64,000 nucleotides of DNA, from NCBI GenBank assembly GCA_029881495.1, contig JAOUMJ010000004.1, positions 28,476 through 92,475 of the forward strand. Direction: 5' to 3'. The position numbers were made by a program, and so were the translations under genes. This DNA is from Nitrospinota bacterium. GTDB lineage: Bacteria > Nitrospinota_A > UBA7883 > JACRGQ01. The notes beneath the pieces are model-generated. The model saw only the letters and a program-made list of their open reading frames with translations. It searched no databases and was not told the origin of the DNA. Shown here one piece after another: positions 1 to 64,000 of this stretch. The first letter of the stretch is position 1. Each line of letters opens with the position of its first letter.

Positions 1-606
1 ATTCTCCTTTTCTTCTTTTTCAACGCGACACGCGCGAGGGTGGAGGGGAACTGGCCTATCCTTGGCTATCTCCCTCTCTTTGTCCAGACAGGTGTGTTGG
101 CCGTTGAAAGGTATTTGAAGGATGGCGTACGCTGGAGTGTTTCCGTTTCCGTCGGCATCGCGCTGTTCCTCCTGGCATTTTTCCATCTGCAGATAGTGAA
201 TCCCGTGATACCCCATCCTCACAGGGATGAGATAAGCATACGCCTCTACGGCTGGGAAGAGATAGGGAGAAGGGTCGACGCGAACAGGGAGAACGGCAGG
301 TTCACCTTCGCGGTGACGAACAGGGCACAGGTCGCTTCCCTTGTGAACTATTACACATCACCCCATATGGAAACCTACATGCCCCACTCGAACTGGAAAA
401 GATTCTTTTTTCTAAAACCGATAGATTCGCGCATCGGTGAGAACGCGATATACGTTACCGAAGTTAGGCGCGACGATATCGAAAATATAAAAAAGATGTT
501 CGAGAAAGTCGAGAAGGCGGAGTCGTTCGACACCCTTAGAAAGGGGGAGCTCATTAGGAAGGTGAATATCTACAAGTGCTACAATTACCTTGGAGGCATA
601 AAGTGA
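1..606 (+). CDS. C-terminal fragment of a membrane protein (5' end outside window); possibly a glycosyltransferase-like protein
   Basis: Reading frame is open from position 1 to the stop at 604-606; hydrophobic segment followed by soluble C-terminal domain. No recognisable catalytic motif. Confidence 0.4.
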   Translation: MLLFFFFNATRARVEGNWPILGYLPLFVQTGVLAVERYLKDGVRWSVSVSVGIALFLLAFFHLQIVNPVIPHPHRDEISIRLYGWEEIGRRVDANRENGRFTFAVTNRAQVASLVNYYTSPHMETYMPHSNWKRFFFLKPIDSRIGENAIYVTEVRRDDIENIKKMFEKVEKAESFDTLRKGELIRKVNIYKCYNYLGGIK

Positions 607-1163
607 CAATCGTCGGCAAAGCCTCGTACGACAAGGTGGTCTTCGCCGGTTTCAAGCATTCGGGGAAGAGCCTCATCGGGAAAATGGTTGCCGAAAAGCT
701 CGGGTTCAGGTTTGTCGATATCGACGATGTCATTGAAGACGAGTATGTAGCCGGCGGAGGCGAAAAGGTCACGGTCAGGGAGATCTATAAAAAACTTGGA
801 AGTGGAGGTTTTTTGGAACTCGAAGCGCTGGCTATCCGCGCAGTGTCGGGGGAAAAAGGGGCGGTCATTTCCCTTGGAGGGGCGAGCCCGCTTAACTCCG
901 GTTTCGATAAGGCACTTTTCGGGCGGGCGGTATTTGTATATCTGGCGGTAAGGCCGGATGTGCTTTATGAAAGAATAATCGCGAAAGGAATTCCCCCCTT
1001 TCTGGATGAAGAGAGGCCGAGGGGGAGCATGGATGAACTCCTTGAGAAGAGAACTCCGTATTACGAGTCGATTTCTGATATAAAGGTGGATAATACCGAC
1101 AGGGAACCGGCGGAAGTCGCCGGGGGGATAATTGAAGAACTAAGGAGAAGGTATGCCGGGTAA
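603..1163 (+). CDS. aroK: shikimate kinase
   Basis: P-loop GFKHSGKS near N-terminus, size ~185 aa, immediately upstream of chorismate synthase. GTG at 603 overlaps upstream stop as GTGA; ORF track alternative start is 576. Confidence 0.8.
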
Positions 1164-2214
1164 TACTTTCGGGACTCTGCTCCGCCTGACAACGTGGGGC
1201 GAATCGCATGGCGCCGCAATAGGCGGCGTTCTGGACGGATGCCCGTCGGGCATTGAATTGAGCGAGGCCGACATGCAGGTCGATCTCGACAGGCGGAAGC
1301 CGGGGCAGAGCAGGCACGCGTCACAGCGCAAGGAGCCGGACACCGTTGAAATTCTCTCCGGCCTGTTTGAAGGGAAAACAACCGGCGCGCCTATCTCATT
1401 TCTCATAAAGAACAGGGATAAGGATTCGTCGGCTTACGAAGATATAAAAAACCTCTATCGTCCCGGCCACGCCGATCTCTCATACGATATGAAATACGGA
1501 TTCCGCGATTACCGGGGGGGGGGCCGTTCATCCGCCAGGGAGACGGCGGTGCGCGTTGCCGCCGGTGCGATCGCCAAAAAGATAATCGCAGGAATAAAGG
1601 TTACCGGCTACACCATCCAGATAGACGGCGTAAGAGCTGAAACATTCAGCGAGGAAGAGATAGAAAAAAATCCGGTACGTTCCCCCGACCCGAAAGCGGC
1701 GGAGGAGATGGAAAAGATCATAGACCTCGCCAGGAAAGCGGGGGATTCCGTCGGTGGGATAGTGGAGGTCACAGCGTCGAATGTCCCGCCGGGGCTTGGG
1801 CAACCTGTGTACGGAAAGATCAGCGCCGACCTAGCCTCCGCGCTGATGAGCATCAACGCGATTAAAGGGGTGGAGATAGGGGCCGGGTTTGCCTGCGCTT
1901 CCATGAAAGGGAGCGAGTTCAACGACCCGATAACGGCAAAGGGTGGCAAATTCACATTCAAATCGAATAACGCCGGAGGGATCCTCGGCGGGATCACTTC
2001 AGGACAGGATATAGTCGTGAGGATAGCGGTCAAGCCTACCCCTTCGATCCTGAAAGAGCAGGAGACAGTCGACAAGGATGGAAAGAGCGCCAGCATCAGC
2101 GTGACCGGGAGGCACGACCCCTGCATCTGCCCCCGCGTAGTTCCCGTTGCCGAAGCGATGGTCGCCCTTGTGCTTGCGGATCACATCCTCATCGGCAGGT
2201 CGTCGCGAATCTGA
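1153..2214 (+). CDS. aroC: chorismate synthase
   Basis: 353 aa; N-terminal [18 protein letters not shown] motif ([26 protein letters not shown]), RPGHADL motif; RBS aaggagaagg before ATG 1153. Confidence 0.92.
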
Positions 2215-2218
2215 GAGT

Positions 2219-2812
2219 ATGGAAAGAGTTTCCCTCATCCTCGCTTCGGGGTCGCCGAGGAGGAAAGAGATTCTTGAGGAGATGAGCCTCCTTTTCGAAG
2301 TAAGGAGCGCCGATGTGGACGAAACCTTGCGCGACGGGGAGAGCGCGGAGTCTGCCGCGAGAAGACTCGCTCTGGACAAGGGGGAAGCCGTTGCAAAGGA
2401 AGCTGTCGATTCACTCATCATCGCGGCGGACACGCTGGTTACGGTGGAGGGGGAGATACTGGGTAAACCGAAAGATGAAAACGACGCACGCAGGATGCTG
2501 AAACTCCTTAGCGGAAGGGGGCACGAAGTTGTCACCGGAATCGCCTTCATTCTCCGCGCGGAGGATGTAAGGCATGTCGTATTCAGCAGGACGGAAGTCT
2601 TTTTCCGCAAACTTTCCGAGATCGATATTGAAGATTATATTTCCACCGGCGAATACGCGGGGAAGGCGGGGGCCTACGCCATACAGTCCGCCGGTGGTAC
2701 GCTCATAGAATCCCATTCGGGGAGCTTTTCAAATGTAGTCGGGTTACCGGTTACCGAGGTGCTGAAATTCGCGTCGGCGTTCGGCATTGACCGTTTTCCG
2801 TGGAAGGGGTGA
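2219..2812 (+). CDS. maf: Maf-like nucleoside triphosphate pyrophosphatase
   Basis: N-terminal LILASGSPRRKEIL motif typical of Maf family; ATG 2219 five nt after aroC stop. Confidence 0.85.
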   Translation: MERVSLILASGSPRRKEILEEMSLLFEVRSADVDETLRDGESAESAARRLALDKGEAVAKEAVDSLIIAADTLVTVEGEILGKPKDENDARRMLKLLSGRGHEVVTGIAFILRAEDVRHVVFSRTEVFFRKLSEIDIEDYISTGEYAGKAGAYAIQSAGGTLIESHSGSFSNVVGLPVTEVLKFASAFGIDRFPWKG

Positions 2813-2813
2813 A

Positions 2814-3425
2814 ATGCTGGTCATAGGGCTAACCGGGGGGATAGGCTCTGGGAAATCGACGGCTCTCCGGGTCTTTAAGAAACTTGGTGCATTCATAATA
2901 GATGCCGACAGGCTCGCTCGCGATGTGGTTAAACCGGGGCGCCCCGCGTGGCAAGATATCAGGAGCCGTTTCGGCAAAACGGTATTCAATGCAAACCATA
3001 CTCTCAACAGGAAGAAGCTCGCATCGATAGTTTTCAAGGACGCCAAGGCGCTAAAGGAGCTGAACGCCATGATCCATCCCCGCGTATTCGAAGAGGAGAA
3101 GGCGCTTATAGGAAAATATTCGAAGAGCGGCAAAAATGCCGTCGTCGTAGTTGACGCGCCCCTGATGATAGAGAGCGGTTCGCATAAATGGAAAGACGTC
3201 TTGGTGGTAATGAAGGCTTCGCGCGAAAGTCAGGTTGCGCGCATTGTAAAGAACAAGGGTATGAGCAGGAAAGAGGCGGAAGCCCGCATCGCGGCGCAGA
3301 TGCCGCTGGCGGAAAAGCTCAAGTATGCCGATTTCGTTATTGAAAACGATTCCACGCTGGCAGACTGCAGGCGCAACGCGGAGAAGGTTTATCGGGAAAT
3401 TCTGAAAAGGCATCGAGGTAAATAG
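2814..3425 (+). CDS. coaE: dephospho-CoA kinase
   Basis: N-terminal IGLTGGIGSGKST P-loop typical of CoaE; ATG 2814 overlaps maf stop (ATGA-type junction). Confidence 0.88.
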   Translation: MLVIGLTGGIGSGKSTALRVFKKLGAFIIDADRLARDVVKPGRPAWQDIRSRFGKTVFNANHTLNRKKLASIVFKDAKALKELNAMIHPRVFEEEKALIGKYSKSGKNAVVVVDAPLMIESGSHKWKDVLVVMKASRESQVARIVKNKGMSRKEAEARIAAQMPLAEKLKYADFVIENDSTLADCRRNAEKVYREILKRHRGK

Positions 3426-3480
3426 TCCACTCGCGCAACTCCCGTTTACCGGTTTCCCGGAGCCGGAAATATTTCAGGAG

Positions 3481-4344
3481 CTAAAAATTGTATTTGACCA
3501 GCGTGATGAATTTGCTGTCGAGCATTTTCACGTCCGGCGAGGGCGGAAGATTTGAGTAATCGGCGATTACCTTGAATTCAAGCGCGAGATTGTTCGTCAA
3601 ACTGTTTTCGACGCTCCCTTCATAGTAGATGTAGTAGTCCTTGTCGCTCTTTGATGAAACCTTAAGTACCAGCTTCTCCTTGAATTTTATGCTGTCGTTG
3701 AATTTGTGCCGAAAACGCCATTCGGCGTAGTTTACGAAATGCTCCTCTTTCATGTTGCCATCCTTATCGGGTCGGATGAAGGAATCCTTGTTGTAAAGGA
3801 CGTAAACGCTTCCGGTAAGGTAGGTTTTTTCAGTTTTAATAAAATAGTATCCGCAACCAGGACCGGTTGAGAGCCTGTTGTCGTATCCCTTGAAAGGATT
3901 TTTATAGTAGTTTACGTTCCAGAATGGAAAGAGCCTGTCGAACCTCATCTCCCCCCTCAGGTCGAGTTCGTTTTCATCGTTGCTCTTTATTCCCTTTGAT
4001 TCGCTGTACGCCGATTTGCCGTCGAGAAAAAAACGGTATGTCTTCCGCTCCAGTGACAGGTCGAAGTTCAGCGACATATCGGCGGTATCGGTGTTTCCTC
4101 CGGTCCGGTGGTAGCCGAGTGAGATCGATCCTTCATCCTTCGGCACGAATGCAAGGCGACCTATCGAGGCAGAGATAGGCACAACCGTTATCTCCTGTTC
4201 GCCGAGGCCAGGATTTTCATCTCCATAAAGCGGTCTTGCCGGTACGGTCGCTTCTTCAGGCTTGGGCGGGTCGGCATACGCCTGCCCCGTGAAGAGAAGC
4301 AACGCTCCAAGGATCGCAAACGCTCTGTATCTTTTCGCTCTCAT
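3481..4344 (-). CDS. DUF481-like outer membrane beta-barrel protein with signal peptide
   Basis: Signal peptide (AFAILGALLLFTGQAYA), alternating amphipathic strands, C-terminal aromatic residue (ends ...VKYNF). Confidence 0.55.
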   Translation of the reverse strand: MRAKRYRAFAILGALLLFTGQAYADPPKPEEATVPARPLYGDENPGLGEQEITVVPISASIGRLAFVPKDEGSISLGYHRTGGNTDTADMSLNFDLSLERKTYRFFLDGKSAYSESKGIKSNDENELDLRGEMRFDRLFPFWNVNYYKNPFKGYDNRLSTGPGCGYYFIKTEKTYLTGSVYVLYNKDSFIRPDKDGNMKEEHFVNYAEWRFRHKFNDSIKFKEKLVLKVSSKSDKDYYIYYEGSVENSLTNNLALEFKVIADYSNLPPSPDVKMLDSKFITLVKYNF

Positions 4345-4485
4345 AGAATGGAAATTCTACAATTTTTCAGCCACGGGGGGAACCTCCAGGCACCGGATGG
4401 CAAGATAATCTTGCTCCTCCATACGGTCGGGATTATGTAATAATATGAATGAAGATGTTAATCGGTATCAGTAGGGGATTTTGAA

Positions 4486-6069
4486 ATGTCTTTGCCTTTG
4501 AATTTTGGTATTCCGTATCACACGCTCGTAACCGCCGTAATCATCGCCTTGTCCACGGCTCTTCTGGCGGTACTGTATCAGAAGTTCTTCAGGAAAAAGG
4601 GGATAAACGATTATCCCGACAACTGGCATATGCCGCACCGGCAGAACCTTCATTTCACCGGCAGGGAAGAGCAGATATTGGCTCTCCATGCCTTGCTCCA
4701 CGCTTCCGTTAAGGTCGTGATCATCGGGATGAAGTCCGAGCATGTTTCGGGGGGTATAGGCAAGAGCGAGCTCGCCATTGAGTTCGCATACAGGTGCCGT
4801 GACGAGTATTCCCTGATATGGTGGATTGACGCCGAAACGATATTCTCCATCGAAACCGCTTACATGATGATTGCCAGGAATCTTGGCATCCTGAAAAAGA
4901 ACGAGAGAGATCAAAACAGCATCTCCGCCGCCGTGAAGGATTGGCTCTCCATGAACGGAGAATGGCTCCTTGTTTTCGACAACATGATGAATGAAGAGGA
5001 CCTGCTCCCGTACATCCCCTCGGAAGTGAAGGGGAGGATACTTGTCACCACCCCAAAAAGCGACTGGAAAGAGAGCGTTGCCGCAAGGTTTTCTCTCGAC
5101 GTCTTTACCCCGAAAGAGGCCGTGGATTTTCTTCTGGAAAGGGAAGGGAACACATCGGAGGCGAGAGAGGCGGAAGAGCTATCAAAGGAGACCGGTTTTC
5201 TCCCGCTCGCGCTGGAGCAGGCTTGCGCGCATATTAAATATGAAAAGATATCCATCGCCCAATATCTGGATTCGTTCAGGACAAGAAGGGTCGAGATATT
5301 AATGTCCGGCAGTCCGGCTTCGCCAAATGGTGTGGTCGAGACGGCGTGCGACCTCTCTTTTTCCAAATTGCATGAGGAGGCGAAACAGCTTCTGTTCCTC
5401 TGCGCGTTCCTCCACCCGGAGGATATCCAGTTTGAAATGATAAAGGACGGCGCGGAACATCTCCCTGAACCGCTGAGGTCGGCGGCATACGACATACTGA
5501 GGCTTAGGACCGCCGCCGCAAGCCTCACCTCATACTCCCTCCTGTATTATGAGGAAAACATGATCATCATTCATCGTCTCATGCAGAAAGTGATACGGAA
5601 TCGGATGGACGCGGAAACGAGGAAAATATTCGCGGGGGCCGCGGTGGCGATAGTCGACAAAGCTTTCACCTACGGAGAATACAAGCAGGAAACATGGGAG
5701 CATTCCGACCGCCTTATCGCTCAGGCGTTAACGGCAACGAGCCACGCGGTAGAGGAGGAGGAGGCGCTTGGAACGGCGATAGACCTGATAAATAACACCG
5801 GTCTTTATTTCCAGCAGACGTCGAGATGCCCTGCCGCAAGAGAGCGTCTTGAACTTGGGCTTGCGCTCTCCGGAAAAGTTTACGGCCCCGATAATGCCGA
5901 TGTCGCGGTAATGCACGACAACCTCGCCGAAGTTCTGATGAAACTCCGCGATTTCGAGAACGCGAAAAAACATTTTCAGCGCGCTCTGGAGATAGGTATC
6001 AAGGTTTACGGAGAGGATCACCCCACCACGAACCTCTACCGTGAGAACGTGGAATCGCTCACAAGCTGA
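4486..6069 (+). CDS. membrane-anchored NB-ARC/STAND NTPase with C-terminal TPR repeats
   Basis: N-terminal TM helix; P-loop GGIGKS; Walker B LLVFDN; ILVTT motif; GFLPLAL (GLPLAL-type) motif; C-terminal TPR-like repeats (NLAEVLMKLRDFENAKKHFQRALEI). Confidence 0.7.
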   Translation: MSLPLNFGIPYHTLVTAVIIALSTALLAVLYQKFFRKKGINDYPDNWHMPHRQNLHFTGREEQILALHALLHASVKVVIIGMKSEHVSGGIGKSELAIEFAYRCRDEYSLIWWIDAETIFSIETAYMMIARNLGILKKNERDQNSISAAVKDWLSMNGEWLLVFDNMMNEEDLLPYIPSEVKGRILVTTPKSDWKESVAARFSLDVFTPKEAVDFLLEREGNTSEAREAEELSKETGFLPLALEQACAHIKYEKISIAQYLDSFRTRRVEILMSGSPASPNGVVETACDLSFSKLHEEAKQLLFLCAFLHPEDIQFEMIKDGAEHLPEPLRSAAYDILRLRTAAASLTSYSLLYYEENMIIIHRLMQKVIRNRMDAETRKIFAGAAVAIVDKAFTYGEYKQETWEHSDRLIAQALTATSHAVEEEEALGTAIDLINNTGLYFQQTSRCPAARERLELGLALSGKVYGPDNADVAVMHDNLAEVLMKLRDFENAKKHFQRALEIGIKVYGEDHPTTNLYRENVESLTS

Positions 6070-6245
6070 CCTCTTCCTCGCACCGCCGAAAAGAGATTGC
6101 CGCACTCTGTCCGCAATGACTGTTTAATGAACCACCCCTTGTCCTTCGTCAAGCCGGAGAAACAGCTGATAAAAGTCCGCGTTAACGGAAAAAATGGAAG
6201 AACGGATTCGATTCTGAAATAAGGAAAAACCTGTACAATAGGCGG

Positions 6246-6701
6246 ATGATAAAGACTATCGCCAGCAACAAAAAGGCGTTTCACGACTACACGATCCTTG
6301 AAAAGATCGAAGCTGGGCTTGTACTTGTGGGAACCGAGGTGAAATCACTGCGCGCTGGGAACGTGCGTCTCAGCGAGGCGTACGCCTGGCCGGTAAACGG
6401 CGAGCTTTACATACAGAACATGTTCATCGGCGAATACAAGCAGGGGAACATACACAACCACGAGCCGACGCGCGACAGGAAGCTGCTACTCAAGAAAAAG
6501 GAACTTGAAAAACTCATCGCGAAGACACAGGAAAAGGGATTGAACATCGTCCCGTTAAGGATATATTTCAAGGATGCTCTCGTGAAGCTGGAGCTTGGGC
6601 TTGGCAAAGGTAAAAAACTATACGATAAGCGCGAGACCCTCAAGAAAAAGGTGATGGATCGCGAGGCGCAGAGGAGTCTCGCCGACAGGAACAAGGGGTA
6701 G
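6246..6701 (+). CDS. smpB: SsrA-binding protein SmpB
   Basis: 151 aa; N-terminal NKKAFHDYTILEKIEAGLVLVGTEVKSLR signature of SmpB. Confidence 0.9.
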   Translation: MIKTIASNKKAFHDYTILEKIEAGLVLVGTEVKSLRAGNVRLSEAYAWPVNGELYIQNMFIGEYKQGNIHNHEPTRDRKLLLKKKELEKLIAKTQEKGLNIVPLRIYFKDALVKLELGLGKGKKLYDKRETLKKKVMDREAQRSLADRNKG

Positions 6702-6772
6702 TCAGTCATCCGCAAATTCTGTTTTCAGAAGCTTCTCTGCATGAAGCATGCTAAGCCCGGGGGGAAAGGATA

Positions 6773-7579
6773 TTGAGCGCACTGCATTTCGAATCTGCCG
6801 GTTTCGGCGAACCGATAATTTTCATCCACGGCTGGGGTGTGAGTTCGGCGGTTTGGAAAGAGGAGGCCGACTACTTCTCGAAGAGGTTCCGCGCAGTGAC
6901 GGTAGATCTACCGGGACACGGAAAGTCGGCGCCGGTCGACGTAGAGCTGACCATTAAGCTCTGCGCGGAGCTGTTAAAGGAGCTAATGAAAAACGAGGGG
7001 CTGGAAGGCGCGCACCTTGTCGGGTGGTCGCTTGGCGCGGAGGTTGCCGCGCGTACGGCGATGATCTCCGGAGGCAGATTGGTCCGCTCACTCGTATCGG
7101 TCGGAGGAACGCCGTGCTATGTCGCTCCGACGCAGAAGGACGAGTGGGGTATGCCTGAGGGGAAAGCAAAATATTTCCAGCGACAGCTTGAGCGCGATTT
7201 CTCGGTGAGCCTTTCGATGTTCATACACACATTCTTTGAGGCGGAGAAGGATATTTCAGCCGAGCGGGCGGCGTTCATCAAATCGGTTTTTTTCGGCGAA
7301 GATTTTCCGCCGGACCAAAGGTCTGCCATTGACCTCTTAAAAAGTCTCTATGACGAGGATCTGCGCGGGGAATTGAAGGCCTCTCCTCTCACATTGCCTC
7401 TCTTGGTATGCCATGGCGACCGTGATATGATTGTCCCGATTGGAGCGGCCGAACAATGGAGCGCTCTCCTTTCGCAGGTGAAGATCGTGAAATTTGAAAA
7501 TTGCGGGCACGCCCCGTTCCTTACAAACAGCGAGCTATTTCGGGAAACCGTTGAAAATTTCATAACGGCATTAGGATGA
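6773..7579 (+). CDS. bioH: alpha/beta hydrolase, probable pimeloyl-ACP methyl ester esterase
   Basis: IIFIHGWG and GWSLGA (GxSxG nucleophile elbow) motifs; sits directly upstream of bioC and bioD/bioA. TTG start; stop overlaps bioC ATG. Confidence 0.6.
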   Translation: MSALHFESAGFGEPIIFIHGWGVSSAVWKEEADYFSKRFRAVTVDLPGHGKSAPVDVELTIKLCAELLKELMKNEGLEGAHLVGWSLGAEVAARTAMISGGRLVRSLVSVGGTPCYVAPTQKDEWGMPEGKAKYFQRQLERDFSVSLSMFIHTFFEAEKDISAERAAFIKSVFFGEDFPPDQRSAIDLLKSLYDEDLRGELKASPLTLPLLVCHGDRDMIVPIGAAEQWSALLSQVKIVKFENCGHAPFLTNSELFRETVENFITALG

Positions 7580-8352
7580 CCAATACCGACAAGATAAAAC
7601 GGGCCTTCGGGAGGAGCGCCGGAAGCTACGAAAGATTCGGCACCTTGCAGCGCGAGGTATCCGCGCGCCTCGTGCGGGAATTCACTCCGTTTGATGGCTC
7701 CCCGCAACGCGCTCTCGACATCGGATGCGGCACAGGGTTCACTTCGACCGATATGAAGAAGCGTTGGCCCACGGCTGACATTCATCCGCTCGACCTCGCT
7801 TTGCCGATGGCGAAACGTACTCACGCGGCGGGCTTCATAAAAAGTGTCGCCGGCGACGCATCATCCCTCCCTTACGCGGAGGCTCTCTTTGATGTAGCGG
7901 TATCTTCACTCGCACTGCAGTGGGGGAGCGATTATGAAAGAATATTTTCCGAAGTCTCCCGTACGCTGAAGCCGGGGGGACTCTTTTCGTTCAGCGCCCT
8001 TCTCCCCGGAACGCTGAGGGAGCTTCGAGGCGCTTACGATTCGGCTAGCAGGGAGTGCACCGGCAAGGGGGCGAATTTCCCCTCCTTTGCTTCGATAGAG
8101 GAAATGACTGCGCCTCTTGAAACCGGGGGATTCCGCAATTTGTCGATACATGCCGAGAGCGTGGTGAAGAGCTACTCCACAGTTGAAGAGATGATGCGGA
8201 CATTGAAAGGTATAGGAGCTACAAATCCGGCAAGACCGGAAAATCCTCCGAGGCGTGACGTGCTTGCGCGGACCATGGAATTTTATCCCGGGCGCAACGG
8301 CCATGTGGAGGCGACATATGAAATCTCCTACATCTCCTGCGTGAAGGGGTAG
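7576..8352 (+). CDS. bioC: malonyl-ACP O-methyltransferase
   Basis: SAM-binding motif LDIGCGTGF; N-terminal FGRSAGSYERFGTLQREV typical of BioC; biotin gene context. Confidence 0.7.
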   Translation: MTNTDKIKRAFGRSAGSYERFGTLQREVSARLVREFTPFDGSPQRALDIGCGTGFTSTDMKKRWPTADIHPLDLALPMAKRTHAAGFIKSVAGDASSLPYAEALFDVAVSSLALQWGSDYERIFSEVSRTLKPGGLFSFSALLPGTLRELRGAYDSASRECTGKGANFPSFASIEEMTAPLETGGFRNLSIHAESVVKSYSTVEEMMRTLKGIGATNPARPENPPRRDVLARTMEFYPGRNGHVEATYEISYISCVKG

Positions 8353-8356
8353 CGGT

Positions 8357-10480
8357 ATGGATGTAAATGCTCGCGCCGGATATTTCGTCACAGGTACAGG
8401 CACAGGTGTAGGGAAGACCGTCGCGGCGGGAGCCGTCGCGTACCTTTTGAAAAAAGCGGGATACTCAACAGGGGTGATGAAACCTGTACAGACCGGGGCG
8501 AAGAGCGTAAAGGGGAAACTGGTATCGGAGGATTACGAATTTCTCCGCGCGGTAGCCGATACGGACGATCCTTATGAAACGGCCGTTCCGGCAATATTGA
8601 AAACTCCGCTCTCCCCGTATCACGCATCCCTTGCTGAAAGGGAGAAGGTGGATGTGGCCCATCTCGCGATCAGTTTCCAGAAGATGAAAGAGCGGTACGA
8701 GGTCGTAGTGGTCGAAGGGGCGGGGGGGTTGATGGTTCCGCTCACGGAAAATCTTTTCTGGCACCACTTCATCAAGATGATAGACCTTCCGTTGATAGTG
8801 GTGACAGGCGCGGAGCTTGGAATGATCCATCAGACCCTCTCCACGATCCTTTCTGCGGAGATGTATGGGCTGGAGATAGCCGGGATAATGATAATGGAGA
8901 CGAAGAAAAAGAATAATCCCGAGCCGGATATCAAGTGGCTCGAAAAAACTTCCGGCTATCCGGTGCTCGGAGTCCTCCCTCACACCTCTTCGGTTGCGGG
9001 GGCGAAGGTGAAGAAAAAGGCCTTCCACTCGCACGTTGAAAAACATATCAAGGCAAAACCTTTCGTCGATTATATCGAAAGGAAGGGGTGCGAAGCGGAG
9101 TGGAAACGGCTGAACGAAGCGGATCACAAATATGTATGGCACCCCTTTACCCAGATGGCGGATTGGGTGAAGGAGGAGACGCTTGTCATCGAATCTGCGA
9201 GCGGAATGAAGCTGAAGAGTATAACGGGGGAAGAGTATTACGACGGGCATTCCTCTTACTGGGTGAACGTGCATGGGCACGGCAATCCAGAACTTTCAAG
9301 AACGCTTGCCCGTGAAACTGCAAAGCTCGATCACTCCACATTCCTCGGATTGAGCAACAGGCCGGCGATTGATCTTGCTGAAAAGCTTGTGGAGATTACG
9401 CCAAAAGGTTTGAGCAAGGTATTCTTTTCCGATAACGGCTCCACCGCGGTGGAAGTCGGCATGAAGATGGCCGTGCAGTATTTCCGCCAGAGGGAGAAGG
9501 GGAAGAGCCGGAAGAAAAGGAAGTTCATCGCGCTTGGCGAGGCTTATCATGGCGATACGCTCGGCGCGGTTGCCGTAGGTGGAGTTGAGATATACAGAAA
9601 TATCTTCGGCCCGCTCCTTGCCGACGTGGTATTCACACCTTCGCCATACTGCTATCGGTGCCCATTGAAGAAGTTTCCGTCCGACTGTTCTCTTGCGTGC
9701 GCCGCGGAGATGGAGAAGTTGATAGTGGAGAACCACGAAGATATCGCGGCATTTGTTATAGAACCGATAGTCCAAGGGCCGGGGGGGATAATCGTGGCCC
9801 CTTCGGGCTATCTGAAAAGGGTGCGGGAGCTATGCACGAAATACGACATACTTATGCTTGCCGACGAGGTTGCCGTAGGGTTTGGCCGTACTGGAAAGAT
9901 GTTCGCCTGCGAACATGAAGAGGTTGAGCCGGATCTGATGGCGCTCTCAAAAAGCCTCGGTGCGGGACTTGTCCCGATAGCGGCGACGATGGCGACCGAT
10001 GAGATTTACGAAGCTTTTCTCGGGAAGTGGGAGGAGCAGAAGACGTTTTTTCACGGTCACACATTCACCGCCCACCCCCCGGCGTGCGCAGTCGCCCTGC
10101 AATCGCTGAATTTATACAGGAAGCAGGGGATTATCAGGCAGGTCGAGACGAAAAGCCAGGCTCTTGCCGATTCGCTTGTGAGGTTCGAGAACCTCCCGCA
10201 TGTAGGGGATATCCGGCAGAAGGGGATGATAGCCGGGATCGAACTCGTAAAGAACCGTGAAACAAAAGAACGTTTTGAGATAGCGGTTCGTGCGGGTAAC
10301 ATGGTCTCAAAGGAAGCGAGGAGGAACGGGCTGATAGTGCGCCCCCTGGGTGATACTCTGGTGCTCTTTCCGATCCTTTCCGTCAGTGAAGGCGATTTGA
10401 GAAAAATGACGGATATACTTTACAATTCGATCGCGGCTGTTACAGGTTCGTTCGAAAAGAACGAACCGTTTGTGAAATAG
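8357..10480 (+). CDS. bifunctional dethiobiotin synthetase / adenosylmethionine-8-amino-7-oxononanoate aminotransferase (BioD-BioA fusion)
   Basis: N-terminal ~230 aa BioD with P-loop GTGTGVGKT; C-terminal ~460 aa class-III aminotransferase with WHPFTQM, DEVAVGFGRTGKMFA and PLP-lysine region LSKSLGAG in one uninterrupted frame. Confidence 0.85.
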   Translation: MDVNARAGYFVTGTGTGVGKTVAAGAVAYLLKKAGYSTGVMKPVQTGAKSVKGKLVSEDYEFLRAVADTDDPYETAVPAILKTPLSPYHASLAEREKVDVAHLAISFQKMKERYEVVVVEGAGGLMVPLTENLFWHHFIKMIDLPLIVVTGAELGMIHQTLSTILSAEMYGLEIAGIMIMETKKKNNPEPDIKWLEKTSGYPVLGVLPHTSSVAGAKVKKKAFHSHVEKHIKAKPFVDYIERKGCEAEWKRLNEADHKYVWHPFTQMADWVKEETLVIESASGMKLKSITGEEYYDGHSSYWVNVHGHGNPELSRTLARETAKLDHSTFLGLSNRPAIDLAEKLVEITPKGLSKVFFSDNGSTAVEVGMKMAVQYFRQREKGKSRKKRKFIALGEAYHGDTLGAVAVGGVEIYRNIFGPLLADVVFTPSPYCYRCPLKKFPSDCSLACAAEMEKLIVENHEDIAAFVIEPIVQGPGGIIVAPSGYLKRVRELCTKYDILMLADEVAVGFGRTGKMFACEHEEVEPDLMALSKSLGAGLVPIAATMATDEIYEAFLGKWEEQKTFFHGHTFTAHPPACAVALQSLNLYRKQGIIRQVETKSQALADSLVRFENLPHVGDIRQKGMIAGIELVKNRETKERFEIAVRAGNMVSKEARRNGLIVRPLGDTLVLFPILSVSEGDLRKMTDILYNSIAAVTGSFEKNEPFVK

Positions 10481-10495
10481 CCGGTTTCGTATACC

Positions 10496-11944
10496 ATGTT
10501 AAAAAAATATTGGGAGACGGCAGGAACATTGGAGACATCCGAGAGCAAGTTTCATGACGAGTGTGCCATTTTCGGCATTTACAGGCACCCCGAAGCGGCG
10601 AACGTAACATACCTCGGCCTTTACGCGCAGCAGCACCGCGGGCAGGAGAGCTCCGGCATAGTATCATCTGACGGTTCCGACCATCATATACACCTCGGCA
10701 TGGGGCTTGTGGCAGATGTGTTCAAAAGGGAGATCATAGAAAAACTGCACGGGAATATGGCGATAGGGCACAACCGCTATTCAACCACCGGCGCGTCGAA
10801 ACTTATGAACGCACAGCCGCTGGCGATCGAATATTCCGCCGGATATCTTGCCATCGCGCACAACGGCAACCTTGTGAACGCGTCGACCGTCAGGGCGGAG
10901 CTTGAGGATATCGGCTCAATTTTCAGATCGACCATGGATACGGAGGTGATATCCCACCTTATCGCGAAGTCGAGCGAGAACACGCTCTTCAGCCGCGTGG
11001 TGGACGCACTGCATCAGGCTAGAGGGGCCTATTCGCTACTGGTTATGAACGAGGATGAAATGATAGCGGTGCGCGACCCGAAAGGGTTCAGACCGCTTGT
11101 GATGGGGAAGCTGGATGGCGCGACGGTCTTTGCATCGGAGACTTGCGCGTTCGACCTCATTGGAGCGACGTTCGAAAGGGATCTGAAACCGGGAGAGCTG
11201 GTTCATGTAACCTCCGACGGCGTGAGATCGCACTTTCCGTTCCCTCCAAAAAAGAGCTGTCAGTGCGTTTTCGAGTTCATATATTTCGCCAGGCCCGACA
11301 GCAATATCTTCGGCCGTTCAGTCCATGAGGTGAGAAAAAATTTCGGCAAGGCGCTTGCGCTTGAACTTCCGGTCGAAGCGGACATGGTGATCCCCGTGCC
11401 GGATTCCGGGGTCCCCGCCGCGATGGGTTACGCGGAAAAATCTGGCATCCCTTTCGATATGGGTTTGATAAGGAACCACTACATAGGGAGAACGTTCATC
11501 GAGCCGGAGAGCAGGATCAGGCATTTCGGCGTAAAGCTGAAACTGAATCCTATACGTTCTCTCATCGAAGGGAAAAAGGTCGTAGTCGTCGACGATTCCA
11601 TAGTGCGGGGCACCACATGCAAGAAAATAATCGGAATGGTGCGCTCAGCTGGCGCAAAAGAGGTTCATATGCGCATCAGTTCCCCCCCTACCACGCACCC
11701 CTGTTTTTACGGAATTGATACCCCGACAAAAGAGGAGCTTATCGCTTCGAACATGACCGTCGAGGAGACGAGAAAATTCATCGAGGCCGATTCGCTTGCC
11801 TACCTTACGCAGGAGAAGATGCTCTCCATATTCGGCGATGAGGCGGTCGATTTCTGCACGGCATGTTTCGACGGAAACTATCCGATAAAACGGTTCGATA
11901 TGGATATCGTTCAGGCCGAGCTTTTCGACTCAATAAGAAAATAG
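10496..11944 (+). CDS. purF: amidophosphoribosyltransferase
   Basis: N-terminal propeptide then CAIFGIY nucleophile Cys motif; C-terminal PRTase domain (VVVVDDSIVRGTT) and Cys cluster. Confidence 0.92.
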   Translation: MLKKYWETAGTLETSESKFHDECAIFGIYRHPEAANVTYLGLYAQQHRGQESSGIVSSDGSDHHIHLGMGLVADVFKREIIEKLHGNMAIGHNRYSTTGASKLMNAQPLAIEYSAGYLAIAHNGNLVNASTVRAELEDIGSIFRSTMDTEVISHLIAKSSENTLFSRVVDALHQARGAYSLLVMNEDEMIAVRDPKGFRPLVMGKLDGATVFASETCAFDLIGATFERDLKPGELVHVTSDGVRSHFPFPPKKSCQCVFEFIYFARPDSNIFGRSVHEVRKNFGKALALELPVEADMVIPVPDSGVPAAMGYAEKSGIPFDMGLIRNHYIGRTFIEPESRIRHFGVKLKLNPIRSLIEGKKVVVVDDSIVRGTTCKKIIGMVRSAGAKEVHMRISSPPTTHPCFYGIDTPTKEELIASNMTVEETRKFIEADSLAYLTQEKMLSIFGDEAVDFCTACFDGNYPIKRFDMDIVQAELFDSIRK

Positions 11945-11996
11945 CCGGTCACTGTTTCGCTGAGCCGGCTCTATAAATCGTATATAATCCCACACC

Positions 11997-12737
11997 ATGG
12001 CAAAGCTTGGAGTAAACGTGGATCATGTCGCTACCCTTAGGCAGGCTCGTCTTATCGACTATCCCGATCCGGTTGCGGCGGCGAAAATTGCGATTGAGCA
12101 TGACGTCTCATGCATCACTGTGCACCTGCGCGAGGACAGAAGGCACATTCAGGATAGAGACGTATACCGTATCAGGGAGCTTGAGAATTGCAGGCTGAAC
12201 CTGGAGATGGCGGCGTCCGAGGAGATCATAAAAATTGCGCTTGATGTAAAGCCGGATCAGGTGACCCTCGTGCCGGAGAGGCGGGCGGAGTTGACTACCG
12301 AAGGGGGGCTTGATGTCCTTTCCAGGATCGATTTCTACAGGGAGCTTGTCGCACGATTCAGGGATGCCGGAATACCGGTATCGCTTTTTATAGATACGGA
12401 TGATAAACAGGTAGAGGCTTCATCCAGGACGGAGGCTGGCGCCGTGGAGATAAACACAGGAAAATATTCGGAAGCCGATTCAAAAAGTAAACAGGCCGAG
12501 AGACTGAACGATGTCCGTCGCGCAGTTGAATCGGCCCACGCGCTCGGCATGGTTGTTCATGCGGGGCATGGGCTTCACTACGAAAACGTCTCACCCGTTG
12601 CCGCGTTGCCATGGGTGGATGAACTTAACATTGGTCATTCGATAGTGTCGCAGGCGGTCTTTGTCGGTTTTTCAAAGGCTGTTCTTTCGATGAAAGAGTT
12701 GATCGAAAAAGCGTCCGCGGGCGCAAAGGGGGTTTGA
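11997..12737 (+). CDS. pdxJ: pyridoxine 5'-phosphate synthase
   Basis: N-terminal KLGVNVDHVATLRQAR signature of PdxJ; 246 aa. Confidence 0.9.
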   Translation: MAKLGVNVDHVATLRQARLIDYPDPVAAAKIAIEHDVSCITVHLREDRRHIQDRDVYRIRELENCRLNLEMAASEEIIKIALDVKPDQVTLVPERRAELTTEGGLDVLSRIDFYRELVARFRDAGIPVSLFIDTDDKQVEASSRTEAGAVEINTGKYSEADSKSKQAERLNDVRRAVESAHALGMVVHAGHGLHYENVSPVAALPWVDELNIGHSIVSQAVFVGFSKAVLSMKELIEKASAGAKGV

Positions 12738-12739
12738 AA

Positions 12740-13033
12740 ATGATCAGGCATATAGTTTTGTTCAAGATGAAGGAAGGGAGCACCGGCGAGGAGAAGGAGA
12801 AGCTTATGGCGGACCTTGCGGGGCTGAAGGATTCAACCGACGGGCTCATGCTTGAGTGCGAGGTCGCTTCGGATGTCGCGTCTACCCCTACTTCTTACGA
12901 TGTCGCGCTGAATTCCCTTTTTGAAAGCATGGAAATGGTCGCCTCCTACCAGGTGCATCCTGCACATGTAAAGGTGCTTGAATATATAAAGAAGGTATGC
13001 GGAGCAATTTCGAAAATCGATTACGAGGTGTAA
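12740..13033 (+). CDS. Dabb-type stress-responsive alpha/beta-barrel protein
   Basis: ~98 aa; IRHIVLFKMKEG N-terminus and conserved His near C-terminus typical of Dabb family. ATG 12740 just after pdxJ stop; ORF track start 12734 is TTG. Confidence 0.55.
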   Translation: MIRHIVLFKMKEGSTGEEKEKLMADLAGLKDSTDGLMLECEVASDVASTPTSYDVALNSLFESMEMVASYQVHPAHVKVLEYIKKVCGAISKIDYEV

Positions 13034-13090
13034 CGCACCTAAAGCAGGCTTCCAGCCTGGCCGATTAAACCGAAAGGGAACCTGAAAGGT

Positions 13091-13477
13091 TCAGCTCTTA
13101 ATTACAGCTCCGGCGGTAAATATCCCTACCGGCTTTTCTTCCTTTACGACAATGAGGTGCATAATCTTTTTGTCGGCCATGATCTTTTTCGCTTCAAAGA
13201 TCGATTCGGTATGGTCGATTACTATAGGCTTCTTCGTCATGATCTTCGAAATGGCTGTAGCAGCGAGATCCTTTCCGCTGGCGACACCTCTTCTCACGAT
13301 ATCCTGCTCGGTTACGATTCCGGTGATTTTTCCGGTCTTTCCGATAACAAGGAGAGAGCCTGTATTTTTGCTTTTCATTTTTGCGGCGGACTTTTTTATG
13401 GTTTCAGTTTCCTTTATGGTTACCACGTTTTTATCGGCCATATCACCAACTGCGAGCAGCGTTTTAAATTCCGCCAT
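13091..13477 (-). CDS. CBS domain pair protein
   Basis: 128 aa; two CBS-like repeats (SLLVIGKTGKITGIVTEQDIVRR / HLIVVKEEKPVGIFTAGAVI). Confidence 0.75.
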   Translation of the reverse strand: MAEFKTLLAVGDMADKNVVTIKETETIKKSAAKMKSKNTGSLLVIGKTGKITGIVTEQDIVRRGVASGKDLAATAISKIMTKKPIVIDHTESIFEAKKIMADKKIMHLIVVKEEKPVGIFTAGAVIKS

Positions 13478-13752
13478 TTTGGAACTCCTCCCGGTTTATG
13501 TAAGTTGAATTATGGTAATTTACCCTTGCCTTGAGGAAGTGTCAAATTAATTAAAAAAGTTCATTGAATTGCCATGAGCTATTTAAACATCTGAAAGTGA
13601 AGCGTTTTTGGAGATATCTGGAAATGTGCCTAAGGAAATAATGTTATGTATGATAACAGGTAGAATTGAGTAGCGGCTCTGGTTTGACCAGTGAACAGTA
13701 AACGCTGAATATATTGTTGAATGTTCAGCAACATTTCAGTAATATCCCAAAG

Positions 13753-14361
13753 GTGGAAACCAACGAAGATATCAAGGGTAAAATTCTCGAGGCGGCGATG
13801 GCGAGGTTTATCCATTACGGTTTTCATAAAACTACAATGGCGGAAATTGCCAAGGATTGCGGCATGTCAGCTGCGAACCTCTACCGGTTTTTCCAGAACA
13901 AGGCCGAGATAATCGTCACACTTGCGCTGAATCATTTTGAGGTGACATGGGAGAAGATGGAGGCGATCGTTGGCAACCGTACCCTTGCTTCAGCGGAAAA
14001 ACTTGAAAGCTTCTTTGTTCATCTCTTCAGATGCAACCGCGATCTGTTGCGCGAAAAGCCGAATATTTCAGAGGTGGTCGAGTTCTTCCTTAATGAACGC
14101 CCGGACATCGTAAAGGAGATGGTTTCCCGCGAAATCGTTACGCTGGAAAAAATTCTCGTAGATGGAAATGATTCGGGCGAATTCGCCATTGAGGATACCG
14201 CGGAAACCGCCAGGAATTTCAGGATGGCGTTTACTCCGTTTATCGTCACGCCGTTCCTTCTTCATATTATGGATAACAAGGTCATCGACCATGGCGACCT
14301 GGAAACGAGGCTGAAGAGTCTGCTGAAGCTCCTTTTGAAAGGTATATCCGCGTCGAATTAA
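13753..14361 (+). CDS. TetR/AcrR family transcriptional regulator
   Basis: N-terminal HTH region ILEAAMARFIHYGFHKTTMAEIAKDCGMSAANLYRFFQNK; GTG at 13753 with aaagg RBS; upstream of efflux genes. ORF track start is 13714. Confidence 0.8.
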   Translation: METNEDIKGKILEAAMARFIHYGFHKTTMAEIAKDCGMSAANLYRFFQNKAEIIVTLALNHFEVTWEKMEAIVGNRTLASAEKLESFFVHLFRCNRDLLREKPNISEVVEFFLNERPDIVKEMVSREIVTLEKILVDGNDSGEFAIEDTAETARNFRMAFTPFIVTPFLLHIMDNKVIDHGDLETRLKSLLKLLLKGISASN

Positions 14362-14403
14362 TAGATCGGCAAAAACCGAATTGGCTTAAAAGGTGTATTG
14401 AAA

Positions 14404-15936
14404 ATGATTAGTACATTCAGGAACGGAAAATATATTCTCTTTGCGGCCCCCTTGTTCGCTGTCGCGGTCGGATTCCTCGGAACCGCTGAATCGGCAAAGG
14501 GGGCGGGAGAGAGGATCATCTCTTCAGCCAGAGATATCAGGAATATTATCGGGAGCAACAATTACGATGTAAAGATCCTAGGCGAGCAGGTAAAGCGCGC
14601 GTCGGCTGTCGTGGAAGGGATCGAAGGGGCCTACTTCCCGATGCTTTCGCTCGACACCAGCATCATGGACGACAGAAAACAGCCGCTGAGCAATTTTCAG
14701 CCTGCGAGGGTGGAGAACACGCACTGGGGCGCGACGCTTATTCAGAGAACACCGATGGGGATCAATTTCTCGGCAGGGGTAACGAACGACACGGCTAAAC
14801 TTTACCAGTCCGACCCTCCAAACGATTTTCTTCCATATCCGGCAACGTTCAACCAGCCGGTGGTCTTCCTGAAGATGGAGATGGACATTCTTCAGGATCT
14901 CATGGGCTTTGTGAGCTTCAAGGAGTGGGATCAGTACCGGATAGACGAAGAGGTGTCGAAGATGCAGGTCGAACTTATAAAGCACAAGCTGTTCACCAGC
15001 AGTTCGGCGCTTCTCTGGAATACCAGGGAGATGATGGAGATGAAGTCGATCATCGAGGAGATGGTGACGAGGTTTGAAAAACTTGAAAAGGATGTTGATG
15101 CCAAGGTGCGCAAGAGGATTGCCGAGCCTGGGGACATCTACAAGCTCAAAGCGCTCGTCGCCCAGAGGAAGGCGGACGTTGTGGCGCTAGAGAGGACAGT
15201 GCGGGAGATAGAAAAATCGATCGCCGAAATTCTTTCTGTGCAGGAGGGGATTCGCTTCATGCCTGACAGGACGCTTGCGTCGCTGGAAAAGGGGATAGAC
15301 GCTTGCGAACAGGATATTCTCAGCCGGAAGGAGATGGATACCGCCTGGAGCAGGGAGTTCGACGTTCTTGAAAAAAATATCAGGCGCGGAGAGCTTGAAA
15401 AGGATATCAGGTACAGGAAGGCGCTCCCCGACCTGAAACTCGTTGGCTCCTACGCGAAGACCGGCACCGATTCAACCTTCGGAGACGCGTTTTCAAATAT
15501 CGTGGACCAGGACAAGCCGCAGGTATATGTCGGTTTGAATTTTTCCTGGCCGCTTTCCTCCAGCGTTGCGAAATCAAGGCGGGTATTCGGCGATACCGCG
15601 CTCGCAACCCAGGGGATGACATACGGCAAATTCTACGAAGGGAGCAGGGTTTTTCACGAATCGACTATCAGGAAAATCGGGCATCTGAGGGAAGAGGGGA
15701 AACTTTCAGATGAAGCTGTCGGATACGGCAGAAAACAGATAGACGATCTGCACAAGAGGTACAGGCAGGGGCGGGTAAGCATGTTCGAGCTTGTACAGGA
15801 GGAGAGCTCCGTGCTTCAAAGCGAGTTGACCCGCAAGAGGGTATGGGTTGAGAGGATAAATAATATCTACCAGTACCTTGGCCGCTTCGACAGGCTTAGT
15901 TGCGCCGATAGCGATCTTACGGCTGGAAGAGATTAA
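14404..15936 (+). CDS. TolC-family outer membrane efflux protein (putative)
   Basis: Signal peptide, long coiled-coil segments, ~510 aa; stop 3 nt before RND pump start. Family call is by architecture, not a diagnostic motif. Confidence 0.55.
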   Translation: MISTFRNGKYILFAAPLFAVAVGFLGTAESAKGAGERIISSARDIRNIIGSNNYDVKILGEQVKRASAVVEGIEGAYFPMLSLDTSIMDDRKQPLSNFQPARVENTHWGATLIQRTPMGINFSAGVTNDTAKLYQSDPPNDFLPYPATFNQPVVFLKMEMDILQDLMGFVSFKEWDQYRIDEEVSKMQVELIKHKLFTSSSALLWNTREMMEMKSIIEEMVTRFEKLEKDVDAKVRKRIAEPGDIYKLKALVAQRKADVVALERTVREIEKSIAEILSVQEGIRFMPDRTLASLEKGIDACEQDILSRKEMDTAWSREFDVLEKNIRRGELEKDIRYRKALPDLKLVGSYAKTGTDSTFGDAFSNIVDQDKPQVYVGLNFSWPLSSSVAKSRRVFGDTALATQGMTYGKFYEGSRVFHESTIRKIGHLREEGKLSDEAVGYGRKQIDDLHKRYRQGRVSMFELVQEESSVLQSELTRKRVWVERINNIYQYLGRFDRLSCADSDLTAGRD

Positions 15937-15939
15937 CCG

Positions 15940-18900
15940 ATGATCACATATTTCATAAAAAATCCGAAGGTCGTTGCTCTCATAACTCTTGCGATCGTGA
16001 TTGGGGGGATTATCAGTCTGTTGGCGATGAGGCGGGAGGCTTTCCCCAACGTCGATTTTGCCATGGCGACGATCACAACATTCTATCCGGGTGCCACGCC
16101 GGAAGATGTTGAGATACAGGTAACAAAAAAAATAGAAGACGAGTTGAGGGGCATAGAGGGGATAAAGCAGACGCGCTCCATCAGCCAGGAGGGGTATTCC
16201 GAGATAACCATTGTCGTAGATATAGATAATGTGAGCTCAAGGGAAGTGCTGGACGAAGTACAGCGAACCACCGACAGGGTGGTCGACCTCCCGGCTGAAC
16301 TCCCCGATCCCCCTCATTTCAACGAGATCAAGACGAAGCATTTCCCGGTTCTGGAGGTTTCGGTTCTCGGCGATGTTGACGAGGAGAAGTTAAGAAAGGT
16401 TGCCGATCAGCTGGAAGATGTTTTCGACATGAACAGCGGTGTGGCCGCGGTAAACAAGATCGGGTACAGGGAGCGCGAATACAGGATCTATATAGATCCC
16501 GTAAAAATGGGGAGATATCACGTAAGTTTCAACGAGGTGATACGGGCGATCGGCGCGAGCAATGTCGATACTCCCGGCGGCATATTCGAAAGCCGCCCGT
16601 TCAAGAAATCGGTCAGAACAGTAGGGTCGCTCAAGGAAGCCGAGATGTTTCTCGACGTTGTGGTTCGCACGAATCTTTCGGGCCAGGTCATACGCGTGCG
16701 TGATATCGCCACAGTGGACGATACGTATGAAGATCCGAGGGTGGTGGCGAAGACCAACGGCAAGCCGAGCATAATCCTGGTTGCCATGAAAAAGGAGCAT
16801 ACCGACATACTGAAATTGACCAAAGAGCTCAAGGAAGCGATTGCCGAATTCAGGAAGGGATTGCCGGAAGGGGTTGGCGTAATTGTCAGCAACGACGAGT
16901 CGGAAAGGACAAGGACACGCCTCGACATCATAATTTCCAATTCGATCATCGGATTTTTTCTCATGCTCATTGCCCTTATCGTATTCCTTGATCTGAGGAA
17001 CGCGCTTGTAACGTCTCTGGCGGCGCCAATCGTTATCCTTGTCACGCTCATTCTCATGAGCTTTTTAGGAATTACGTTCAACATGATCTCAATGCTGGCG
17101 GTGATAATCGCGCTCGGCATGTTCGTGGATAACAGCATCGTCATATCAGAAAATATTTTCAGGCTGAAGCAGACAGGATTGTCGATGGAAGAGGCGGCGA
17201 TGAAGGGGACGATAGCGATAGCCGCTCCCATAACGGCGACGGTACTAACTACTATCGCGGCGTTTGTTCCGATGATGGTTACCTCGGGCGTAATGGGGCA
17301 GTTCATTATTGCCATTCCGATAGTGGTCACATGCTCACTCCTTGCCTCCCTGTTCGATTCCTTTTTCCTCCTCCCGGCAAGGATAATCGCGCTGGACAGG
17401 GAAGCGGTCATAAAGGAATCACGGTGGTTCGCCTGGTGGAGACATCTGTTTGAAAGTTTCGTAAGGTTCTTCATCAGATACAAGTGGTCTTCGATCGCAC
17501 TTGCGAATCTTCTCCTTATTGGCGCACTGATATTTGCCGTGAAAAAGATAGACTTCATTCTCTTTCCGCCGGAAGGGGTCGACAGGTTTGCTGTCAAATA
17601 TCTTGCCCACCCCGGAACTCCCATTGAGGATGTGAACAGGGGGATAGAGAAAGTTGAAAACGCTCTGATGAGTCTTCCCTCCGATGAAGTGTACGCCATC
17701 ACTACGAGAACCGGCGTCCAGCAGATGGGCCTTGGTGACCCTCTATCCAGGGTCGGGGACAACGTGGGGATGATACTCGTATACCTGACGCCGGAGAACG
17801 AACGGAAAAGAACCGCGGCGGAAATAATATCCTGGCTGAGGGAGAATGTAGATATCTACGAGCCGTTTGAAATGATCCAGTTCGAGACCCTGGCGATGGG
17901 CCCACCTGTAGGAAAGGCGGTTACGGTCTCTGTGCAGGGGGATGACCTCGAAAAGCTGAAGGAACTAGCCGGACAGATATGGAAGTTCCTTTCCGATATC
18001 GACGGCGTGACGGACATCGATCAGGATCTAAAGCCCGGCATAAGGCAGTTGCGCGTTGAGATAAATAAGGGTGTTCGCGAAGAGATAGGCCTTACCGTAG
18101 CAGAGATCGCGGCCGCTCTTAGAACCGCGCAGGAAGGGGTCATCGCTTCAAAGGTCAGGAAGTATGATGATGATATTGATGTCCGCGTCCTTTTTTCAAA
18201 GGAGGCGAGAGGGAGCATGACCTCGCTGGAAAACCTTCTCATATCGGATGTGAGGGGAAACCTCATCCCTCTTCATAAAGTTGCGAACATCAGGGAGGTG
18301 GAGGGGCCGGAGCCGCGACGGCATTTTGATTACAGGCGTTCCATCACTATTACCGCCGGTGTCGACACCGATAAGGTCACTTCGGTGGAGGTGAACGCCG
18401 CGCTGAGAAAGGCGTTCGCTTTCATCCCGGAGAAGAATCCAGGTTATGTGCTGAAATTCGGAGGCGAAGAAGAGAGCACGATGGAGTCGATGTCGAGCCT
18501 TGCGCGCGCGATGGTCTTTGCGATCATCGGGATATTCTCGATACTCGTGGCGCTGTTTGGCTCGTACGCTCTGCCGTTTTTGATAATGTTCTCCATCCCT
18601 TTGGGATTCGTAGGGGTAATAGTAGGGTTTGCGGCCCACGACAAGCCTTTCGGCTTTCTGGCGATTATCGGGATGATAGGTCTTTCCGGCGTTATCGTAA
18701 ATTCGGCGATAGTGCTAATCGCCTTCATTGAGGACATGAGGAAAAATACTAAATTAAGTCTCGAAGAGTGTCTCGTACAGAGCGCCGGCACAAGGCTCCG
18801 CCCGATACTGCTGACGACGTTCACGACGGTGCTCGCGCTTTTCCCGACCGCGTACGGGATAGGAGGATTCGATCCGATGCTAGTTCCGATGACGCTTGCC

Positions 18901-19038
18901 ATGGCTTGGGGTCTCCTCTTTGGAACTCTCCTCACGCTACTTGTAATACCGTGCGGATACGCAGTGATAGAAGATGTAATCCAGTTCTCTAATAGAGTGC
19001 GGGGTAAAAAAGGGGAAAAGCATCCGGTAAAAATATAA
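15940..19038 (+). CDS. RND efflux transporter permease (AcrB/CzcA-like)
   Basis: 1032 aa, 12-TM architecture with two large periplasmic loops; N-terminal FIKNPKVVALITLAIVIGGI typical of AcrB family. Confidence 0.9.
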   Translation: MITYFIKNPKVVALITLAIVIGGIISLLAMRREAFPNVDFAMATITTFYPGATPEDVEIQVTKKIEDELRGIEGIKQTRSISQEGYSEITIVVDIDNVSSREVLDEVQRTTDRVVDLPAELPDPPHFNEIKTKHFPVLEVSVLGDVDEEKLRKVADQLEDVFDMNSGVAAVNKIGYREREYRIYIDPVKMGRYHVSFNEVIRAIGASNVDTPGGIFESRPFKKSVRTVGSLKEAEMFLDVVVRTNLSGQVIRVRDIATVDDTYEDPRVVAKTNGKPSIILVAMKKEHTDILKLTKELKEAIAEFRKGLPEGVGVIVSNDESERTRTRLDIIISNSIIGFFLMLIALIVFLDLRNALVTSLAAPIVILVTLILMSFLGITFNMISMLAVIIALGMFVDNSIVISENIFRLKQTGLSMEEAAMKGTIAIAAPITATVLTTIAAFVPMMVTSGVMGQFIIAIPIVVTCSLLASLFDSFFLLPARIIALDREAVIKESRWFAWWRHLFESFVRFFIRYKWSSIALANLLLIGALIFAVKKIDFILFPPEGVDRFAVKYLAHPGTPIEDVNRGIEKVENALMSLPSDEVYAITTRTGVQQMGLGDPLSRVGDNVGMILVYLTPENERKRTAAEIISWLRENVDIYEPFEMIQFETLAMGPPVGKAVTVSVQGDDLEKLKELAGQIWKFLSDIDGVTDIDQDLKPGIRQLRVEINKGVREEIGLTVAEIAAALRTAQEGVIASKVRKYDDDIDVRVLFSKEARGSMTSLENLLISDVRGNLIPLHKVANIREVEGPEPRRHFDYRRSITITAGVDTDKVTSVEVNAALRKAFAFIPEKNPGYVLKFGGEEESTMESMSSLARAMVFAIIGIFSILVALFGSYALPFLIMFSIPLGFVGVIVGFAAHDKPFGFLAIIGMIGLSGVIVNSAIVLIAFIEDMRKNTKLSLEECLVQSAGTRLRPILLTTFTTVLALFPTAYGIGGFDPMLVPMTLAMAWGLLFGTLLTLLVIPCGYAVIEDVIQFSNRVRGKKGEKHPVKI

Positions 19039-19110
19039 TTTGAACTAGCGGCGCAATACACGCTTAATGGCGGTATGAGATCGACTTGACCATGTGAAGA
19101 GAGGATTCTG

Positions 19111-21408
19111 ATGGCGAAGCTCAATTTTGGTTCGAAACTAGCGCTTAAGGTAATAAAGTACCGTTTCCAGATCATCATACTCACCGTTCTTTCAGTAGCG
19201 GTCTCATCCGCCGGTCTTGCATATCTCACCTTCTCCAGCGACAGCAGGGCGTATTTCGGTCCCGATAATCCACAGCTAAAGGCTCTCGAAAAGCTGGAGA
19301 ATACATATTCTAGGGACGACTCCGTTCTCCTTGCGATTGCGCCGAAGGACGGTAACATCTTTTCCGCCAGGACACTTTCGATTATCGGCGAGATAACCGA
19401 TGAATTCTGGAAGCTCCCCTTCTCCAGCAGGGTGGAATCCCTCACCAACTACCAGCATACTTCGGCAGACGGCGACGAGCTTATAGTGGAGAACCTTGTA
19501 AAGGAGGCCGATGAACTGACGGGCGCTGACCTTGACCGCATAAGGGAGATCGCCGTAAACGAACCGTTCCTGAAGGATCGCCTTGTTTCTTCCAAAGGGA
19601 GCGTTGCCGGCGTCGTAGCTCTTTTCAGAATGCCGGAGAATAAGAACGAGGCGACAAAGGAGGTCGTTGGGAAAGTTCGTGCGTATGTGAAGGAGGTTAA
19701 AAAGAAATACCCCGACATGGAAATATACCTGGTCGGGAGCCTGATGGTGGATACCGCTTTCGCGGAAGCGGGGGAGGACGACATGAGGAGCCTCATCCCT
19801 ATCATGTTCGCGATAATGGTTTTCTTCATGTGGGTGATGCTAAGGTCGGTTACTGCAATGCTTGTCACCACGCTCGTAATTATTTTTTCGTCGGTCGTCT
19901 CCATGGGGATTGCGGGCTGGCTCGGAATCGTGCTTACCGCTCCGTCGGCGAATTCGCCTATAGTCATACTCACGCTTTCGATAGCGGATTCGATACATGT
20001 CCTCGTTACCATGCTGCAGGAGATACGAAAAGGGAGATCGCGCGAAGAGGCGATAGTGGAATCGATGCGCATAAACCTTTCTCCGGTGTTTCTGACCACC
20101 ATTACCACTTCGATAGGTTTTCTCAGCATGAACTTTTCGGATTCTCCCCCTTTCTGGGATCTCGGAAATATAGTATCGATCGGGGTGCTGGTAGCTTTTA
20201 TATATTCGGTTACGTTTCTCCCTGCGATGATGGCCATCCTCCCGATCAAGGTGGGAGAAGAGAAAACTTTCGGCCCGCCGATAATAGACCGGTTCGCCGA
20301 TTTTGTCGTATCCAAAAGTACGGCTCTTATGTGGGGTATGGCTCTTTTTATAATTTTTTCCGTATCGGGCATCTCCAGGATAGACGTGAACGATCTGTAC
20401 CTCGATTATTTCGGAAAGAAGTTCCAGTTCAGGAAGGATACCGATTTCATTGTGGCAAATCTCACCGGTGTAAGCATGGTCGAATACGACCTCTCGTCGG
20501 GTGAAGAGGGGGGGGTATCCTCTCCAGAATATCTTGACACTCTTGAGCGTTTCACTGTTTGGCTCCTTGCCCAGCCGGAAGTAAAACAGATAAGCGGATT
20601 CCATGACGTCATGAAGAGGCTGAACAAAAGCATGCATGGCGACGACCCCGCCTATTACAAGGTACCGGACAGGAGGGATCTTGCCGCGCAGTACCTCCTT
20701 CTGTACGAGATGTCGCTCCCGTTCGGGCTCGATATGAACAACATGATAAACGTCGACAAGTCCTCCACAAGGTTCAGGATATCGCTTATCGACATTTACA
20801 ACCGGGAGATACGGCAGTTCGAAAGGAGGGCGACCGCGTGGCTCGAAGAGAATGCTCCGCCGTCGATGCATGTTGACGGCACAGGGATGTCGATCATCTT
20901 CGCGCACATCACCGACAGGACTATCAACTCAATGTTCAGGGGTACCGCCTTCGCCCTCTTTCTTATATCTGGGCTACTCATACTCGCGTTCATGAATCTC
21001 CGCATAGGGTTGATAAGCCTCCTGCCGAACATAGTTCCGGCGTTGATGACATTCGGTCTATGGGGTTATACGGTGAGCCAGGTCGGTCTCGCCGCTTCGG
21101 TCATCGCGGCGCTCAGCCTCGGGATAGTGGTGGACGACACGATACACTTTCTCTCGAAATATCTTAGGGCAAGAAAGGAGCTCGGCCTAAGTCCAGAAAT
21201 GGCGGTGAGGTACTCCTTCCATACGGTCGGCAGGGCGCTTGTAATAACTTCAGTCATACTCGTTGCCGGATTCGGGATATTGACCCTCTCAAATTTCAAG
21301 GTGAATTCAAACATAGGCACCCTCACCGCGATAGCGATAGCGATAGCGCTCATAGTCGATTTTCTTTTCCTTCCCGCCCTTCTGCTTAAACTTGAAAAGA
21401 GAAGATGA
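19111..21408 (+). CDS. MMPL/SSD-type RND superfamily exporter (HpnN-like)
   Basis: 765 aa; two repeats each of a periplasmic domain followed by a 5-6 TM bundle, typical of MMPL exporters. Confidence 0.75.
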   Translation: MAKLNFGSKLALKVIKYRFQIIILTVLSVAVSSAGLAYLTFSSDSRAYFGPDNPQLKALEKLENTYSRDDSVLLAIAPKDGNIFSARTLSIIGEITDEFWKLPFSSRVESLTNYQHTSADGDELIVENLVKEADELTGADLDRIREIAVNEPFLKDRLVSSKGSVAGVVALFRMPENKNEATKEVVGKVRAYVKEVKKKYPDMEIYLVGSLMVDTAFAEAGEDDMRSLIPIMFAIMVFFMWVMLRSVTAMLVTTLVIIFSSVVSMGIAGWLGIVLTAPSANSPIVILTLSIADSIHVLVTMLQEIRKGRSREEAIVESMRINLSPVFLTTITTSIGFLSMNFSDSPPFWDLGNIVSIGVLVAFIYSVTFLPAMMAILPIKVGEEKTFGPPIIDRFADFVVSKSTALMWGMALFIIFSVSGISRIDVNDLYLDYFGKKFQFRKDTDFIVANLTGVSMVEYDLSSGEEGGVSSPEYLDTLERFTVWLLAQPEVKQISGFHDVMKRLNKSMHGDDPAYYKVPDRRDLAAQYLLLYEMSLPFGLDMNNMINVDKSSTRFRISLIDIYNREIRQFERRATAWLEENAPPSMHVDGTGMSIIFAHITDRTINSMFRGTAFALFLISGLLILAFMNLRIGLISLLPNIVPALMTFGLWGYTVSQVGLAASVIAALSLGIVVDDTIHFLSKYLRARKELGLSPEMAVRYSFHTVGRALVITSVILVAGFGILTLSNFKVNSNIGTLTAIAIAIALIVDFLFLPALLLKLEKRR

Positions 21409-21455
21409 CCGGATGCCGGTTTTTAAAAAGTGTAGAATGGGTGAGCAGCGAAGAG

Positions 21456-22289
21456 ATGGCGCGCCCTTCATATTTTAATAGGAGAATTGCCGTGAGATTA
21501 TTTGCGATTCCGTTTTTTATTTTCCTGACACTCGTCGCGCCTGCGACAGCAGAGACGCCGGAGGAGAAAGGGCTCGCCATAGCGCTGGAAGCGGAGAAGC
21601 GCGACAGGGGATGGGGGGATTCCACATCCGAGCTTGAGATGATCCTTATGAACCGGCATGGGGAGACCAGTATTCGCCAGATGAGGGGGGAGTCGCTTGA
21701 AGTGGAGGGTGACGGCGACAAATCGCTGATGGTTTTCGATAATCCCCGCGACGTGAAAGGCTCCGCCATGCTTACATGGTCGCACAAGAATGGGGACGAC
21801 GACCAGTGGCTCTACCTTCCGGCCCTTAAACGTGTGAAGAGGATATCGTCTTCCAGTAAATCGGGCTCCTTCATGGGTTCGGAGTTCTCATATGAAGACC
21901 TCTCCAGCAGGGAGGTGGAGAAGTACAGCTACCGCTTCCTTCGGGAAGAACCGTGCCCGTGCGAAGAGCTGAAATCGCTTACCTGTTTTGTCTCTGAAAG
22001 TTTTCCGGTGGATAAAAGCTCCGGATACACAAGAATTGTCAGCTGGCTCGATACGAACGACTACCGGTCGTGCAAGGTTGAGTTCTACGACAGGAAGAGC
22101 TCCCATTTGAAAACTCTTCTGTCCAGCAATTATAAAAGATTTCTCGACAAATTCTGGAGGCCGATGAGGCTCGACGTCACGAATCACCAGTCGGGGAAGA
22201 GTACAACGCTGGAGTTCAAGGAATACAAATTTAAAACGGGATTAAAAGATTCGGATTTCAATCAGAACGCTCTCATGAGATTCAAGTAG
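21456..22289 (+). CDS. periplasmic LolA-like / outer-membrane lipoprotein-sorting-like protein (putative)
   Basis: Signal peptide (VRLFAIPFFIFLTLVAPATA); soluble ~250 aa beta-rich protein; start overlaps MMPL stop. Family assignment tentative. Confidence 0.4.
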   Translation: MARPSYFNRRIAVRLFAIPFFIFLTLVAPATAETPEEKGLAIALEAEKRDRGWGDSTSELEMILMNRHGETSIRQMRGESLEVEGDGDKSLMVFDNPRDVKGSAMLTWSHKNGDDDQWLYLPALKRVKRISSSSKSGSFMGSEFSYEDLSSREVEKYSYRFLREEPCPCEELKSLTCFVSESFPVDKSSGYTRIVSWLDTNDYRSCKVEFYDRKSSHLKTLLSSNYKRFLDKFWRPMRLDVTNHQSGKSTTLEFKEYKFKTGLKDSDFNQNALMRFK

Positions 22290-22305
22290 GGGTGTGGGAG
22301 CGGGT

Positions 22306-23556
22306 ATGAAAGGCGTTGTCGGTCCGGCTGTTCGGTTGATGTGGGGCGTTCTATTTTTCATTGCTCTTCTCCACGTAGAATCGCATGCCGCGGAGATCTC
22401 CGGTTATATCGAAGGGGAGGCCAGGATATTTCCATCTTCTCCTCTTTACGACGGGCAGGAGAACCACTCCGGCTCAGTTGCGGTACTGTCGGAGTTTTAC
22501 CAGGAGCTCGGCCCAACCTCCGCAATGACTATCACGCCATTTGCCAGGTTGGATTCGGGTGATCCGAACAGGACCCATTTCGACCTGAGGGAGTTCTTCT
22601 TCCTTCTTCATGGGGAGTGGTGGGAGGTTCGCGCCGGTATCGACAAGGTCTTCTGGGGTGTGACGGAATCCGTGCACCTTGTCGACATAGTGAACCAGAC
22701 AGACATGCTTGAATCGTTTGACGGTGAGGAGAAGTTCGGTCAGCCGATGCTGAAACTCTCAATTGCGGGAGACGTCAAAGGGATCGATCTTTTCATTCTC
22801 CCCCTCTTCAGGGAGAGAAATTTTGCAGGCGAGGGGGGGCGTTTGCGCAGTGAAATACTTGTGGAAGGGGACGAGGCCGCTTATGAAAGCGTAAACAGGG
22901 AAAAGAGTGTCGATTTTGCGGTGCGTTACAGCTATACGTCGGGGGGATTCGATCTTGGCATTTCGTATTTCAAGGGGACCGGCAGGGAGCCGTCGCTTCG
23001 CCTTAAACGGAACGACATGGGATTTCCAGAGATAGACGCGAAAGGGAACATTCATCTCTTCCCGTATTATGAGCAGATCACGCAAGCGGGGGTCGATATG
23101 CTGCTGGTGCTCGATGCGTGGCTGCTGAAACTGGAGTCGATATACAGAACGGGGCAATCCGACAGGGACTGGATGAAAAACGATTTCGCATCTTCGGCGC
23201 TCGGCATTGAATACACGGTATACGGGGTCGCCGGTAGCGGCGCCGATGTAGGCATTCTCGGGGAGTGGGTTTACGACGACAGGGGTGATTCCGCCGTCTC
23301 CGCGCTCAACAACGACCTGATGGCGGGGCTGAGGTTTTCACTAAATGACGTTTCAGGCTCCACCGCGCTCCTTGGATATATCCATGATTATAAAAATAGC
23401 TCTTCTTTCCTCACGCTGGAGGGGAGCAGAAGGCTAAATGACCATCTGAAGCTGGAGCTGCAGGGATTTTACTTCCTCTTCTCCCCGGAGGATGATCCGT
23501 CATGGGTGATAAGGAGAGACTCATTCATGGAGGCTCGGCTCGTCTGGTATTTTTAG
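22306..23556 (+). CDS. putative outer membrane beta-barrel protein
   Basis: Signal peptide (LFFIALLHVESHAA), alternating beta-strand pattern, terminal aromatic (ends ...RLVWYF). Confidence 0.45.
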   Translation: MKGVVGPAVRLMWGVLFFIALLHVESHAAEISGYIEGEARIFPSSPLYDGQENHSGSVAVLSEFYQELGPTSAMTITPFARLDSGDPNRTHFDLREFFFLLHGEWWEVRAGIDKVFWGVTESVHLVDIVNQTDMLESFDGEEKFGQPMLKLSIAGDVKGIDLFILPLFRERNFAGEGGRLRSEILVEGDEAAYESVNREKSVDFAVRYSYTSGGFDLGISYFKGTGREPSLRLKRNDMGFPEIDAKGNIHLFPYYEQITQAGVDMLLVLDAWLLKLESIYRTGQSDRDWMKNDFASSALGIEYTVYGVAGSGADVGILGEWVYDDRGDSAVSALNNDLMAGLRFSLNDVSGSTALLGYIHDYKNSSSFLTLEGSRRLNDHLKLELQGFYFLFSPEDDPSWVIRRDSFMEARLVWYF

Positions 23557-23962
23557 CTGCTGATAAAAATCGGCAGTAGCAAACAGCTCGGGAAAACTTT
23601 GAATCGATATAAAAGTACGCCGCTGTAACCCGGTTACCCGCTTTTTTCTTCTAAATGATTTATTTTTTTATCTATTTTTGTTTGTCCATCAACACTTTAT
23701 TAAATACAAAATGCAATAAGTAACGAAAAATAAGTATGTTTTATATTAAATATCATTCTCATTATTCGGTATATCAAGGAGGCCTGTATCTATAAATATA
23801 CATATATGAGCAAAGATGGTATATATTGCACATTTGTGCATGTCGGGATTATTGACGAGTTTTTACCAGTTATATCAACGGTTTCACTTTCCTTTAGTTG
23901 ATTTTAATCTCATTTCAAGTTAAATTAGATGGAATTATATTGAATTAGGGTGGTAATCGGCT
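23557..23962 (+). promoter_or_regulatory. AT-rich intergenic island upstream of the sigma-54 activator gene, containing palindrome TGCACATTTGTGCA
   Basis: Visibly AT-rich relative to flanking coding sequence; perfect 6-bp inverted repeat TGCACA-TT-TGTGCA near 23829-23842; multiple A/T tracts. Confidence 0.4.
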
Positions 23963-25240
23963 ATGGATAGCGTCAAAGAAATGAACGATGATTCATCAGG
24001 GAGTGATGAGATCTTCCCTGAACCGAAGATAGCTCTTTCCGGTGCACAGGTTTCCGGCGACGATTATGCGACATCCTCTACCGAGGATACGGAGGAGCCT
24101 TTGAATTCCGACTCCGATTCTTTTTCCGACTCCGCGCCCCTGCCCGGCGCTGTTCCGACTGCCGAGACGCAATCAACCCCTGTTTCTGAAGCAGCTGTTC
24201 CGGCAAATCCGTTCTCACGGATAATCGGCAACAGCCAGCAGCTGAACAAGGTTTTTGATTCTGTAAGGAAGATTGCCGACACCGATTCCACTGTGCTGAT
24301 ACTCGGCGAATCGGGAACCGGCAAGGAGCTTTTCGCCAGGGCGATACATGATCATTCGCCGAGAGCAAAAAACAATTTTGTTGTAGTGAACTGCGGCGCG
24401 ATACCGGAGGATCTCCTTGAAAGCGAGCTCTTCGGCCACGAGAAGGGATCGTTTACCGGCGCCATAAGGACGAGGCTCGGGAAATTCGAGCTTGCCAACC
24501 ACGGCACGATCTTCCTCGACGAGATAGGGGACATGAGCCCTTCCCTCCAGGTGAAGCTGTTAAGGATACTGCAACAGCAGGAGTTCGAGCGCGTCGGCGG
24601 AAACCAGGTTATCCGCACGTCGGTAAGGGTTCTTGCCGCCACGAACCGCGACCTCCAGAAGGCGATAGCCGAAAAGAAGTTCCGCGAGGACCTCTTTTAC
24701 CGCCTCAACGTAATCCCGCTCAACCTCCCTCCCCTGCGGGAGAGGAAGGACGATATCCCGAAACTTATTGAGCATTTCATGGGGCGCTTCAACAGGAGCA
24801 AGAACCGAAGCGTCAGCTCCGTCACCTCCGAAGCGATGAGCGCGCTGATAAAGTACGACTGGCCCGGCAATATAAGGGAGCTTGAGAATATCTGCGAGCG
24901 GATGGTTGTCATGACCGGCGAAGGGGAGATAGGGATGGATGATCTGCCGTTCCATATCGTCCCGGACAACGTGGAGAGCGAACAGCTCCTTCACGACATG
25001 CTCCTTGTAGGTAGCGAGGAGGTTGATCTCTTTGTTCCTCAGGACATCCCGCCCGGCCTGGTGGTAAAACTTCCGGATGAGGGGATAAGCCTCAAGGATG
25101 TTGTCGAGGAGTATGAAACGATGCTGATAATGCAGGCGCTCGAAAGGTCTAACTGGGTAAAGAACAAGGCGGCCACGCTCCTTGGACTAAACCGCACTAC
25201 CCTCGTCGAAAAACTGAAGAAAAAGGGTATCAACCGCTAG
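23963..25240 (+). CDS. sigma-54-dependent transcriptional activator (bEBP) with acidic low-complexity N-terminus
   Basis: AAA+ sigma-54 interaction domain ([35 protein letters not shown]), C-terminal Fis-type HTH ([21 protein letters not shown]); first ~95 aa are S/D/E-rich with no REC/GAF/PAS. Confidence 0.9.
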
Positions 25241-25850
25241 ACGCTATCTCCGCCACCCACTCCCGCTCAAGTAAAAGCTTCTCTCCGTCGAAAATTTTTC
25301 CTGTAATGCGGTCACCGGCTTTGTAGGAGCCGACCCCTTTCGGTGTTCCGGTCATTATTATGTCGCCATCCTCTAGCGTGAAATGCCTTTTAGCTTCCGC
25401 GAGTATTTGAGAGGGATTGTGTATCATCAGTTCCTCCCCCCCCTCCTGTGCCGCGCTTCCGTTTATCGAAAGGGTGAGGCGGAGGTTGCCTAACCTCTCA
25501 AGCGTTATGAAATCGCTGAATACGGCAGAGCGGTCGAAAGCTTTCGCCTTCTCCCACGGCAATCCCTTCGCCTTGAGCCTTTTTTGCACCTCCACAAGGG
25601 TAAGGTCGAGGCCGAATCCGACGCCGGCATACTCCCCGTTCTCCACGATGAACGATATCTCCCCCTCGTATCGGCAGACCTCCTCCGGTACGGAGAGCGT
25701 GGATGATATGGAGCTGTTCGGCTTCATAAAGAGCACAAGCTCCCCCGGCTCCCAGTTGCCGAGTTCCTCTATATGTTCGGCGTAATTCATTCCGACACAG
25801 ATCACCTTTGTCGGAAAGTATTTTCTCTTATCAAACAGAACGGAATTCAA
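25230..25850 (-). CDS. fumarylacetoacetate hydrolase (FAH) family protein
   Basis: 206 aa; [13 protein letters not shown]-terminus and MTGTPKGVG motif typical of FAH family. Confidence 0.8.
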
Positions 25851-25889
25851 TTCTCTCCCCCTTTACGCGAAGCGGACGATTTGGGAAAA

Positions 25890-26435
25890 CTATGACAGGG
25901 TATCAACCTTTTGCCCCACATTCATTTTATAAACGAAGGCCTCCCTGTTTCCGTAAATGTATACAGGCTTGAATCCTTTTAGCAGAAACCGGTAGGTGAT
26001 TATCACGGCGGTAGGCTTCAGTTCGCGTCTGAATTTTTCATGGAGCTGGTCGGTCGCCTGGTGCGAGAGGTAGCAGTAGACGAAATCGGCGTCGCTCAGC
26101 TCCGTACTGCTTGCCGAGGCGAGCCGGATCTTTATTTTGTCCGACAAGCCGGCTCTCCAGACGAGAAGCCGCGCGATAAGAACTTTCAGCGGGTCTATCT
26201 CTATGCCGACCCCTTTTGCGCCGAATGTTTTTGCCAGATATAAAAGCACCCTTGCGTCGCCGCAACCGAGGTCGTAAACGAGCGAGTTCTCGTTTATCCC
26301 CGCTACCTTGAATATCTGTTCGATATCCTTTTGCGGGGTGGGGAGCCATACGGCGCCGAAGATTCCGGGGAGTCCGATAGAAAGGGCGATTATGAGAACA
26401 AAGCCGAGAGGGAGATAGTAAAGGAGTGATTCCAA
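25890..26435 (-). CDS. class I SAM-dependent methyltransferase with N-terminal TM helix
   Basis: Motif I VYDLGCGDARVL; N-terminal hydrophobic helix. Confidence 0.7.
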   Translation of the reverse strand: MESLLYYLPLGFVLIIALSIGLPGIFGAVWLPTPQKDIEQIFKVAGINENSLVYDLGCGDARVLLYLAKTFGAKGVGIEIDPLKVLIARLLVWRAGLSDKIKIRLASASSTELSDADFVYCYLSHQATDQLHEKFRRELKPTAVIITYRFLLKGFKPVYIYGNREAFVYKMNVGQKVDTLS

Positions 26436-26478
26436 CTATTCGTATATCCCAATCAATGGAAAAGGGAAGGGGGCTGGA

Positions 26479-26733
26479 TCAATCGTGACCGGCATCGTCC
26501 CTGTCGGTCAGCGACCTGTACGCGGCCCGTAGCGGAAAATAGGCGATGCTGATGAATACCGCCAGCAGTATCAGAGCATGCGGCGAGGTCAGAACCTCAT
26601 AGATCGGATTGTTAACAAGAATCGCGACTGAATACCCAATCCCGATAATTCCGGCGAGAACGGGGAAGATTACCGCTTCCGTTTTTGCCCAAATACTCTC
26701 TTTATTATTTTCCAATGTAATCTGTTCGCTCAT
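26479..26733 (-). CDS. small membrane protein, hypothetical
   Basis: 84 aa, two predicted TM helices; no family recognised. Confidence 0.35.
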   Translation of the reverse strand: MSEQITLENNKESIWAKTEAVIFPVLAGIIGIGYSVAILVNNPIYEVLTSPHALILLAVFISIAYFPLRAAYRSLTDRDDAGHD

Positions 26734-26813
26734 TTAATCGTTCTCATTTTTTATATCAGTAAAGATAATATGTTGAATGGGGTATCACCGCAAGTCATTT
26801 CGGAACAGCGAGT

Positions 26814-27095
26814 TCATAACCTCACGCTGAATGTTTCAAATCCGTTTCCAGGTTCTTCCCATCTGGCATCAACCGATGTGACCCTTGCCGATGGGGGACC
26901 CTTTTTGCACCAGGCGACAAGTTTTTCGAGCTTTGACTTTTCCCCTTCGGCTACAATCTCGACCGTACCGTCCGGCAGATTTTTTGCCCATCCGGTAAGG
27001 CCGAGGGAGAGCCCGGTCTCGGCCGTAGTTGAGCGGAAGAAAACCCCCTGCACAATTCCGTGCACTATCAGGTGTACCCTCGCTTTTTCACCCAT
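26814..27095 (-). CDS. acyP: acylphosphatase
   Basis: 93 aa; HGIVQGVFFRSTT and GWAKNLPDGTVEI motifs typical of acylphosphatase. Confidence 0.8.
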   Translation of the reverse strand: MGEKARVHLIVHGIVQGVFFRSTTAETGLSLGLTGWAKNLPDGTVEIVAEGEKSKLEKLVAWCKKGPPSARVTSVDARWEEPGNGFETFSVRL

Positions 27096-27810
27096 TTTTG
27101 AGCGCCTCTTTTATCTCCTTAATTATCATCTCCGCCGCCTTTAAAGGTTCCTCCGCGGCAAGGATAGGGCGGCCTACGACGATATAATCCGCTCCGTCCA
27201 TTATCGCATTAAAAGGGGTGGAAATCCGTTTCTGGTCGTCCGTTTTGGCCCATTCCGGTCTCACTCCGGGGGTGACGATAAGAAAATCCTTTCCGAATTT
27301 TTCGCGAAGCCTCCTTGTTTCGAGCGGCGAGGCGACTACTCCGTCGAGACCTGAGCCAATCGCTGTACCGCAAAGCTCCTCAACCCGGTCTGGGAGAGGT
27401 GTTCTTATTCCGGCGATGTTCATCTCCGCCTCGTCCATCGAAGTGAGGATGGTAACGGCGATGAGGAGGGGAGGTTTTTTTATCTGTTGTACGGTTTGCG
27501 CGGTTTTTTTAAGAGCCGCCGGCCCGGCGAGAGCATGCACGTTTATCAGGAAGGCGCCGCTTTCGCACGCGGATTTGACGGCACCCGCCATCGTATTCGG
27601 GATATCGAAAAATTTCAGGTCGAGGAATACCTTGCCGCCGAGAGTGTTTATTTTTTTTACGATCGAAGGGCCTGCCGTGCAGAAGAGCTCAAGGCCGACC
27701 TTGAAAGTGCTGACGGCAGGGCGAAGTCTCTTCACCCATTTCAACGCTTCCGCTCCCGTGCCGACGTCAAGCGCGACTATCAATCTTTCAGCAGGAGTTA
27801 TCTTTTTCAA
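27088..27810 (-). CDS. pyrF: orotidine 5'-phosphate decarboxylase
   Basis: LIVALDV, FLDLKFFDIPNT and IVVGRPI motifs characteristic of PyrF. Confidence 0.9.
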   Translation of the reverse strand: MKKITPAERLIVALDVGTGAEALKWVKRLRPAVSTFKVGLELFCTAGPSIVKKINTLGGKVFLDLKFFDIPNTMAGAVKSACESGAFLINVHALAGPAALKKTAQTVQQIKKPPLLIAVTILTSMDEAEMNIAGIRTPLPDRVEELCGTAIGSGLDGVVASPLETRRLREKFGKDFLIVTPGVRPEWAKTDDQKRISTPFNAIMDGADYIVVGRPILAAEEPLKAAEMIIKEIKEALKNG

Positions 27811-27820
27811 ACCGCTCTCC

Positions 27821-28609
27821 CTACCTCTCCTCTATCTGGTCTATCGGCGTAACGGCATTGACATCCTTTTTCCCCTTTTTAGCTGTGGTTTTCAGGATGA
27901 GAATGCTCGCTTCATAAAGTATCACTATAGGGATAGCCAAAACGACCTGGGTAAAAACATCAGGCGGGGTAATTACCGCCGATATTACAAACGCAGTTAC
28001 GACCAGATAAGGGCGGAACCCGGCGAGCTGTTCCACGGTCACCAGGTCGGCCATGTTCAGGAAAATGACCACGATGGGGAGCTGGAAGACAATTCCGAAT
28101 ACCACCATTAAATTGAGGCAAAACCCAATCACCGCGGAAATAGAGAGCATCGGCAATAGTGTTTCTCCGCCGAACCCAAGAAGAAAGGCCAATCCGTAGG
28201 GGAGTATCATGTTGAAACAGAAGAGGGCGCCGGCTGTGAAGAACAGCGTCGAGAAAAAAATGAATCCTGAGAGGTATTTTTTCTCCTTCTTTAAAAGCCC
28301 GGGTGCCAGAAACGCCCACGCATGGTAGAGGAAGAAGGGGAGGCCCAGAATGCCCGCCGCGTAAAAGGCTATTTTCATATGGACGAAAAAGGCTTCAGTA
28401 GGGCTTATGAAGACCAGTTTACCCCCGGGGAGGAGCGAGGTAAAAGGTGCAAGGAGGCGGTCCGAAACGGCCCATGTTGCGAAGAAAAGGACAAACACCA
28501 TTCCAAGGCAGAGCATCAGCCTTGAGCGAAGCTCCTCAAGGTGCTCGGTAAATGGAACTTTCTCGCCCTCTTTCAGTTTCTTGATCATCATTCTCTCCAG
28601 TGGAATCAT
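27821..28609 (-). CDS. tatC: twin-arginine translocase subunit TatC
   Basis: ~255 aa, 6 TM; N-terminal FTEHLEELRSRL motif typical of TatC. Confidence 0.9.
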   Translation of the reverse strand: MIPLERMMIKKLKEGEKVPFTEHLEELRSRLMLCLGMVFVLFFATWAVSDRLLAPFTSLLPGGKLVFISPTEAFFVHMKIAFYAAGILGLPFFLYHAWAFLAPGLLKKEKKYLSGFIFFSTLFFTAGALFCFNMILPYGLAFLLGFGGETLLPMLSISAVIGFCLNLMVVFGIVFQLPIVVIFLNMADLVTVEQLAGFRPYLVVTAFVISAVITPPDVFTQVVLAIPIVILYEASILILKTTAKKGKKDVNAVTPIDQIEER

Positions 28610-28815
28610 AAGGATAACACGCGATTTTCAGAATGTCTTTTTCGCGATGCATTTTAAATATGAGGGAAGGGTCATCCATGTTTTTTCCCGGTTTTTGGAA
28701 CATCGCCTCGCCAATCCCGGGGAGTTACCCAAACCTGCAATATGGTTTAAACTTGTTATACTTGTTTGCAACGGCTTATCCAGCCGGTATGGATCGAAAT
28801 AGGGAGCATTCGATT

Positions 28816-30957
28816 ATGGATGACAGGTTATTACGGAGATTGGCGGGCGTCAGGCCGGCATATATTGTTCTTGTGTCGGTGCTTGCCTCTGTCAGCCTCA
28901 CCCTGGTAATTGTCTCCATATGCAGTCTCTATTTTTACGGTCGCGTTACTTTCGAGTTTATCGCTACCGGGATCATCGCCTCTTTCTTTGTGGCTTTCTT
29001 GGTCGTCATGTTTCTGCAAAAAATTACGAATAGCATTATGGAAGTGAAGCTCCAGTCGGATTCCATGATCCAATCCCTGGAGAAAAATATCTCCAATATC
29101 ATCCAAAAGAGCAATGACGTCTTCTACAGGACCAACCTGAAGGGGGAGATAGTCTGGATATCTCAATCGGTTCAAAAGGTGATGGGATATTCTCCGGAAG
29201 AGTTGATCGGGAAGGATATTTCCAGTTTTTACGTAAATCCGGAAGAGCGATTGAGGCTCCAGGAGTTGCTGAGGGAGAATGGCGGATTCGTAAAGAATTT
29301 TGAGGCAAAACTCCGGAAGAAGGATGGGAGCGAGATATGGCTCTCAACGGACACCGGTTATTATTACGACGAACACGGGAGCATCGCCGGAGTTGAAGGG
29401 GAGACCAAGGATGTAACCGAAAAGAAGGAGATCGAAAACGCCCTGAGGCTCTCCGAGGAAAAGTACAGAACGCTTATCGAAAATATACAGGAGGGGATAT
29501 TCCTCCTTCAGGAAGGGAAGTTCGTCTACGTAAATGACAGGTTTGCCGAAATGACCGGCTACAAGGTAGCCGAGATAATTGGAAAGGAGTTTGCCCCTTT
29601 CGTGGCCCCGGAAGACAGGAACAAGGTTTTCGAGCGGTACAAAAGGAGGTTGCAGGGGGAAGACGTTCCAAAGGAGTACGAGTTCCGGCTCCTGCATAAG
29701 GATGGCAATGCGCGGGTGGTTGTGCATATGCTGGTGAGTCTCACCCAGTATCAGGGAAAACTGGCAACCACCGGTACGATCACCAATGTATCCGAAAAGC
29801 GGAAGATGGAAACTCTCTATCAAAAAGCCCAAAAACTCGAATCTGTGGGATTGCTGGCTGGCGGCATTGCCCATGATTTCAACAACCTCCTCACCTCGAT
29901 ACTGGGCGGTCTCTCACTGCTGAAGCTTACTATCGACAAGAGCGGAGATGACGAGGATTTGCAGATAGTCACGGAATCTATAAACGCCACTAAGCGCGCG
30001 AAAGACCTCGCAAGACAGCTCCTTTCATTTTCGAAGGGGTCGGAGCCTGTAAAGAAGCTGTTAAGCCTCAAAGATCTCCTGATGGACTGCGTGTCGTTTT
30101 CTCTTCGGGGTTCGTTATCGAATTATTCGTTCGATATTGTCGACGACCTCTGGAACGTGGAGGCCGATGAAGGACAGCTTAACCAGGTATTCAATAATTT
30201 GATAATCAACGCGGAACAGTCAATGCCGGACGGCGGCGTGATAGATGTCTGCGCCTACAATATAAACATATCGTCGCACAGCGGGATACCTCTTCCACCA
30301 GGGAAGTATGTTCAGATTACGGTTGAGGATGCCGGCCACGGAATACCGGATGAATATCTCGACAAGATATTCGATCCCTACTTCACCAGTAAACAGAAGG
30401 GGAGCGGGCTCGGCCTTGCGTCAGCATATTCGATAATCAGGAACCACGGCGGATTTATCGATGTTGAATCCGATCTCGGAAAGGGGAGCAGGTTCCATGT
30501 ATTCGTTCCGGCCAGCGATTTGGCGATAAATGAATACGCCTCTTCTCCAGCGCTTGTGAAAGGCCATGGGAGGGTTCTTGTTATGGATGATGAGGATGTC
30601 GTAAGGAATGTTCTCGGCAGGATGTTAAAGAGGCTGGGGTACGAGACGGAGTATGCCGTCGACGGCGAAGAGGCCGTCAGCATTTACAGGCAAAACCTCG
30701 AAAACGGCACCCGGTTTAAGGCGATAATTACCGATCTCACGATACCCGGCGGGATGGGGGGAGAAAAGGTCTTGAAAATCCTCAAGGAGGCCGACCCTGA
30801 GATCAAGGCGATAGCAACAAGCGGCTACGCGCTTGATCCCATAATGTCGGATTATCCCAAATACGGATTTGCCGGAATTCTTCAAAAACCTTTTGAAATG
30901 GAAAACCTAAGCGTGGTACTGGAAAAGGTGACGGCGGAGAACGGCGGGAAATCATAA
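28816..30957 (+). CDS. hybrid sensor histidine kinase (membrane N-terminus, two PAS, HisKA, HATPase_c, receiver)
   Basis: H-box GIAHDFNNLLTSILGG; N/G boxes (NNLIINAEQSM, DAGHGIPDEYLDKIF, GSGLGLASAYS); C-terminal REC (VLVMDDE ... ITDLTIPGGMGG). ATG 28816 chosen by RBS; ORF track start is 28633. Confidence 0.85.
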   Translation: MDDRLLRRLAGVRPAYIVLVSVLASVSLTLVIVSICSLYFYGRVTFEFIATGIIASFFVAFLVVMFLQKITNSIMEVKLQSDSMIQSLEKNISNIIQKSNDVFYRTNLKGEIVWISQSVQKVMGYSPEELIGKDISSFYVNPEERLRLQELLRENGGFVKNFEAKLRKKDGSEIWLSTDTGYYYDEHGSIAGVEGETKDVTEKKEIENALRLSEEKYRTLIENIQEGIFLLQEGKFVYVNDRFAEMTGYKVAEIIGKEFAPFVAPEDRNKVFERYKRRLQGEDVPKEYEFRLLHKDGNARVVVHMLVSLTQYQGKLATTGTITNVSEKRKMETLYQKAQKLESVGLLAGGIAHDFNNLLTSILGGLSLLKLTIDKSGDDEDLQIVTESINATKRAKDLARQLLSFSKGSEPVKKLLSLKDLLMDCVSFSLRGSLSNYSFDIVDDLWNVEADEGQLNQVFNNLIINAEQSMPDGGVIDVCAYNINISSHSGIPLPPGKYVQITVEDAGHGIPDEYLDKIFDPYFTSKQKGSGLGLASAYSIIRNHGGFIDVESDLGKGSRFHVFVPASDLAINEYASSPALVKGHGRVLVMDDEDVVRNVLGRMLKRLGYETEYAVDGEEAVSIYRQNLENGTRFKAIITDLTIPGGMGGEKVLKILKEADPEIKAIATSGYALDPIMSDYPKYGFAGILQKPFEMENLSVVLEKVTAENGGKS

Positions 30958-31059
30958 CTCCCCTTATTTGGCTCTAATAACAACTTAATAAAGAGCTTTC
31001 CGGGCCTATTCCAGCATTGGGGTATCGTTTCCCGTAACGGCTCGGTTATTATCAATGTA

Positions 31060-32004
31060 ATGAAAACTCTTCTCCACTATCTGAAGCTGGTCGCGATAGT
31101 TGTAGGCGCAGGGACGCTCAGCGGCCTCTTTGTGATGCTTATCGCCCTGAGGGACAAGGGTGAGGTGGAGGTTCCCTACATAGAGAGGGAAGAGATAGTC
31201 ACGGCCCTTGAGAAGATATCTTCGGTTGGGCTGAACCTCAAGATGACCGAACTTGCCTATCACGATCATCTGCCGCGAAATTATGTGATAAGCCAGAATC
31301 CCGAAGCGGGGAAGGGGCTAAAGCCGGGGCGGGATGTCCGTGTTGTTGTCAGCAAGGGTGTGCGTGATTTTGTCATGCCGGACGTAAGGGAGATGTCGCT
31401 TCGGCAGGCAAAAAACATTCTTTCCCAGCGCGGCATGAAGATCTCCCAGGTAGAGGAGGCGCATTCCGATGTGAAGGAGGGGTATGTCATCGTCCAGTCC
31501 CCTCCGAGAGGGAGAAGGATAGATAAGGAGGCGCGCGTGGAGCTTTTTGTCAGCATCGGCCCGTGGCCGGAAAAATTCATCCTCCCCGATTTCCGCGGGG
31601 ACGCGGCGGGGGACGCGGCGAGCGAGATACAGATGGCGGGGTTGAAACTTGGAAAGCTCCGCTACTCCAGCGAAGGGGACGGTTTGCCGGATACTGTTGT
31701 GGCGCAGGAGCCGACAGCAGGTAAACCTGTAGAAAAGGATGAAGAGATATCACTCGTTATAAAGAAGGAGAAGTCCTCCGCATCAAAGAAGGGGCGAACC
31801 TATACCGTATACAACTACACGGTTCCTTCAAACGCCTCCGGCACCGTCCGCGTAAAGGCGGAGAACGTCGACGGCGAAAAGGATATCTATCTCCGCTCCC
31901 ACAAGGGGGGACAGACGATATCCATCCTTGTGGAGGTTGCCGGCAAAACAACGGTAAGGATATTCCTTGGCGACGAGCTGATGGAAGTTAAGGATTTTCA
32001 GTAA
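31060..32004 (+). CDS. membrane-anchored PASTA-domain protein (no kinase or transpeptidase domain)
   Basis: N-terminal TM helix followed by PASTA-like repeats (VPDVREMSLRQAKNILSQRGMKI; LPDFRGDAAGDAASEIQMAGLKLG). Confidence 0.6.
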   Translation: MKTLLHYLKLVAIVVGAGTLSGLFVMLIALRDKGEVEVPYIEREEIVTALEKISSVGLNLKMTELAYHDHLPRNYVISQNPEAGKGLKPGRDVRVVVSKGVRDFVMPDVREMSLRQAKNILSQRGMKISQVEEAHSDVKEGYVIVQSPPRGRRIDKEARVELFVSIGPWPEKFILPDFRGDAAGDAASEIQMAGLKLGKLRYSSEGDGLPDTVVAQEPTAGKPVEKDEEISLVIKKEKSSASKKGRTYTVYNYTVPSNASGTVRVKAENVDGEKDIYLRSHKGGQTISILVEVAGKTTVRIFLGDELMEVKDFQ

Positions 32005-32114
32005 TCGCGGAATTTGACCCGACGGCGGCAAGGAATGGTAAACTAGACCTCGTTTTTTACAGGATATTCCTTGTTGCGTTAAAGAAATAGTTTTCGTATT
32101 TAGGGGAAAGACAA

Positions 32115-32762
32115 ATGGCTCTAATAGCGCCCTCGATACTCTCGGCGGATTTCGCACGCCTCGGCGAAGAGGTAAAGGCGGTAGAGAAAGCCGGCGCCGA
32201 CTGGATACATGTCGACGTCATGGACGGCCATTTCGTTCCGAACATAACCATCGGTCCGCTTGTTGTCTCCGCCGTAAGGCCTGTCACGAAACTCACGCTC
32301 GACGTGCATCTGATGATAGAGAACGTCGATACATACATACCGGAGTTCGCAAAGGCTGGCGCCGATTACATCACCATCCATCAGGAGGCGGGGAAACATC
32401 TCCACCGCTCGCTGATGATGATAAGATCGCTCGGTAAAAAAGCGGGTATCTCGCTAAATCCGGCCACGCCTGTGGAGAGCATCCGTTCCATCGCAAAGGA
32501 GGTGGACCTTGTTCTTCTCATGTCGGTAAATCCCGGGTTCGGCGGGCAGTCTTTCATCGAAAGCTCCATCGCCAAGGGGAAGGAGCTTAGAAAACTGCTC
32601 GATGAAACAGGCTCGAAGGCCCTTATCGAGATGGACGGCGGCATCGGCACCGGGAACGCAAAAACCGTCAGGGAAGAGGGTTGCGTAGATGTTATCGTCG
32701 CCGGCTCCGCGGTCTTCGGCTCGAAGGACTACGCGGACGTGATCGCAAAGCTGAGAGGGTAG
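32115..32762 (+). CDS. rpe: ribulose-phosphate 3-epimerase
   Basis: [28 protein letters not shown] and [10 protein letters not shown] motifs. Confidence 0.92.
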
Positions 32763-32784
32763 CCTCCGGCGCATCGTGACCTAT

Positions 32785-32809
32785 CTTTCATATAGATGAA
32801 AGCTTTTCC
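32785..32809 (+). terminator. candidate intrinsic terminator downstream of rpe
   Basis: 7-bp stem CTTTCAT/ATGAAAG with 4-nt loop followed by CTTTTCC; T-run is short. Confidence 0.4.
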
Positions 32810-32879
32810 TGTAAACCATCCATGCGCATCCACATTTTTTTATTTAATGGAAAGTTGCAGATGGGGTAATAAAACCGGG

Positions 32880-33464
32880 TCAGCTTGAAAGCGTTTTGAG
32901 CGACTGCCTGATTATCTCCGATATGGAGAGTTCCTTTTCAGGCGCCGATACCGCCATTACCGCTTTTTCCGCCTGCGCCCTTTTGTAGCCGAGGTTCACG
33001 AGCGCTTCTACAGAATCCCGTATATCGGCGCTTCCCGACAGCGCGGTTCCGGCGCCGGTCGGCGGTGCCATTTTATCCTTCAGCTCGATTATGATCCTTT
33101 CGGCGGTCTTCTTGCCGAGGCCGTGAACGCGGGAGAGTTTCGCCACGTCGTTATTCGCGATTGCCGATTCGAGGTTGCTTGAGCTGATGCCGGAGAGTGT
33201 CTGTATAGCGAGCTTCGGACCGACGCGCGAGACGGTTATCAGTTTGTTGAAAACATCCTTCTCATCGGTATCGAAAAATCCGTAGAGGTGCAAAGCGTCT
33301 TCCCTGGCTATCGTGACAACATGAAGCCTTGCGTTCTCCCCCCTTTGCGGAAGTTTTTCATAGGTGTTGAGCGATATGAAAAGCCGGTACCCGACCCCAC
33401 CTACATCGAGGATGACCTGCGTCGGTTTTTTCTCCGCCACAATTCCGGTAAGCAGGGCGATCAT
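32880..33464 (-). CDS. ruvA: Holliday junction DNA helicase subunit RuvA
   Basis: MIALLTGIVAEKKPTQVILDVGGVGY N-terminus matches RuvA; start overlaps ruvC stop (ATGA). ORF track start is 33509. Confidence 0.85.
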   Translation of the reverse strand: MIALLTGIVAEKKPTQVILDVGGVGYRLFISLNTYEKLPQRGENARLHVVTIAREDALHLYGFFDTDEKDVFNKLITVSRVGPKLAIQTLSGISSSNLESAIANNDVAKLSRVHGLGKKTAERIIIELKDKMAPPTGAGTALSGSADIRDSVEALVNLGYKRAQAEKAVMAVSAPEKELSISEIIRQSLKTLSS

Positions 33465-33955
33465 TTGAGCGCAAGCCTCTTCAACGCGGGCGCCGAATGT
33501 ATATGGCATATCGCGACGCCGAGCGCATCGGCGGCATCGGCAGGCTTTGGAGCCTCTTTGAGCGAAAGGAGACGGCGCACCATCCCGGCGACCTGATGCT
33601 TCTCCGCCTTCCCGTGTCCCGTAAGCGCCTTTTTCACCTGAAGCGCGCTGTATTCATATACGGCGATGCCGCGGTTTACGGCGGGGAGCATCGCGGCTGA
33701 GCGCGCCTGACCAAGAAGCAGTGCCGATCTCGGATTCTCGGCGGTGAATATGTTTTCTATCGCCGCTTCGTCCGGAGAATATTTTTCGATTATTTCGCTG
33801 AAGCTCCTGTATATTTCACCCAGCTTTTCTGGGAGATTTTTGGACGGGTCTGTCTTTACCGCGCCGAAAGCGACGAGGGAAAGCCTGTTCCCTTTTTCCT
33901 CAACGAGCCCCCACCCCGCTATTCTGCTTCCCGGATCTATGCCAAGGGTAAGGAT
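33461..33955 (-). CDS. ruvC: crossover junction endodeoxyribonuclease RuvC; no canonical start codon in frame (see findings)
   Basis: Continuous frame encodes (I)LTLGIDPGSRIAGWG...GQARSAAMLPAVNRGIAVYEY...; ORF track only reports the C-terminal 76 aa from an internal ATG at 33691. The 5' boundary 33955 is an ATC codon. Confidence 0.7.
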   Translation of the reverse strand: MLTLGIDPGSRIAGWGLVEEKGNRLSLVAFGAVKTDPSKNLPEKLGEIYRSFSEIIEKYSPDEAAIENIFTAENPRSALLLGQARSAAMLPAVNRGIAVYEYSALQVKKALTGHGKAEKHQVAGMVRRLLSLKEAPKPADAADALGVAICHIHSAPALKRLALK

Positions 33956-33960
33956 GTCCG

Positions 33961-34710
33961 TTACTCCGAAAGCTTCTTCATGATTTCGTCGGAGATGTCG
34001 AAATTTGCGTAGACCTTTTGAACGTCGTCGTGGTCCTCGATGCTATCCATCAGTTTGAGCATTGCCGCCGCTTTGCTCTCGTCGAGGCTTACGGTATTTT
34101 GAGGGATCATTGTCAGCTCGCATTCTGTCGGTTCCAAGCCTTTTTTCTGAATGGCTTCCCTTACCGCTTCGAAATTCGAGGGTTCGGTCCTTATCTCGTA
34201 AACATCATCTTCGGTCTTGATGTCCTCCGCCCCTGCTTCGAGAGCCAACTCTATCAGCTCATCTTCAGATATCTGGTCGACCGGAATTTCGATGTACCCC
34301 TTGTTGTCGAATAGATAGCTCACACTGCCGGTAGTCCCCATGCTCCCTCCGCTTTTGCCGAGAAGGAGCCGTATTTCCGGGAGTGTTCTGTTCTTGTTGT
34401 CTGTCGCGCACTGAATGAGGATGGCCACTCCCCCCGGCCCGTATCCTTCATAAGCGACCTCTTCTATCATCTGTCCGGGGAGTTCTCCCGTCCCTTTCTT
34501 GATGGCTCTGGTAATGTTATCGGCCGGCATGTTCACCGATTTCGCGGCGTACACGGCTGTTCTTAGCCTCGGGTTGGCATCTATATCTCCTCCTCCCGAC
34601 TTTGCGGCAAGAGTTATCTCCTTGATATATTTTCCAAAAATCTTCCCCTTTTTCTGGTCGGCGGCCCCCTTTTTCCGTTTTATCGTCGACCATTTTGAAT
34701 GACCTGACAT
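33961..34710 (-). CDS. yebC: YebC/PmpR family DNA-binding regulator
   Basis: [26 protein letters not shown]-terminus is the YebC signature; 249 aa. Confidence 0.9.
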
Positions 34711-34837
34711 CGTAATGCTCCCAAAAAGTAAGGTTGTATCTGTAATTTGCTGTTGAGAATGTTATCACAGCTGAAATGCGCCGCATAGCGGACAACTTTT
34801 TCCTCTGAGTTGATCTGATTTCTGCGGGGAGGCAGGC

Positions 34838-35098
34838 TCATCCTTTCCGGATTTTTTCGATATCCTCCTCCCCCTTCGCCTCTATCTTGCGGATGTCTGC
34901 TGAGTATCTTTCGGTGATGTCGTCACGTTCCGCCGGATTGGAGGTTTTTGACAACGCCTCCCGAAACATTATCTCCTCCTGGGCGAGCCTCGCGGCGGTT
35001 TTGGAGCGCACTTCGGCTATCCCCTTTCTTTGTTCGTCGGTCAGTTTGCGGTTCTCTCCACCGGATCTTTCCATGGCGAGTTCTATGGCGCTTTTCAT
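34838..35098 (-). CDS. hypothetical small charged coiled-coil protein
   Basis: ORF on minus strand divergent from ruvB; highly charged (K/E/R-rich), no family recognised. Confidence 0.3.
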
Positions 35099-35194
35099 TA
35101 CTCCCTCCGATTCAGAAACATTCTTTTCCAGATGATACATTATTTCGCGCCGCTTATCTGGTCAAGTACGCGCGCGCAAGGTTATAATCCGGTC

Positions 35195-36211
35195 ATGTCC
35201 GAATTGATCGAACCGCAGGGAGAATCGCCGGCAGATGTCGTCATTGATGAAAGCCTCAGGCCGAAATCGATCGACGATTACGTCGGGCAACAGAGGATAA
35301 AGGAAAACCTCAAGATATCGATAGCCGCCACGCGCAAACGTGGCGAAGCGCTCGACCACATCCTTTTTTACGGACCTCCCGGCCTCGGAAAGACCACTCT
35401 CGCCTACATAATGGCAAACGAGCTTGAAGTGAACATAAGGGCCACCTCCGGCCCTGCCATAGAAAAAGCGGGAGACCTCGCCGCAATACTTACCAATATC
35501 GAAGAGAACGAGATAGTCTTTATCGACGAGATACACAGGCTTGCCCCGCCGGTGGAGGAGATACTCTATCCCGCCATGGAGGACGGGAATATAGATCTCG
35601 TTATCGGGCAGGGCCCGTCGGCAAGGTCGGTAAAGCTGGAAATCCCGCCATTCACGCTGGTAGGAGCCACAACGCGAGCCGGGCTTTTAACCTCCCCTTT
35701 AAGGGACAGGTTCGGCATTGTTCACCGTCTCGAATTCTATACCGAGGGGGAGCTTGCGCAGATAGTCAAGCGTTCAGCCGGAATCTTAGGCGCTCCTCTC
35801 GACGATGAAGGGGCAAGGGAGATCGCGCGCCGCTCGCGGGGAACCCCCCGCATCGCCAACCGGCTCCTTAGGCGCGTCCGTGATTACGCGGAGGTAAAGG
35901 GTGACGGCAGGGTAACCATGGAGATAGCGGGTCTCGCGCTCCGCATGATAGATATCGACGAAATGGGATTCGACAGAATGGATAGAATGCTTCTCCTTGC
36001 GATAATAGAAAAGTTCGGTGGAGGTCCGGTAGGGCTGGATACGCTTGCCGCCGCCATCAACGAGGAGAAGGATACGATAGAGGATGTCCTGGAGCCGTAT
36101 CTCATCCAGGAGGGATTTCTCCAGAGGACACCTCGCGGAAGGGTCGCCTGTGAAGCGGCATATCGTCACCTGAAAAAAAATCCCCCTTCACGACAAAAAG
36201 AGATCTTTTAG
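35195..36211 (+). CDS. ruvB: Holliday junction DNA helicase RuvB
   Basis: Walker [12 protein letters not shown], Walker [11 protein letters not shown], sensor and C-terminal winged helix; ATG at 35195 (MSELIEPQ). Confidence 0.92.
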
Positions 36212-36446
36212 GGCTACTCGAAAGAAGCCCTTTTCGACAGAGCCGTCCGGGGAAAACAGCCTCTCTCCCCCAACGAAATCTAAAAAGAGACTGTAACGGA
36301 TGTTGCGACACTCGTATTTCCGTTACAGACAAATATAGTTATTTTGTATATAATTTTCCAATCTGCGCTTTAGCACAGTTTAAACCAGCGGTGTCTCTCT
36401 TTTTGCGGTTTTAAGCTGGTTTTATTTTATTTATGGGGAGAGCTAA

Positions 36447-38444
36447 ATGAGTTCGTATTTTAAGAGTTCTGAATCTTGTGTCAGGTTTTTGATGCGTGTA
36501 AATATTTTGATTTTATCTCTGTTCATTAGTGCTGTCTTTAATCCATCGCCTGCGTATGCGGAAGTGCAGGTGGTTGCGTCGAACGATCTCTTCGATATGG
36601 ACATAGTCGACCTCATGGAACTTGCTGTCACCACCGCGTCGAGAAAATCCGAGAAGCTTGTGCATACCTCCTCGGCAGTATATGTAATTACATCCGAGGC
36701 TATCAGGAACAGCGGAGCGACGACCATACCCGAAGCGCTGAGACTTGCGCCCGGGCTTCAGGTAGCGAGAATGGGATCGCACAGCTGGGCGATAACGTCG
36801 CGCGGTTTCAACAATGCATACGCAAACAAGCTCCTCGTATTGATAGACGGGCGGAGCGTATACACACCTCTCTTTGCGGGGGTCTACTGGGATGAGCAGG
36901 ATACCCTGATGGAGGATATCGACAGGATAGAGGTGGTCCGAGGTCCCGGCGGCACCATGTGGGGGGCGAACGCCGTGAACGGGGTGATAAACATCATCAC
37001 GAAAAAGGCAAACGAAACGGAGGGGACACTCACCTATATCGGAGGGGGCGATTTTGAAAAGAAATTTGCCGGTTTAAGGTATGGCGGGAAGCTGGGTGAA
37101 AACAGCTCGTACCGCATGTTCACGAAATATGACGACAGAGGCTCACTGGTAAAAAATGGTACTGATGAAAACATAAACGACGATTGGGATACCGGGAGAT
37201 TCGGATTCAGGATAGATTCAGAACCTTCCAGTACGAACACGTTCATGTTGCAGGGTGACATCTTCAAAAAGAGGAATGATTACACCTCAGACTCGCAGAC
37301 ACTGAAGTACGGCGGGGATATCGTCGGAAATTGGAGCCATACCATCTCGGAGAAATCAAAGACCGATTTGCAGTTTTATTACGACAGGACCGAAATGTTC
37401 GACGAGGATTCCTCGAGGATAATCGAAACGCTGGATCTTGATTTTCAGCACCACCTCTCTGCGGGTGACAGGCATGATTTGAGCTGGGGAGCCGGGATGA
37501 GAAACATCAGGTTTGATAATGAAAATACCTCCCCCCCCATTTTCTACGATCCGGCGAAGCGGGAGGACAGCCTGACAAACGTTTTTTTGCAGGACAAGAT
37601 AGCCGTTTCCCCCGGCCTGTTTTACTGGACTGTCGGGGCAAAGGTTGAGAACAATCCCTACACGGGGGTTGAGTACCAGCCGAATACCAGGTTCCTTTAC
37701 ACACCGGGTGAGAAGAACGTCTTTTGGGGTGCGGTATCAAGGGCTACCAAAACCCCCACGCGCGCCGACATGGACATGGGGATGTATAACTCAAAAGGGG
37801 GGCTTTTCCTAGTTCCGAAGAAGGATATGGCGTCGGAAATTCTCGTCGCCTACGAGCTTGGCCACCGCGCGATGCCGTCGGAAAAACTTTCATTTGATAC
37901 CACCATCTTCTACAACGACTACGACAAACTTGAAACTACCGAATGCGGATTTGCCGGCGGTTCCATGCAGTGCTACCAGGACAACCAGATGTACGGAACC
38001 ACCCACGGATTTGAAGCGGCCGCGAATTGGAGCCCGGTCCATGACTGGGTGCTCACCGCTACCTACACGTTCCTTGAGATGGATATGAAACTTCTCGATG
38101 GTTCCGAATCGATATACGCCACCGACGAGATGGAGTGGGAAAACCCCAAACAGCAGGCAAGGCTCAACTCCTATATCAAGCTCCCCTATAACATGCAGTT
38201 TGATTTGGCGGTATTTCATTCCGCCCCCGTAAGTTTCCAGCTATACACCGGCGAATACAAGCTGGCAGGCTACACGCGCGTAGATACCAGGCTGTCATGG
38301 AACGCGGGGAACGGATTTGTCACCTCGCTTTTTGTACAGGACGTGCTTAACGAATCAGGGCGCGGGGAATATAAAGGGGCAAGTTACGATCCATCTACTG
38401 ACGTGGAAAGAAATGTATATCTGAAAGTTTCGTTTGAAAAGTAA
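36447..38444 (+). CDS. TonB-dependent outer membrane receptor
   Basis: Signal peptide; plug domain motifs (VYVITSEAIRNSGATTIPEALRLAPGL, NKLLVLIDGRSVYTP, IEVVRGPGGTMWGANAVNGVINIITKK); ~600-aa barrel. RBS ggggagag before ATG. Confidence 0.85.
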   Translation: MSSYFKSSESCVRFLMRVNILILSLFISAVFNPSPAYAEVQVVASNDLFDMDIVDLMELAVTTASRKSEKLVHTSSAVYVITSEAIRNSGATTIPEALRLAPGLQVARMGSHSWAITSRGFNNAYANKLLVLIDGRSVYTPLFAGVYWDEQDTLMEDIDRIEVVRGPGGTMWGANAVNGVINIITKKANETEGTLTYIGGGDFEKKFAGLRYGGKLGENSSYRMFTKYDDRGSLVKNGTDENINDDWDTGRFGFRIDSEPSSTNTFMLQGDIFKKRNDYTSDSQTLKYGGDIVGNWSHTISEKSKTDLQFYYDRTEMFDEDSSRIIETLDLDFQHHLSAGDRHDLSWGAGMRNIRFDNENTSPPIFYDPAKREDSLTNVFLQDKIAVSPGLFYWTVGAKVENNPYTGVEYQPNTRFLYTPGEKNVFWGAVSRATKTPTRADMDMGMYNSKGGLFLVPKKDMASEILVAYELGHRAMPSEKLSFDTTIFYNDYDKLETTECGFAGGSMQCYQDNQMYGTTHGFEAAANWSPVHDWVLTATYTFLEMDMKLLDGSESIYATDEMEWENPKQQARLNSYIKLPYNMQFDLAVFHSAPVSFQLYTGEYKLAGYTRVDTRLSWNAGNGFVTSLFVQDVLNESGRGEYKGASYDPSTDVERNVYLKVSFEK

Positions 38445-38468
38445 ACCGGGCAGGGGAGCATCGGAATT

Positions 38469-39023
38469 TTGAAAAGAAAGAACGGAGAGATACATGTCAT
38501 CGCGGCGGTAATCTCCCTACTTCTCTGCTCATCCGCCTTTTCAAGTGAGAAGGTATTCACCGAGTACCAGGTAAAATCCGTTTTCATATACAACTTCGCG
38601 AAGTTCGTCGACTGGCCCGAACAGGCATTCAGTAGCGAGGCCTCCCCTGTAAACGTATGCGTGCTTGGCGAAGACCCTTTCGGCAACGAGATGGACCTCC
38701 TCACAAAAAAATCGGCCAGGGGGAGAGGATTCGACGTTCTCAGGTTCAGCAAGTTCAAGGATAAGGAGGAGCTGAAATCGTGCCACCTCCTCTTTATCAG
38801 TAAATCGGAAGAAAGCCGTATCGGCTCGATAATCGAGTCCCTTTCGGGATTCGGTGTCTTAACCATATCCGATGTGGAAGGTTTCATGGATTCCGGGGGG
38901 ATCATTGAGTTCACGATGAGGGAGAACAAGGTTCGCTTCGCCGTAAATCTGAAGGCCTCCGAACAGGCAGGGATAAGAATAAGCGCGAAGCTTCTGAAAC
39001 TTGCCGAGGCGGTGAAAAAATAG
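38469..39023 (+). CDS. YfiR-like DUF4154 periplasmic protein (putative)
   Basis: Signal peptide; conserved N-terminal EYQVKSVFIYNFAKFVDWPE-type segment; TTG start with GGGGAG RBS; stop 3 nt before kinase start. Confidence 0.55.
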   Translation: MKRKNGEIHVIAAVISLLLCSSAFSSEKVFTEYQVKSVFIYNFAKFVDWPEQAFSSEASPVNVCVLGEDPFGNEMDLLTKKSARGRGFDVLRFSKFKDKEELKSCHLLFISKSEESRIGSIIESLSGFGVLTISDVEGFMDSGGIIEFTMRENKVRFAVNLKASEQAGIRISAKLLKLAEAVKK

Positions 39024-39025
39024 CC

Positions 39026-41296
39026 ATGCCGAAAACCAGGGACTTCACGATAAAGCAGAAGCTGGGGCTCATCATCGGGGTGACCACTGTTGTGGCGCTC
39101 CTTCTCGCTTCGGTGTCGTTCATCCTCTACCAGAGATACATGCTAAGGCAGACCATAGTGCAGGATCTCTCTTCGCTAGCGGAGATCACGGGAAACAACA
39201 ACGCCGCTTCACTCGCGTTCATGGACACCGGTTCGGCAAGGGATACGCTCGGTGGCCTGAGCGCCAGGCCGTCTATCGAAGGGGCCGCTATATACTCCGC
39301 TGACGGCGAGCTGTTCGTGAAATATATAAAGATGAACGCGGATTTTGACGTTCCTGAATACCCAGGCGAGGACGGGCAGAGCTTTTCAGGCGGGAGGCTT
39401 ATCCTTGCAAGGGGGATAATATTCGACGGTGAGAGGATAGGTACCTTTTTCCTGGCGGCAAACATGGACGAGCTGAACGCACTGACAATAAAAAGTTCGA
39501 TGACAGTTCTGCTGGTAATGTTTATTTCGTTGATAGCCTCAATGATCGTCTCTTCAAGGCTTCAGGGGCTTATTTCAAATCCGGTAGCGGCCCTTTCAAG
39601 CCTCGCCATATCGGTTTCTGAGAGCAAGGATTATTCCGTCCGCGCAAAAAGCGACAGCCGCGACGAATTCGGCGACCTCATGAACGCGTTTAACGAGATG
39701 CTTGAACAGATCCAGTCAAGGGATCAAAAGCTGAGGGAACATGGCAAAGAACTGGAAAAGGAAGTTGAGGAGCGTACAAGAGAGTTGAACATCGCCAATA
39801 CGAATCTAAACGAAGAACTATTGGACCGCAGAAAGGCGGAACAGGCGCTTGCCCGCACGCTAAGCGAACTGGAAACGATAATGAACGCAAATCCCGACAT
39901 CCTTTACGTCGTAAACATGGAAGGGAAACTGATCAAATGGAACAACGGACTGGCAATGCTCACTGGGCTGGGGCCGGACAAGCTGATGCTACGGCCGATA
40001 ACCGAATTCATTCATGAAGATGACCGGGATATCGTCATGAGGAGGGTAAAGGATGTATTCCAAAATGGGGAGGCAACGGTCGAAGCGAGATTCTTCGACA
40101 GGAACGGCGACCTTTTCCCTTACTACTGCAACGGAATTGTTCTCAGGAACGAAAAGGGGGAAGTGACCGGCTTTACCGGAACGGGGCGCGACATCTCCAT
40201 ACTGAAGGAGACAGAGCTAGAACTGCGAAGGGCAAAGGATAGCGCCGAGGAGGCCACAAGGCTAAAGGACAAGTTCGTATCGCTAGTTTCCCACGACCTC
40301 AAAGGGCCTCTTGGAAGTCTTTTGGGATTTCTGGAGCTTATCAAAAGGGACTCTGCGAATGGCATCTCTGCGGAATCGGGAAAGTACCTAAGCATCGCCC
40401 TAGATTCCGGCGAGAAAATGCTCACATTGATAGATGATCTCCTCAACATCAGCAGGCTCAAGACCGGAAACATCATGCCGCACTACACATTCAACGATCT
40501 TCACATTATCATGTTGAAGATTCTTTCCGGCCTCGCCTATCCCGCGTCCCTGAAGGGTGTGACAATACAGAACGACGTAAGACCCGGCATCCGCGTATAT
40601 GCCGATAAACAGCTTCTGCAGGAGGTTTTGCAAAACCTTATTTCAAATGCGGTGAAGTTCTGCAATCAAGGGGACACTATCAGGATATTCCTTCCGTCAG
40701 GAAACGGGGGGCAAATTTCCGTTGCCGACACCGGGCAGGGGATCGCCCCCGAAAGGATAGGTAAACTCTTTAATTACGAAGAGAAGACCTCCACTATAGG
40801 CACCGCAGGTGAGACCGGAACGGGGCTGGGGCTCCCGCTTTCAATGGACATCATAAAGGCGCACAAGGGGAACATAGCCATAAGTTCCGAAGTTGGCATA
40901 GGGAGCACTTTCACCGTTTCGCTCCCGATAGTGAAGCCTGTCATTCTCCTTGTGGAAGACGACATAAACCTGATGGAACTCGTAAAGTTCATGCTTGAAG
41001 GGCTGGATGTGTTTATTATGGAAGCGAGGGACGGACAGGAAGCACTCGATATTCTCAGCGAGAAAACCCCTCATCTCATTCTCTCCGACATAATGATGCC
41101 GCGAGTGGATGGTATGGAACTGCTCGAAAAGGTGAGAAATACCGAACTCCTTAAAGATATCCCTTTTATAGTAATGACAACTTCCAGGGAGCCTGAAGTA
41201 TCGGAGAGAGCTTTTCAGCTTGGAGCGGACGACTTCCTGGTAAAACCGGTCACGCAAAACGAAATGATCCCGCGTATCAAGAGATTTATTTTATAG
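39026..41296 (+). CDS. hybrid sensor histidine kinase (periplasmic sensor, HAMP, PAS, HisKA, HATPase_c, receiver)
   Basis: Two TM helices flanking a ~130-aa periplasmic domain; H-box SLVSHDLKGPL; G boxes DTGQGIAPE, GTGLGLPLSMDI; REC ILLVEDD ... ILSDIMMPRVDG. Confidence 0.85.
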   Translation: MPKTRDFTIKQKLGLIIGVTTVVALLLASVSFILYQRYMLRQTIVQDLSSLAEITGNNNAASLAFMDTGSARDTLGGLSARPSIEGAAIYSADGELFVKYIKMNADFDVPEYPGEDGQSFSGGRLILARGIIFDGERIGTFFLAANMDELNALTIKSSMTVLLVMFISLIASMIVSSRLQGLISNPVAALSSLAISVSESKDYSVRAKSDSRDEFGDLMNAFNEMLEQIQSRDQKLREHGKELEKEVEERTRELNIANTNLNEELLDRRKAEQALARTLSELETIMNANPDILYVVNMEGKLIKWNNGLAMLTGLGPDKLMLRPITEFIHEDDRDIVMRRVKDVFQNGEATVEARFFDRNGDLFPYYCNGIVLRNEKGEVTGFTGTGRDISILKETELELRRAKDSAEEATRLKDKFVSLVSHDLKGPLGSLLGFLELIKRDSANGISAESGKYLSIALDSGEKMLTLIDDLLNISRLKTGNIMPHYTFNDLHIIMLKILSGLAYPASLKGVTIQNDVRPGIRVYADKQLLQEVLQNLISNAVKFCNQGDTIRIFLPSGNGGQISVADTGQGIAPERIGKLFNYEEKTSTIGTAGETGTGLGLPLSMDIIKAHKGNIAISSEVGIGSTFTVSLPIVKPVILLVEDDINLMELVKFMLEGLDVFIMEARDGQEALDILSEKTPHLILSDIMMPRVDGMELLEKVRNTELLKDIPFIVMTTSREPEVSERAFQLGADDFLVKPVTQNEMIPRIKRFIL

Positions 41297-41714
41297 GCCG
41301 CTACAGGCGGTTGTACTTCGGTTCACATTTTTCGATTCCTTTGTTCGATAAACGTACAGCAATCCAGATATTTTGCGTATTGACGGTACCGGAGTTCAGA
41401 AATTATGAAACTTCCAGATATTGTTAAGCTTAAGCCTTATGAAACCAAATCCTTGCATGTGGTAAAATGTACTTGGTTGGAACTTCCATCCGAAATATGC
41501 GCACTAAACGGTGGAAATTCCCTAAAGGGGAGAAATCAGATTTGTTGCGAAATGGAACGTTTTTTTTACTGATTTTCTGCATCATGGAAGCTACGAAAGG
41601 GAGAAGCTGATCTCTCTGGATGAAAGCGACGGCATAAAAAACCGTCAATTTCCCGTATGGGTGTACGTAATGCAAGGAGTAGCCTGAGACAGATCAGGAT
41701 CTTTCGGTGTAAAT

Positions 41715-44700
41715 ATGACCTCAAAGCCGCAATCAGGGATAGCAAAGCTGATTTTTTCCCCTTGGGGAGCCGTATTGGTATGGAGTGTCTTTATCGCCAT
41801 CTCCCTTCTGTGGAACATCAGCCACCATAGGAAAGACACCCTGGAAATGGCGGTCAAGGAAGCAACCATCCACTTCAACAAGGATCAGGCTTTCAGGTAC
41901 TGGGTTACTTCGCATGGCGGCGTTTACGTCCCTGTGGATGAAAGAACACCTCCAAATCCTCTTCTTTCGCATGTGCCGGAAAGGGATATCGAAACCAAAT
42001 CGGGAAAAAAACTTACCCTGATGAATCCCGCTTACGCCTTGCGCCAGTTGATGAACGATTACAGCGACAAATACGGGATAAAAGGGCGCATTACGAGTCT
42101 GAAACTCCTTAACCCGGCAAACGCTCCCGACGAGTGGGAAAAGAAAGCGCTAAAGTCCTTCGAGAATGGCGCGGCTGAAGCGGTTGAATTCACCAAGATC
42201 GACGGCGTTCCGTTTCTGAGGTTCATGCGTCCGATGATCACCGAAGAGGGATGTCTTAAATGTCACGCGCATCAAGGGTACAAGGTCGGCGATGTGAGGG
42301 GTGGGGTCGGGGTAATCCTTCCGGTACAGCCGTATATGGAAATAGAGAAAAGCGAAGTTGCATCAATAGCCATCTCGCACAACCTGTTCTGGATAATCGG
42401 GCTTTTTGCCATCGGGTTCGTATCGAGGCTGAATAAAAAGAGGATACAGGAAAAGAGCGAGGCCGAACAGGCAGTTTTCCTTTTCAGGACCCTTCTTGAC
42501 CGCTCCAGCGACGCCATCACCGTTGTTGATCCCGACAACGGAAGGTTCCTCGATTTCAATGAAAAGTTCTGCGCTAATCTCGGTTACGGACGCCATGAGA
42601 TCATGGGGAAGAGCATTATTGATATCGATTCAACCATCAAGGATATCTACGAGTGGAACAAGCGAATTGAAGAGCTGGAGAAACATGAAGAGCTTGTTTT
42701 TGAGAGTGTGCATGTCCGGAAGGATGGCTACAAATTTCCGGTAGAGGTCAGCGTAAAGCTTGTTCGGGAAAAAGGGAAGAGGTTTATCATTGGAGTCACC
42801 AGGGATATTACGGAGAGAAAGCGCGCGGAAGAGGCGCTCTTGCGGAGCGAGGAAAAATACAGGCTGTTGGTGGAGAGCGGTCTCCTGATCGCGTGGGAAG
42901 CGAAGTTCCCTTCGCGGCAGTTCACCTTTGTAAGCTCGCATGCCGGAAAGCTCACAGGCTACAGCGAAAAGGAGTGGTGCAAGCAGGATTTCTGGGTGAA
43001 CCATCTTTATACCGAAGACAGGGAGAAGGCAATAAAACAGAGCGGGGAGCTTGTCAAAAAAGGTGAGGGTCACACACTCGAATATCGGATGATCGCGAAG
43101 GACGGCAAGGTTATCTGGTTCAAGGATATGGTGAGCGTCATAAAGGATTCGGCCTCGGCGCCTGTCGGCCTGCGCGGGTTCCTTACCGATATAACAGAAA
43201 GAAAAAACATGGAAGATCTTGCCAAGAGCAGGGGGGAATCCCTCGCCAGAGCGCAGGAGATAGCGCACATAGGGAGCTGGAGCTGGGATGTTCAAACAGG
43301 CCATCTCTACTGGTCCGACGAAAATTTCAGGCTCTTCGGATTCTCTCCCCAGGAATTCGAGCCTACGTATGAAAAGTTCCTTGAAATTTTACATCCATCC
43401 GATAGAGAGAGCGTGATCCAGGCCGTCAATCTCACGCTGGAGGGGGGCGGGAATTACGATATTGAACATAGGATCGTCCGTCCCGACGGCACGGTAAGGC
43501 TGATACATGGGCAGGGGAGGGTTGAATACGGGAGGGACGGAACGCCTGCAAGGATGTATGGCACGGGACACGATATCACCGATCAGCGGAAATCCGAGGA
43601 GACCATGCGTCTGCAGAGCGAGATGATGGCGAACATGGGGGAGGGGGTTCTGCTGATAAAGGCCGACAACATGAAAATAGTTCACGCGAATTCCAGACTT
43701 GAGAAGATGTTCGGCTATGGTGAGGGGGAGCTTTTGGACAAAGAGGTCGCCATACTTAACGCGCCCACGGAACGCGATCCGAAGGAGACCGCGAGGGGAA
43801 TAGTCACTCTGCTGCAGGAAAAAGGTTTCTGGCAGGGGGAGGTTCACAATATCAAAAAGGACGGTTCCACGTTCTGGTGTTTTGCGTCAATCGCGGGGTT
43901 CGACCACCAGGAGTACGGGAAGGTCTGGATATCGGTGCATGCCGACATAACCGAAAACAAACGCGCAGAGGAAGAAAAACTTCTTTTCAGGAGGCTTGTC
44001 AACAGATCTAACGACATGATCCTTCTGGTCGACCCGGAGAGCGCGCTCATTCTCGATATAAACGACAAGGGGTGCGAGCACCTCGGATATGACCGTGAAG
44101 AGTTGATGAAGATGCGGGTAATAGATTTCGACGCAACCGTAAGTGAAGTTGAAGCGTGGCAGGCACACACTGCGGAGCTGGAAGCTAAGGATTCACTCCT
44201 CTTTGAAAGCGTTCATATAAGAAAAGACGGCGCCCGGATACCGGTAGAGATAAACGTAAAGCTGGTTTCGGAGAGCGGCAGAAGCTTTATAATCGGCGTG
44301 GTTCGGGATATATCCGACAGAAAGCGCGCCGAAGAAGAGCTGAGAAACAGCCAGAAGATACTCGCCCGCGCCCAGAAGATAGCAAATATTGGAAACTGGA
44401 CATGGGATGTGCCGGATCAGAAGTTCAGCTGGTCGGATGAGCTCTATCACATACTCGGTTTAAGCGAGAAGAAGGGGAAGGCGGATTACCTGGCGATACT
44501 GGAGACGACCCACCCGGAGGAGAGGGAAGGATTGAAGCGGGCAATTTTCGATGCGCTCGAAGAGAAAAAGCCATGGAACCTTGATCACAGAATAGTTCTT
44601 GAGGATGGGAATATTCGCGTAGTGCATCACCAGGGGGAGGTCACCTTGAACAGCGATGAGGAGGTCCTCCTCATCGAAGGGACGTTGCAGGATATTACCG

Positions 44701-46184
44701 AACGGAAGGAGGCCGAGCGCGCCCTGGAAAAGTCGGAGAGAAATATCAGGGCGATAGTCAAATCGGTCGGAGAAGGGATAGTCGTTGCCAATCGTGATTC
44801 GCGGGTGACATTCGTGAACGGAGAGCTCTGCGAAATTTTCGGCTGTTCCGAAGAGGAGATTATCGGACAGCCGCTCGAAATACTTATGCCGGAGCGTTTC
44901 AGGGAATCTCACAGGACGTCATTCAAGAGATATCTGGAAGGTGGGAAAGCGAGGGTCGTAGGGAAGAGGATCGAACTGGAAGGCCTTCGAAAGGATGGCT
45001 CGGAGTTCCCGCTTGAACTGAGGATCGAGGAGTCGGTATGGGATCACCAGGAGAAATTCTTCGTAGGCGCGATAAGGGATATTACTGAAAGCAGGCGAAT
45101 CTTCGAGGAGCTCCGAAAGGCGAAGGAAGAGGCTGAAGGGGCCACAAAACTGAAGGACAAGTTTGTGTCGATGGTCTCGCACGACCTCAAGGGGCCGCTT
45201 GGGAACATGATGGGATACCTGAAACTGCTGTTGAACGAGCAGGCCGAGCCGCTGGGGGAAGGGGCAAATGTCATCCTCGGGTCCGCGCTGAAATGCGGCG
45301 AGGGGATGATAAGCCTGATAGAAGAACTCCTGAATATCTCCCGGCTTAAGACCGGTAAGCTGGTTCCGCAGATGAGATTCCACGATCTGTATGTTGTCTC
45401 ATTGAGAGCGCTTTCGGGTCTCAGCTATCTCGCCCTCCAGAAAGGGATCGAAATTGTTAACGAAATAAAGCCCGGTGCGAGGGTCTTCGGAGACGAGCAG
45501 CTCCTTTCGGAGGTTGTCGCTAACGTCCTTTCTAACTCGATAAAATTCAGCGGGCGCGACAGCAGGATAACGATATCCCACTCCGCAGGAGAGAAGACAC
45601 TCCTTGCCATCAAGGATAACGGAGTGGGAATTCCGCCCGAAAAAATTGAATTCCTGTTTGATTATGAGGTGAAGACATCGACCGTCGGAACCGCCGGGGA
45701 GACCGGCACCGGCCTCGGTCTCCCGCTGGCAATGGATATCGTCAAGGCGCATGGGGGGGATATATCGGTGGATTCAAAGCCGGATGCCGGGAGCAGCTTC
45801 ACTATTGCGCTTCCGGTCGTGACGCCGAGGATCCTCGTGGCGGATGACGATGAAGGTGTACTCCATATCATCAGAACGATCCTTGCGGATGAGTCGGTGG
45901 AGATAATCGAAGCGCTCGACGGCAAGGAGGCGATGGAGCTCATCAGGGAGAAGGCTCCGCACTTTATAATCGCCGATTTCCACATGCCTGAGATCGACGG
46001 CCTAAAGCTCCTCGAAAGGGTGAAAAAAGAGAAGTCGATCAAGAACGCGGTATTCTTTATCATGACAAGCGACAAGGATACAGAGATAAAGGAGAGGGCG
46101 TTCCAGCTTGGGGCGGATGATTTTCTAAACAAACCGATATTGAAGGGGGACCTCCTCCCCAGGGTGAGGAGATATATAATTTAG
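41715..46184 (+). CDS. giant multi-PAS hybrid sensor histidine kinase with N-terminal CxxCH heme-type periplasmic domain
   Basis: 1489 aa; periplasmic N-domain with CLKCH motif (near 42252-42266); TM helix; at least five PAS/PAC modules; H-box SMVSHDLKGPL; HATPase_c; C-terminal REC. Confidence 0.85.
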   Translation: MTSKPQSGIAKLIFSPWGAVLVWSVFIAISLLWNISHHRKDTLEMAVKEATIHFNKDQAFRYWVTSHGGVYVPVDERTPPNPLLSHVPERDIETKSGKKLTLMNPAYALRQLMNDYSDKYGIKGRITSLKLLNPANAPDEWEKKALKSFENGAAEAVEFTKIDGVPFLRFMRPMITEEGCLKCHAHQGYKVGDVRGGVGVILPVQPYMEIEKSEVASIAISHNLFWIIGLFAIGFVSRLNKKRIQEKSEAEQAVFLFRTLLDRSSDAITVVDPDNGRFLDFNEKFCANLGYGRHEIMGKSIIDIDSTIKDIYEWNKRIEELEKHEELVFESVHVRKDGYKFPVEVSVKLVREKGKRFIIGVTRDITERKRAEEALLRSEEKYRLLVESGLLIAWEAKFPSRQFTFVSSHAGKLTGYSEKEWCKQDFWVNHLYTEDREKAIKQSGELVKKGEGHTLEYRMIAKDGKVIWFKDMVSVIKDSASAPVGLRGFLTDITERKNMEDLAKSRGESLARAQEIAHIGSWSWDVQTGHLYWSDENFRLFGFSPQEFEPTYEKFLEILHPSDRESVIQAVNLTLEGGGNYDIEHRIVRPDGTVRLIHGQGRVEYGRDGTPARMYGTGHDITDQRKSEETMRLQSEMMANMGEGVLLIKADNMKIVHANSRLEKMFGYGEGELLDKEVAILNAPTERDPKETARGIVTLLQEKGFWQGEVHNIKKDGSTFWCFASIAGFDHQEYGKVWISVHADITENKRAEEEKLLFRRLVNRSNDMILLVDPESALILDINDKGCEHLGYDREELMKMRVIDFDATVSEVEAWQAHTAELEAKDSLLFESVHIRKDGARIPVEINVKLVSESGRSFIIGVVRDISDRKRAEEELRNSQKILARAQKIANIGNWTWDVPDQKFSWSDELYHILGLSEKKGKADYLAILETTHPEEREGLKRAIFDALEEKKPWNLDHRIVLEDGNIRVVHHQGEVTLNSDEEVLLIEGTLQDITERKEAERALEKSERNIRAIVKSVGEGIVVANRDSRVTFVNGELCEIFGCSEEEIIGQPLEILMPERFRESHRTSFKRYLEGGKARVVGKRIELEGLRKDGSEFPLELRIEESVWDHQEKFFVGAIRDITESRRIFEELRKAKEEAEGATKLKDKFVSMVSHDLKGPLGNMMGYLKLLLNEQAEPLGEGANVILGSALKCGEGMISLIEELLNISRLKTGKLVPQMRFHDLYVVSLRALSGLSYLALQKGIEIVNEIKPGARVFGDEQLLSEVVANVLSNSIKFSGRDSRITISHSAGEKTLLAIKDNGVGIPPEKIEFLFDYEVKTSTVGTAGETGTGLGLPLAMDIVKAHGGDISVDSKPDAGSSFTIALPVVTPRILVADDDEGVLHIIRTILADESVEIIEALDGKEAMELIREKAPHFIIADFHMPEIDGLKLLERVKKEKSIKNAVFFIMTSDKDTEIKERAFQLGADDFLNKPILKGDLLPRVRRYII

Positions 46185-46304
46185 CTGCCGAGGGTTGCAG
46201 TCCTTTGCTGTTCATAGTCATGGCAGTTCAATCACCTTTGCGGACGCGGGAATGAAAAATATCCAGCGCGATCGGGCGGGAAAAGAGCGTTTGAGTAATC
46301 TCGC

Positions 46305-48116
46305 CTACCTTCCGAAGTGGCGGAACAGTCTTTCTTTTTCGATGTTTATCGCCACCGGCCTTCCATGCGGGCAGGTGTAGGGGAGTTCGGCTCTACCGAG
46401 TTCGGCGACCATCGCGGTTATTTCGTTGAGCGAAAGTGTATCTCCCGCCATGACCGCCGCTCTGCATGCCATGTTTGAAACGAGTCCCGATATCATCGTC
46501 GTGAAATCGGAGTCGCGGTTTCCAGCGATACTCTCGGCGAGTTCGTCGATGAGCGGGACGATATCCTTTCCCGAAAGGATGGCCGGGATCTCCCGGACGA
46601 TGAAAGAGGTGTCGCCGAACTCCTCTATCTTCCATCCCAGGTCGTCGAACGTTTTGAGATGGGCGCGTATGACATCTGCCCGCCCATGTTTTTTGTCTAT
46701 CGTCAGTGGGATAAGTAGCTGTTGCCGCTCTACCTTTTTCTCCTTCAGTCGCTTGAGGAACTTTTCATAAAGTATCCTCTCGTGAACGGTATGCTGATCC
46801 ATTATTACCAGCCTGTTGCCGTCTTCAATGATGAGAAGGGTATCGAACAGCTGACCGACAACTTTCGATTGAGGGGAGAGGACACCATGCACCGGCGAAA
46901 ATACCGGAATCTCCCCAAGGGGGGGGTAATTGCTTCTGTCGTTTTCTCTGAGCGGTTCGCTCCAAAGCTCGAACGATCGTTCAAACCCGGCAGACATCCC
47001 CGTTTCGCGCTTGTTGGCAAGATGAGGCTCCATTTTGGGAGCGGGATAACCGGAGAGCGCCGGGGCGACGTAGTAGTCTGTACCGGCAGTTTGCGCCGCG
47101 ACAGAGTATCCACCTCCACCGGCGTATTTTGAAAGCGACTGCCTGACGCAGGCGATGATGGCGGAAGTAATCCTCCCGGGGTCGGAAAAACGGACTTCGG
47201 CCTTTGTCGGGTGAACATTGACGTCGACTTCATTTACAGGGAGTTCGATAAAGATGAAGATGACCGGCTTTCTGCCGCGCGGGATGAGATCGTCGAACGC
47301 CCTGGCGAGCGACATCCTGATAAGGGGATCCTTCACCGGACGGTTGTTAACGAAAAAATATTGGTCCAGATTTGTTGCCCGGTTGAATTCCGGCTTTCCG
47401 GCGAGGCCTGAGACATGGAGTGTGCCGTCGGCCAATTCCATCTTCACCAGGTTTTCAGAATATTCCGAGCCGAATATCTGGTGAACCCTTTCGAGGAGCG
47501 ACGAGGCGGGGGGGAACTCCATCACCCTCTTTTTCTCCTTTATGAATGTGTACCTGACGGAGGGGGTCGCCAGCGCGGCCTGTATTATCCTTCCGGTGAT
47601 GTGACCCATTTCGGTTGTGTTGGCCCTTGCGAACTTCCTCCTGGCCGGCGTGTTGTAGAAAAGGTTTTCAACAATAGCCTCCGTTCCGCCGATAGGGGGG
47701 CTTTCATGGCTGCTCACGGTTTTGCCGCCGTCGACCACTATTGTCCTTCCGCTCTTTTCGCCGCTCCTTTGTGATGAGAGCGTAAACCGCGAAACGGAAG
47801 CAATCGAGGGGAGCGCCTCGCCACGGAAGCCGTAAGTGCCGATATTGAATATGTCGTCGAGCTCGAATACCTTGCTCGTCCCATGCCTCGCAACCGCCAG
47901 ATGAAGCTCGCCGGAGGGTATCCCCGCGCCGTTGTCCTTTACACGGATCCTCTTCCGTGATAGCGACACCTCCACCTCTATGGAGGTCGCCCCGGAATCG
48001 AGGGAATTTTCGATAAGCTCCTTTATGACGTTTGCGGGCCTCTCGATCACTTCACCAGCCGCTATCTGGCTGGCAAGCTCCGGGGGCATAACTTTTATTT
48101 GACCGCTATTCTCCAT
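46305..48116 (-). CDS. mutL: DNA mismatch repair protein MutL
   Basis: N-terminal IKVMPPELASQIAAGEVIERPANVIKELIENSLDSGA (GHKL ATPase); C-terminal dimerisation domain. ORF track start is 48209; 48116 preferred by N-terminal alignment. Confidence 0.9.
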   Translation of the reverse strand: MENSGQIKVMPPELASQIAAGEVIERPANVIKELIENSLDSGATSIEVEVSLSRKRIRVKDNGAGIPSGELHLAVARHGTSKVFELDDIFNIGTYGFRGEALPSIASVSRFTLSSQRSGEKSGRTIVVDGGKTVSSHESPPIGGTEAIVENLFYNTPARRKFARANTTEMGHITGRIIQAALATPSVRYTFIKEKKRVMEFPPASSLLERVHQIFGSEYSENLVKMELADGTLHVSGLAGKPEFNRATNLDQYFFVNNRPVKDPLIRMSLARAFDDLIPRGRKPVIFIFIELPVNEVDVNVHPTKAEVRFSDPGRITSAIIACVRQSLSKYAGGGGYSVAAQTAGTDYYVAPALSGYPAPKMEPHLANKRETGMSAGFERSFELWSEPLRENDRSNYPPLGEIPVFSPVHGVLSPQSKVVGQLFDTLLIIEDGNRLVIMDQHTVHERILYEKFLKRLKEKKVERQQLLIPLTIDKKHGRADVIRAHLKTFDDLGWKIEEFGDTSFIVREIPAILSGKDIVPLIDELAESIAGNRDSDFTTMISGLVSNMACRAAVMAGDTLSLNEITAMVAELGRAELPYTCPHGRPVAINIEKERLFRHFGR

Positions 48117-48234
48117 AAGCCGATAATTTACCTTTCTGTCTGCATGGTAATAGTAATGCGTCCGCCATGCAAGCGGTAAGATAATTAATGGTAGTAATAT
48201 ATATACCACATAACAGGAGACGAGTCTGAGCGAA

Positions 48235-48969
48235 ATGAAGAGCGATAAACCAAGTCAGTTAAGGTTCGGATTGACCCTGCCGGAGAAGACTCTCTTTTCG
48301 CTAGGCAGGTTCATCGAGGGGGAGCACAACGCAGTCCCGCTCGAGGCAGCAAGAAGGTTCACGCGCGAGGGGAATATCCAAAGCCTGGTGATCTTCGGGA
48401 GCCGGGGATCCGGCAAGAGCCATCTCCTTAAAGGGATGGCGATAAATATCGCGGATGAAAGATCAACCGCCGTAGTCGACGCGGCTGAAATGCTGAATAA
48501 AAGGAAGATACGGGAAGAGATGAAGAATCTTGCCGGCTATCAGGTTGTCTGCATCGACAACCTTGACGCCCTCTCTGGAACGCCGGAGCTTTTCGATGAG
48601 GTTTTCCACCTCTTCAACGAACTCACGGGGAAGGGGGGATTTTTCGCCGCCACAATGGAAGAGTCGCCGGCAAGGGGGGGGAATATGCCGGACTACCTCT
48701 ATACCAGGCTCCTCTCCGGACTGATAGTGGCAATCGAAAGGCCCGGTGATGCGGAGAAGGGGGAGATACTCAAAAAACTCGCCGCCGACAGGCAGATCGA
48801 ACTTTCGCAAAAAGAGGTCAAGTACATCCTTGAGCACTCCGCCAGGTCGATCGGCGATCTCGTAGGGCTGCTCGGCAGGCTCGAATCGATGCTTGGAAAA
48901 GGGGAGCGCAACATCGGCATACAGCATATAAAGGAGGCGATGTCGGCCGGTGAAATATTCAAAAAGTAA
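48235..48969 (+). CDS. DnaA-homolog AAA+ protein (Hda-like, putative)
   Basis: Walker A GSRGSGKSHLL, Walker B VVCIDNLD; ~240 aa like Hda/DnaA domain III. Assignment tentative. Confidence 0.5.
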   Translation: MKSDKPSQLRFGLTLPEKTLFSLGRFIEGEHNAVPLEAARRFTREGNIQSLVIFGSRGSGKSHLLKGMAINIADERSTAVVDAAEMLNKRKIREEMKNLAGYQVVCIDNLDALSGTPELFDEVFHLFNELTGKGGFFAATMEESPARGGNMPDYLYTRLLSGLIVAIERPGDAEKGEILKKLAADRQIELSQKEVKYILEHSARSIGDLVGLLGRLESMLGKGERNIGIQHIKEAMSAGEIFKK

Positions 48970-49013
48970 AATTGGAAAGAGGGCTCGATTTTTAATATCA
49001 TACTGATTGGAGT

Positions 49014-49430
49014 TTGGTTCAAATTCATCCTGAATATTTCGAGGAGTTAATGGGAAAAAGGATTGGCGAAGGACAGAGCGGCCAGATAATAGACTGCCCG
49101 AAATGCGGCTGTCCAAACAGGTCCACCGACATACGTTGCACATACTGCCGCGTCGAGCTTTCATCAGCAAAACCGGGGCTGGGGGACAGGCTAGAACATT
49201 ACTTCAATTACCTGAAGTTCAAATATAAGCTCCCCAGATACGCCACCTCCGCACGGGAAGCTGTCAAATACTCCCTCATTATCATGGCGGCTCTCCTCCT
49301 TTTCTTCGCCGGTAGCTACCTTATATATCTCGCCATGACAGGGGAAGGATTCCTCTACCTCTGTATTGGGATACTCCTCTGCCTCTACGGTGGGGGGGCT
49401 ATTTACAGCGTTTACAACAGGCCCGCCTGA
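49014..49430 (+). CDS. zinc-ribbon membrane protein, hypothetical
   Basis: CPKCGC ... CTYC zinc-ribbon-like motif followed by two TM helices. Confidence 0.4.
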   Translation: MVQIHPEYFEELMGKRIGEGQSGQIIDCPKCGCPNRSTDIRCTYCRVELSSAKPGLGDRLEHYFNYLKFKYKLPRYATSAREAVKYSLIIMAALLLFFAGSYLIYLAMTGEGFLYLCIGILLCLYGGGAIYSVYNRPA

Positions 49431-49486
49431 CCTCCTTGAGTTGAAAGGGTCAGGGCATTAGCCTCCCACTGAACGGTGTCCCTGTG

Positions 49487-50299
49487 CTAGCTGATTATAA
49501 AGCTTGCGTACCCCACGACCCGATCCAGGTCGCCGGTTATGTCGCCGGAGTTCGCGTATTCCACCAGCTCCGCTTTCGTTGCCCCCATCTCGCCAGCCGC
49601 CCATAGGAGCGTTGAAACAGAGGAGACTCCGCAGAGGGCGTTGTCGCTCTTTAATATATCTATAATCGATTCCTCCGTGAATTCCACAATCTGTTCAATA
49701 GTGCGCCGGTCGCGTTCCCGCGCCTCGCTGTCGGTCAAAAAATGGGAAAGATCGCTACTCGATATCACTAGCGAGCCCGATTCGGATGCGCGCTTCCCGA
49801 TAGCGCTCCCGAGCATCTTGAGCGTTTGCGCCCTCTGCGTACCTAGCGACACAGGCACTATCCTGATATTCTTGTTCCTGTAATAGAGGAACGGAACTAG
49901 CACTTCGAGGGAGTGCTCCATCATATGCGCGGCGGAATCAAACCTTACATGTTCGCAATCGGAGGCTATCTTTTTGGCGAGTTCCCGGTCGACAGGGACA
50001 TCGCCGAACGGGAATTCCCACGCATTGGCGCTGTCGATAGCGACCCTTTCTCCAAGGCCACGGTGGTTTGGTCCGATAAGGATTATGCTGTCAGGTATCT
50101 TTATCGAGCCGAACAGCGCTCCGGCAACCTCCCCGGAGTACATCCACCCGGCGTGGGGGGAGATGCAGCCCGCGACTTCCCGCTCAACGCGACTGTCGCC
50201 AAGGAGCCTGTTTACCTCTTTCGACATCTCTTTTTCGGTGCCCGGATAAAAACTTCCAGCCACCGCCGTTCTTCTCTTCGCAGTAATGGGCATATTCAA
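49487..50299 (-). CDS. MEMO1-family protein (AmmeMemoRadiSam system protein B-like)
   Basis: GSFYPG and ISPHAGWMYSG motifs typical of Memo family; 270 aa. Confidence 0.75.
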   Translation of the reverse strand: MNMPITAKRRTAVAGSFYPGTEKEMSKEVNRLLGDSRVEREVAGCISPHAGWMYSGEVAGALFGSIKIPDSIILIGPNHRGLGERVAIDSANAWEFPFGDVPVDRELAKKIASDCEHVRFDSAAHMMEHSLEVLVPFLYYRNKNIRIVPVSLGTQRAQTLKMLGSAIGKRASESGSLVISSSDLSHFLTDSEARERDRRTIEQIVEFTEESIIDILKSDNALCGVSSVSTLLWAAGEMGATKAELVEYANSGDITGDLDRVVGYASFIIS

Positions 50300-50310
50300 A
50301 TCACCTTGAT

Positions 50311-51819
50311 TTATTCTAAACCTCTTTGTGGTTTTTTAGCTCCTTTTTCCAGAAGTGAGAGGTAGAGCTCTTCGTACTTCTTCGCCGACCCCTTCCATGA
50401 GTGATCTTGCGACATTCCGTTCCTCATGATCCTCGTCCATTCGGCACGGTCGCCAAACGCCTTTATCCCCCGCTTTGCGGCGTCGAGGAATTCCCCCGCT
50501 TCCGGTTTGCTGAAAACAAAACCATTCCCTCTTTCAGGGTTGGAGGTCCAGTCGGTGACGGTATCGGCAAGCCCCCCCGTAGAGCGGACAAGCGGGACCG
50601 TGCCGTACCGAAGGGAGAACATCTGGTTTAAACCGCACGGCTCAAATCGGGACGGCATTAGAAAAATGTCGGATCCCGCCTCGATAAGGTGGGCGATGGT
50701 GTTGTCGAATCCGATTTTGAGCGCCACCCTTCCCGGATGCTTTTTGGCGAGTGATGTAAAGAAAGATTCGTACTCCTTCTGTCCGGTTCCAAGGATGACG
50801 AGGTTCATCCTCTCCTCCATCAGTTTTTCCGCTGAGTCGGCGATTATGTCGCAACCCTTCTGCTCGATAAGTCGTGAGACCATGCCGAAGATCGGGGTAT
50901 CCTCCCCACCGGTCAAACCAAACCGGTCGATCAGCGCTTTTCTGCAGTGACTCTTCCCTTCAAGGCTGTTAATCGAAAAATTGGCTGGTATAAGCCGGTC
51001 GGTCTCCGGGTTCCATTCGTCGGTGTCGATCCCGTTCAATATTCCGGCGAGATCCTCCTTCCGTTTTTCGAGGAACGGTTCAAGTCCGAAGCCTAGCTCC
51101 GGGGTGAGTATTTCGCGGGCGTATGTGGGGCTGACGGTTGTCAGCGCGTCGGCAAAAAGTATCGCGCTTTTGAGGAGCGCGAGCTTTCCGTACTGCTCCA
51201 CTCCATCAATGGAGAATAGCTCTTCGGGTAGGGTGGTCAGTTTGAACGACTCTTTCGGAAAAAGTCCCTGGTATGCGAGATTGTGTATCGAAAAAACCGA
51301 AACAGTCCCCTTGAGCGGGGAGCGGTCAATCCCCCTCTCCAGTCGGAGTAACAGCGGAATGAGCCCCCCCTGCCAGTCGTTTGAATGGATTACATCAGGG
51401 AGAGGCTGTGACGATCTTGCCAATTCGACAACCGCGAGGTCGAAAAAGATGAAGCGTTCATCGTTGTTTTCATAGTCCCCGTTCTCATCGCCATACGGGT
51501 TTGGAAGTCCCCCGAAAAGCTCCGGCTGGTCGATAAACAGGGCTTCGGTATTTTCAGCTATTTTTTTTGAAAAAACTGCGGCATGAAAAATTTTTTTTCC
51601 AACTTTTTTTTCAATTGTGAACGGGAGCCTGGTGAAACCGCTTCTGTCGATCGAACCGTAAAGCGGGAGGATCACTTTGACATTGTGGCCAAGTCTTCCA
51701 AGCTCTACCGGGAGTGAATAGGAGACATCGGCCAAACCCCCTGTTTTTACAAAGGGTTTGACCTCTGATGAGGCAAAAAAGATGCAAAGACTCTTCTCTT
51801 GGCTAATTGCGGCCCCCAA
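50311..51819 (-). CDS. glgA: glycogen synthase
   Basis: N-terminal KTGGLADV motif; GT-B fold size (~500 aa). Confidence 0.88.
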   Translation of the reverse strand: MGAAISQEKSLCIFFASSEVKPFVKTGGLADVSYSLPVELGRLGHNVKVILPLYGSIDRSGFTRLPFTIEKKVGKKIFHAAVFSKKIAENTEALFIDQPELFGGLPNPYGDENGDYENNDERFIFFDLAVVELARSSQPLPDVIHSNDWQGGLIPLLLRLERGIDRSPLKGTVSVFSIHNLAYQGLFPKESFKLTTLPEELFSIDGVEQYGKLALLKSAILFADALTTVSPTYAREILTPELGFGLEPFLEKRKEDLAGILNGIDTDEWNPETDRLIPANFSINSLEGKSHCRKALIDRFGLTGGEDTPIFGMVSRLIEQKGCDIIADSAEKLMEERMNLVILGTGQKEYESFFTSLAKKHPGRVALKIGFDNTIAHLIEAGSDIFLMPSRFEPCGLNQMFSLRYGTVPLVRSTGGLADTVTDWTSNPERGNGFVFSKPEAGEFLDAAKRGIKAFGDRAEWTRIMRNGMSQDHSWKGSAKKYEELYLSLLEKGAKKPQRGLE

Positions 51820-51975
51820 AATGTGAAAGATTACCGAGCCAGAATATCATGAAAAAAGGGGTAAATCGGCAAGGAAAAAGTGGCGATATTTTTTTATTTT
51901 TTTCTTTGCAGGGGGTTGACAACCTGGTAAATATGTGCAAATATTAGTCATAGAATTAATTGGAATAGTAGCTAT

Positions 51976-52006
51976 TTGACAATGAACTATTTTAAATTAA
52001 TAAATA
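51976..52006 (+). promoter_or_regulatory. candidate sigma-70-type promoter for the RHH gene
   Basis: TTGACA at 51976-51981, 16-17 nt spacer, A/T-rich -10-like TAATAA; second TTGACA at 51916-51921; followed by GGGGG RBS and ATG 52022. Confidence 0.4.
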
Positions 52007-52021
52007 AATGGGGGTAAGTTG

Positions 52022-52198
52022 ATGGCTGGCTCGAAGAAAAAGGTTCCGGTTACTACCCATTTATACGAGGACCAGGTTGAAATGCTCAACAAGATCGCCA
52101 AGGAGTTGCAGGTGACCAAGGCTGTGCTCTTTCGAACGGCTATTGAGGAGCTGTTGAAGAAATACGAGAACAAGCAACTCGACATTGGGATTAAATAG
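52022..52198 (+). CDS. ribbon-helix-helix (CopG/Arc-like) small DNA-binding protein, 58 aa
   Basis: Not in ORF track (<60 aa). ATG with GGGGG RBS; N-terminal basic strand (KKKVPVTTHLYEDQ) followed by two helices. Fold assignment by pattern only. Confidence 0.5.
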   Translation: MAGSKKKVPVTTHLYEDQVEMLNKIAKELQVTKAVLFRTAIEELLKKYENKQLDIGIK

Positions 52199-52248
52199 GG
52201 ATTCTGTTTCAGGAACAGAAAACTAAATTAAGAAAGGAGGGTAGCAAA

Positions 52249-52341
52249 ATGGCAACTAAGAAAAAAGCTAAGAAAAAGGCCACAAAGAAAAAAGCAGCTA
52301 AGAAAAAAGTAGCGAAGAAGAAATCAAAAAAGAAGAAATAA
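52249..52341 (+). CDS. 30-aa poly-lysine micro-protein (MATKKKAKKKATKKKAAKKKVAKKKSKKKK)
   Basis: Not in ORF track. Strong RBS aaggaggg 7 nt upstream of ATG; 20 of 30 codons are Lys in repeating KKK-A-x units; followed by intrinsic terminator. Confidence 0.45.
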   Translation: MATKKKAKKKATKKKAAKKKVAKKKSKKKK

Positions 52342-52424
52342 AAAAATAGGAAAATCATGAAGTCGGCCTTTGTTGCGGCACGCAACATATGGCGGACCTT
52401 AAGAGAGCATAGCTGTTCTTTTGA

Positions 52425-52465
52425 GCCGGGAGGCGAGCCAAGGAAAGCCTCCCGGCTTTTTTTTT
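52425..52465 (+). terminator. Rho-independent terminator
   Basis: Perfect 11-bp stem AGCCGGGAGGC / GCCTCCCGGCT with 11-nt loop, followed by T9 run. Confidence 0.8.
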
Positions 52466-52567
52466 ACCAAATTCACCAGTTCAATCCAGCAATATATAGG
52501 AAATTGTCATCTCCACGTCTGTTAGACGTTCCCTATTCGATCAAAAAGGGGTAATATCTACCCCGAT

Positions 52568-53686
52568 ATGGAAGGTATGCGCAAGACGGGGAAGGGTGTT
52601 TTTCCAATACAGCTTATAAAACACGCGGTCCAGAAAGGTTTTATTCAGGCGCGCGAACCGATAAGGAGCGACCAGTACCAGCCGTCGAGCATTGATCTCC
52701 GCCTTGGGGAGAAGGCTTACCGTATCAGGAGTTCCTTCCTCCCTCAGAAACGGAAGGTCGAAGAGATACTGGGGGAGCTTGAGATGTACGAGATAGATCT
52801 CAAAAAGGGGGCGATACTCGAAAAGGGCAATGTCTATCTAATCCCGCTTCTTGAGGAGCTGAACCTCCCGGAAGATGTTTACGCGAGGGCGAATCCGAAA
52901 TCGTCGACCGGCAGGCTCGACATATTCACAAGGGTAATTACCGACAATTCCCACAGGTTCGAGGATGTCGCGGCGGGATACCGGGGCAAACTTTACCTGG
53001 AGGTGGTCCCCCGCTCATTCACTATCAAGCTCAAGACAGGATTATGCCTGAACCAGTTGCGGTTATTCAGGGGTGATTCATCCCTTTCCGATATTGAAAT
53101 CGCCAAGATACATGAGGAGAGTCCTCTTCTCTACTGCTATTCGAGGGAGAGCATAGTGCCGGTGCTCAACGACGGCCTCTTTGTGAGCATTGAGGTCGTA
53201 AAGGAGGGGAACGGCGGCGTGATCGGCTATATGGCGAAGAAGAACAGCACGGTAATAGATCTTTCCAACGTGGGGGGGTACAGGGTCCGTGATTTCTGGG
53301 ATCCTATAACTTCGCCGGAGGAGAATTTTCTGATACTTGAACCGGAGGAGTTTTACATATTCGCGTCGAAGGAGCGGGTGAGGGTACCGGTTGACTGCGC
53401 CGCGGAGATGGCGGAGTACGACGCCGGATCGGGGGAGTTAAGGACACATTACGCCGGATTTTTCGATTCGGGATTCGGCGGGGGGAGCGTTGAGGGGACG
53501 AAGGCGGTTCTCGAAGTGAGGCCTCACGATGTGCCGTTCCGCATTGAGGACGGGCAGATATTTTTCAAGCTCCGTTACGAGAGGATGCTGGAAACGCCTA
53601 ACGTCGCCTATGGCGAGAAACTTGGTTCGAACTATTTCAATCAGGGATTACGGCTCAGCAAACATTTTGTAATGGAAAGCGAATAG
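52568..53686 (+). CDS. long-form 2'-deoxycytidine 5'-triphosphate deaminase (DCD family, putative)
   Basis: 372 aa; dUTPase-fold motif NPKSSTGRLDIF in first half and a second related half. Family assignment from motif and length. Confidence 0.65.
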   Translation: MEGMRKTGKGVFPIQLIKHAVQKGFIQAREPIRSDQYQPSSIDLRLGEKAYRIRSSFLPQKRKVEEILGELEMYEIDLKKGAILEKGNVYLIPLLEELNLPEDVYARANPKSSTGRLDIFTRVITDNSHRFEDVAAGYRGKLYLEVVPRSFTIKLKTGLCLNQLRLFRGDSSLSDIEIAKIHEESPLLYCYSRESIVPVLNDGLFVSIEVVKEGNGGVIGYMAKKNSTVIDLSNVGGYRVRDFWDPITSPEENFLILEPEEFYIFASKERVRVPVDCAAEMAEYDAGSGELRTHYAGFFDSGFGGGSVEGTKAVLEVRPHDVPFRIEDGQIFFKLRYERMLETPNVAYGEKLGSNYFNQGLRLSKHFVMESE

Positions 53687-53723
53687 GGCGGAATCTTCTG
53701 CCGATTCGGGAGGGTTTTTAGTC

Positions 53724-56168
53724 TTAGTTCGCGAAGAGCTCCTTGTGTTTCAGTTTCCATTCGATATTCTCCAGCGTTGCGCTTGCCACTCTGCCGTATA
53801 CGGAGAGCGGCTCCCCTTTTACCAGATCCTGTAGTTCCGCGGTTGCGTTTTCATCCTGGCTCAGCTTCAGCTGGCTGTCGCTCCTCACATACCGTACCCA
53901 GCTGTTCTGCTTGTCGTCCGGGTAGAGGTTTAGGACAGCTGTGGAATATTTCTGCACGGCGTCGAAATCGCGCGAGAGATAGGCTGATTCTATGAGCTGG
54001 TAGCGGCTCTCGACCACGAACCATTGGTCAGCCTGGCCAGGCATCTTTTCCTGTTTGTCGACCGCCATTTCGAAGTAGGTGATCGCGTTCTTGTATTCAT
54101 GCCGCGCCTTGTGCATCAGACCGAGATAGTAGGCGGTCTTTGAAACCCTTTCGAAATCCTGGTCAAGGGAGATCGCCCGCACATATGTCGTCATCGCCTC
54201 GCTGTTCTTCTTCTGAATCAGGTAGATATCCCCGAGTGTATGGACAGCCTCCGGGGCGTGGATTGAGCTGTCAAGCAGGTCCGCAAATGGGAGGAGCGTC
54301 TCTTCCGCTTCGTCGTATCTCTTAAGGAGGGCAAGTGTCGTTCCCTTTCCAAGCCGTATCCTCTCCTTGAGGAATCCCTGCCTGTCGAGCCTTTCGGCCT
54401 CTTCAAAACGCGCGAGCGCCTTGTCGTTCAATCCCATTTCGGAGTAGGCATCGGCAACCTTCACCATTACATTGGCGTCCTTGATATCCGTGAGGAACGG
54501 ATCAAAGTTGTCGTAATATGTCGCGAGTATGGTGTAGAACCCTTCCTGCTCATGCAGTCCGTGAATAAGCTCGTAGAGGTCGTTCTTGACGAGTTTCACA
54601 ACAGGTTCCTCCATCTGCGAGTCGGGGAAGTCCACCATCATCTTTTTCAATGCAAGTATCGATTCAATGTATCTCTTCTCCTGGTTGAGGAGTTTAGCTT
54701 TCTGGAACAGCGCGTTTCTTGACTGCGGCGTGTTCGGATGTTTTTTGATTATGTGGTTGTATGTATTGTAGGGTTCGAAGTAATCGGGATAGTCGTATAT
54801 GAGCGCGTCCTTTGGTTCGATAAGTTTTTTCGGCGCGTGACCGAGGGCGGCAAGCCTCAGCCTGGAGTCGAGGCCGTGCGGGAGTTCCGGTATTTTCCTT
54901 GCCTGAATCCCTAGAATTCTCATCGCTTCCATCGGCTGGTTTTTCGAAACATAAATGTCGGCGAGCCTGTTCACGGAGGCTCTCCCCTCGTCGCCGTTGG
55001 GGAAAAGGTTTATCAGCTTTACGTATAGATCCATAGCCTCGTCGAACTTGTTTAGCTGGTAATAGGTGTCGGCAAATCTGAAAAGTGTGTCGGGGTTCGA
55101 CATAACGAATGAGGGCCACTTAAGGTTCGAATCTTCGAACATTTTAAGGGCGGTCTTGTACCGTTTTTTGAAATAGAACGCCTCTGCGATCTTGAACCTT
55201 GCCTCACGCACTTCCTTTGCTTCGGGGTAGAGGAGAAGTATCTTTTCAAGCTCGTTGTATGCGAGAGCGTAATCTCCATTCTTCAGGTATATGTTTGCCC
55301 TGCCGGTGAGCGCACTGACGGTGAATTTCCCTTCAGGCTCCGATTCGATAATGCTTTTATATATGGCGAGAGCTTCAACGTCGAGCCCCTGATCTATATA
55401 GAGGTTCGCGATCCTCATTTTCGCCCTGTTCGCCGCCATAGAGCTGGGGAATGAGGCGGCGACAAGCCTGAACGCATTTATCGCTTCAGGGATCCTTTCA
55501 TTCTTTTTCTTTGCTATGCGGTAGACCGTTTCGGCAAGCATGAACATCGCTTTTTCCTGGTATTTGCTGTCGGGATACTGCCGAATGAATTCGGTAAGTT
55601 TGATTTCGGCGTCATCGAATTTGTTTTTCTGGAACGCCATCATACCCTCGGTATAGAGGTCCTTTCCGCCGAATTTCTGGATATCCTCAACCTTTGCGAG
55701 AAGCTCCTTTTCCTTTTTTTTCAATTCAGCTCTCTTCTCTTTCCCTTTGCTGTTTTTATCCACAGCAAGGAGTCCTGCCCTGTTTTTCAGTCTAATGGTC
55801 AGATCTTTTTTATCCGTTGAAAGGGAGTGGTATACGGATGTTTTAAAATCCTTCAGGTATATATTGGTGATCGTTTCGGCGTTGTCGGTAAGCATCACCG
55901 TTATCTTCTCAACCCTTTTATCGGCAAGCTTATCAGCGTCAAGCTGGGCTCCTATCCCGCTTTGTGGAGTGACTATGGTGATAACCTTGTCTTCCAGGTT
56001 AGGGTCAATGGAATACTCCATTGCCGGTTCGTCAAATGAAATTACCACGGAGGAGAACTGCTCCCCCTCGACCAGCGCGATCTTATTTATCTTGGTAAAG
56101 GAGGCCTCGGATATTCCCGCAAAGACAAGCATCAGAACCGATACTTTTACTGCAATAAATTTTCTCAT
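53724..56168 (-). CDS. secreted TPR-repeat protein (~815 aa)
   Basis: Signal peptide (MRKFIAVKVSVLMLVFAGISEA); many TPR-like repeats; AAAGGA RBS before ATG. ORF track start is 56225. Confidence 0.75.
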   Translation of the reverse strand: MRKFIAVKVSVLMLVFAGISEASFTKINKIALVEGEQFSSVVISFDEPAMEYSIDPNLEDKVITIVTPQSGIGAQLDADKLADKRVEKITVMLTDNAETITNIYLKDFKTSVYHSLSTDKKDLTIRLKNRAGLLAVDKNSKGKEKRAELKKKEKELLAKVEDIQKFGGKDLYTEGMMAFQKNKFDDAEIKLTEFIRQYPDSKYQEKAMFMLAETVYRIAKKKNERIPEAINAFRLVAASFPSSMAANRAKMRIANLYIDQGLDVEALAIYKSIIESEPEGKFTVSALTGRANIYLKNGDYALAYNELEKILLLYPEAKEVREARFKIAEAFYFKKRYKTALKMFEDSNLKWPSFVMSNPDTLFRFADTYYQLNKFDEAMDLYVKLINLFPNGDEGRASVNRLADIYVSKNQPMEAMRILGIQARKIPELPHGLDSRLRLAALGHAPKKLIEPKDALIYDYPDYFEPYNTYNHIIKKHPNTPQSRNALFQKAKLLNQEKRYIESILALKKMMVDFPDSQMEEPVVKLVKNDLYELIHGLHEQEGFYTILATYYDNFDPFLTDIKDANVMVKVADAYSEMGLNDKALARFEEAERLDRQGFLKERIRLGKGTTLALLKRYDEAEETLLPFADLLDSSIHAPEAVHTLGDIYLIQKKNSEAMTTYVRAISLDQDFERVSKTAYYLGLMHKARHEYKNAITYFEMAVDKQEKMPGQADQWFVVESRYQLIESAYLSRDFDAVQKYSTAVLNLYPDDKQNSWVRYVRSDSQLKLSQDENATAELQDLVKGEPLSVYGRVASATLENIEWKLKHKELFAN

Positions 56169-56486
56169 ATAAAATAATCCTTTCACTCTCACACCATAGG
56201 TAGCAAGATGCGGGCCAAAATGCAACCCGGATAGCCCGATACCTTTTATATTGCCACTTTCGTGTCTGACTAATATGTGAGCAATATAAGTGCCAACGAA
56301 TCAAAGGCTTTAAGTCCTGAATAATTGGCGGGTATTTGGGAAAAACCTGGTCTGGATATCTGTATTTTGTTTTGAAACCGGCAAAATTTGCCGGGTGTGG
56401 GGCGGAATTATCCTTTTATCATGATCTCTACGGAAAAAGGGACGGATTTCGTCTGATAAATACCTGTAACGGCAACCTGAGGCGGG

Positions 56487-57614
56487 TTACCGCCTCTTTG
56501 CTGCTGTTGGAAGAGGGATCGTTTCAAGGAATTCCCGGTTGCTGGCCGACTCTTTGAATTTATCAAGGAACATTTTGTATTTTTCTCCCCGCCTGTCGTC
56601 GAGCATTGCCCTGCGCAGAAGCGTCGCCTTTGCGAGGATTTCGGGGTCGAGGAGTTTTTCCTCTTTTCTTGTTCCCGATTTTTGAAAGTTCATCGCCGGA
56701 AAAATTCTGAGGTCGGCCAGGCTTCGCTCAAGGACGAGCTCGGAGTTTCCGGTCCCTTTGAATTCCTGGAAGATCAGTTCGTCCATTTTGCTACCGGTAT
56801 CGACCAGGATGGAGGCGATAATGGTCAGGCTCCCCCCGCCGTCGACATTCCGCGCGGAGCCGAAAATTTTTCTCGGGAAATCAAGCGCCCCGGTTGATAG
56901 ACCTCCGGTCATGGTCTTTCCGCGGTTATCCATATCTCTGTTGAACGCCCTACCGAGTCTCGTGAGGGAATCGATCATCAGCACTACGTCCCTTCCCGAC
57001 TCAACGAGGCTCTTAACCCTTTCGAATATGAGGTGTGCTACGCGGATATGCTCCTTGTTTGGTTTATCGAAATCGGTCGCGATCACCTCGCCGCCAATGA
57101 GACGCTTGAAGTGCGTAGACTCTTCCGGCCTTTCGTCGGCGAGATAGATTATCTGAGCCATATCCGGATAATTTTTCTTCATCCCCATGGCCATTTCTTC
57201 CATTATGGTGGTTTTACCGGCTTTCGGCGGAGAGACTATCAGGAAGCGTTGCCCCTTTCCGATAGGTATCAGCAGGTCGATAATCCTTGTGGAGACAGTA
57301 TTCTGATCGGTTTCAAGAATAAGCTGTTCATTCGGATCGATGGCTGTCAGTTTGGGAAACGGCACCCGTTTTTTTATTTCGTCCGGGCTTCTTCCGTTTA
57401 TCGATTCTATCGATTCAAGGGAGATGTTCGGCTGGTTTTTCAGCGCCTTCCCGGTTCCGGTGACTTCCATGCCTGTTTTAAGCCAGTTGGTCTGAATGAG
57501 TTTTGGCGACAGGTATGGATCGGTCGGCGCGATCCCTATGTCGTTGGTTACTGATCTTAAAAAACCGAATCCTTTCGGAACGATTTCAAGAATGCCTGTT
57601 ACGGATTCTCCCAT
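56487..57614 (-). CDS. rho: transcription termination factor Rho (short N-terminus)
   Basis: OB-fold RNA-binding motif GILEIVPKGFGFLRS; Walker A PPKAGKTT; Q/R loops; C-terminal ATPase domain. ATG 57614 with AAAGG RBS; ORF track start is 57677. Confidence 0.88.
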   Translation of the reverse strand: MGESVTGILEIVPKGFGFLRSVTNDIGIAPTDPYLSPKLIQTNWLKTGMEVTGTGKALKNQPNISLESIESINGRSPDEIKKRVPFPKLTAIDPNEQLILETDQNTVSTRIIDLLIPIGKGQRFLIVSPPKAGKTTIMEEMAMGMKKNYPDMAQIIYLADERPEESTHFKRLIGGEVIATDFDKPNKEHIRVAHLIFERVKSLVESGRDVVLMIDSLTRLGRAFNRDMDNRGKTMTGGLSTGALDFPRKIFGSARNVDGGGSLTIIASILVDTGSKMDELIFQEFKGTGNSELVLERSLADLRIFPAMNFQKSGTRKEEKLLDPEILAKATLLRRAMLDDRRGEKYKMFLDKFKESASNREFLETIPLPTAAKRR

Positions 57615-57768
57615 TTCTATACCTTTATAAGTTTTTTGGTTGCATTCCAAAACGTGGAATAAACAGCCGAGCCGCAAAGTTCAAATGCGGTAGGCGGATA
57701 TCAAAAAATTCGAACTAGAAAAGTCGTATGGTCCCCTAGTTGGAGTTCTAATAATGACTATACAGGAT

Positions 57769-58191
57769 TTATCCCAGGTTTTCTATTCTTTCCTGAGGGG
57801 TGATAACCTCTGTCAGGCGTACCCCAAATTTTTCATTAACAACTACAACCTCTCCCTTTGCGACAAGCTTGTCGTTAACGAGTACGTCAAGAGGTTCGCC
57901 GACAAGTTTGGTAAGTTCGATGACCGATCCCTGTCCCAGCTGAAGAAGGTCGTTGATCAGCATTTTCGCCTTCCCCATCTCAACCGAAAGGGTAAGCGGA
58001 ATATCAAGCACGCGTGCGTACTTGACATCGTCCCGGGAGGATGGCTGTCCCGTGGCAAGGGCCCCGCCGCCGCTGGTCAATCCTTCAGGATTGCTTTCGA
58101 CCTCTTCGCGGAGCATCTCGCGCTGTTTTTCAAGGTCGTCAGCCGCGGCTCCCCAAAGGTCGTCATCAGATTCCAAATTATCATCAACCAT
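57769..58191 (-). CDS. fliN: flagellar motor switch protein FliN
   Basis: 140 aa; C-terminal SpoA domain (LDIPLTLSVEMGKAKMLINDLLQLGQGSVIELTKLVGEPLDVLVN). Confidence 0.85.
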   Translation of the reverse strand: MVDDNLESDDDLWGAAADDLEKQREMLREEVESNPEGLTSGGGALATGQPSSRDDVKYARVLDIPLTLSVEMGKAKMLINDLLQLGQGSVIELTKLVGEPLDVLVNDKLVAKGEVVVVNEKFGVRLTEVITPQERIENLG

Positions 58192-58195
58192 ATTT

Positions 58196-59200
58196 CTACC
58201 CGATTTTACTTTCTTTCTCTATTCCATGTCTAGGAACAATGCTTGATATCCTGATAGCCTTGTTCCCCCTTACAACACCCGGATATCCCCGGAATTTTTC
58301 TACTTCGCTCACATAGATGGGGAGTTCGTCGGTAATATCCCGTTCCAGCTGTATTATCGACCCCTCTTTGAGATTTATGAAGTCCCTTGTCGACATTGTT
58401 GCTTCTCCCAGTTCCACCTTGATATCTACCTCGGCCTGCGCGAGCCTGTCGCTGAGCCTTGTTACCCATGTAAGGTCGACTTCCAGCTGATCGCTCTGGA
58501 AACCTGCTTTGAGTTTTCCGATGATAGGTTCGATGGTCGAGTATGGAAGACATATCGTCAACGTACCGGCAAACTGATCCATCTCCACTTCGTAAAGGAC
58601 AACCACAACAACGTCCGTGGGGGGGACGATGGCGGCGAACTGCGGATTCACCTCCGAGCGTACAAACTGCATCTGGCATGGGTGAACGGGTTGCCATGCT
58701 TTCTGGGTGTCTCTCAGCATCATGAGAACGACCTTTTTTATTACTCTCTGCTCGATGGCGGTGAAGTCGCGCCCCTCTATCTTCATCTTCGCTTCTCCCG
58801 AGCCGCCGAAGAATGAATCTACAAGCGCGAACGCCATTTTCGATTCGACTACCAGAAGTGCGAATCCTCTGAGGGGATTTATTCGGAAGATGTGAAGGGA
58901 TGCCGGCACCGGCAGGGATTTTATGAATTCGCCGAATTTCACCGTATCGGTTGAGACCGCGCTTACGTCGAGAACTTTCCTGAGGGCCGCCGAGAGGGAG
59001 TTTCTGAAGATACGCGAGAATCTCTGGTTGATGATGTCGAGAGTCGGCATCCTTCCCCTGATGATCCTCTCCTGGCTGGTAAGGTCGTAGGGAACCACGC
59101 CCGAATCGTCGCCGAGGTCATCGGCTTCGGTCTCTATCTCTCCGTCGCTTACGCCTCGTAATAGGGCGTCAACTTCGTCCTGAGAAAGTACCTGACTCAT
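58196..59200 (-). CDS. fliM: flagellar motor switch protein FliM
   Basis: N-terminal LSQDEVDALL CheY-binding motif; 334 aa. Confidence 0.9.
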   Translation of the reverse strand: MSQVLSQDEVDALLRGVSDGEIETEADDLGDDSGVVPYDLTSQERIIRGRMPTLDIINQRFSRIFRNSLSAALRKVLDVSAVSTDTVKFGEFIKSLPVPASLHIFRINPLRGFALLVVESKMAFALVDSFFGGSGEAKMKIEGRDFTAIEQRVIKKVVLMMLRDTQKAWQPVHPCQMQFVRSEVNPQFAAIVPPTDVVVVVLYEVEMDQFAGTLTICLPYSTIEPIIGKLKAGFQSDQLEVDLTWVTRLSDRLAQAEVDIKVELGEATMSTRDFINLKEGSIIQLERDITDELPIYVSEVEKFRGYPGVVRGNKAIRISSIVPRHGIEKESKIG

Positions 59201-59263
59201 ATTTTTTTGGCTCCCAATTCCACTTCCAGCTTTACCGGGGTTATCTTACCCCCAAGTTTGAAG

Positions 59264-59794
59264 CTATTGAATAACAAATTCAACAAAATATACGTTTTTT
59301 ACGACTCCGGTTTTAATCCTTGAATTTATTCTTGTTAGAATCTGCTCTTTGAGCTTGAATTTCCCTTCCACGGTCAATATTTCATCGACTGTCTTGGAAG
59401 AGAGTACCGTTATTACCATATCTTTCACCTGAGGCATCCGGTTTGCCAACTCCTCGGCCACCTTCGGATTGTTAAGCTCAACCTGCATGGTTACCTTCAG
59501 GAAGCGCTTCCCCTCATCCCCTGAAAGGTTGACGATGAAAGGCTCGAAAGCGACCATCTCGCCTAGTTTAAGGGGGTCGTACTGCTCCTGGGCTTCGACC
59601 GCCTGCTTTGACTGGCCTCCGGCCCCTTCCTGCACAGCCGCGTCCTTTTTAATGAAGTTGGAATAGATCAGGAATCCGCCTACGCCGAGAAGTGTCAGAA
59701 GGAGAACGATTATGACAATAAGCAGTACCTTGCTTTTACCTTTAGCCGGTTTTTCTCCACCAGACTCTTCATCCATATCTTCTTCAATAGCCAT
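59264..59794 (-). CDS. fliL: flagellar basal body-associated protein FliL
   Basis: 176 aa; single N-terminal TM helix and periplasmic domain; between motB and fliM. Confidence 0.75.
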   Translation of the reverse strand: MAIEEDMDEESGGEKPAKGKSKVLLIVIIVLLLTLLGVGGFLIYSNFIKKDAAVQEGAGGQSKQAVEAQEQYDPLKLGEMVAFEPFIVNLSGDEGKRFLKVTMQVELNNPKVAEELANRMPQVKDMVITVLSSKTVDEILTVEGKFKLKEQILTRINSRIKTGVVKNVYFVEFVIQ

Positions 59795-59811
59795 CAGGCA
59801 ACCTCCTAAAC

Positions 59812-60621
59812 TTAAAAAGAATCCTTTTCGAATTGTTTTATCACAATTTCAACCCGTCTGTTGTATTTCCTGTATTTATCGCTAATGTTCTTAACGCGAG
59901 GCTTGTTTGAAGAGTAGCCCTTCGCCTCCATCCTCATAGTATCTATTAAGCCGGTCGACATAAAGTAGTTATATACGGAGAGGGCCCTGGCGGAGGAAAT
60001 TTCCCAGTTGGAAGGGAAATTTTTCCCCTTTGCCGGAATATCGTCCGTGTGTCCCTCAATACTTATGTTGTTTTTCGAGATGGAGAGAATGCCGGCGATC
60101 CTGTTTAGAATCGGTTCAAGCGATTTTTTTATTTCGACGCTCCCCTTGTCGAACATCGCGTCATCCGGGATCGATAGTGCCACATCTTCGCCTCGCTTGA
60201 TCACCTCGACGCCGCTCCGCTCTATAGTGATTAAAAGCGTCTGAGCCTCTTTTTCGAGAAGTTTGCGGGATTCGGCTATCTCCTGGTCGTAGGTGATCAC
60301 CTCTTTCAATTCGTCCCAGCCTAGTGAATCGGGCTTGAAGTTCGGGACGACATCCATAGCGGAGGAGCGGGAGCTTTGCGTAAGGTTCAGTGCGCCAGCC
60401 GCGCCGGAGAAAACATTAAACATCTCCTTTATCACCTTGTCGTCCATTGATGACATTGAAATGAGCAGAACGAAAAAGGTGATAAGAAGCTGAAGGAGAT
60501 CGGAGAAGGTGACCATCCACGCATCCTTGTCAGGTCCTGCTTCTTCTGTTTCTTCATCCTTTTTTCCGCTTTGCCAGTCGGTGATTTTGGAGTGTTCGGT
60601 TCCCTTTTCCTGTTCGCCCAT
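59812..60621 (-). CDS. motB: flagellar motor stator protein MotB
   Basis: TM helix with conserved Asp (WMVTFSDLLQLLITFF); C-terminal OmpA-like peptidoglycan-binding domain (SNWEISSARALSV, NRRVEIVI). Confidence 0.85.
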   Translation of the reverse strand: MGEQEKGTEHSKITDWQSGKKDEETEEAGPDKDAWMVTFSDLLQLLITFFVLLISMSSMDDKVIKEMFNVFSGAAGALNLTQSSRSSAMDVVPNFKPDSLGWDELKEVITYDQEIAESRKLLEKEAQTLLITIERSGVEVIKRGEDVALSIPDDAMFDKGSVEIKKSLEPILNRIAGILSISKNNISIEGHTDDIPAKGKNFPSNWEISSARALSVYNYFMSTGLIDTMRMEAKGYSSNKPRVKNISDKYRKYNRRVEIVIKQFEKDSF

Positions 60622-61331
60622 TATGTCAGCCTCTGTTTTTTAAGAACTATTTCGATCCTGTCCTTGAACTTTTCCCTTGTGGCGGTATTACCGCCGAAAA
60701 TGGGACGGCTGGAACCATATCCCGATACCGAGATCCTTCTCTCTTTTATTCTTTTGGTGCTTATAAGGAATTGTGCGGCGCTTCCCCCTCTGGCGATGGA
60801 GAGTATCTCCTCGTTTGGGAAATAGCCCCCCTTGTGCCCACCCTGCGACGCGTGCCCTATCAGGTTTATTTCACCGCTTATCGATACGAGTAGCGGGATT
60901 ATCCTGGTTATTATTTCCGTGGCCTTCGGCTTGAGCTCCGCCTTCCCTTTGTCAAACGCGAGGTCGCCGGAAAGGATAAGTACTACTCCGTCTTTCCCCA
61001 GATTCAGGATTACTTCATCTGCGATATCCTTTTCAAGGCTGAATTTTTCAAGTTTGCGAATGAATTCCATGATGTTGTATTCCCTTGATGATAACTCCGA
61101 CGAGGGGGGTACAGTGTTGCTCCCCTTGCTGGTTCCTGGTGAAAGTCCGCCGGGGAGGATACCTACCGTTCCGAGGAGGGAGCCGAGCGCCTTTCGCGTG
61201 CGGTTGTCGTCCTTTACCGCCAGTGAATTCAGAACGATGAAAAAAGCGAGCAGCACCATATTGAGCGTGGTGAAGAGAACGGTGGTTGAATCACCGCGTT
61301 GATTGAAGAAGGTATTGGAGAGAATTTTCAT
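60621..61331 (-). CDS. MotB-like OmpA-domain protein, second paralog (apparently lacking conserved Asp)
   Basis: TM helix TTVLFTTLNMVLLAFFIVL with no Asp at the expected position; C-terminal OmpA-like region (GYGSSRPI, RIEIVL). Overlaps motA and motB ends. Confidence 0.55.
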   Translation of the reverse strand: MKILSNTFFNQRGDSTTVLFTTLNMVLLAFFIVLNSLAVKDDNRTRKALGSLLGTVGILPGGLSPGTSKGSNTVPPSSELSSREYNIMEFIRKLEKFSLEKDIADEVILNLGKDGVVLILSGDLAFDKGKAELKPKATEIITRIIPLLVSISGEINLIGHASQGGHKGGYFPNEEILSIARGGSAAQFLISTKRIKERRISVSGYGSSRPIFGGNTATREKFKDRIEIVLKKQRLT

Positions 61332-62089
61332 TTAAAGGATGATTTCCTGAACTTCGGCATGAGGTAGCCGTGAAGTTTTTGCTCAAGTATGCGCGGGTTG
61401 TCCCCCGCGGCAATGGAGACGACACCCTCCAGGGAGAGTTCAAGTATGAGTATTTCGTCTGAACTTTTCTTTTTCAGTTTTCCAGCCATAGGAATAAAGA
61501 CAAGGTTGGCCAGAACCGCGCCGTAGAATGTCGTGATAAGAGCGATCGACATTGAAGGTCCGATTTTCGAAGGGTCGTCCATCTGCTGAAGCATAAGAAC
61601 CAGGCCGATCAGTGTGCCGATCATCCCGAAAGCGGGGGCGAAAGTACCGAAAGTCAGAATAATTTCATAACCGGATTTATGCCTCCCTTTCACGTTATCG
61701 ATCTCGTTTTCAAGGATGGCATTTATAACCTGCGGTTCCATGCCGTCTATGGCTAGCTGTATCCCTTTCTGAAGAAAAGGGTTTGCTATTCTGCCGGTTT
61801 CGTTTTGCAGTACCAGTATTCCGTCGCGCCTCGCTTTTTGTCCCAGTTCCACAAGCAGGGGAATAACTTTTTCGGGATTTTCAGTTGAGCCAAATATAGT
61901 CTTTTTAACCACCGCGATAGCAGTCAGAATATCCTTAAATGGATAATTAACCATTACCGCCGCGAAGGTTCCCCCCATAACGACAAGGACCGAAGGTATG
62001 CTGATAAAGAAGGGGAGATTTGCACCGCCTATCGCGGCTACAATCAGGCCTAGCCCCCCGACAATGCCGGCTATTGTTGCTATATCCAT
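61328..62089 (-). CDS. motA: flagellar motor stator protein MotA
   Basis: 253 aa, 4 TM; TolQ/ExbB/MotA-family C-terminal region (FGTFAPAFGMIGTLIGLV, ALITTFYGAVLANL). Confidence 0.88.
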   Translation of the reverse strand: MDIATIAGIVGGLGLIVAAIGGANLPFFISIPSVLVVMGGTFAAVMVNYPFKDILTAIAVVKKTIFGSTENPEKVIPLLVELGQKARRDGILVLQNETGRIANPFLQKGIQLAIDGMEPQVINAILENEIDNVKGRHKSGYEIILTFGTFAPAFGMIGTLIGLVLMLQQMDDPSKIGPSMSIALITTFYGAVLANLVFIPMAGKLKKKSSDEILILELSLEGVVSIAAGDNPRILEQKLHGYLMPKFRKSSFK

Positions 62090-62194
62090 GAAACCGCTTT
62101 TCTCCTCCTAAGCCAAATTAAGGTATACCTTCACGGAAATCTTATCGGAATTTTGTCTATTTAGCTGAATACTTATATTGCCCGTGCCGATTTG

Positions 62195-63532
62195 TCATAT
62201 CTGTTTTTCTGTTTCAACGCTTCCTTCACCATTGTAAACTTTTTTCTCGGTTTCTCCACACTCTTGGAGAGAGTATTTGAACAGGACGGGACCTACAAGG
62301 AGGTTAACGGCTACCGAAGCGATAATGATACTTGATACCGTATACCCGAAAGACGGGAAATTCGATTCAAGGATCATAACAAGTCCGAGCGTAACCCCTG
62401 CTTGCGGGACGAATCCGCTCCAGAGATGTTTTTTGACCAAAGGTTTCTCCTTCATCAGGGAGGCAACGCCTGTGGTTGTAGCCCAAATAAGCAGCATTCT
62501 TAAAACGACATAGAAAAGGGCGATTCCCCAAGTTGTTTGGAGCGCGTACAGGTCGATGGATGCCCCTGCCATTGCGAAAAAAACAACGAATACCGGCATT
62601 GAACCTTTTTCGAGGGAGAGTACGAACTCGTTTCCAGAAGCAAGGAGGCTCCGAAGCGCAAACCCTGCCGTCACGCAAAGCACAAGTTCATTCAGGCCGA
62701 GCATGGCGGATAACTCGCTACAGAGCACAGCAAGTCCGGAGATGAAGATGAAATTTTTGCTGGCGAATCCGCTGAAAAAAACGGCGACGATTCCGGCTAT
62801 TGCCCCGCCGAGGGCCGCGGACATAATGACCGTCTTGCCCGTTGCCAGAAATATGGACCATGCAGTAGTATCTGCGCCGGGCTCCGATTGGTAGAAGTGG
62901 AGCGTCATTGAGACAGTAAGGGCGAAAAGCATGATAACCAGCACGTCTTTTAGCACGGAAACCGACAGGACGGTTTGGGAAACCGTCCCTTTCGCCCCGG
63001 TTTCGTTGATTACCGCTATGGCCGCATCCGGCGAGTTTACCGTCGCGATGATTCCGATAAATATCGCGGCGAATAGCGCGTGTCGCGGATCAGCCAATCC
63101 TCCAAAGCCAGCCTTAAAGAAAACAAGGAACGAGGCGAATACCGTAAAAAAGACCGTGATAACAAAAATAGTGGTAAGCCCTGTGATCTTCATTATCCTG
63201 TTTTGGAGTTTGCCCCATTCGAGTTCAGCTCCAGCCGATAGCGCGATAAAGGAGAGGGCGAGGTGGTTGATGAACTGAAGCCTGTCGAGATCTTCAATAG
63301 AAAGGATTTTCATTCCCCATGGGCCGAACAGCATCCCTCCGATTATGTATCCGGTGATCATCGGAAGTTTCATTCTTCCCGACGCCTTTCCGATGAAGAG
63401 CGAGGCAAGAAGGAGGAATCCGAGCACAGCGGTTGTATACACAGGTTCATGCGCGGGGAGGGCGCCGGGGAGGGAGGGGAGTATGGACATTGTCACGAAA
63501 AGAACGGAGAGAATGAAAAGCCAGACGATCAT
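62195..63532 (-). CDS. cation:proton antiporter (CPA family) membrane protein
   Basis: ~445 aa, about 12 TM helices; ATG at 63532 overlaps upstream gene stop (ATGA). ORF track start is 63595. Confidence 0.7.
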   Translation of the reverse strand: MIVWLFILSVLFVTMSILPSLPGALPAHEPVYTTAVLGFLLLASLFIGKASGRMKLPMITGYIIGGMLFGPWGMKILSIEDLDRLQFINHLALSFIALSAGAELEWGKLQNRIMKITGLTTIFVITVFFTVFASFLVFFKAGFGGLADPRHALFAAIFIGIIATVNSPDAAIAVINETGAKGTVSQTVLSVSVLKDVLVIMLFALTVSMTLHFYQSEPGADTTAWSIFLATGKTVIMSAALGGAIAGIVAVFFSGFASKNFIFISGLAVLCSELSAMLGLNELVLCVTAGFALRSLLASGNEFVLSLEKGSMPVFVVFFAMAGASIDLYALQTTWGIALFYVVLRMLLIWATTTGVASLMKEKPLVKKHLWSGFVPQAGVTLGLVMILESNFPSFGYTVSSIIIASVAVNLLVGPVLFKYSLQECGETEKKVYNGEGSVETEKQI

Positions 63533-64000
63533 GATATCCCCCGAAAGACCTTTGTTATCAGGTAGGGTGCGATCATTTCGCTTACCATTACGCATATGAG
63601 TATTACTGAAAAGAGGATCTCGGAGTTGTTCCCGGGATAGGTTGTAAGGAAAGCGAAACCTATAGTCAGCGCCATGGCCCCCTGCGATGCGAGGGCGAAC
63701 CCGGCATTTGCGGGAAACGTCATGGAGCGATCGAGGCGTGGAGCCGCGTATGCCATGAACAGATACTTTCCGGCGAATCTGAAAACAATTATCAAGAAGG
63801 AAAGGAGGAGGCCGAATCCACCGGGATAGGAGAACATAATGCCTGCGATTATCAGCATGAGGATGTAAAGTGGTTTTTCGGCATTAATAATGACGGCGTG
63901 AAACTTGTCGTCCTTTGTAAGCATGTTGGCCAGATACATTCCGCATACAAGATTTATGAAAAGGGGTGATACCTGAAGTATCCCTCCAACGCCGCTGCTG
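63529..64000 (-). CDS. polytopic membrane protein, C-terminal part (start outside window); possible antiporter-associated subunit
   Basis: Hydrophobic helices; ORF track begins at an internal Met (63939) but the frame is probably open to the window edge. Confidence 0.4.
   Translation of the reverse strand, partial: SSGVGGILQVSPLFINLVCGMYLANMLTKDDKFHAVIINAEKPLYILMLIIAGIMFSYPGGFGLLLSFLIIVFRFAGKYLFMAYAAPRLDRSMTFPANAGFALASQGAMALTIGFAFLTTYPGNNSEILFSVILICVMVSEMIAPYLITKVFRGIS

Follow-up and report, generated by a model that had tools for sequence, protein, structure and literature searches.

Between the gene for a DUF481 protein and smpB, a Nitrospinota bacterium carries a gene for a STAND protein that joins a hydrophobic N terminus to a TPR C terminus, and the locus raises the question of what such a protein does if it has no enzymatic effector domain. 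An earlier note, made from the letters of the DNA, had proposed a membrane anchor, an NB-ARC-type STAND core and a TPR without an enzymatic effector; this architecture now has support from profile, ortholog and structural comparisons, and both neighbors that it named were recovered as Pfam matches. The features of the locus are given below in coordinates of the window, that is, the whole 64,000-nucleotide stretch of DNA that was analyzed.

3481 to 4344, minus strand: DUF481 outer-membrane-type protein, divergently transcribed (PF04338 at 1.9e-34).
4345 to 4485, unstranded: divergent intergenic region between DUF481 (minus) and the STAND gene (plus), holding AGGGGA and an A/T-rich -10-like box.
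4486 to 6069, plus strand: STAND gene CDS from a program-made ORF list, 527 amino acids, complete, with the stop codon at 6067-6069.
4522 to 4578, plus strand: predicted single transmembrane helix, amino acids 13-31, TLVTAVIIALSTALLAVLY, from hydrophobicity and an AF2 helix, N-out/C-in.
4582 to 4599, plus strand: basic cluster KFFRKK, amino acids 33-38, directly after the helix, from the K/R count and also in ortholog P0002.
4621 to 5685, plus strand: NOD core, amino acids 46-400, comprising the pre-NBD motif P-x-R-x-N-x-x-F-T-G-R, NBD, HD1, winged helix and helical arm.
4729 to 4767, plus strand: atypical elongated P-loop, amino acids 82-94, MKSEHVSGGIGKS, with V87 for the first Walker A glycine and K93 and S94 kept.
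4963 to 4983, plus strand: Walker B, amino acids 160-166, WLLVFDN, the canonical form in the family.
5035 to 5055, plus strand: sensor-1/RNBS-B strand, amino acids 184-190, RILVTTP, with P190 instead of the family arginine.
5194 to 5214, plus strand: GLPL motif, amino acids 237-243, GFLPLAL, conserved.
5356 to 5619, plus strand: winged-helix region, amino acids 291-378, Pfam DUF7779 (PF25000 at 6.4e-12).
5569 to 5586, plus strand: MHD-equivalent motif IHRLMQ, amino acids 362-367, with His363 invariant (110/110 relatives).
5686 to 6066, plus strand: helical arm and minimal TPR sensor, amino acids 401-527, with the family C-terminal capping helix GEDHPTTNLYRENVESLTS.
6246 to 6701, plus strand: smpB, co-directional and downstream (PF01668 at 8e-57).

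The protein is identical to the NCBI entry [quoted passage not shown] Position 4486 is the most upstream start possible for the ORF, and the Shine-Dalgarno-like AGGGGA at 4473-4478 lies 7 nt ahead of the ATG, which argues for the first ATG as the true start. In an alignment with loci L001 and L041, the ATG and its Shine-Dalgarno context were kept in the orthologous locus, as was the A/T-rich -10-like box (TATG..ATAAT, approximately 4432-4443). A promoter-like site was also seen on the minus strand of the intergenic region, at 4461-4432. The alternative start at Met49, which would drop the helix, was rejected; it has no Shine-Dalgarno site, whereas the first ATG does, and the N terminus is conserved and constrained.

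As the earlier note had it, there is one predicted N-terminal membrane helix. Amino acids 13-31 (Kyte-Doolittle 2.29; summed Hessa scale -1.36 kcal/mol) were the sole membrane-competent segment in a hydrophobicity scan of the whole 527-amino acid protein, and in the AF2 model the helix spans amino acids 11-36. There are no K/R residues in amino acids 1-12 versus four in amino acids 32-46, and the same pattern is found in P0002, which also keeps the hydrophobic helix; in comparison with this ortholog, the N terminus is as constrained as the remainder of the protein. By the positive-inside rule, the basic cluster after the helix assigns the remainder of the chain to the cytoplasm. With one hydrophobic segment of approximately 19 or more residues, a positive-inside bias and translation from the annotated start, the protein is a predicted single-pass inner-membrane protein oriented N-out/C-in. 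The helix has 19 residues and an outer stub of 12. A cleavable signal peptide was considered and rejected because a basic n-region is missing, the hydrophobic stretch runs for 19 residues and a basic cluster comes next; in addition, an ATP-dependent fold would be unlikely to function in the periplasm.

In most relatives, the corresponding N-terminal slot holds a TIR domain (as in P0243), and in others a trypsin-like protease (as in P0242) or a transmembrane segment; TM-like N termini were present in 15 of 97 relatives in one set and 18 of 138 in another. The helix therefore occupies the effector slot, and it may perhaps itself be the output element. The statement that the protein has no effector thus stands for nuclease and protease domains and needs qualification for the helix.

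The best NCBIfam match was NF040586 (FxSxx_TPR; E = 9.6e-79, amino acids 52-434 against profile positions 3-391 of 830), with a whole-protein score of 265.8 bits, below the curated cut-off of 300. Pfam NB-ARC (PF00931) gave no match to the query at E ≤ 1; the ortholog P0002, 59% identical, scores above the NB-ARC gathering threshold (27.5 versus 23.5 bits), and canonical relatives pass as well. The AF2 model (pLDDT 92.9, pTM 0.88) leaves nothing of the chain outside the helix, the NOD and the TPR, and its fold contains an NBD-HD1-WHD oligomerization core. On the strength of the NF040586 match, the NB-ARC score of the ortholog and the fold matches, the assignment to STAND is made, so that the NB-ARC-type NTPase of the earlier note is sustained by these lines and not by a PF00931 match of the query. 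No extra domains were found in the protein by Pfam, NCBIfam or PADLOC. The protein is a member of the AP-ATPase/NB-ARC clade and a divergent offshoot of a very large "FxsT-like" TIR/NB-ARC/TPR family, for which no experimental characterization was found in the literature searched.

There were 5,349 representative clusters at E ≤ 1e-30, and identity to all family members but the one ortholog was 30-40%. A scan of GTDB species genomes for orthologs returned relatives of 35% identity or less, mostly Actinomycetes, and a search for related genomes by the DUF481 neighbor recovered only the DUF481 genes of the query and P0002 loci. One further copy, L041, was found in a metagenome scan, and over the aligned intergenic region it does not differ from the P0002 locus; thus, only two independent genomes are known to carry the gene. 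In an NJ tree, the query and ortholog share a long stem (0.149, approximately the 95th percentile) and are joined with other long branches, probably by long-branch attraction, and no sister clade is claimed.

Typical FxsT-like proteins (NF040586; NB-ARC, DUF7779 and TPR_10/TPR_12) share with the query a homologous NOD over amino acids 52-434, the motifs FTGR (pre-NBD), WLLVFDN, GxLPLALEQA and xHRLVQ, the same type of 42-amino acid TPR unit and the C-terminal cap. They differ in length (700-900 amino acids versus 527), in the number of TPR units (approximately 8-10 versus two) and in having a TIR domain where the query has its TM helix; no Fxs partner genes lie near the query. Compact or TM-bearing relatives come closer in layout, with an N-terminal module, NOD, short TPR and cap. 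In P0253, an N-out single-pass helix is followed by a basic cluster, a NOD and three TPR units, and P0175, P0242 and P0243 have two TPR units with, respectively, an unassigned, a trypsin-like and a TIR N terminus. Unlike the query, they retain canonical GxGGxGKT and TSR motifs, are at most 40% identical to it and occupy unrelated contexts; three TM-bearing relatives had heterogeneous gene contexts with no common partner.

Much of the nucleotide site is conserved. The motifs quoted in the earlier note were all located (GGIGKS at amino acids 89-94, LLVFDN at 161-166, ILVTT at 185-189 and GFLPLAL at 237-243), P240 and L243 are invariant across the family, and K93, S94, D165, P240/L243 and H363 fall in family columns that are invariant or nearly so. 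The Walker B, which had been called degenerate, is not; its aspartate is present in 109 of 110 relatives, and the adjacent asparagine is the family norm (105/110 and 237/256). AfsR, with LLDN at this position, hydrolyzes ATP (PMC10936776).

The real deviations lie elsewhere, in V87, a two-residue insertion and P190, and had been missed. Position 87 is valine in the query and glycine in all 110 aligned relatives; pairwise alignment gave unreliable counts at this position because of the adjacent insertion, so pattern-based counts were used instead, which include a few false SGK[ST] matches upstream of the real P-loop. Compared with the same 110 relatives, there is the two-residue insertion by the P-loop, and polar residues are found where beta1 normally runs. 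The loop from beta1 to the helix has 11 residues in the query AF2 model versus 5 in a control model of the canonical relative P0063, so that the P-loop extends approximately 6 residues beyond its normal length, in a part of the query model with a pLDDT of approximately 75. At sensor-1 position 190, arginine is found in 107 of 110 and 221 of 241 relatives, the query has proline and the ortholog histidine; the arginine is absent in approximately 8% of relatives, so its loss is not special by itself. Both the first Walker A glycine and the sensor-1 arginine are deviant only in the query and its ortholog among 256 relatives.

A canonical catalytic site, with an [AG]xxxxGK[ST] P-loop right after beta1 and the sensor-1 arginine of TTR/TSR, is thus absent from the protein. 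Judged from alignment and model, the nucleotide site is remodeled, with the first Walker A glycine and the sensor-1 arginine lost and the P-loop lengthened, and from these motifs and one model we infer a loss of ATPase activity. K191, one residue past the lost arginine and conserved in the ortholog, might compensate for it. Homology is set by profile, ortholog and fold; therefore, the noncanonical P-loop and sensor-1 bear on activity and not on descent. The NB-ARC proteins Apaf-1, CED-4 and plant NRC are only 12-16% identical to the query in sequence and differ in having WD40 or LRR in place of a TPR sensor, in Walker B (D-D/E versus D-N) and in the sensor-1 arginine, which the query lacks along with any CARD/CC. 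The Foldseek matches to the query model included 3shf, the R265S mutant of Apaf-1; R265 is the sensor-1 residue of that protein. Sensor-1 arginine substitutions in NLRP3 reduce ATPase activity 2.5- to 10-fold and impair signaling (PMC9633759), and KpAvs8 is a functional Avs despite degenerate Walker motifs (PMC13581612).

The C terminus is a TPR, as had been proposed, and passed Pfam gathering with 43.4 bits for TPR_12 and 41.2 bits for TPR_10; the helix-turn-helix repeat fold agrees with these scores. There are two units of 42 amino acids each (431-472 and 473-514), of the kinesin-light-chain type, which have diverged from one another (8/42 identical). Superposition of the last 100 residues on KLC2 gave 1.1 Å and 28% identity, and KLC1 was matched by sequence with an E-value of 1.7e-7. 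A likeness to the peptide-binding TPRs of KLC2 and LGN was also seen in the fold search. TPRs of this type (KLC1/2, LGN and bacterial BtubC) bind short linear peptide motifs; unlike them, the query has just two units and a cap, fused to a NOD. No part of the protein is better conserved than the TPR, which is 71% identical in the ortholog versus 52-59% elsewhere. From its sequence, the short array is an internal contraction to two units with the cap kept. Premature truncation of the TPR was rejected, given that the family C-terminal cap is retained and the distance from stop to smpB is only 176 nt.

Within ±10 kb, the neighbors are aroK, aroC, maf, coaE, DUF481, smpB, bio genes, purF and pdxJ. 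Defense genes were found neither in this interval nor in any large ORF of the 64-kb window, PADLOC returned 0 families at E ≤ 1 for the STAND protein, and Rfam returned nothing across the whole window, which leaves the gene without a tmRNA or riboswitch context. The gene had been placed outside any obvious operon, which is now uncertain; no plus-strand terminator-like site was found in the 176-nt spacer before smpB, the spacer is unstructured (z = +1.68), and seven genes run co-directionally from the STAND gene through pdxJ. The pairing of DUF481 and STAND genes is kept in the second genome (L001, L041), and the synteny of the housekeeping block is the same in both genomes, although both contigs with the gene come from the same ENA sample, which makes conserved synteny weak evidence.

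Against the ortholog, the reading frame is full length with a single one-residue indel, and pN was 0.25 versus a saturated pS of 0.77. At 0.31 versus 0.14-0.17 in neighboring genes, dN indicates evolution approximately 1.8 times faster at non-synonymous sites. Codon usage was neighbor-like (cosine 0.953, GC3 0.653). Recent horizontal acquisition was rejected for lack of a compositional signal. The STAND gene is real, conserved and under purifying selection, and its product is a small relation of the NLR/Apaf-1 switch proteins.

The reading we favor, and would trust about halfway, is that of a functional STAND protein, anchored in the inner membrane by a single pass, with a domesticated, lineage-specific cellular role that is probably envelope associated, and not a mobile antiphage module. 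The housekeeping block, the native codon usage and the greatest conservation being in the sensor argue for domestication over a mobile module. Its most likely form is a membrane-tethered, hydrolysis-poor oligomerization switch or scaffold. At rest, the cytoplasmic NOD would be in a closed nucleotide-bound state, which the AF2 model resembles; the small, well-conserved TPR would bind a short peptide or protein motif and release autoinhibition, the NOD would then oligomerize at the inner membrane face, and the output would be non-enzymatic, either by clustering of the N-terminal helices or by recruitment of partners to the membrane. Turnover of ATP would be slow or absent, making the protein a binding-driven switch or scaffold and not a cycling ATPase.

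The best mechanistic template for release of autoinhibition comes from STAND proteins that carry a TPR sensor, in which the ADP-bound form is closed, arm and sensor impose autoinhibition and an inducer drives multimerization (PMC6468293, PMC10936776). AfsR and MalT/PH0952 have the same layout of NOD, arm and TPR sensor, and the AfsR Walker B is likewise of the D-N form; unlike the query with its membrane helix, they are soluble, with canonical P-loops and sensor-1, and AfsR/SARP and MalT/PH0952 carry DNA-binding effector domains (OmpR/BTA or LuxR HTH) that the query lacks. Against the favored reading, no partner gene links the protein to any process, death-type effectors (TIR, protease) dominate the parent family and so favor a role in conflict, and the gene is known from two independent genomes only, from the same ENA sample, in which it evolves faster at non-synonymous sites than its neighbors.

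The main rival is a sensor for abortive infection or conflict, in which a motif of a phage or other foreign protein would bind the TPR, the NOD would oligomerize and the bundled N-terminal helices would perturb or perforate the inner membrane, a logic resembling that of CC-NLR resistosomes and the TM effectors of CBASS and Thoeris. We regard it as possible but doubtful. The placement of the helix in the effector slot, which TIR, protease or TM modules fill in relatives, favors this rival, as does the faster evolution of the gene relative to its housekeeping neighbors. Avs and bNACHT proteins share the tripartite layout of N-terminal output, STAND core and C-terminal repeat sensor; TM N termini are documented among Avs7/Dsr1 module types, degenerate Walker motifs occur in Avs families and leave KpAvs8 able to work (PMC13581612), and oligomerizing TM effectors breach membranes in Thoeris and CBASS (bioRxiv 2025.12.03.692087). 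However, Avs and bNACHT belong to a different STAND clade, and the query matched no PADLOC-DB v2 model (Avs1-5, bNACHT, TIR-NLR) and has no immune effector domain by Pfam. Its context is housekeeping and not a defense island, defense and mobile genes are absent nearby, codon usage is native, and synteny is stable over saturating divergence. The defense-associated sensors clustered in PMC13581612, which envelop whole phage proteins, have at least 400 amino acids, whereas that of the query has approximately 125. Its TPR is the most conserved part, with diverged units, unlike the fast-diversifying repeats of NLRs (Dyrka et al. preprint), and a single 19-residue helix with its short outer stub would be a minimal pore former. 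The hint of an antiphage sensor in the earlier note finds no support in the context, given the blank PADLOC search, the surroundings, the synteny and the sensor size.

It is unlikely, in our judgment, that the protein is a sensor or decoy STAND whose signal passes to a distinct helper STAND or effector elsewhere in the genome, as in paired plant NLRs. In such pairs, the sensor member can dispense with P-loop function, and the query, uniquely with its ortholog among the 256 relatives, has an ATP site that is off at both Walker A and sensor-1, and has no effector domain of its own. STAND-rich loci near some relatives, such as the DUF4062-NB-ARC gene beside P0009, are also consistent with a partner. 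Paired NLR genes are mostly adjacent, however, and neither the 64-kb window nor the ±10-kb flanks contained another STAND gene, a TIR gene or an effector gene.

No better placed is the idea of a minimal bacterial "resistosome," a long shot in which ligand-triggered oligomerization of the NOD would bundle the helices into a membrane-perturbing assembly without ATP hydrolysis, since Walker A and sensor-1 are remodeled. If true, it would be a much reduced prokaryotic equivalent of pore formation by plant CC-NLRs, chromosomally fixed in a Nitrospinota lineage.

Two further readings are very improbable. Although NF040586 is the best NCBIfam match and some relatives are named accordingly in NCBI, a role as FxsT in an FxSxx-COOH system for peptide maturation or conflict is in effect refuted by a score under the cut-off and by missing partners; the query has 527 amino acids against an 830-position profile, the genes called within ±10 kb include no radical-SAM, peptidase/zincin or small FxSxx precursor gene, and FxSxx-COOH systems have been described as ternary and actinobacterial (PMC7159879). 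The long branch, the loss of conserved catalytic residues and a length shorter than nearly all relatives might suggest a decaying TIR-NB-ARC-TPR gene that no longer has its effector, its catalytic residues or most of its TPR array and serves no function. This reading is hard to credit given an intact frame of the same length in two genomes at saturated synonymous divergence and low pN, a cap whose retention points to internal contraction and not truncation, a high-confidence AF2 model throughout and the conserved start codon, Shine-Dalgarno site and TM helix. Least probable of all, an AfsR/MalT-type transcriptional regulator was rejected, as no DNA-binding domain was found by Pfam, NCBIfam or in the AF2 model and the N terminus is a membrane helix.

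The finding defines no new category of system and resolves no open question alone. The protein is a well-defined example of two themes that are known but little studied, i.e., the replacement of enzymatic effectors by membrane helices and the drift of a nucleotide site off the catalytic consensus while the protein is under selection. Small, with a high-confidence model and a stable housekeeping context, it is a convenient minimal model for studying the domestication of defense-type STANDs and for asking whether STAND signaling at the membrane can proceed by binding-driven oligomerization without ATP turnover.

The STAND gene is an uninterrupted ORF in the ORF list, and its start at 4486 is the earliest start codon available downstream of the preceding in-frame stop. 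The gene and the segments of its product are as follows.

4486–6069, + strand: STAND gene, 527 aa
4473–4478, + strand: Shine-Dalgarno-like AGGGGA, 7 nt before the start
aa 13–31: predicted transmembrane (TM) helix, TLVTAVIIALSTALLAVLY, the sole segment with membrane-insertion character
aa 431–514: two 42-aa kinesin-light-chain-type TPR units

The product is identical to a deposited entry, [quoted passage not shown] (130.5-kb contig). The four NTPase motifs described in the earlier note were all found, at aa 89–94, 161–166, 185–189 and 237–243, as were the flanking genes it named, for a DUF481 protein (3481–4344, − strand) and smpB (6246–6701). The HMM check it had proposed gave a divided result: the Pfam NB-ARC model did not match the query even at E ≤ 1, and Pfam matches were limited to DUF7779, which is the winged-helix region in this STAND family, and TPR_10/TPR_12. 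The NB-ARC/STAND assignment was upheld by other evidence. NCBIfam NF040586 (FxSxx_TPR) covers aa 52–434 (E = 9.6e-79), AfsR is the nearest solved nucleotide-binding oligomerisation core (NOD) by sequence, and the orthologue P0002 (527 aa, 59% identical) and canonical relatives clear the NB-ARC gathering score. An AlphaFold2 model built with 112 homologues as input (pLDDT 92.9, pTM 0.88) adopted a closed, resting-type conformation, and Foldseek matched it to the archaeal STAND-TPR protein PH0952 (6mfv), Apaf-1, CED-4, plant NRC NB-ARC modules and MalT. The query is therefore an AP-ATPase/NB-ARC-type STAND protein. A PADLOC search of the query returned zero matches.

Searched exhaustively with HMMER, a set of 1.84 billion cluster representatives yielded 47,763 relatives at E ≤ 1e-3, of which 5,349 reached E ≤ 1e-30. 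Scores fall from 670 bits for the orthologue to 442 bits for the next hit, at 36–40% identity. The usual relative has 700–900 aa and long arrays of 42-aa TPR_10/12 repeats, and most carry an N-terminal TIR domain. Mean NOD identity is 35% between the query and its relatives versus 44% among the relatives, and the query and P0002 form a pair on a long stem branch of the family tree. No orthologue was found among GTDB species representatives. The aligned intergenic region of one further metagenomic copy (L041) is identical to that of the P0002 locus, so only two independent genomes are known to carry the gene. The query and P0002 contigs share one metagenome assembly (ENA sample ERZ27296367); therefore, two related, deeply diverged Nitrospinota populations with the same locus co-occur in that sample. 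No experimentally characterised members of this STAND branch were found in the literature.

The Walker B motif had been described as degenerate, which is wrong: the consensus in this family is Asp-Asn (105 of 110 relatives when aligned, 237 of 256 when counted by pattern), and it is also present in AfsR (LLDN), which hydrolyses ATP with a kcat of 0.05–0.15 per s (PMC10936776). The site is remodelled elsewhere. The query has Val87, and P0002 Ala, in place of the first Walker A glycine of 110/110 relatives; the normal beta1 residues before Walker A (A, I/L/V) are replaced by Ser-Glu, and two residues are inserted before Walker A relative to aligned relatives. In the model, beta1 has moved to residues 76–81, and the loop before the Lys93 helix has 11 residues versus 5 in a control model of P0063, a relative with canonical motifs; this loop is the lowest-confidence part of the NOD (pLDDT ~75). 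Where 107/110 relatives have the sensor-1 arginine (T-S/T-R motif), the query has Pro190 and P0002 has His. Lys93, Ser94, Asp165, the GLPL motif and the MHD-type His363 are retained. Replacement of the sensor-1 Arg in NLRP3 lowers ATP hydrolysis 2.5–10-fold and impairs signalling (PMC9633759); conversely, KpAvs8 has been reported as a functional Avs with degenerate Walker motifs (PMC13581612). Judged from sequence and model, the query probably still binds nucleotide phosphate, with poor or no ATP hydrolysis. Among relatives, the sensor-1 arginine is absent in ~8% of 241 and the first glycine in very few of 256; only the query and P0002, among 256, deviate at both positions. Relatives without the arginine carry Q, L, P, H, V, S or K there together with a canonical P-loop, which suggests that hydrolysis-impaired members arose repeatedly in this family.

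The helix at aa 13–31 has a Kyte-Doolittle value of 2.29 and a summed Hessa score of −1.36 kcal/mol (second-best segment, +3.7), and spans residues 11–36 in the AlphaFold model. There is no Lys/Arg in the 12 residues before it and four in the 15 after it (KFFRKK), so the positive-inside rule predicts an N-out/C-in orientation with a cytoplasmic NTPase; P0002 shares the helix and the charge pattern. The excess of synonymous over non-synonymous change in the N-terminal 45 residues equals that of the remaining protein, which argues against a later start codon. What precedes the conserved FTGR motif varies across the family: this module is an effector slot, occupied by a trypsin-like protease in P0242 and by TIR in P0243. 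The slot has predicted TM segments in 15 of 97 relatives, and an independent search gave 18 such cases among 138 representatives; one of them, P0253, combines a single N-out helix and basic cluster with a canonical NOD and three TPR units. TM modules are also listed at the N-terminus of Avs7/Dsr1 families (PMC13581612). The predicted membrane anchor is thus a recurrent variant and no unique invention.

TM-bearing NB-ARC-TPR genes next to TauE were also seen at L060 3138–7303 (P0054) and L061 6001–9950 (P0009), each followed by one or two more ORFs with faint TPR or TPR-S matches. The terminal sequence of P0054 (630 aa) is non-homologous, which suggests that its TPR array was frameshifted or split in its assembly.

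Superposed on KLC2, the C-terminal 100 residues fit at 1.1 Å with 28% identity. KLC-type TPRs bind peptide motifs. After the two units, the helix GEDHPTTNLYRENVESLTS corresponds to the cap at the C-terminus of long relatives; since the cap is retained, the short array is an internal contraction, and truncation is ruled out. P0175, P0242 and P0243 also have two TPR units, with canonical ATPase motifs. The query sensor comprises ~125 aa, whereas the clustered sensors of defence-associated STANDs are far larger, at 400 aa or more, and envelop whole phage proteins (PMC13581612). The TPR is the most conserved segment relative to P0002 (71% identity; other segments 52–59%), and its two units share only 8 of 42 residues, in direct contrast to the sensor repeats of many NLRs, which are described as nearly identical and fast-diversifying (Dyrka et al. 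preprint).

Between the query and P0002, pS is 0.77 (saturated) and pN 0.25, and the frame is kept at full length with a lone one-residue indel; the gene is therefore no pseudogene or relic. Non-synonymous change is ~1.8 times faster than in neighbouring genes (dN 0.31 versus 0.17 for DUF481 and 0.14 for coaE), and GC3 and codon usage resemble those of the neighbours. The gene (X) sits within a housekeeping run: aroK, aroC, maf, coaE, DUF481, X, smpB, bioH-like, bioC, bioD-bioA fusion, purF, pdxJ. In the second genome, coaE, DUF481 and X are arranged likewise; contexts of relatives with TM N-termini are variable and unrelated. The other large ORFs of the window include no STAND, TIR or defence genes. 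The stop codon is just 176 nt away from smpB, and this spacer (6070–6245) lacks a terminator-like element on the + strand and shows less structure than shuffled controls do (z = +1.68), so transcriptional read-through into smpB is possible. As X through pdxJ are seven co-directional genes with short gaps, X may be the first gene of a long transcription unit.

The biotin genes downstream form a compact cluster, in which BioH-like alpha/beta hydrolase (6773–7579) and BioC-like methyltransferase (7576–8352) genes precede the fusion (8357–10480, + strand; 707 aa), which joins a dethiobiotin-synthetase-like domain (CbiA/AAA_26) to a BioA-like class III aminotransferase. Although smpB is present, no RNA family at all (no tmRNA, tRNA-like element or riboswitch) reached the Rfam gathering threshold anywhere in the 64 kb. 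GC dips to 0.40 (surroundings ~0.52) at about 13250–14000, just upstream of a TetR/outer-membrane factor/AcrB-type efflux cluster. Three large hybrid histidine kinases lie inside 18 kb (28633–30957, 39026–41296 and 41715–46184, + strand); one, of 1,489 aa, has a Tll0287-like N-terminal domain, at least four PAS domains, kinase and receiver, and another has CHASE8, HAMP and PAS domains. The multi-TPR protein encoded at 53724–56225 (− strand; 833 aa), which includes a YfiO/BamD-like segment, has TPRs of a sequence type unrelated to those of the STAND protein.

The gene is thus real and selected, and combines a TM helix, an NB-ARC-type NOD with a remodelled ATP site and a two-unit TPR at a stable housekeeping locus. 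Following the STAND-TPR paradigm (PMC6468293, PMC10936776), the resting closed NOD would be held autoinhibited by the helical arm and TPR until a TPR ligand, probably a short peptide or protein motif, lifts autoinhibition; the NOD would then oligomerise at the cytoplasmic face of the inner membrane, and the sole output left would be N-terminal helix clustering or partner recruitment. We prefer, at roughly even confidence, a domesticated, hydrolysis-poor, membrane-tethered switch or scaffold, given that the sensor is conserved and tiny, the composition native and the synteny fixed, and that the context is not one of defence. The main rival is an abortive-infection sensor with the helix as membrane-perturbing effector; it is favoured by the position of the helix in the effector slot and by the family's bias to TIR/protease, but we consider it rather unlikely. 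That the protein works as a helper-dependent sensor seems less probable still. FxsT membership is contradicted by the NF040586 score (265.8 bits, below the 300-bit cut-off) and a transcription factor by the Pfam matches.

The query adds a divergent new member to a very large, already known branch of the STAND superfamily. Its TM N-terminus, short TPR and missing sensor-1 Arg each recur among relatives; peculiar to the query and P0002 is their combination with a lost Walker A glycine and housekeeping fixation.

What the first reader, a model, noticed from the sequence alone, without database searches (positions are those of the whole stretch)
8357..10480. Single-polypeptide BioD-BioA fusion in a bioH-bioC-bioDA block
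Dethiobiotin synthetase (GTGTGVGKT P-loop) and the DAPA aminotransferase (PLP lysine in LSKSLGAG) are encoded in one 707-aa frame with no stop between them. The two enzymes catalyse consecutive steps, so the fusion could channel the intermediate. bioF and bioB are not in this window, so the pathway is split across the genome.
Basis: seen in the sequence. Interest (0 to 1): 0.4.

Follow-up and report, generated by a model that had tools for sequence, protein, structure and literature searches.

The report
Bacterial fused BioD-BioA biotin enzyme
One real gene in this Nitrospinota genome joins two consecutive biotin-synthesis enzymes (dethiobiotin synthetase and DAPA aminotransferase) into a single protein; the same arrangement is well studied in plants and fungi and turns out to be common, though undescribed, in several uncultured bacterial phyla.

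Summary
Window 8357..10480 (+) is one uninterrupted 707-aa ORF. Its N-terminal part passes NCBIfam's curated BioD cut-off (157 vs 83 bits). Its C-terminal part passes the BioA cut-off (511 vs 405 bits). All catalytic residues checked are present. It is not an assembly error: the identical protein is encoded in two other assemblies, and more than 100 full-length fused homologues (43-83% identity) exist. The fusion occurs in Nitrospinota, Omnitrophota, Planctomycetota, Lentisphaerota, Myxococcota and other lineages. It usually sits in the same hydrolase(BioH-like)-bioC-bioDA cassette; in Omnitrophota bioB-bioF lie directly upstream. An AlphaFold model (pLDDT 91.9, pTM 0.87) matches the Arabidopsis BIO3-BIO1 bifunctional enzyme over its whole length (TM 0.77). 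By sequence, however, the two parts are nearest to bacterial stand-alone enzymes (B. subtilis BioA, 48% identity; E. coli BioD), not to the plant protein, so the fusion probably arose independently. Reverse-order BioA-BioD fusions also exist. The most likely mechanism is a homodimeric bifunctional enzyme that passes DAPA from the aminotransferase site to the synthetase site. Channelling and the amino donor (SAM or lysine) remain untested. bioF and bioB are absent from the window. Verdict: a sound but ordinary finding, a new bacterial member of a known kind, of low to moderate interest.

The parts
6773..7579 (+). alpha/beta-hydrolase, probable pimeloyl-ACP methyl ester esterase (BioH-like), 268 aa, TTG start
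   Evidence: The best NCBIfam hit is TIGR01738 bioH at 112.6 bits, below the cut-off of 207. Pfam finds Abhydrolase_1/6. The sequence carries HGWG, GWSLGA, GDRDMIVP and CGHAPF motifs that resemble the E. coli BioH oxyanion and Ser/Asp/His motifs (translation; the motif comparison is from my own knowledge). Its position directly upstream of bioC is conserved in 13 fused loci, and in L009 it lies between bioF and bioC.
7576..8352 (+). bioC-like SAM-dependent methyltransferase (probable malonyl-ACP O-methyltransferase), 258 aa; overlaps the hydrolase gene by 4 nt
   Evidence: TIGR02072 BioC scores 174.1 bits, just below the cut-off of 184.95. Synteny is conserved.
8344..8349 (+). Shine-Dalgarno-like AAGGGG, 7 nt before the bioDA ATG and inside the end of bioC (suggests translational coupling)
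   Evidence: Read directly from the sequence.
8357..10480 (+). bioDA: single 707-aa ORF encoding the dethiobiotin synthetase-DAPA aminotransferase fusion
8357..9007 (+). BioD (dethiobiotin synthetase) domain, residues 1-217
   Evidence: TIGR00347 scores 157.1 bits against a cut-off of 83.3. E. coli BioD 1dts scores 86 bits. The equivalents of E. coli T11, K15, T16, K37, D54 and E115 are T16, K20, T21, K42, D59 and E120. T16 is invariant in the 16-sequence alignment A1 and at least 90% conserved in A2; the other five are invariant in all 77 fusions of A2.
8393..8419 (+). P-loop GTGTGVGKT
9008..9133 (+). connecting segment, residues 218-259 (VKKKAFHSHVEKHIKAKPFVDYIERKGCEAEWKRLNEADHKY); predicted helical and ordered
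   Evidence: helices 220-230, 234-240 and 245-259; pLDDT about 90-97. Its length varies among homologues.
9074..9076 (+). ATC codon used as the start of the 468-aa 'BioA' in the public NCBI annotation of the same genome (annotation artefact)
   Evidence: P0002 begins MERKGCEAEW and is 100% identical from there on. One search shows ATC at this position with no Shine-Dalgarno sequence upstream.
9134..10480 (+). BioA (7,8-diaminopelargonate aminotransferase) domain, residues 260-707, plus the stop codon
   Evidence: TIGR00508 scores 511 bits against a cut-off of 405. B. subtilis BioA 3dod/6wnn scores 475 bits, with TM 0.97 and 48% identity. The equivalents of E. coli Y144, D147, E211, D245, R253, K274 and R391 are Y397, D400, E469, D503, R511, K532 and R662.
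9950..9952 (+). codon of the PLP-binding lysine K532
   Evidence: invariant
9644..9700 (+). four-cysteine motif PYCYRC-x8-C-x3-C (C432, C435, C444, C448) inside the BioA domain
   Evidence: Invariant in 77 of 77 fusions. Shared with M. jannaschii BioA 6zhk but not with B. subtilis BioA. Coordinates confirmed.

Best explanation
The gene encodes a bifunctional biotin-pathway enzyme. The C-terminal PLP-dependent aminotransferase (BioA) converts 8-amino-7-oxononanoate (KAPA) to 7,8-diaminopelargonate (DAPA). The N-terminal P-loop ATPase (BioD) then carboxylates DAPA with CO2 and closes the ureido ring with ATP to give dethiobiotin. Both stand-alone enzymes are homodimers, so the fusion most likely forms a homodimer like Arabidopsis BIO3-BIO1. 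That arrangement fixes a 1:1 stoichiometry and places the two active sites on one particle, so DAPA can pass between them without equilibrating with the cytosol. The gene is the last member of a tightly packed esterase(BioH-like)-bioC-bioDA cassette, so the genes for making the pimeloyl moiety and for the KAPA-to-dethiobiotin steps probably lie on one transcript. bioF and bioB are encoded elsewhere. The fusion most plausibly arose from an adjacent bioD-bioA gene pair through loss of the intervening stop codon. Shown here: one ORF, both domains intact and above family thresholds, conservation of the fusion and of the cassette, and a predicted two-domain fold like BIO3-BIO1. Inferred: enzymatic activities, the dimer, channelling, co-transcription and the origin by stop-codon loss.
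For: A single ORF with a Shine-Dalgarno sequence. BioD and BioA equivalog models both score above their curated cut-offs. Catalytic residues of both enzymes are present and invariant, or at least 90% conserved, in 77 fusions. The identical protein occurs on two further assemblies. 117 of the 120 best 90%-identity clusters carry both domains. About 59 of the 150 best 50%-identity clusters are fused in the BioD-BioA order. One-ORF fusions were verified in 20 genome loci from Nitrospinota, Omnitrophota, Planctomycetota, Anaeromyxobacteraceae and Subteraquimicrobiales. The hydrolase-bioC-bioDA order is conserved in 13 of them. L009 carries a complete bioB-bioF-hydrolase-bioC-bioDA operon, with bioB and bioF above their cut-offs. 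The AF2 model has pLDDT 91.9 and pTM 0.87 with an ordered helical connector. The only whole-chain PDB matches are Arabidopsis BIO3-BIO1 4a0g/4a0r/4a0f, at TMq 0.77-0.78 over about 790 columns. For that enzyme, homodimer formation and DAPA channelling are reported (Cobessi 2012, as summarised in PMC8518694). Geobacteraceae relatives have separate bioD then bioA genes whose open frames overlap by a few nucleotides (L071, L075), the kind of arrangement from which a fusion can arise.
Against: There are no experimental data for any bacterial member. The model is a monomer, and AlphaFold may have learnt the domain arrangement from 4a0g. Identity to the plant enzyme is only 22-23%, so channelling cannot simply be transferred. 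The upstream hydrolase and methyltransferase fall below the NCBIfam BioH and BioC cut-offs. No promoter, terminator or BirA operator was identified, so co-transcription is inferred from spacing alone. An internal translation start that also yields separate BioA cannot be excluded. The public annotation of this genome calls only a 468-aa BioA, although from an ATC codon without a Shine-Dalgarno sequence.
Confidence: 0.88

Rival explanations
1. The single frame is an artefact: a sequencing or assembly error removed a stop codon or frameshift between adjacent bioD and bioA genes.
For: The public NCBI annotation of the same genome lists only a 468-aa BioA. Relatives such as Geobacteraceae do have separate adjacent bioD and bioA genes.
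Against: The identical 707-aa product is called on an ENA MEGAHIT contig and a Logan contig. More than 100 homologues from independent samples keep one frame, and 20 genome loci were verified as one ORF. The NCBI start is an ATC codon without a Shine-Dalgarno sequence and there is no in-frame stop upstream of it, so it is an annotation choice, not a sequence difference.
Confidence: 0.01
2. The C-terminal part is a class-III aminotransferase with another substrate (for example an omega-transaminase), or the BioD part is a degenerate scaffold, so the protein is not a two-step biotin enzyme.
For: Many omega-transaminases score 210-250 bits against the C-terminal part. E. coli BioD residue E12 is a glycine here (G17).
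Against: The TIGR00508 equivalog scores above its cut-off, with BioA structures far ahead of the rest (475 vs 250 bits or less). All BioA substrate and PLP residues are kept, including R662, the equivalent of R391. BioD scores above its equivalog cut-off with K20, T21, K42, D59 and E120 invariant. The context is a biotin operon that includes bioB and bioF in L009. The glycine at the E12 position is the family consensus, GTDTGVGKT.
Confidence: 0.03
3. The fusion gives co-expression and fixed stoichiometry only. DAPA is released and rebound, with no channelling, and the fusion is a selectively near-neutral consequence of stop-codon loss between overlapping genes.
For: There is almost no dedicated linker: the connector is the C-terminal helix of BioD plus the N-terminal helix of BioA. 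Both domain orders exist, as do BioF-BioA fusions, as expected if fusions of neighbouring genes arise easily. The NJ trees give no support for a single origin (0 of 100 bootstraps).
Against: The fusion has persisted across at least 59 clusters at 50% identity and across several phyla. The model shows confident, ordered inter-domain packing similar to the plant enzyme (pTM 0.87, TMq 0.77). Channelling is reported for the plant analogue.
Confidence: 0.3
4. The bacterial fusion and the plant/fungal BIO3-BIO1 (bioDA) share a single origin, through transfer between bacteria and eukaryotes.
For: The domain order is the same and the whole-chain fold match reaches TMq 0.77-0.78.
Against: The BioD part matches 4a0g at only 14 bits (E = 0.23), against 86 bits for E. 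coli BioD. 4a0g is absent from the 58 chains with E <= 1e-60 for the BioA part, whereas B. subtilis, E. coli and M. tuberculosis BioA are present. Overall identity is 22-23%. Fusion has demonstrably happened more than once, since reverse-order fusions exist.
Confidence: 0.07

Closest known systems
Arabidopsis thaliana BIO3-BIO1 (At5g57590; PDB 4A0F/4A0G/4A0H/4A0R) and fungal BioDA (e.g. Aspergillus nidulans bioDA)
   Same: One polypeptide with an N-terminal dethiobiotin synthetase and a C-terminal DAPA aminotransferase. It gives the only whole-chain structural match (TMq 0.77-0.78). It catalyses the same two consecutive reactions. It is reported to be homodimeric with DAPA channelling (PMC8518694).
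   Different: It is eukaryotic, mitochondrial and about 830 aa long with longer inserts. Identity is only 22-23%, and the BioD parts are not detectably similar by phmmer (E = 0.23). It uses SAM (PMC9309667), whereas the donor here is unknown. A common origin is not supported.
Bacillus subtilis BioA (PDB 3DOD/3DU4/6WNN), lysine-dependent DAPA aminotransferase
   Same: It is the closest characterised relative of the C-terminal part: 475 bits, 46-48% identity, TM 0.96-0.97. It shares the WxPFTQM N-terminus, with F rather than the E. coli Y17.
   Different: It is a stand-alone 448-aa enzyme. It lacks the first two cysteines of the four-cysteine motif (PYVYRS versus PYCYRC). It uses L-lysine as amino donor (6WNN title; PMC11089781). 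Whether the fusion does the same is unknown.
Escherichia coli BioD (PDB 1DTS/1A82) and E. coli BioA (1QJ5 and others)
   Same: They share the catalytic residues. E. coli BioD is the best solved match for the N-terminal part (86 bits).
   Different: They are separate proteins encoded by separate genes. E. coli BioA is only about 36% identical in the alignment (31-32% in the Foldseek alignments). E. coli BioD has E12 where the fusion family has glycine.
Other bacterial biotin-gene fusions seen here: BioA-BioD in reverse order (P0127 Myxococcales, P0128, P0131) and BioF-BioA (P0148)
   Same: They fuse consecutive biotin enzymes around the same BioA subfamily.
   Different: The domain order or the fusion partner differs, so they are independent events.

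Membership tests
BioA, 7,8-diaminopelargonate (8-amino-7-oxononanoate) aminotransferase (NCBIfam TIGR00508) | Score above the curated equivalog cut-off | tested here: met
   511 bits against a cut-off of 405, residues 260-692
BioA, 7,8-diaminopelargonate (8-amino-7-oxononanoate) aminotransferase (NCBIfam TIGR00508) | PLP lysine and the active-site residues of E. coli BioA (Y144, D147, E211, D245, R253, K274, R391) | tested here: met
   The equivalents are Y397, D400, E469, D503, R511, K532 and R662 (the E. coli sequence was recalled from memory, its length of 429 matches the PDB chains, and the residue names match the PDB mutant titles). All are invariant or at least 90% conserved in 77 fusions. 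Y17 is F264, as in B. subtilis.
BioA, 7,8-diaminopelargonate (8-amino-7-oxononanoate) aminotransferase (NCBIfam TIGR00508) | KAPA-to-DAPA activity and identity of the amino donor (SAM or L-lysine) | not testable with these tools
   The closest characterised homologue uses lysine, but the family name says SAM. No donor-specific residues are known to me.
BioD, ATP-dependent dethiobiotin synthetase (NCBIfam TIGR00347) | Score above the curated equivalog cut-off | tested here: met
   157.1 bits against a cut-off of 83.3, residues 10-179
BioD, ATP-dependent dethiobiotin synthetase (NCBIfam TIGR00347) | P-loop and catalytic residues (E. coli T11, K15, T16, K37, D54, E115) | tested here: met
   The equivalents are T16, K20, T21, K42, D59 and E120. 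T16 is invariant in A1 and at least 90% conserved in A2; the other five are invariant in A2. E12 is G17, which is the consensus of the fused family.
Bifunctional DTBS-DAPA aminotransferase of plants and fungi (BIO3-BIO1 / BioDA) | Single polypeptide, DTBS N-terminal and DAPA aminotransferase C-terminal | tested here: met
Bifunctional DTBS-DAPA aminotransferase of plants and fungi (BIO3-BIO1 / BioDA) | Same overall two-domain fold and arrangement | tested here: met
   The predicted model against 4a0g/4a0r gives TMq 0.77-0.78 and rmsd 5.8-6.0 over about 790 columns. This is a prediction, not a solved structure.
Bifunctional DTBS-DAPA aminotransferase of plants and fungi (BIO3-BIO1 / BioDA) | Common descent (sequence closer to the eukaryotic fusion than to unfused bacterial enzymes) | tested here: not met
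   The BioD part scores 14 bits (E = 0.23) against 4a0g and 86 bits against E. coli BioD. For the BioA part, 4a0g is not among the 58 chains with E <= 1e-60. Identity is 22-23%.
Bifunctional DTBS-DAPA aminotransferase of plants and fungi (BIO3-BIO1 / BioDA) | Homodimer with channelling of DAPA | not testable with these tools
   Only a monomer could be modelled. Channelling needs kinetic experiments.
BioH, pimeloyl-ACP methyl ester esterase (TIGR01738), for the gene at 6773-7579 | Score above the curated equivalog cut-off | tested here: not met
   112.6 bits against a cut-off of 206.95. It is the best hit of 24. The L009 orthologue scores 142 bits.
BioH, pimeloyl-ACP methyl ester esterase (TIGR01738), for the gene at 6773-7579 | Ser-Asp-His hydrolase motifs and a position next to bioC in a bio operon | tested here: met
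   GWSLGA, GDRDMIVP and CGHAPF are present in the translation. The gene is adjacent to bioC in 13 fused loci and lies between bioF and bioC in L009.
BioC, malonyl-ACP O-methyltransferase (TIGR02072), for the gene at 7576-8352 | Score above the curated equivalog cut-off | tested here: not met
   174.1 bits against a cut-off of 184.95, a marginal miss. It is by far the best hit, and its context is conserved.

The most novel reading that the evidence does not exclude
Bacteria evolved BioD-BioA bifunctional enzymes independently of eukaryotes, and more than once, since both domain orders exist. The bacterial and eukaryotic forms converged on the same N-to-C order and the same domain arrangement as plant BIO3-BIO1. 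The enzyme travels as a BioH-like-bioC-bioDA cassette among Nitrospinota, Omnitrophota, Planctomycetota and other uncultured phyla. It may use lysine rather than SAM and may carry a Cys4 metal site in the aminotransferase domain. This would contradict the review-level statement that in bacteria the two enzymes are separate, and would provide a compact prokaryotic model for DAPA channelling.
Probability: 0.5. Interest if true: 0.4.

Novelty: new member of a known kind. Interest (0 to 1): 0.27.

Why it matters
The finding matters in four ways. [quoted passage not shown] Here the fusion is the normal form of the enzyme in several poorly studied phyla, including Nitrospinota, a phylum that includes the main known marine nitrite oxidisers (PMC8026999). 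Second, annotation pipelines hide it. The NCBI record of this genome, and of a Lentisphaerae MAG, truncates the gene to 'BioA', so genome-based predictions of biotin prototrophy can wrongly score bioD as missing in these lineages. Third, a small, soluble-looking bacterial version would be a convenient system for testing substrate channelling and amino-donor choice, and could be a compact part for biotin pathway engineering, where the BioA step is limiting (PMC11089781). Fourth, none of this changes our understanding of the pathway: fusion of consecutive pathway enzymes is a familiar phenomenon, and this kind of fusion is already characterised structurally in plants.

Tried and rejected
- **Assembly error.** Rejected because the identical protein occurs in two other assemblies and many fused homologues exist.
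- **L040 in-frame stop.** L040 seemed to show a fusion split by one in-frame stop, but the 'stop' is next to a run of N, which is a scaffold gap.
- **bioB and bioF in the window.** A motif scan and four Pfam scans found neither.
- **Regulatory elements near the bio block.** The promoter and terminator scan was not above shuffled expectation. The 71-nt smpB-hydrolase spacer shows no obvious BirA-type inverted repeat. The window has no Rfam family and no tRNA or tmRNA.
- **Single versus multiple origin of the fusion.** NJ trees of BioA, BioD and the concatenated domains, each with 100 bootstraps, never recovered all fused sequences as one clade (0 of 100). The deep nodes are unresolved, so the number of events within the BioD-BioA order stays open. 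No maximum-likelihood program was available.
- **Look-up of the NCBI 468-aa product.** It is not on record in the contig index.
- **Literature.** Searches with bioDA, BIO3-BIO1, gene fusion, Nitrospina plus biotin, and 6ZHK returned only fungal or plant fusions or nothing relevant. The key papers, Muralla 2008 and Cobessi 2012, are not held.
Full report
**1. Observation**

Window 8357..10480 (+) is a single ORF of 707 aa with an ATG start. An AAGGGG Shine-Dalgarno-like element lies at 8344-8349, just before the stop codon (TAG, 8350-8352) of the preceding gene. Pfam finds AAA_26, the BioD-type P-loop domain, at residues 8-214 and Aminotran_3 at residues 269-689.

**2. Identity of the two parts**

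- **C-terminal part.** It scores 511 bits on the NCBIfam equivalog model TIGR00508 (bioA), against a curated cut-off of 405.
- **N-terminal part.** The first 250 residues alone score 157 bits on TIGR00347 (bioD), against a cut-off of 83.
- **Solved structures for BioA.** The C-terminal part is closest to B. subtilis BioA (3dod/6wnn, 475 bits), then M. jannaschii BioA (6zhk, 398 bits). E. coli and M. tuberculosis BioA and assorted omega-transaminases follow at about 210-260 bits.
- **Solved structures for BioD.** The N-terminal part is closest to E. coli BioD (1dts, 86 bits).
- **Catalytic residues.** In pairwise alignments, E. coli BioA residues Y144, D147, E211, D245, R253, K274 and R391 map to Y397, D400, E469, D503, R511, K532 and R662. 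E. coli BioD residues T11, K15, T16, K37, D54 and E115 map to T16, K20, T21, K42, D59 and E120. Its length of 429 and its residue names agree with the PDB entries listed. These positions are invariant or at least 90% conserved in an alignment of 77 fused homologues.

**3. Not an artefact**

The exact 707-aa sequence is the product of a called gene on an ENA contig (ERZ27296367, 76 kb) and on a Logan contig (SRR7132271). Both have the same neighbours.

A search of 5.8 billion clustered proteins returned 120 best hits. Of these, 117 carry both Pfam domains in one protein of about 670-745 aa, at 43-83% identity over at least 96% of the query. Most are from Nitrospinota or Nitrospinae MAGs.

One hit, P0002, is 100% identical but only 468 aa long. 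It is NCBI's annotation of the same Nitrospinota MAG. It begins MERKGCEAEW, which corresponds to the ATC codon at window 9074-9076 read as Met. That codon has no Shine-Dalgarno sequence and no in-frame stop upstream of it. The source record therefore under-annotates the gene; the sequence itself does not differ.

**4. Distribution**

I scanned one genome per GTDB species with patterns from the alignment, then tested with my own ORF and HMM check whether both domains lie in one open frame. This gave true fusions in:

- Nitrospinota: L003, L005, L006, L007, L010, L017
- a 'Nitrospirae' MAG: L004
- Omnitrophota: L008, L009, L012, L014, L015, L020, L023, L026, L038
- Planctomycetia and Planctomycetales: L011, L016
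- Subteraquimicrobiales: L019
- Anaeromyxobacteraceae: L024

. L040 looked like a fusion interrupted by a stop, but the interruption is a run of N.

Close unfused relatives have adjacent bioD then bioA genes (Geobacteraceae including cultured Geomonas, and Desulfitobacteriaceae) or bioA then bioD genes (Dehalococcoidia, Scalinduaceae).

An exhaustive phmmer search of 1.84 billion 50%-identity representatives listed the 150 best hits. About 59 of them are BioD-BioA fusions, with identity down to 31%. Three are reverse-order BioA-BioD fusions (P0127, P0128, P0131). One is a BioF-BioA fusion (P0148). One is a SAM hydroxide adenosyltransferase-BioA fusion (P0138). Cluster look-ups add Lentisphaeria, a Pseudomonadota MAG and Myxococcales. 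They also show a second case in which NCBI lists only a truncated 'BioA' (P0272 against P0271).

**5. Context**

- **In the window.** The gene order is smpB, an alpha/beta hydrolase (6773-7579), a methyltransferase (7576-8352, overlapping the hydrolase by 4 nt), bioDA, purF (starting 15 nt after bioDA), pdxJ and a Dabb-domain gene.
- **Upstream genes.** The hydrolase's best NCBIfam hit is BioH and the methyltransferase's is BioC. Both score below the curated cut-offs (112.6 vs 207; 174.1 vs 185).
- **Conserved cassette.** phmmer with these two proteins finds the same hydrolase-bioC pair directly upstream of the fusion in 13 fused loci from three phyla.
- **Complete operon in Omnitrophota.** In locus L009 the order is bioB (402 bits vs cut-off 225), bioF (499 vs 426), hydrolase, bioC, bioDA. 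This supports the biotin role of every member of the cassette.
- **bioB and bioF in the window.** There is no bioB: no YNHNL motif anywhere and no CX3CX2C in a long ORF. There is no bioF among the ORFs scanned. L003, the nearest genome-collection relative, shows the same smpB-hydrolase-bioC-bioDA arrangement without bioB (bioF was not screened in these flanks).
- **Other elements.** I found no convincing promoter, terminator, BirA operator, riboswitch or tRNA nearby.

**6. Structure and likely mechanism**

AlphaFold2 with the 77-sequence alignment gives a confident model, with mean pLDDT 91.9 and pTM 0.87. Residues 218-259, which connect the domains, are predicted as three helices with pLDDT about 90-97, so they are not a floppy linker. 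Alignments show that this connector corresponds to the C-terminal helix of BioD plus the N-terminal helix of BioA, and that its length varies between lineages.

In a Foldseek search of the PDB, the BioA part superposes on B. subtilis BioA at TM 0.96-0.97 and 46-48% identity. One of those entries, 6wnn, has the amino donor L-lysine bound. The only chains that cover the whole model are the Arabidopsis bifunctional enzyme BIO3-BIO1 (4a0g, 4a0r, 4a0f), at TMq 0.77-0.78, about 790 aligned columns, rmsd 5.8-6.0 and 22-23% identity. That enzyme is reported to be homodimeric and to channel DAPA from the BIO1 site to the BIO3 site (Cobessi et al. 2012, as summarised in PMC8518694).

The most likely mechanism is therefore a homodimeric bifunctional enzyme. 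BioA makes DAPA from KAPA, and BioD converts DAPA to dethiobiotin with CO2 and ATP on the same particle. Activity, dimer formation and channelling are inferences. The amino donor is open: the family name implies SAM, but the closest characterised homologue uses lysine.

**7. Relation to the known eukaryotic fusion**

The bacterial protein works like BIO3-BIO1 but is probably not its orthologue.

- The BioD part matches 4a0g at only 14 bits (E = 0.23), against 86 bits for E. coli BioD.
- 4a0g is not among the 58 PDB sequences with E <= 1e-60 for the BioA part.
- Both domain orders occur in bacteria, so fusion of these genes has happened at least twice.
- NJ trees with 100 bootstraps never recover all BioD-BioA fusions as one clade (0 of 100). 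They do support the window's own clade (window, L003, L004, L007, L010) at 98 of 100. The deep branches are unresolved, so the number of events is not settled.
- Cross-phylum pairs (L009 Omnitrophota with L011 Planctomycetia, 100%; L014 with L016, 97%) suggest either cassette transfer or binning errors.

**8. Novelty and verdict**

The kind of enzyme, a BioD-BioA bifunctional protein, is known and structurally characterised in plants, and is known genetically in fungi. Bacterial examples are already in sequence databases, and JGI names some of them 'transaminase/dethiobiotin synthase'. However, I found no paper in the held library that describes them. A 2022 review states that in bacteria the two enzymes are separate (PMC9309667), and a 2024 review of microbial biotin production does not mention a fusion.

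This is a real, correctly interpreted feature. It is a new bacterial member of a known kind, with modest interest. Its main practical consequences are better annotation and auxotrophy prediction in Nitrospinota, Omnitrophota and Planctomycetota, and a convenient prokaryotic system for testing channelling.

Noticed in passing
window 9074-9076 (and P0002; P0271/P0272): The public NCBI annotation of this same genome calls only a 468-aa BioA that starts at an ATC codon inside the fusion. A Lentisphaerae MAG shows the same truncation (452 aa against the full 693 aa). Annotation pipelines therefore hide the BioD domain, which could make bioD look absent in pathway surveys.
   Followed up: partly
window 9644-9700 (residues 430-448): A four-cysteine motif, PYCYRC-x8-C-x3-C, in the BioA domain is invariant in all 77 aligned fusions. 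It is shared with M. jannaschii BioA (6zhk), but in B. subtilis BioA the first two cysteines are replaced (PYVYRS). It may be a structural metal site.
   Followed up: partly
proteins P0127, P0128, P0131, P0148, P0138: Other architectures are built on the same BioA subfamily. Three are reverse-order BioA-BioD fusions (one from Myxococcales). One is a BioF(partial)-BioA fusion. One is a SAM hydroxide adenosyltransferase (PF01887/PF20257)-BioA fusion; the last is intriguing because SAM can be BioA's amino donor.
   Followed up: partly
L009 vs L011; L014 vs L016: bioDA genes labelled Omnitrophota and Planctomycetia/Planctomycetales pair with 100% and 97% NJ bootstrap support. This indicates either horizontal transfer of the bio cassette or mislabelled bins.
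   Followed up: no
window 13714-21408; L009 12201-14353; L003 13590-16682: A TetR regulator, an outer-membrane factor, an RND pump (1032 aa) and an MMPL-family protein follow the bio/purF/pdxJ block in the window. L009 has a TetR regulator and a TolC-like outer-membrane protein downstream of bioDA. L003 has a 1030-aa ORF downstream of bioDA that is RND-sized but was not scanned. This neighbourhood recurs and is unexplained.
   Followed up: no
window 4486-6069: A 527-aa protein with DUF7779 and C-terminal TPR repeats (a STAND-NTPase-like architecture) lies immediately upstream of smpB.
   Followed up: no
window 22294-23556 and 27218-28111: ORFs of 420 aa and 297 aa have no Pfam match at E <= 1e-5. 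The first follows an MMPL gene and a LolA-like gene. The second overlaps tatC on the opposite strand and may not be a real gene.
   Followed up: no
window 28633-30957, 39026-41296, 41715-46184: Three large hybrid sensor histidine kinases with multiple PAS domains lie within 18 kb. The largest is 1489 aa and has an N-terminal Tll0287-like domain.
   Followed up: no
L040 about 10718-10727: An apparent in-frame stop splitting a Planctomycetales bioDA lies next to a 10-N scaffold gap, so it is an assembly gap and not a real split gene.
   Followed up: yes

Follow-up and report, generated by a model that had tools for sequence, protein, structure and literature searches.

A TetR-linked pair of an RND pump and a divergent TolC-fold channel that may work without a periplasmic adaptor

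Periplasmic adaptors bridge the gap between pump and channel, cause the channel to open and stimulate the transporter, and serve as drug targets; where model systems have been studied, they seal the duct as well as activating the pump. To our knowledge, no pump of the RND, ABC or MFS type that exits through a TolC-like duct is considered able to dispense with them. We know of no RND pump and outer-membrane factor (OMF) demonstrated to work together without one, every characterised system needing its adaptor. A docking-domain hairpin of the pump (DN) was formerly proposed to contact TolC. AcrD of E. coli and Salmonella is an RND gene without an adjoining adaptor gene; it is not known to have a channel gene of its own either and is a close paralogue of AcrB, hence sharing of AcrA is possible, and it reportedly functions with an AcrA or AcrE that is supplied in trans. 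For AcrB and TolC, the apices have been described as directly complementary and cross-links have been obtained in vivo (PMC4446572), and for BesABC of Borrelia burgdorferi, in which BesA lacks the alpha-hairpin and tip-to-tip bridging through adaptor hairpins is impossible, direct contact between RND pump and channel has been proposed (PMC4446572).

Here we describe a locus from a window, the whole 64-kb stretch of Nitrospinota DNA that was analysed, in which genes for a TetR-family regulator, an OMF-like protein that we call X and an RND permease follow each other in a row (Table 1). The locus resembles the HAE-1 systems AcrAB-TolC and MexAB-OprM in having a full-length ACR_tran permease, a TolC-fold channel with helices of ~70 residues and TetR-family control. 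It differs from them in that the adaptor gene in cis is missing, both here and in 35/35 members of the clade described below, in that the pump is distant from solved pumps, with D-N in TM4 and no Lys in TM10, and in that the channel carries an extra beta-hairpin. The original prediction of an AcrB-like pump adjoining a TolC-like gene was confirmed by the open reading frames and by the spacer, which measures 3 nt between X and the permease; the spacer between TetR and X is 42 nt. The X/RND junction reads ...GGAAGAGAT TAA ccg ATG, with a Shine-Dalgarno-like GGAAGAG present there, and the permease is probably translationally coupled to X. The X reading frame yields 512 aa from a TTG at 14398 and 510 aa from the ATG at 14404. 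The start codon of TetR is uncertain, being either the TTG at 13714 or a later start. The regulator matched TetR_N (54 bits) and TetR_C_27 (40 bits), an N-terminal HTH and a C-terminal ligand-binding domain, respectively, and is presumed to be a ligand-responsive regulator of the X-RND pair. Scans for promoters, terminators and inverted repeats around the TetR gene detected nothing above background.

Table 1. Features of the TetR-X-RND locus, in window coordinates.
Feature	Position	Strand	Basis
TetR-family repressor gene	13714..14361	+	Pfam TetR_N E 1.6e-14, TetR_C_27
X, divergent outer-membrane factor, TolC fold, 510 aa	14404..15936	+	AF2 model, Foldseek
X repeat-1 insert (aa 93-152), predicted transmembrane beta-hairpin	14680..14859	+	DSSP of AF2 model
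X periplasmic tip, helices H7/H8 (aa 453-460, YRQGRVSM)	15760..15783	+	R457 invariance
RND permease, 1032 aa, HAE-1-like	15940..19038	+	ACR_tran
Pump DN-subdomain vertical hairpin tip (aa 238-252)	16651..16695	+	clade-specific conservation
Pump TM4 D397-N398	17128..17133	+	comparison with AcrB D407/D408
Pump DC-subdomain hairpin tip (aa 765-778)	18232..18273	+	fixed length in clade

It had been proposed that no adaptor gene lies between the TetR gene and the pump or right after the pump, and this held for the entire 64 kb, in which Pfam, an adaptor HMM and reannotation found none. The HMM, built locally from Pfam-verified HlyD_D23 proteins, gave zero matches when run against every window ORF of 100 aa or more, and no HlyD domain was detected in ten further envelope-type ORFs of the window. 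By the six-frame ORF list and the two short spacers, there is no room for a missed adaptor gene. Downstream of the pump are an HAE3/MMPL transporter, a LolA_like protein and a 420-aa protein without a Pfam match, with no adaptor among them.

The neighbourhoods of related pumps were compared in a set of 80 full-length RND genes, sampled by similarity to this pump, with flanks of ~8 kb (8-10 kb) searched per locus. A neighbour-joining tree, without bootstrap support, placed 35 loci in clade A (~420 kb of neighbourhood in total) and 41 loci in sister clades, the adaptor-less clade being nested among adaptor-dependent relatives. An adaptor gene was found within ~8 kb in none of the 35 clade-A loci, as against 35 of the 41 sister-clade loci (Fisher p = 9e-16). 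Since absence of the adaptor recurs in 35/35 related loci versus 6/41 in the sister clades, its absence at our locus is not due to chance. Lack of a nearby adaptor gene characterises the whole RND/OMF clade as a conserved trait and is not a local accident.

In clade A, an X-type channel gene stands immediately upstream of the pump in 30/35 loci, with gaps mostly between -4 and +10 nt, the genes usually overlapping or lying no more than 10 nt apart. The adaptor-free X-RND adjacency repeats in L001-L003, L006-L009 and L012, with identity of X down to ~20%. One relative carries an in-frame RND-OMF fusion gene preceded by TetR, which was found on contigs from independent samples. MAGs with members of the clade carry the labels Nitrospinota, Deltaproteobacteria, Legionellales and Bdellovibrionota. 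Some pumps of the clade are orphans without a channel gene (L011, L058, L023 and L028), orphan pumps being found in Leptospira. One adaptor-containing operon, L076, encodes two adaptors together with an X-like channel bearing the insert described below. A scan of genome-collection contigs returned only the already known locus.

TetR, located upstream or downstream of the pair in 12 loci, was the sole conserved neighbour family across related loci; neither Pfam on 102 neighbour proteins nor all-against-all BLAST of 312 neighbour ORFs detected a third conserved component besides it. Given control by TetR or MarR, the substrates may be small compounds of hydrophobic or amphiphilic character. Several candidate partners were considered and rejected. 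The ~95-aa proteins upstream of X in L006 and L007 and a 116-aa protein in L005 are acidic and lack signal peptides, and were discarded as mini-adaptors. A 346-aa lipoprotein of L012, whose gene overlaps the end of the pump gene, matched neither Pfam nor the adaptor HMM and has no homologue in any other clade-A locus. A link to quinone or isoprenoid metabolism through neighbouring genes for a 'UbiE-like' methyltransferase, a polyprenyl synthase and VKOR was dropped, these neighbours not being conserved. The 'UbiE-like' protein, a generic class-I enzyme, falls together with a methyltransferase ORF of the window, which we read from its sequence and neighbours as a putative BioC.

The structure prediction called for by the original prediction was run on X. 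The AF2 model, with a 60-sequence alignment as input, adopts a TolC fold (pLDDT 92, pTM 0.84), and its top 44 Foldseek matches in the PDB were all OMFs, CusC, TolC and OprM among them, with E down to 6e-14; CusC (3pik) superimposed with a TM of 0.75 and an rmsd of 4.4 A. The helices of the model (166-236, 242-277, 386-454 and 460-494) follow the two-repeat TolC topology, with long helices of ~68 residues. X thus has the two-repeat alpha/beta-barrel fold of TolC, CusC and OprM (TC 1.B.17, Pfam OEP), but differs from them in sharing only ~10% identity and in a repeat 1 that Pfam does not see. In X, the Pfam OEP match was weak (46 bits) and confined to a section of repeat 2 (aa 323-389), and in its homologues it took in the whole of repeat 2; repeat 1 was never matched in any of them, and an X family profile found no OMF among PDB sequences. 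As to the proposal that X might score as a membrane-fusion protein, a search with OEP and HlyD models yielded the one weak OEP stretch and no HlyD. Likewise, Pfam detected no HlyD-type, lipoyl or beta-barrel adaptor domain in X (HlyD_D23, HlyD_3, Biotin_lipoyl_2); with these models, authentic adaptors of the sister loci reach E 1e-26. By eye, X has a putative Sec signal peptide (MISTFRNGK, a hydrophobic stretch, ..LGTA/ES) without a lipobox Cys. On the evidence of its model, X is an OMF and not an adaptor, and it is a non-canonical one, a possibility raised at the outset and borne out by the Pfam-invisible repeat 1 and the extra beta-hairpin within a TolC fold.

The extra hairpin arises from a conserved 60-residue insert, absent from TolC, CusC and OprM, that adds two predicted strands. 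DSSP of the AF2 model assigns four strands to repeat 1 (80-90, 102-115, 120-134 and 147-161) and two to repeat 2, that is, six predicted strands per protomer versus four in the standard OMF with its 12-stranded trimeric barrel; a trimeric X barrel would then be enlarged, with a predicted 18 strands. The insert, with the motifs FQPAR, an invariant G119 and QSDPPN..LPYP, is present in 28/28 aligned clade-A channel proteins; TolC lacks it, as do the channels of L044 type, whose operons contain adaptors. A further difference from TolC, CusC and OprM is an Arg directly after the tip-2 turn. This residue, R457, lies one residue past the turn glycine/alanine and is invariant in 60 family sequences; all clade-A channels have a tip Arg of this type, which clade-B channels and TolC lack. 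A cysteine pair, C301/C500, was rejected as a family-wide trait, being confined to some subclades in the wider comparison. No homologue of X was found on plasmids.

The pump has the full-length architecture of 12 TM segments and two large periplasmic loops, its residues 1-1010 matching positions 1-1020 of the 1021 of the ACR_tran profile (609 bits). It shares 51-58% identity with the pumps paired to X homologues and ~27-30% with the closest plasmid-borne RND genes. The closest solved structures are TriC (6vej), MexK, ZneA and MdtB (phmmer E 6e-85 to 9e-71, TriC being the best), and the best NCBIfam match is NF033617, RND_permease_2, at 514 bits, which is below the cut-off of 1250. TriABC and MexJK of P. 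aeruginosa (6vej, 9xwg) are thus the best solved sequence matches and belong to the same broad 'RND_permease_2'-like group. They differ from our system in depending on adaptors, two of them in TriABC, and in having D-D in TM4 and Arg at the position of AcrB K940, where the present pump has D-N and Val. In its proton relay, D397 keeps AcrB D407 and N398 replaces D408; TM10 has Val at the K940 position and R954 keeps R971. The TM4 D-N ('VDNS') together with the Lys-less TM10 was considered as a signature of adaptor-less pumps and rejected, being common to adaptor-linked sister clades and thus not diagnostic; in addition, the DNA pattern of the scan may itself have selected for this signature. 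A search for clade-specific insertions of the pump toward the channel revealed only a 4-residue insertion at 595-598 and no large indels relative to relatives.

Conservation specific to the clade was strongest at the tip of a docking hairpin. This DN tip corresponds to about AcrB 245-259, the hairpin that bears AcrB D256. Its length is fixed across the clade, it carries the motif V-R-(S/T/A)-N-x-S-G, and it shows the strongest clade-specific conservation in the entire pump (permutation p = 0.0016). The DC tip corresponds to AcrB 788-801 and is of fixed length in the clade and of variable length in the sister clades; it ranks first in the C-terminal periplasmic half but is not significant alone. 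The constraint on the DN hairpin could stem from some other partner.

We suggest that the locus would constitute a TetR-controlled two-gene trans-envelope efflux module, in which a proton-driven RND pump in the inner membrane has X as its dedicated outer-membrane channel of non-canonical TolC fold, and whose tight gene packing is consistent with 1:1 co-translation. Trimeric X would dock tip to crown onto both docking-domain hairpins of each pump protomer, adopting the 3:3 'direct docking' arrangement that was at one time suggested for AcrB-TolC. The interface would include the clade-specific R-x-N motif of the pump hairpin as well as the invariant tip Arg of the channel, and these elements would also open the channel. 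A periplasmic adaptor would then be unnecessary. Since the helices of pump and channel are of canonical length and the pump has no clade-specific insertion, such a complex would span only a periplasm of ~17 nm. Direct docking is supported by X being an OMF, by the recurrent adaptor-free pairing, the lack of a third partner and the RND-OMF fusion, by the constraint on the DN crown together with the clade-specific invariant Arg of the channel tip, and by the complementarity and cross-links known for AcrB-TolC (PMC4446572). We consider the chances of such an adaptor-free, directly docking two-component pump to be about even. Somewhat more tentatively, just short of an even chance, we propose that an 18-strand-barrel TolC-fold channel docking directly on RND hairpins, and made with the pump as one fused precursor in one lineage, represents a widespread and previously undescribed architecture. 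No description of adaptor-less OMF-RND operons was found in the literature covered, an incomplete body that included a Chem Rev 2021 review searched by terms. BesABC, likened here by its description, differs in that an adaptor gene is still in the operon, while there is none at our locus.

The original prediction had left a choice between an adaptor encoded elsewhere and a system that works differently, and the comparative data favour the latter. A conventional tripartite pump that borrows its adaptor from another efflux operon, for which AcrD serves as a model, is nonetheless a serious if somewhat doubtful possibility. It agrees with the need for adaptors in all characterised RND-OMF pumps and with the AcrD precedent, with the canonical architecture of the pump, free of compensating insertions, with the use of adaptors by the sister clades, with the X-like channel in the L076 operon with its two adaptors, and with a search that covered the window and ~8 kb flanks. 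However, it has to contend with the count of nearby adaptors (0/35 vs 35/41 in relatives) and with the fact that the dedicated channel stays packed on the pump, down to ~20% channel identity, while the fitting component is never co-located; in contrast to AcrD, the pumps of this old clade have a dedicated and highly divergent channel whose gene adjoins the pump gene or overlaps it. Nor does borrowing of an adaptor predict the RND-OMF fusion gene or the clade-specific crown motif. On the other side, what weighs against direct docking is that no RND-OMF system is known to work without an adaptor, that parts of canonical length would reach across only ~17 nm of periplasm, that the clade is nested among adaptor users, that ~8 kb per side were searched, that the DC signal is not significant, that the tree lacks bootstrap values and the loci were sampled by similarity, and that L076 has its X-like channel beside adaptors.

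It is unlikely, in our view, that X and the pump are co-expressed without forming a sealed duct, the pump moving a substrate such as a lipid to the periplasm or a carrier and X being a separate exit or insertion site. An HAE3/MMPL transporter does follow the pump in the window and in L003, and the window adds a LolA-like carrier and a probable outer-membrane barrel, resembling a lipid-transport module; the channel-less orphan pumps (L011, L058, L023, L028) and the extra hairpin of X, suggestive of a modified barrel, also fit. However, the clade as a whole does not retain the downstream module; the tight adjacency or overlap of the two genes, like the fusion gene, points to a stoichiometric complex, and the conserved crown motif points to a partner atop the pump. 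Control by TetR or MarR is a typical feature of xenobiotic efflux systems. An annotation artefact, with X as a divergent adaptor or with an adaptor ORF overlooked, is very improbable. The weak Pfam OEP stretch in X and the failure of the family profile to find a PDB OMF would fit it, but the high-confidence model has TolC topology and 44/44 top structural matches are OMFs; X lacks HlyD, lipoyl and beta-barrel adaptor domains, the spacers of 42 nt and 3 nt leave no room and the window has no adaptor-HMM match, and the X model, fold search and HMM scan together already refute it.

If direct docking is true, the abandoned 'direct docking' geometry would be used in nature, and the locus would offer a minimal two-protein system in which to study the opening of the exit duct by a pump. 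Counts of efflux systems in genomes would change as well, since pipelines label these genes plain 'TolC family' and 'efflux RND permease'. Even with an adaptor in trans, two results would be new: a dedicated channel-pump pair whose adaptor gene is strictly kept apart from it throughout the clade, and a channel subfamily with six predicted strands per protomer. About 30 related adaptor-less X-RND pairs are found in other bacteria, and the two parts of these pairs may dock directly.

An original prediction held that the TolC-like gene X ends 3 nt before the RND permease gene, and the junction bore this out, with 'ccg' between the TAA stop of X and the ATG of the pump. The reported absence of an adaptor ORF between the TetR-family gene and the pump, or after the pump, also held. 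A local HMM for the adaptor (periplasmic membrane-fusion protein, HlyD/MFP) matched none of the window ORFs of 100 aa or more, and a HlyD-type domain was found in 0 of the 10 other envelope-type window ORFs. An annotation artefact as the cause of the missing adaptor was refuted. Directly 3' of the pump lies a possible second adaptor-less RND module, which would pass hydrophobic cargo to a periplasmic carrier and whose last protein is probably an outer-membrane barrel. An MMPL-like gene also lies 3' of the pump in the related locus L003 (22% identity, E 1e-13); other relatives are without one.

Features of the window and of related loci in other genomes and metagenomes (L handles)
Feature	Location	Strand	Remarks
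TetR-family gene	window 13714-14361	+	
X, 510-aa ORF	window 14404-15936	+	ATG start; 512 aa if started at upstream TTG
Insert of X, aa 93-152	window 14680-14859	+	60 residues; two extra transmembrane strands predicted, pLDDT 84-98
X C301	window 15304-15306		
X C500	window 15901-15903		
RND permease, 1032 aa	window 15940-19038	+	
Pump D397-N398 (TM4)	window 17128-17133		
Pump V920-N921 (TM10)	window about 18694-18702		
Possible second RND module	window 19111-23556	+	next three rows
HAE3/MMPL-type RND transporter, 765 aa	window 19111-21408	+	
LolA_like protein, 294 aa	window 21405-22289	+	4-nt overlap with HAE3/MMPL gene
420-aa protein	window 22294-23556	+	signal peptide, C-terminal ..WYF, no Pfam match
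Sigma-54 activator gene	window, after the 420-aa protein gene	+	
Pump-channel fusion P0221, 1527 aa	L093 1119-5702		pump 1-1028, channel 1055-1502
RND gene	L076 1368-4412		548-aa channel follows
Two adaptors	L076 118-1356 and 7385-8581		
245-aa protein	L012 5798-6535		upstream of the pair
346-aa lipoprotein	L012 11179-12219		23-nt overlap with pump 3' end
Acidic ~95-aa protein	L006 7646-7930, L007 189-482		just upstream of channel gene
DsbA or VKOR-DsbA genes	L009 12619-13836, L011 7263-7937, L058 7144-7803		adjoin related pumps

Sequence profiles placed X only loosely. Pfam gave a single OEP stretch (aa 323-389, 46 bits), all NCBIfam matches lay within noise, and the X family profile retrieved no outer-membrane factor (OMF) from the PDB sequences; the NCBI entry for an identical protein, on a 130-kb MAG contig, reads 'TolC family protein [Nitrospinota bacterium]'. 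Structure prediction, which the original prediction had proposed as a check, gave a mediocre model from a 5-sequence alignment (pLDDT 67), with structural matches already OMFs only, and a model of pLDDT 92 and pTM 0.84 from a 60-sequence alignment. The best 44 PDB matches of the latter were all OMFs, the matches including TolC, ST50, CusC, SilC, CmeC, OprM, OprN, VceC and MtrE, with CusC at the top (TM 0.75, rmsd 4.4 A, ~10% identity). The long helices of the model (166-236, 71 residues; 386-454, 69 residues) are of the same length as those of TolC. The model settles that X is a TolC-fold channel, not an adaptor, so the gene did not prove to be the membrane-fusion protein of the system. The suggestion that X is not a canonical TolC held in part: the fold is that of TolC, the structural matches being all OMFs, and the modelled strands of repeat 1 are non-canonical.

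Close homologues of X are few; an exhaustive HMMER search yielded 22 representative clusters at E < 1e-30, beyond which the matches run on as a continuum of OMFs. An RND gene stands directly 3' of every X homologue whose contig extends beyond the 3' end of X, and no adaptor was found at the X-RND pairs so placed: L001 (Deltaproteobacteria MAG), L002, L003, L006, L007, L008, L009 and L012 (a complete Pseudobdellovibrionaceae genome). We retrieved 80 metagenome loci with the pump-family alignment, hence by similarity to the window pump, and called genes by simple longest-ORF calling followed by HMMs for channel, pump and adaptor, the last seeded with Pfam-verified HlyD_D23 proteins. In a distance-based neighbour-joining tree of the 80 full-length pumps, built without support values, the window pump fell in a single clade of 35 (clade A). 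For 30 of these 35, a channel gene of the X type lies immediately 5' of the pump, most gaps measuring -4 to +10 nt; four are orphans, including two Leptospira-type pumps adjoining DsbA, and one is cut by the contig end. No adaptor was detected in any of the 35 loci (~420 kb of flanking DNA), whereas in the sister clades it lies directly upstream in 34 of 41 loci and anywhere in the locus in 35 (Fisher p = 9e-16). The missing adaptor is not an accident of the window locus. Among 102 clade-A neighbour proteins TetR_N was the commonest Pfam family, and HlyD was absent from the families matching at least two of them; when 312 neighbour ORFs were compared all-against-all by BLAST, TetR alone emerged as a family common to many loci (12). 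Both checks exclude a hidden third component that is conserved and 100 aa or longer.

Repeat 1 of X has four predicted strands (80-90, 102-115, 120-134 and 147-161) because of a 60-residue insert, whereas the corresponding repeat of TolC has two. The insert contains the most conserved motifs of the family (FQPAR, invariant G119, QSDPPN..LPYP), and is carried by 28 of 28 aligned clade-A channels; TolC lacks it, as do channels of the L044 type, which belong to adaptor-containing operons. Judging from the monomer model, six strands per protomer would possibly make an 18-stranded barrel, compared with the 12-stranded barrel of, to our knowledge, all solved OMFs; X shares the fold of the OMF family and deviates in strand number. 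At the periplasmic tip an Arg right after the turn residue (R457, in Q-G/A-R) is invariant in the clade, and is lacking in TolC and in channels of adaptor-containing operons. The cysteine pair C301 and C500, linking the C-terminal tail of X to its equatorial region, is kept in several subclades, which suggests a disulfide. DsbA or VKOR-DsbA genes adjoin some related pumps.

The pump is a full-length ACR_tran member scoring far under the NCBIfam subfamily cut-offs; among solved structures it lies closest to TriC, MexK, ZneA and MdtB. TM4 reads VDNS, keeping AcrB D407 and replacing D408 by Asn, and the AcrB K940 position is Val. The pump, like most of the 120 database relatives that match it best, has Asp-Asn for Asp-Asp in TM4 and a Lys-less TM10, so the proton relay of the AcrB type is altered. 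Sampling of the loci drew partly on motifs, which may bias the TM4 and TM10 statistics. Since the pattern also occurs in adaptor-linked relatives, it is uninformative on adaptors.

In the relative P0221 (L093) the pump is fused in frame, through a short linker and a signal-peptide-like segment ending ..TRAQA/QSE, to a channel of the X type; TetR lies upstream, no adaptor is nearby, and the fusion was seen on contigs from independent samples. The fusion points to a two-protein machine, as do the conserved hairpin segment of the pump described below and the tip Arg of the channel. By its sequence, P0221 may be a precursor cleaved by signal peptidase at an AQA/Q-type site. Flanking the pair in L012 are a 245-aa protein, which has a signal peptide and ends in a barrel-like manner (..GWFL), and a 346-aa lipoprotein. 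Neither has a Pfam match or a homologue elsewhere among the loci; the lipoprotein may be an accessory peculiar to this lineage. In one subclade (L006, L007) a conserved acidic protein without signal peptide (M.IVF.G.HTA.EL...FEVYKS...L.LVIDNTK) stands in the place of TetR. The orphan clade-A pumps of L011 and L058 (Leptospira-type, e.g. L. perdikensis), with no channel or adaptor gene nearby, lie 3' of a DsbA gene and 5' of an opposite-strand DUF2804 gene.

We take the X-pump system to work like an HAE-1 tripartite pump, from which it differs in having no adaptor in the operon, the defining feature. The main rival to direct docking, an adaptor provided in trans in the manner of AcrD, which makes use of AcrA or AcrE, we regard as possible rather than probable. 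The adaptor search covered the window and the locus flanks, comparison with relatives revealed no compensating extension of the pump, and we know of no demonstrated adaptor-free RND-OMF pump, all of which leave room for an adaptor in trans. So does L076, a sister-clade operon in which an X-like, insert-bearing channel downstream of the pump is accompanied by two adaptors; the insert alone is therefore no sign of adaptor independence, and L076 could be an evolutionary intermediate. That X and the pump do not form one duct, and serve for example lipid export with the downstream MMPL/LolA-like module, seems quite unlikely because this module is not conserved. The nearest conceptual precedent is BesABC of Borrelia, whose adaptor lacks the hairpin, yet is present. 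Full-text literature searches turned up no account of adaptor-less OMF-RND operons, the X channel subfamily or RND-OMF fusions, and neither did term searches of a 2021 review.

We contrasted column conservation in the adaptor-less clade with that in its sister clades. Constraint peculiar to the adaptor-less clade was strongest at RND 238-250 of the window pump (permutation p = 0.0016 for the maximum), which reads V-R-(S/T/A)-N-x-S-G at fixed length, whereas the sister clades vary in length and sequence. By alignment to an AcrB sequence validated by positions D407, D408, K940, R971, T978, D256, D795, F178 and F628, this segment maps to the vertical hairpin of the DN subdomain, at its tip around AcrB D256. 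The matching DC hairpin around AcrB D795 ranked first among segments of the C-terminal half and was not significant alone; together the two hairpins make up the crown of the docking domain. Both hairpins were proposed to contact TolC in the original direct-docking model, a contact supported by in vivo cross-links (PMC4446572). The analysis shows that the channel has the TolC fold and the RND pump canonical length, that the genes are packed tightly and in a conserved way under TetR or MarR control, and that a cis adaptor is missing throughout the clade. On the monomer model and the conservation patterns, the trimeric channel would sit directly on the trimeric pump (3:3), its six helical tips against the six pump hairpins, and the R-x-N motif of the pump and the tip Arg of the channel would help to bind the two together and to open the gate. 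We give about an even chance to such direct docking, with the R-x-N and Arg motifs taking part.
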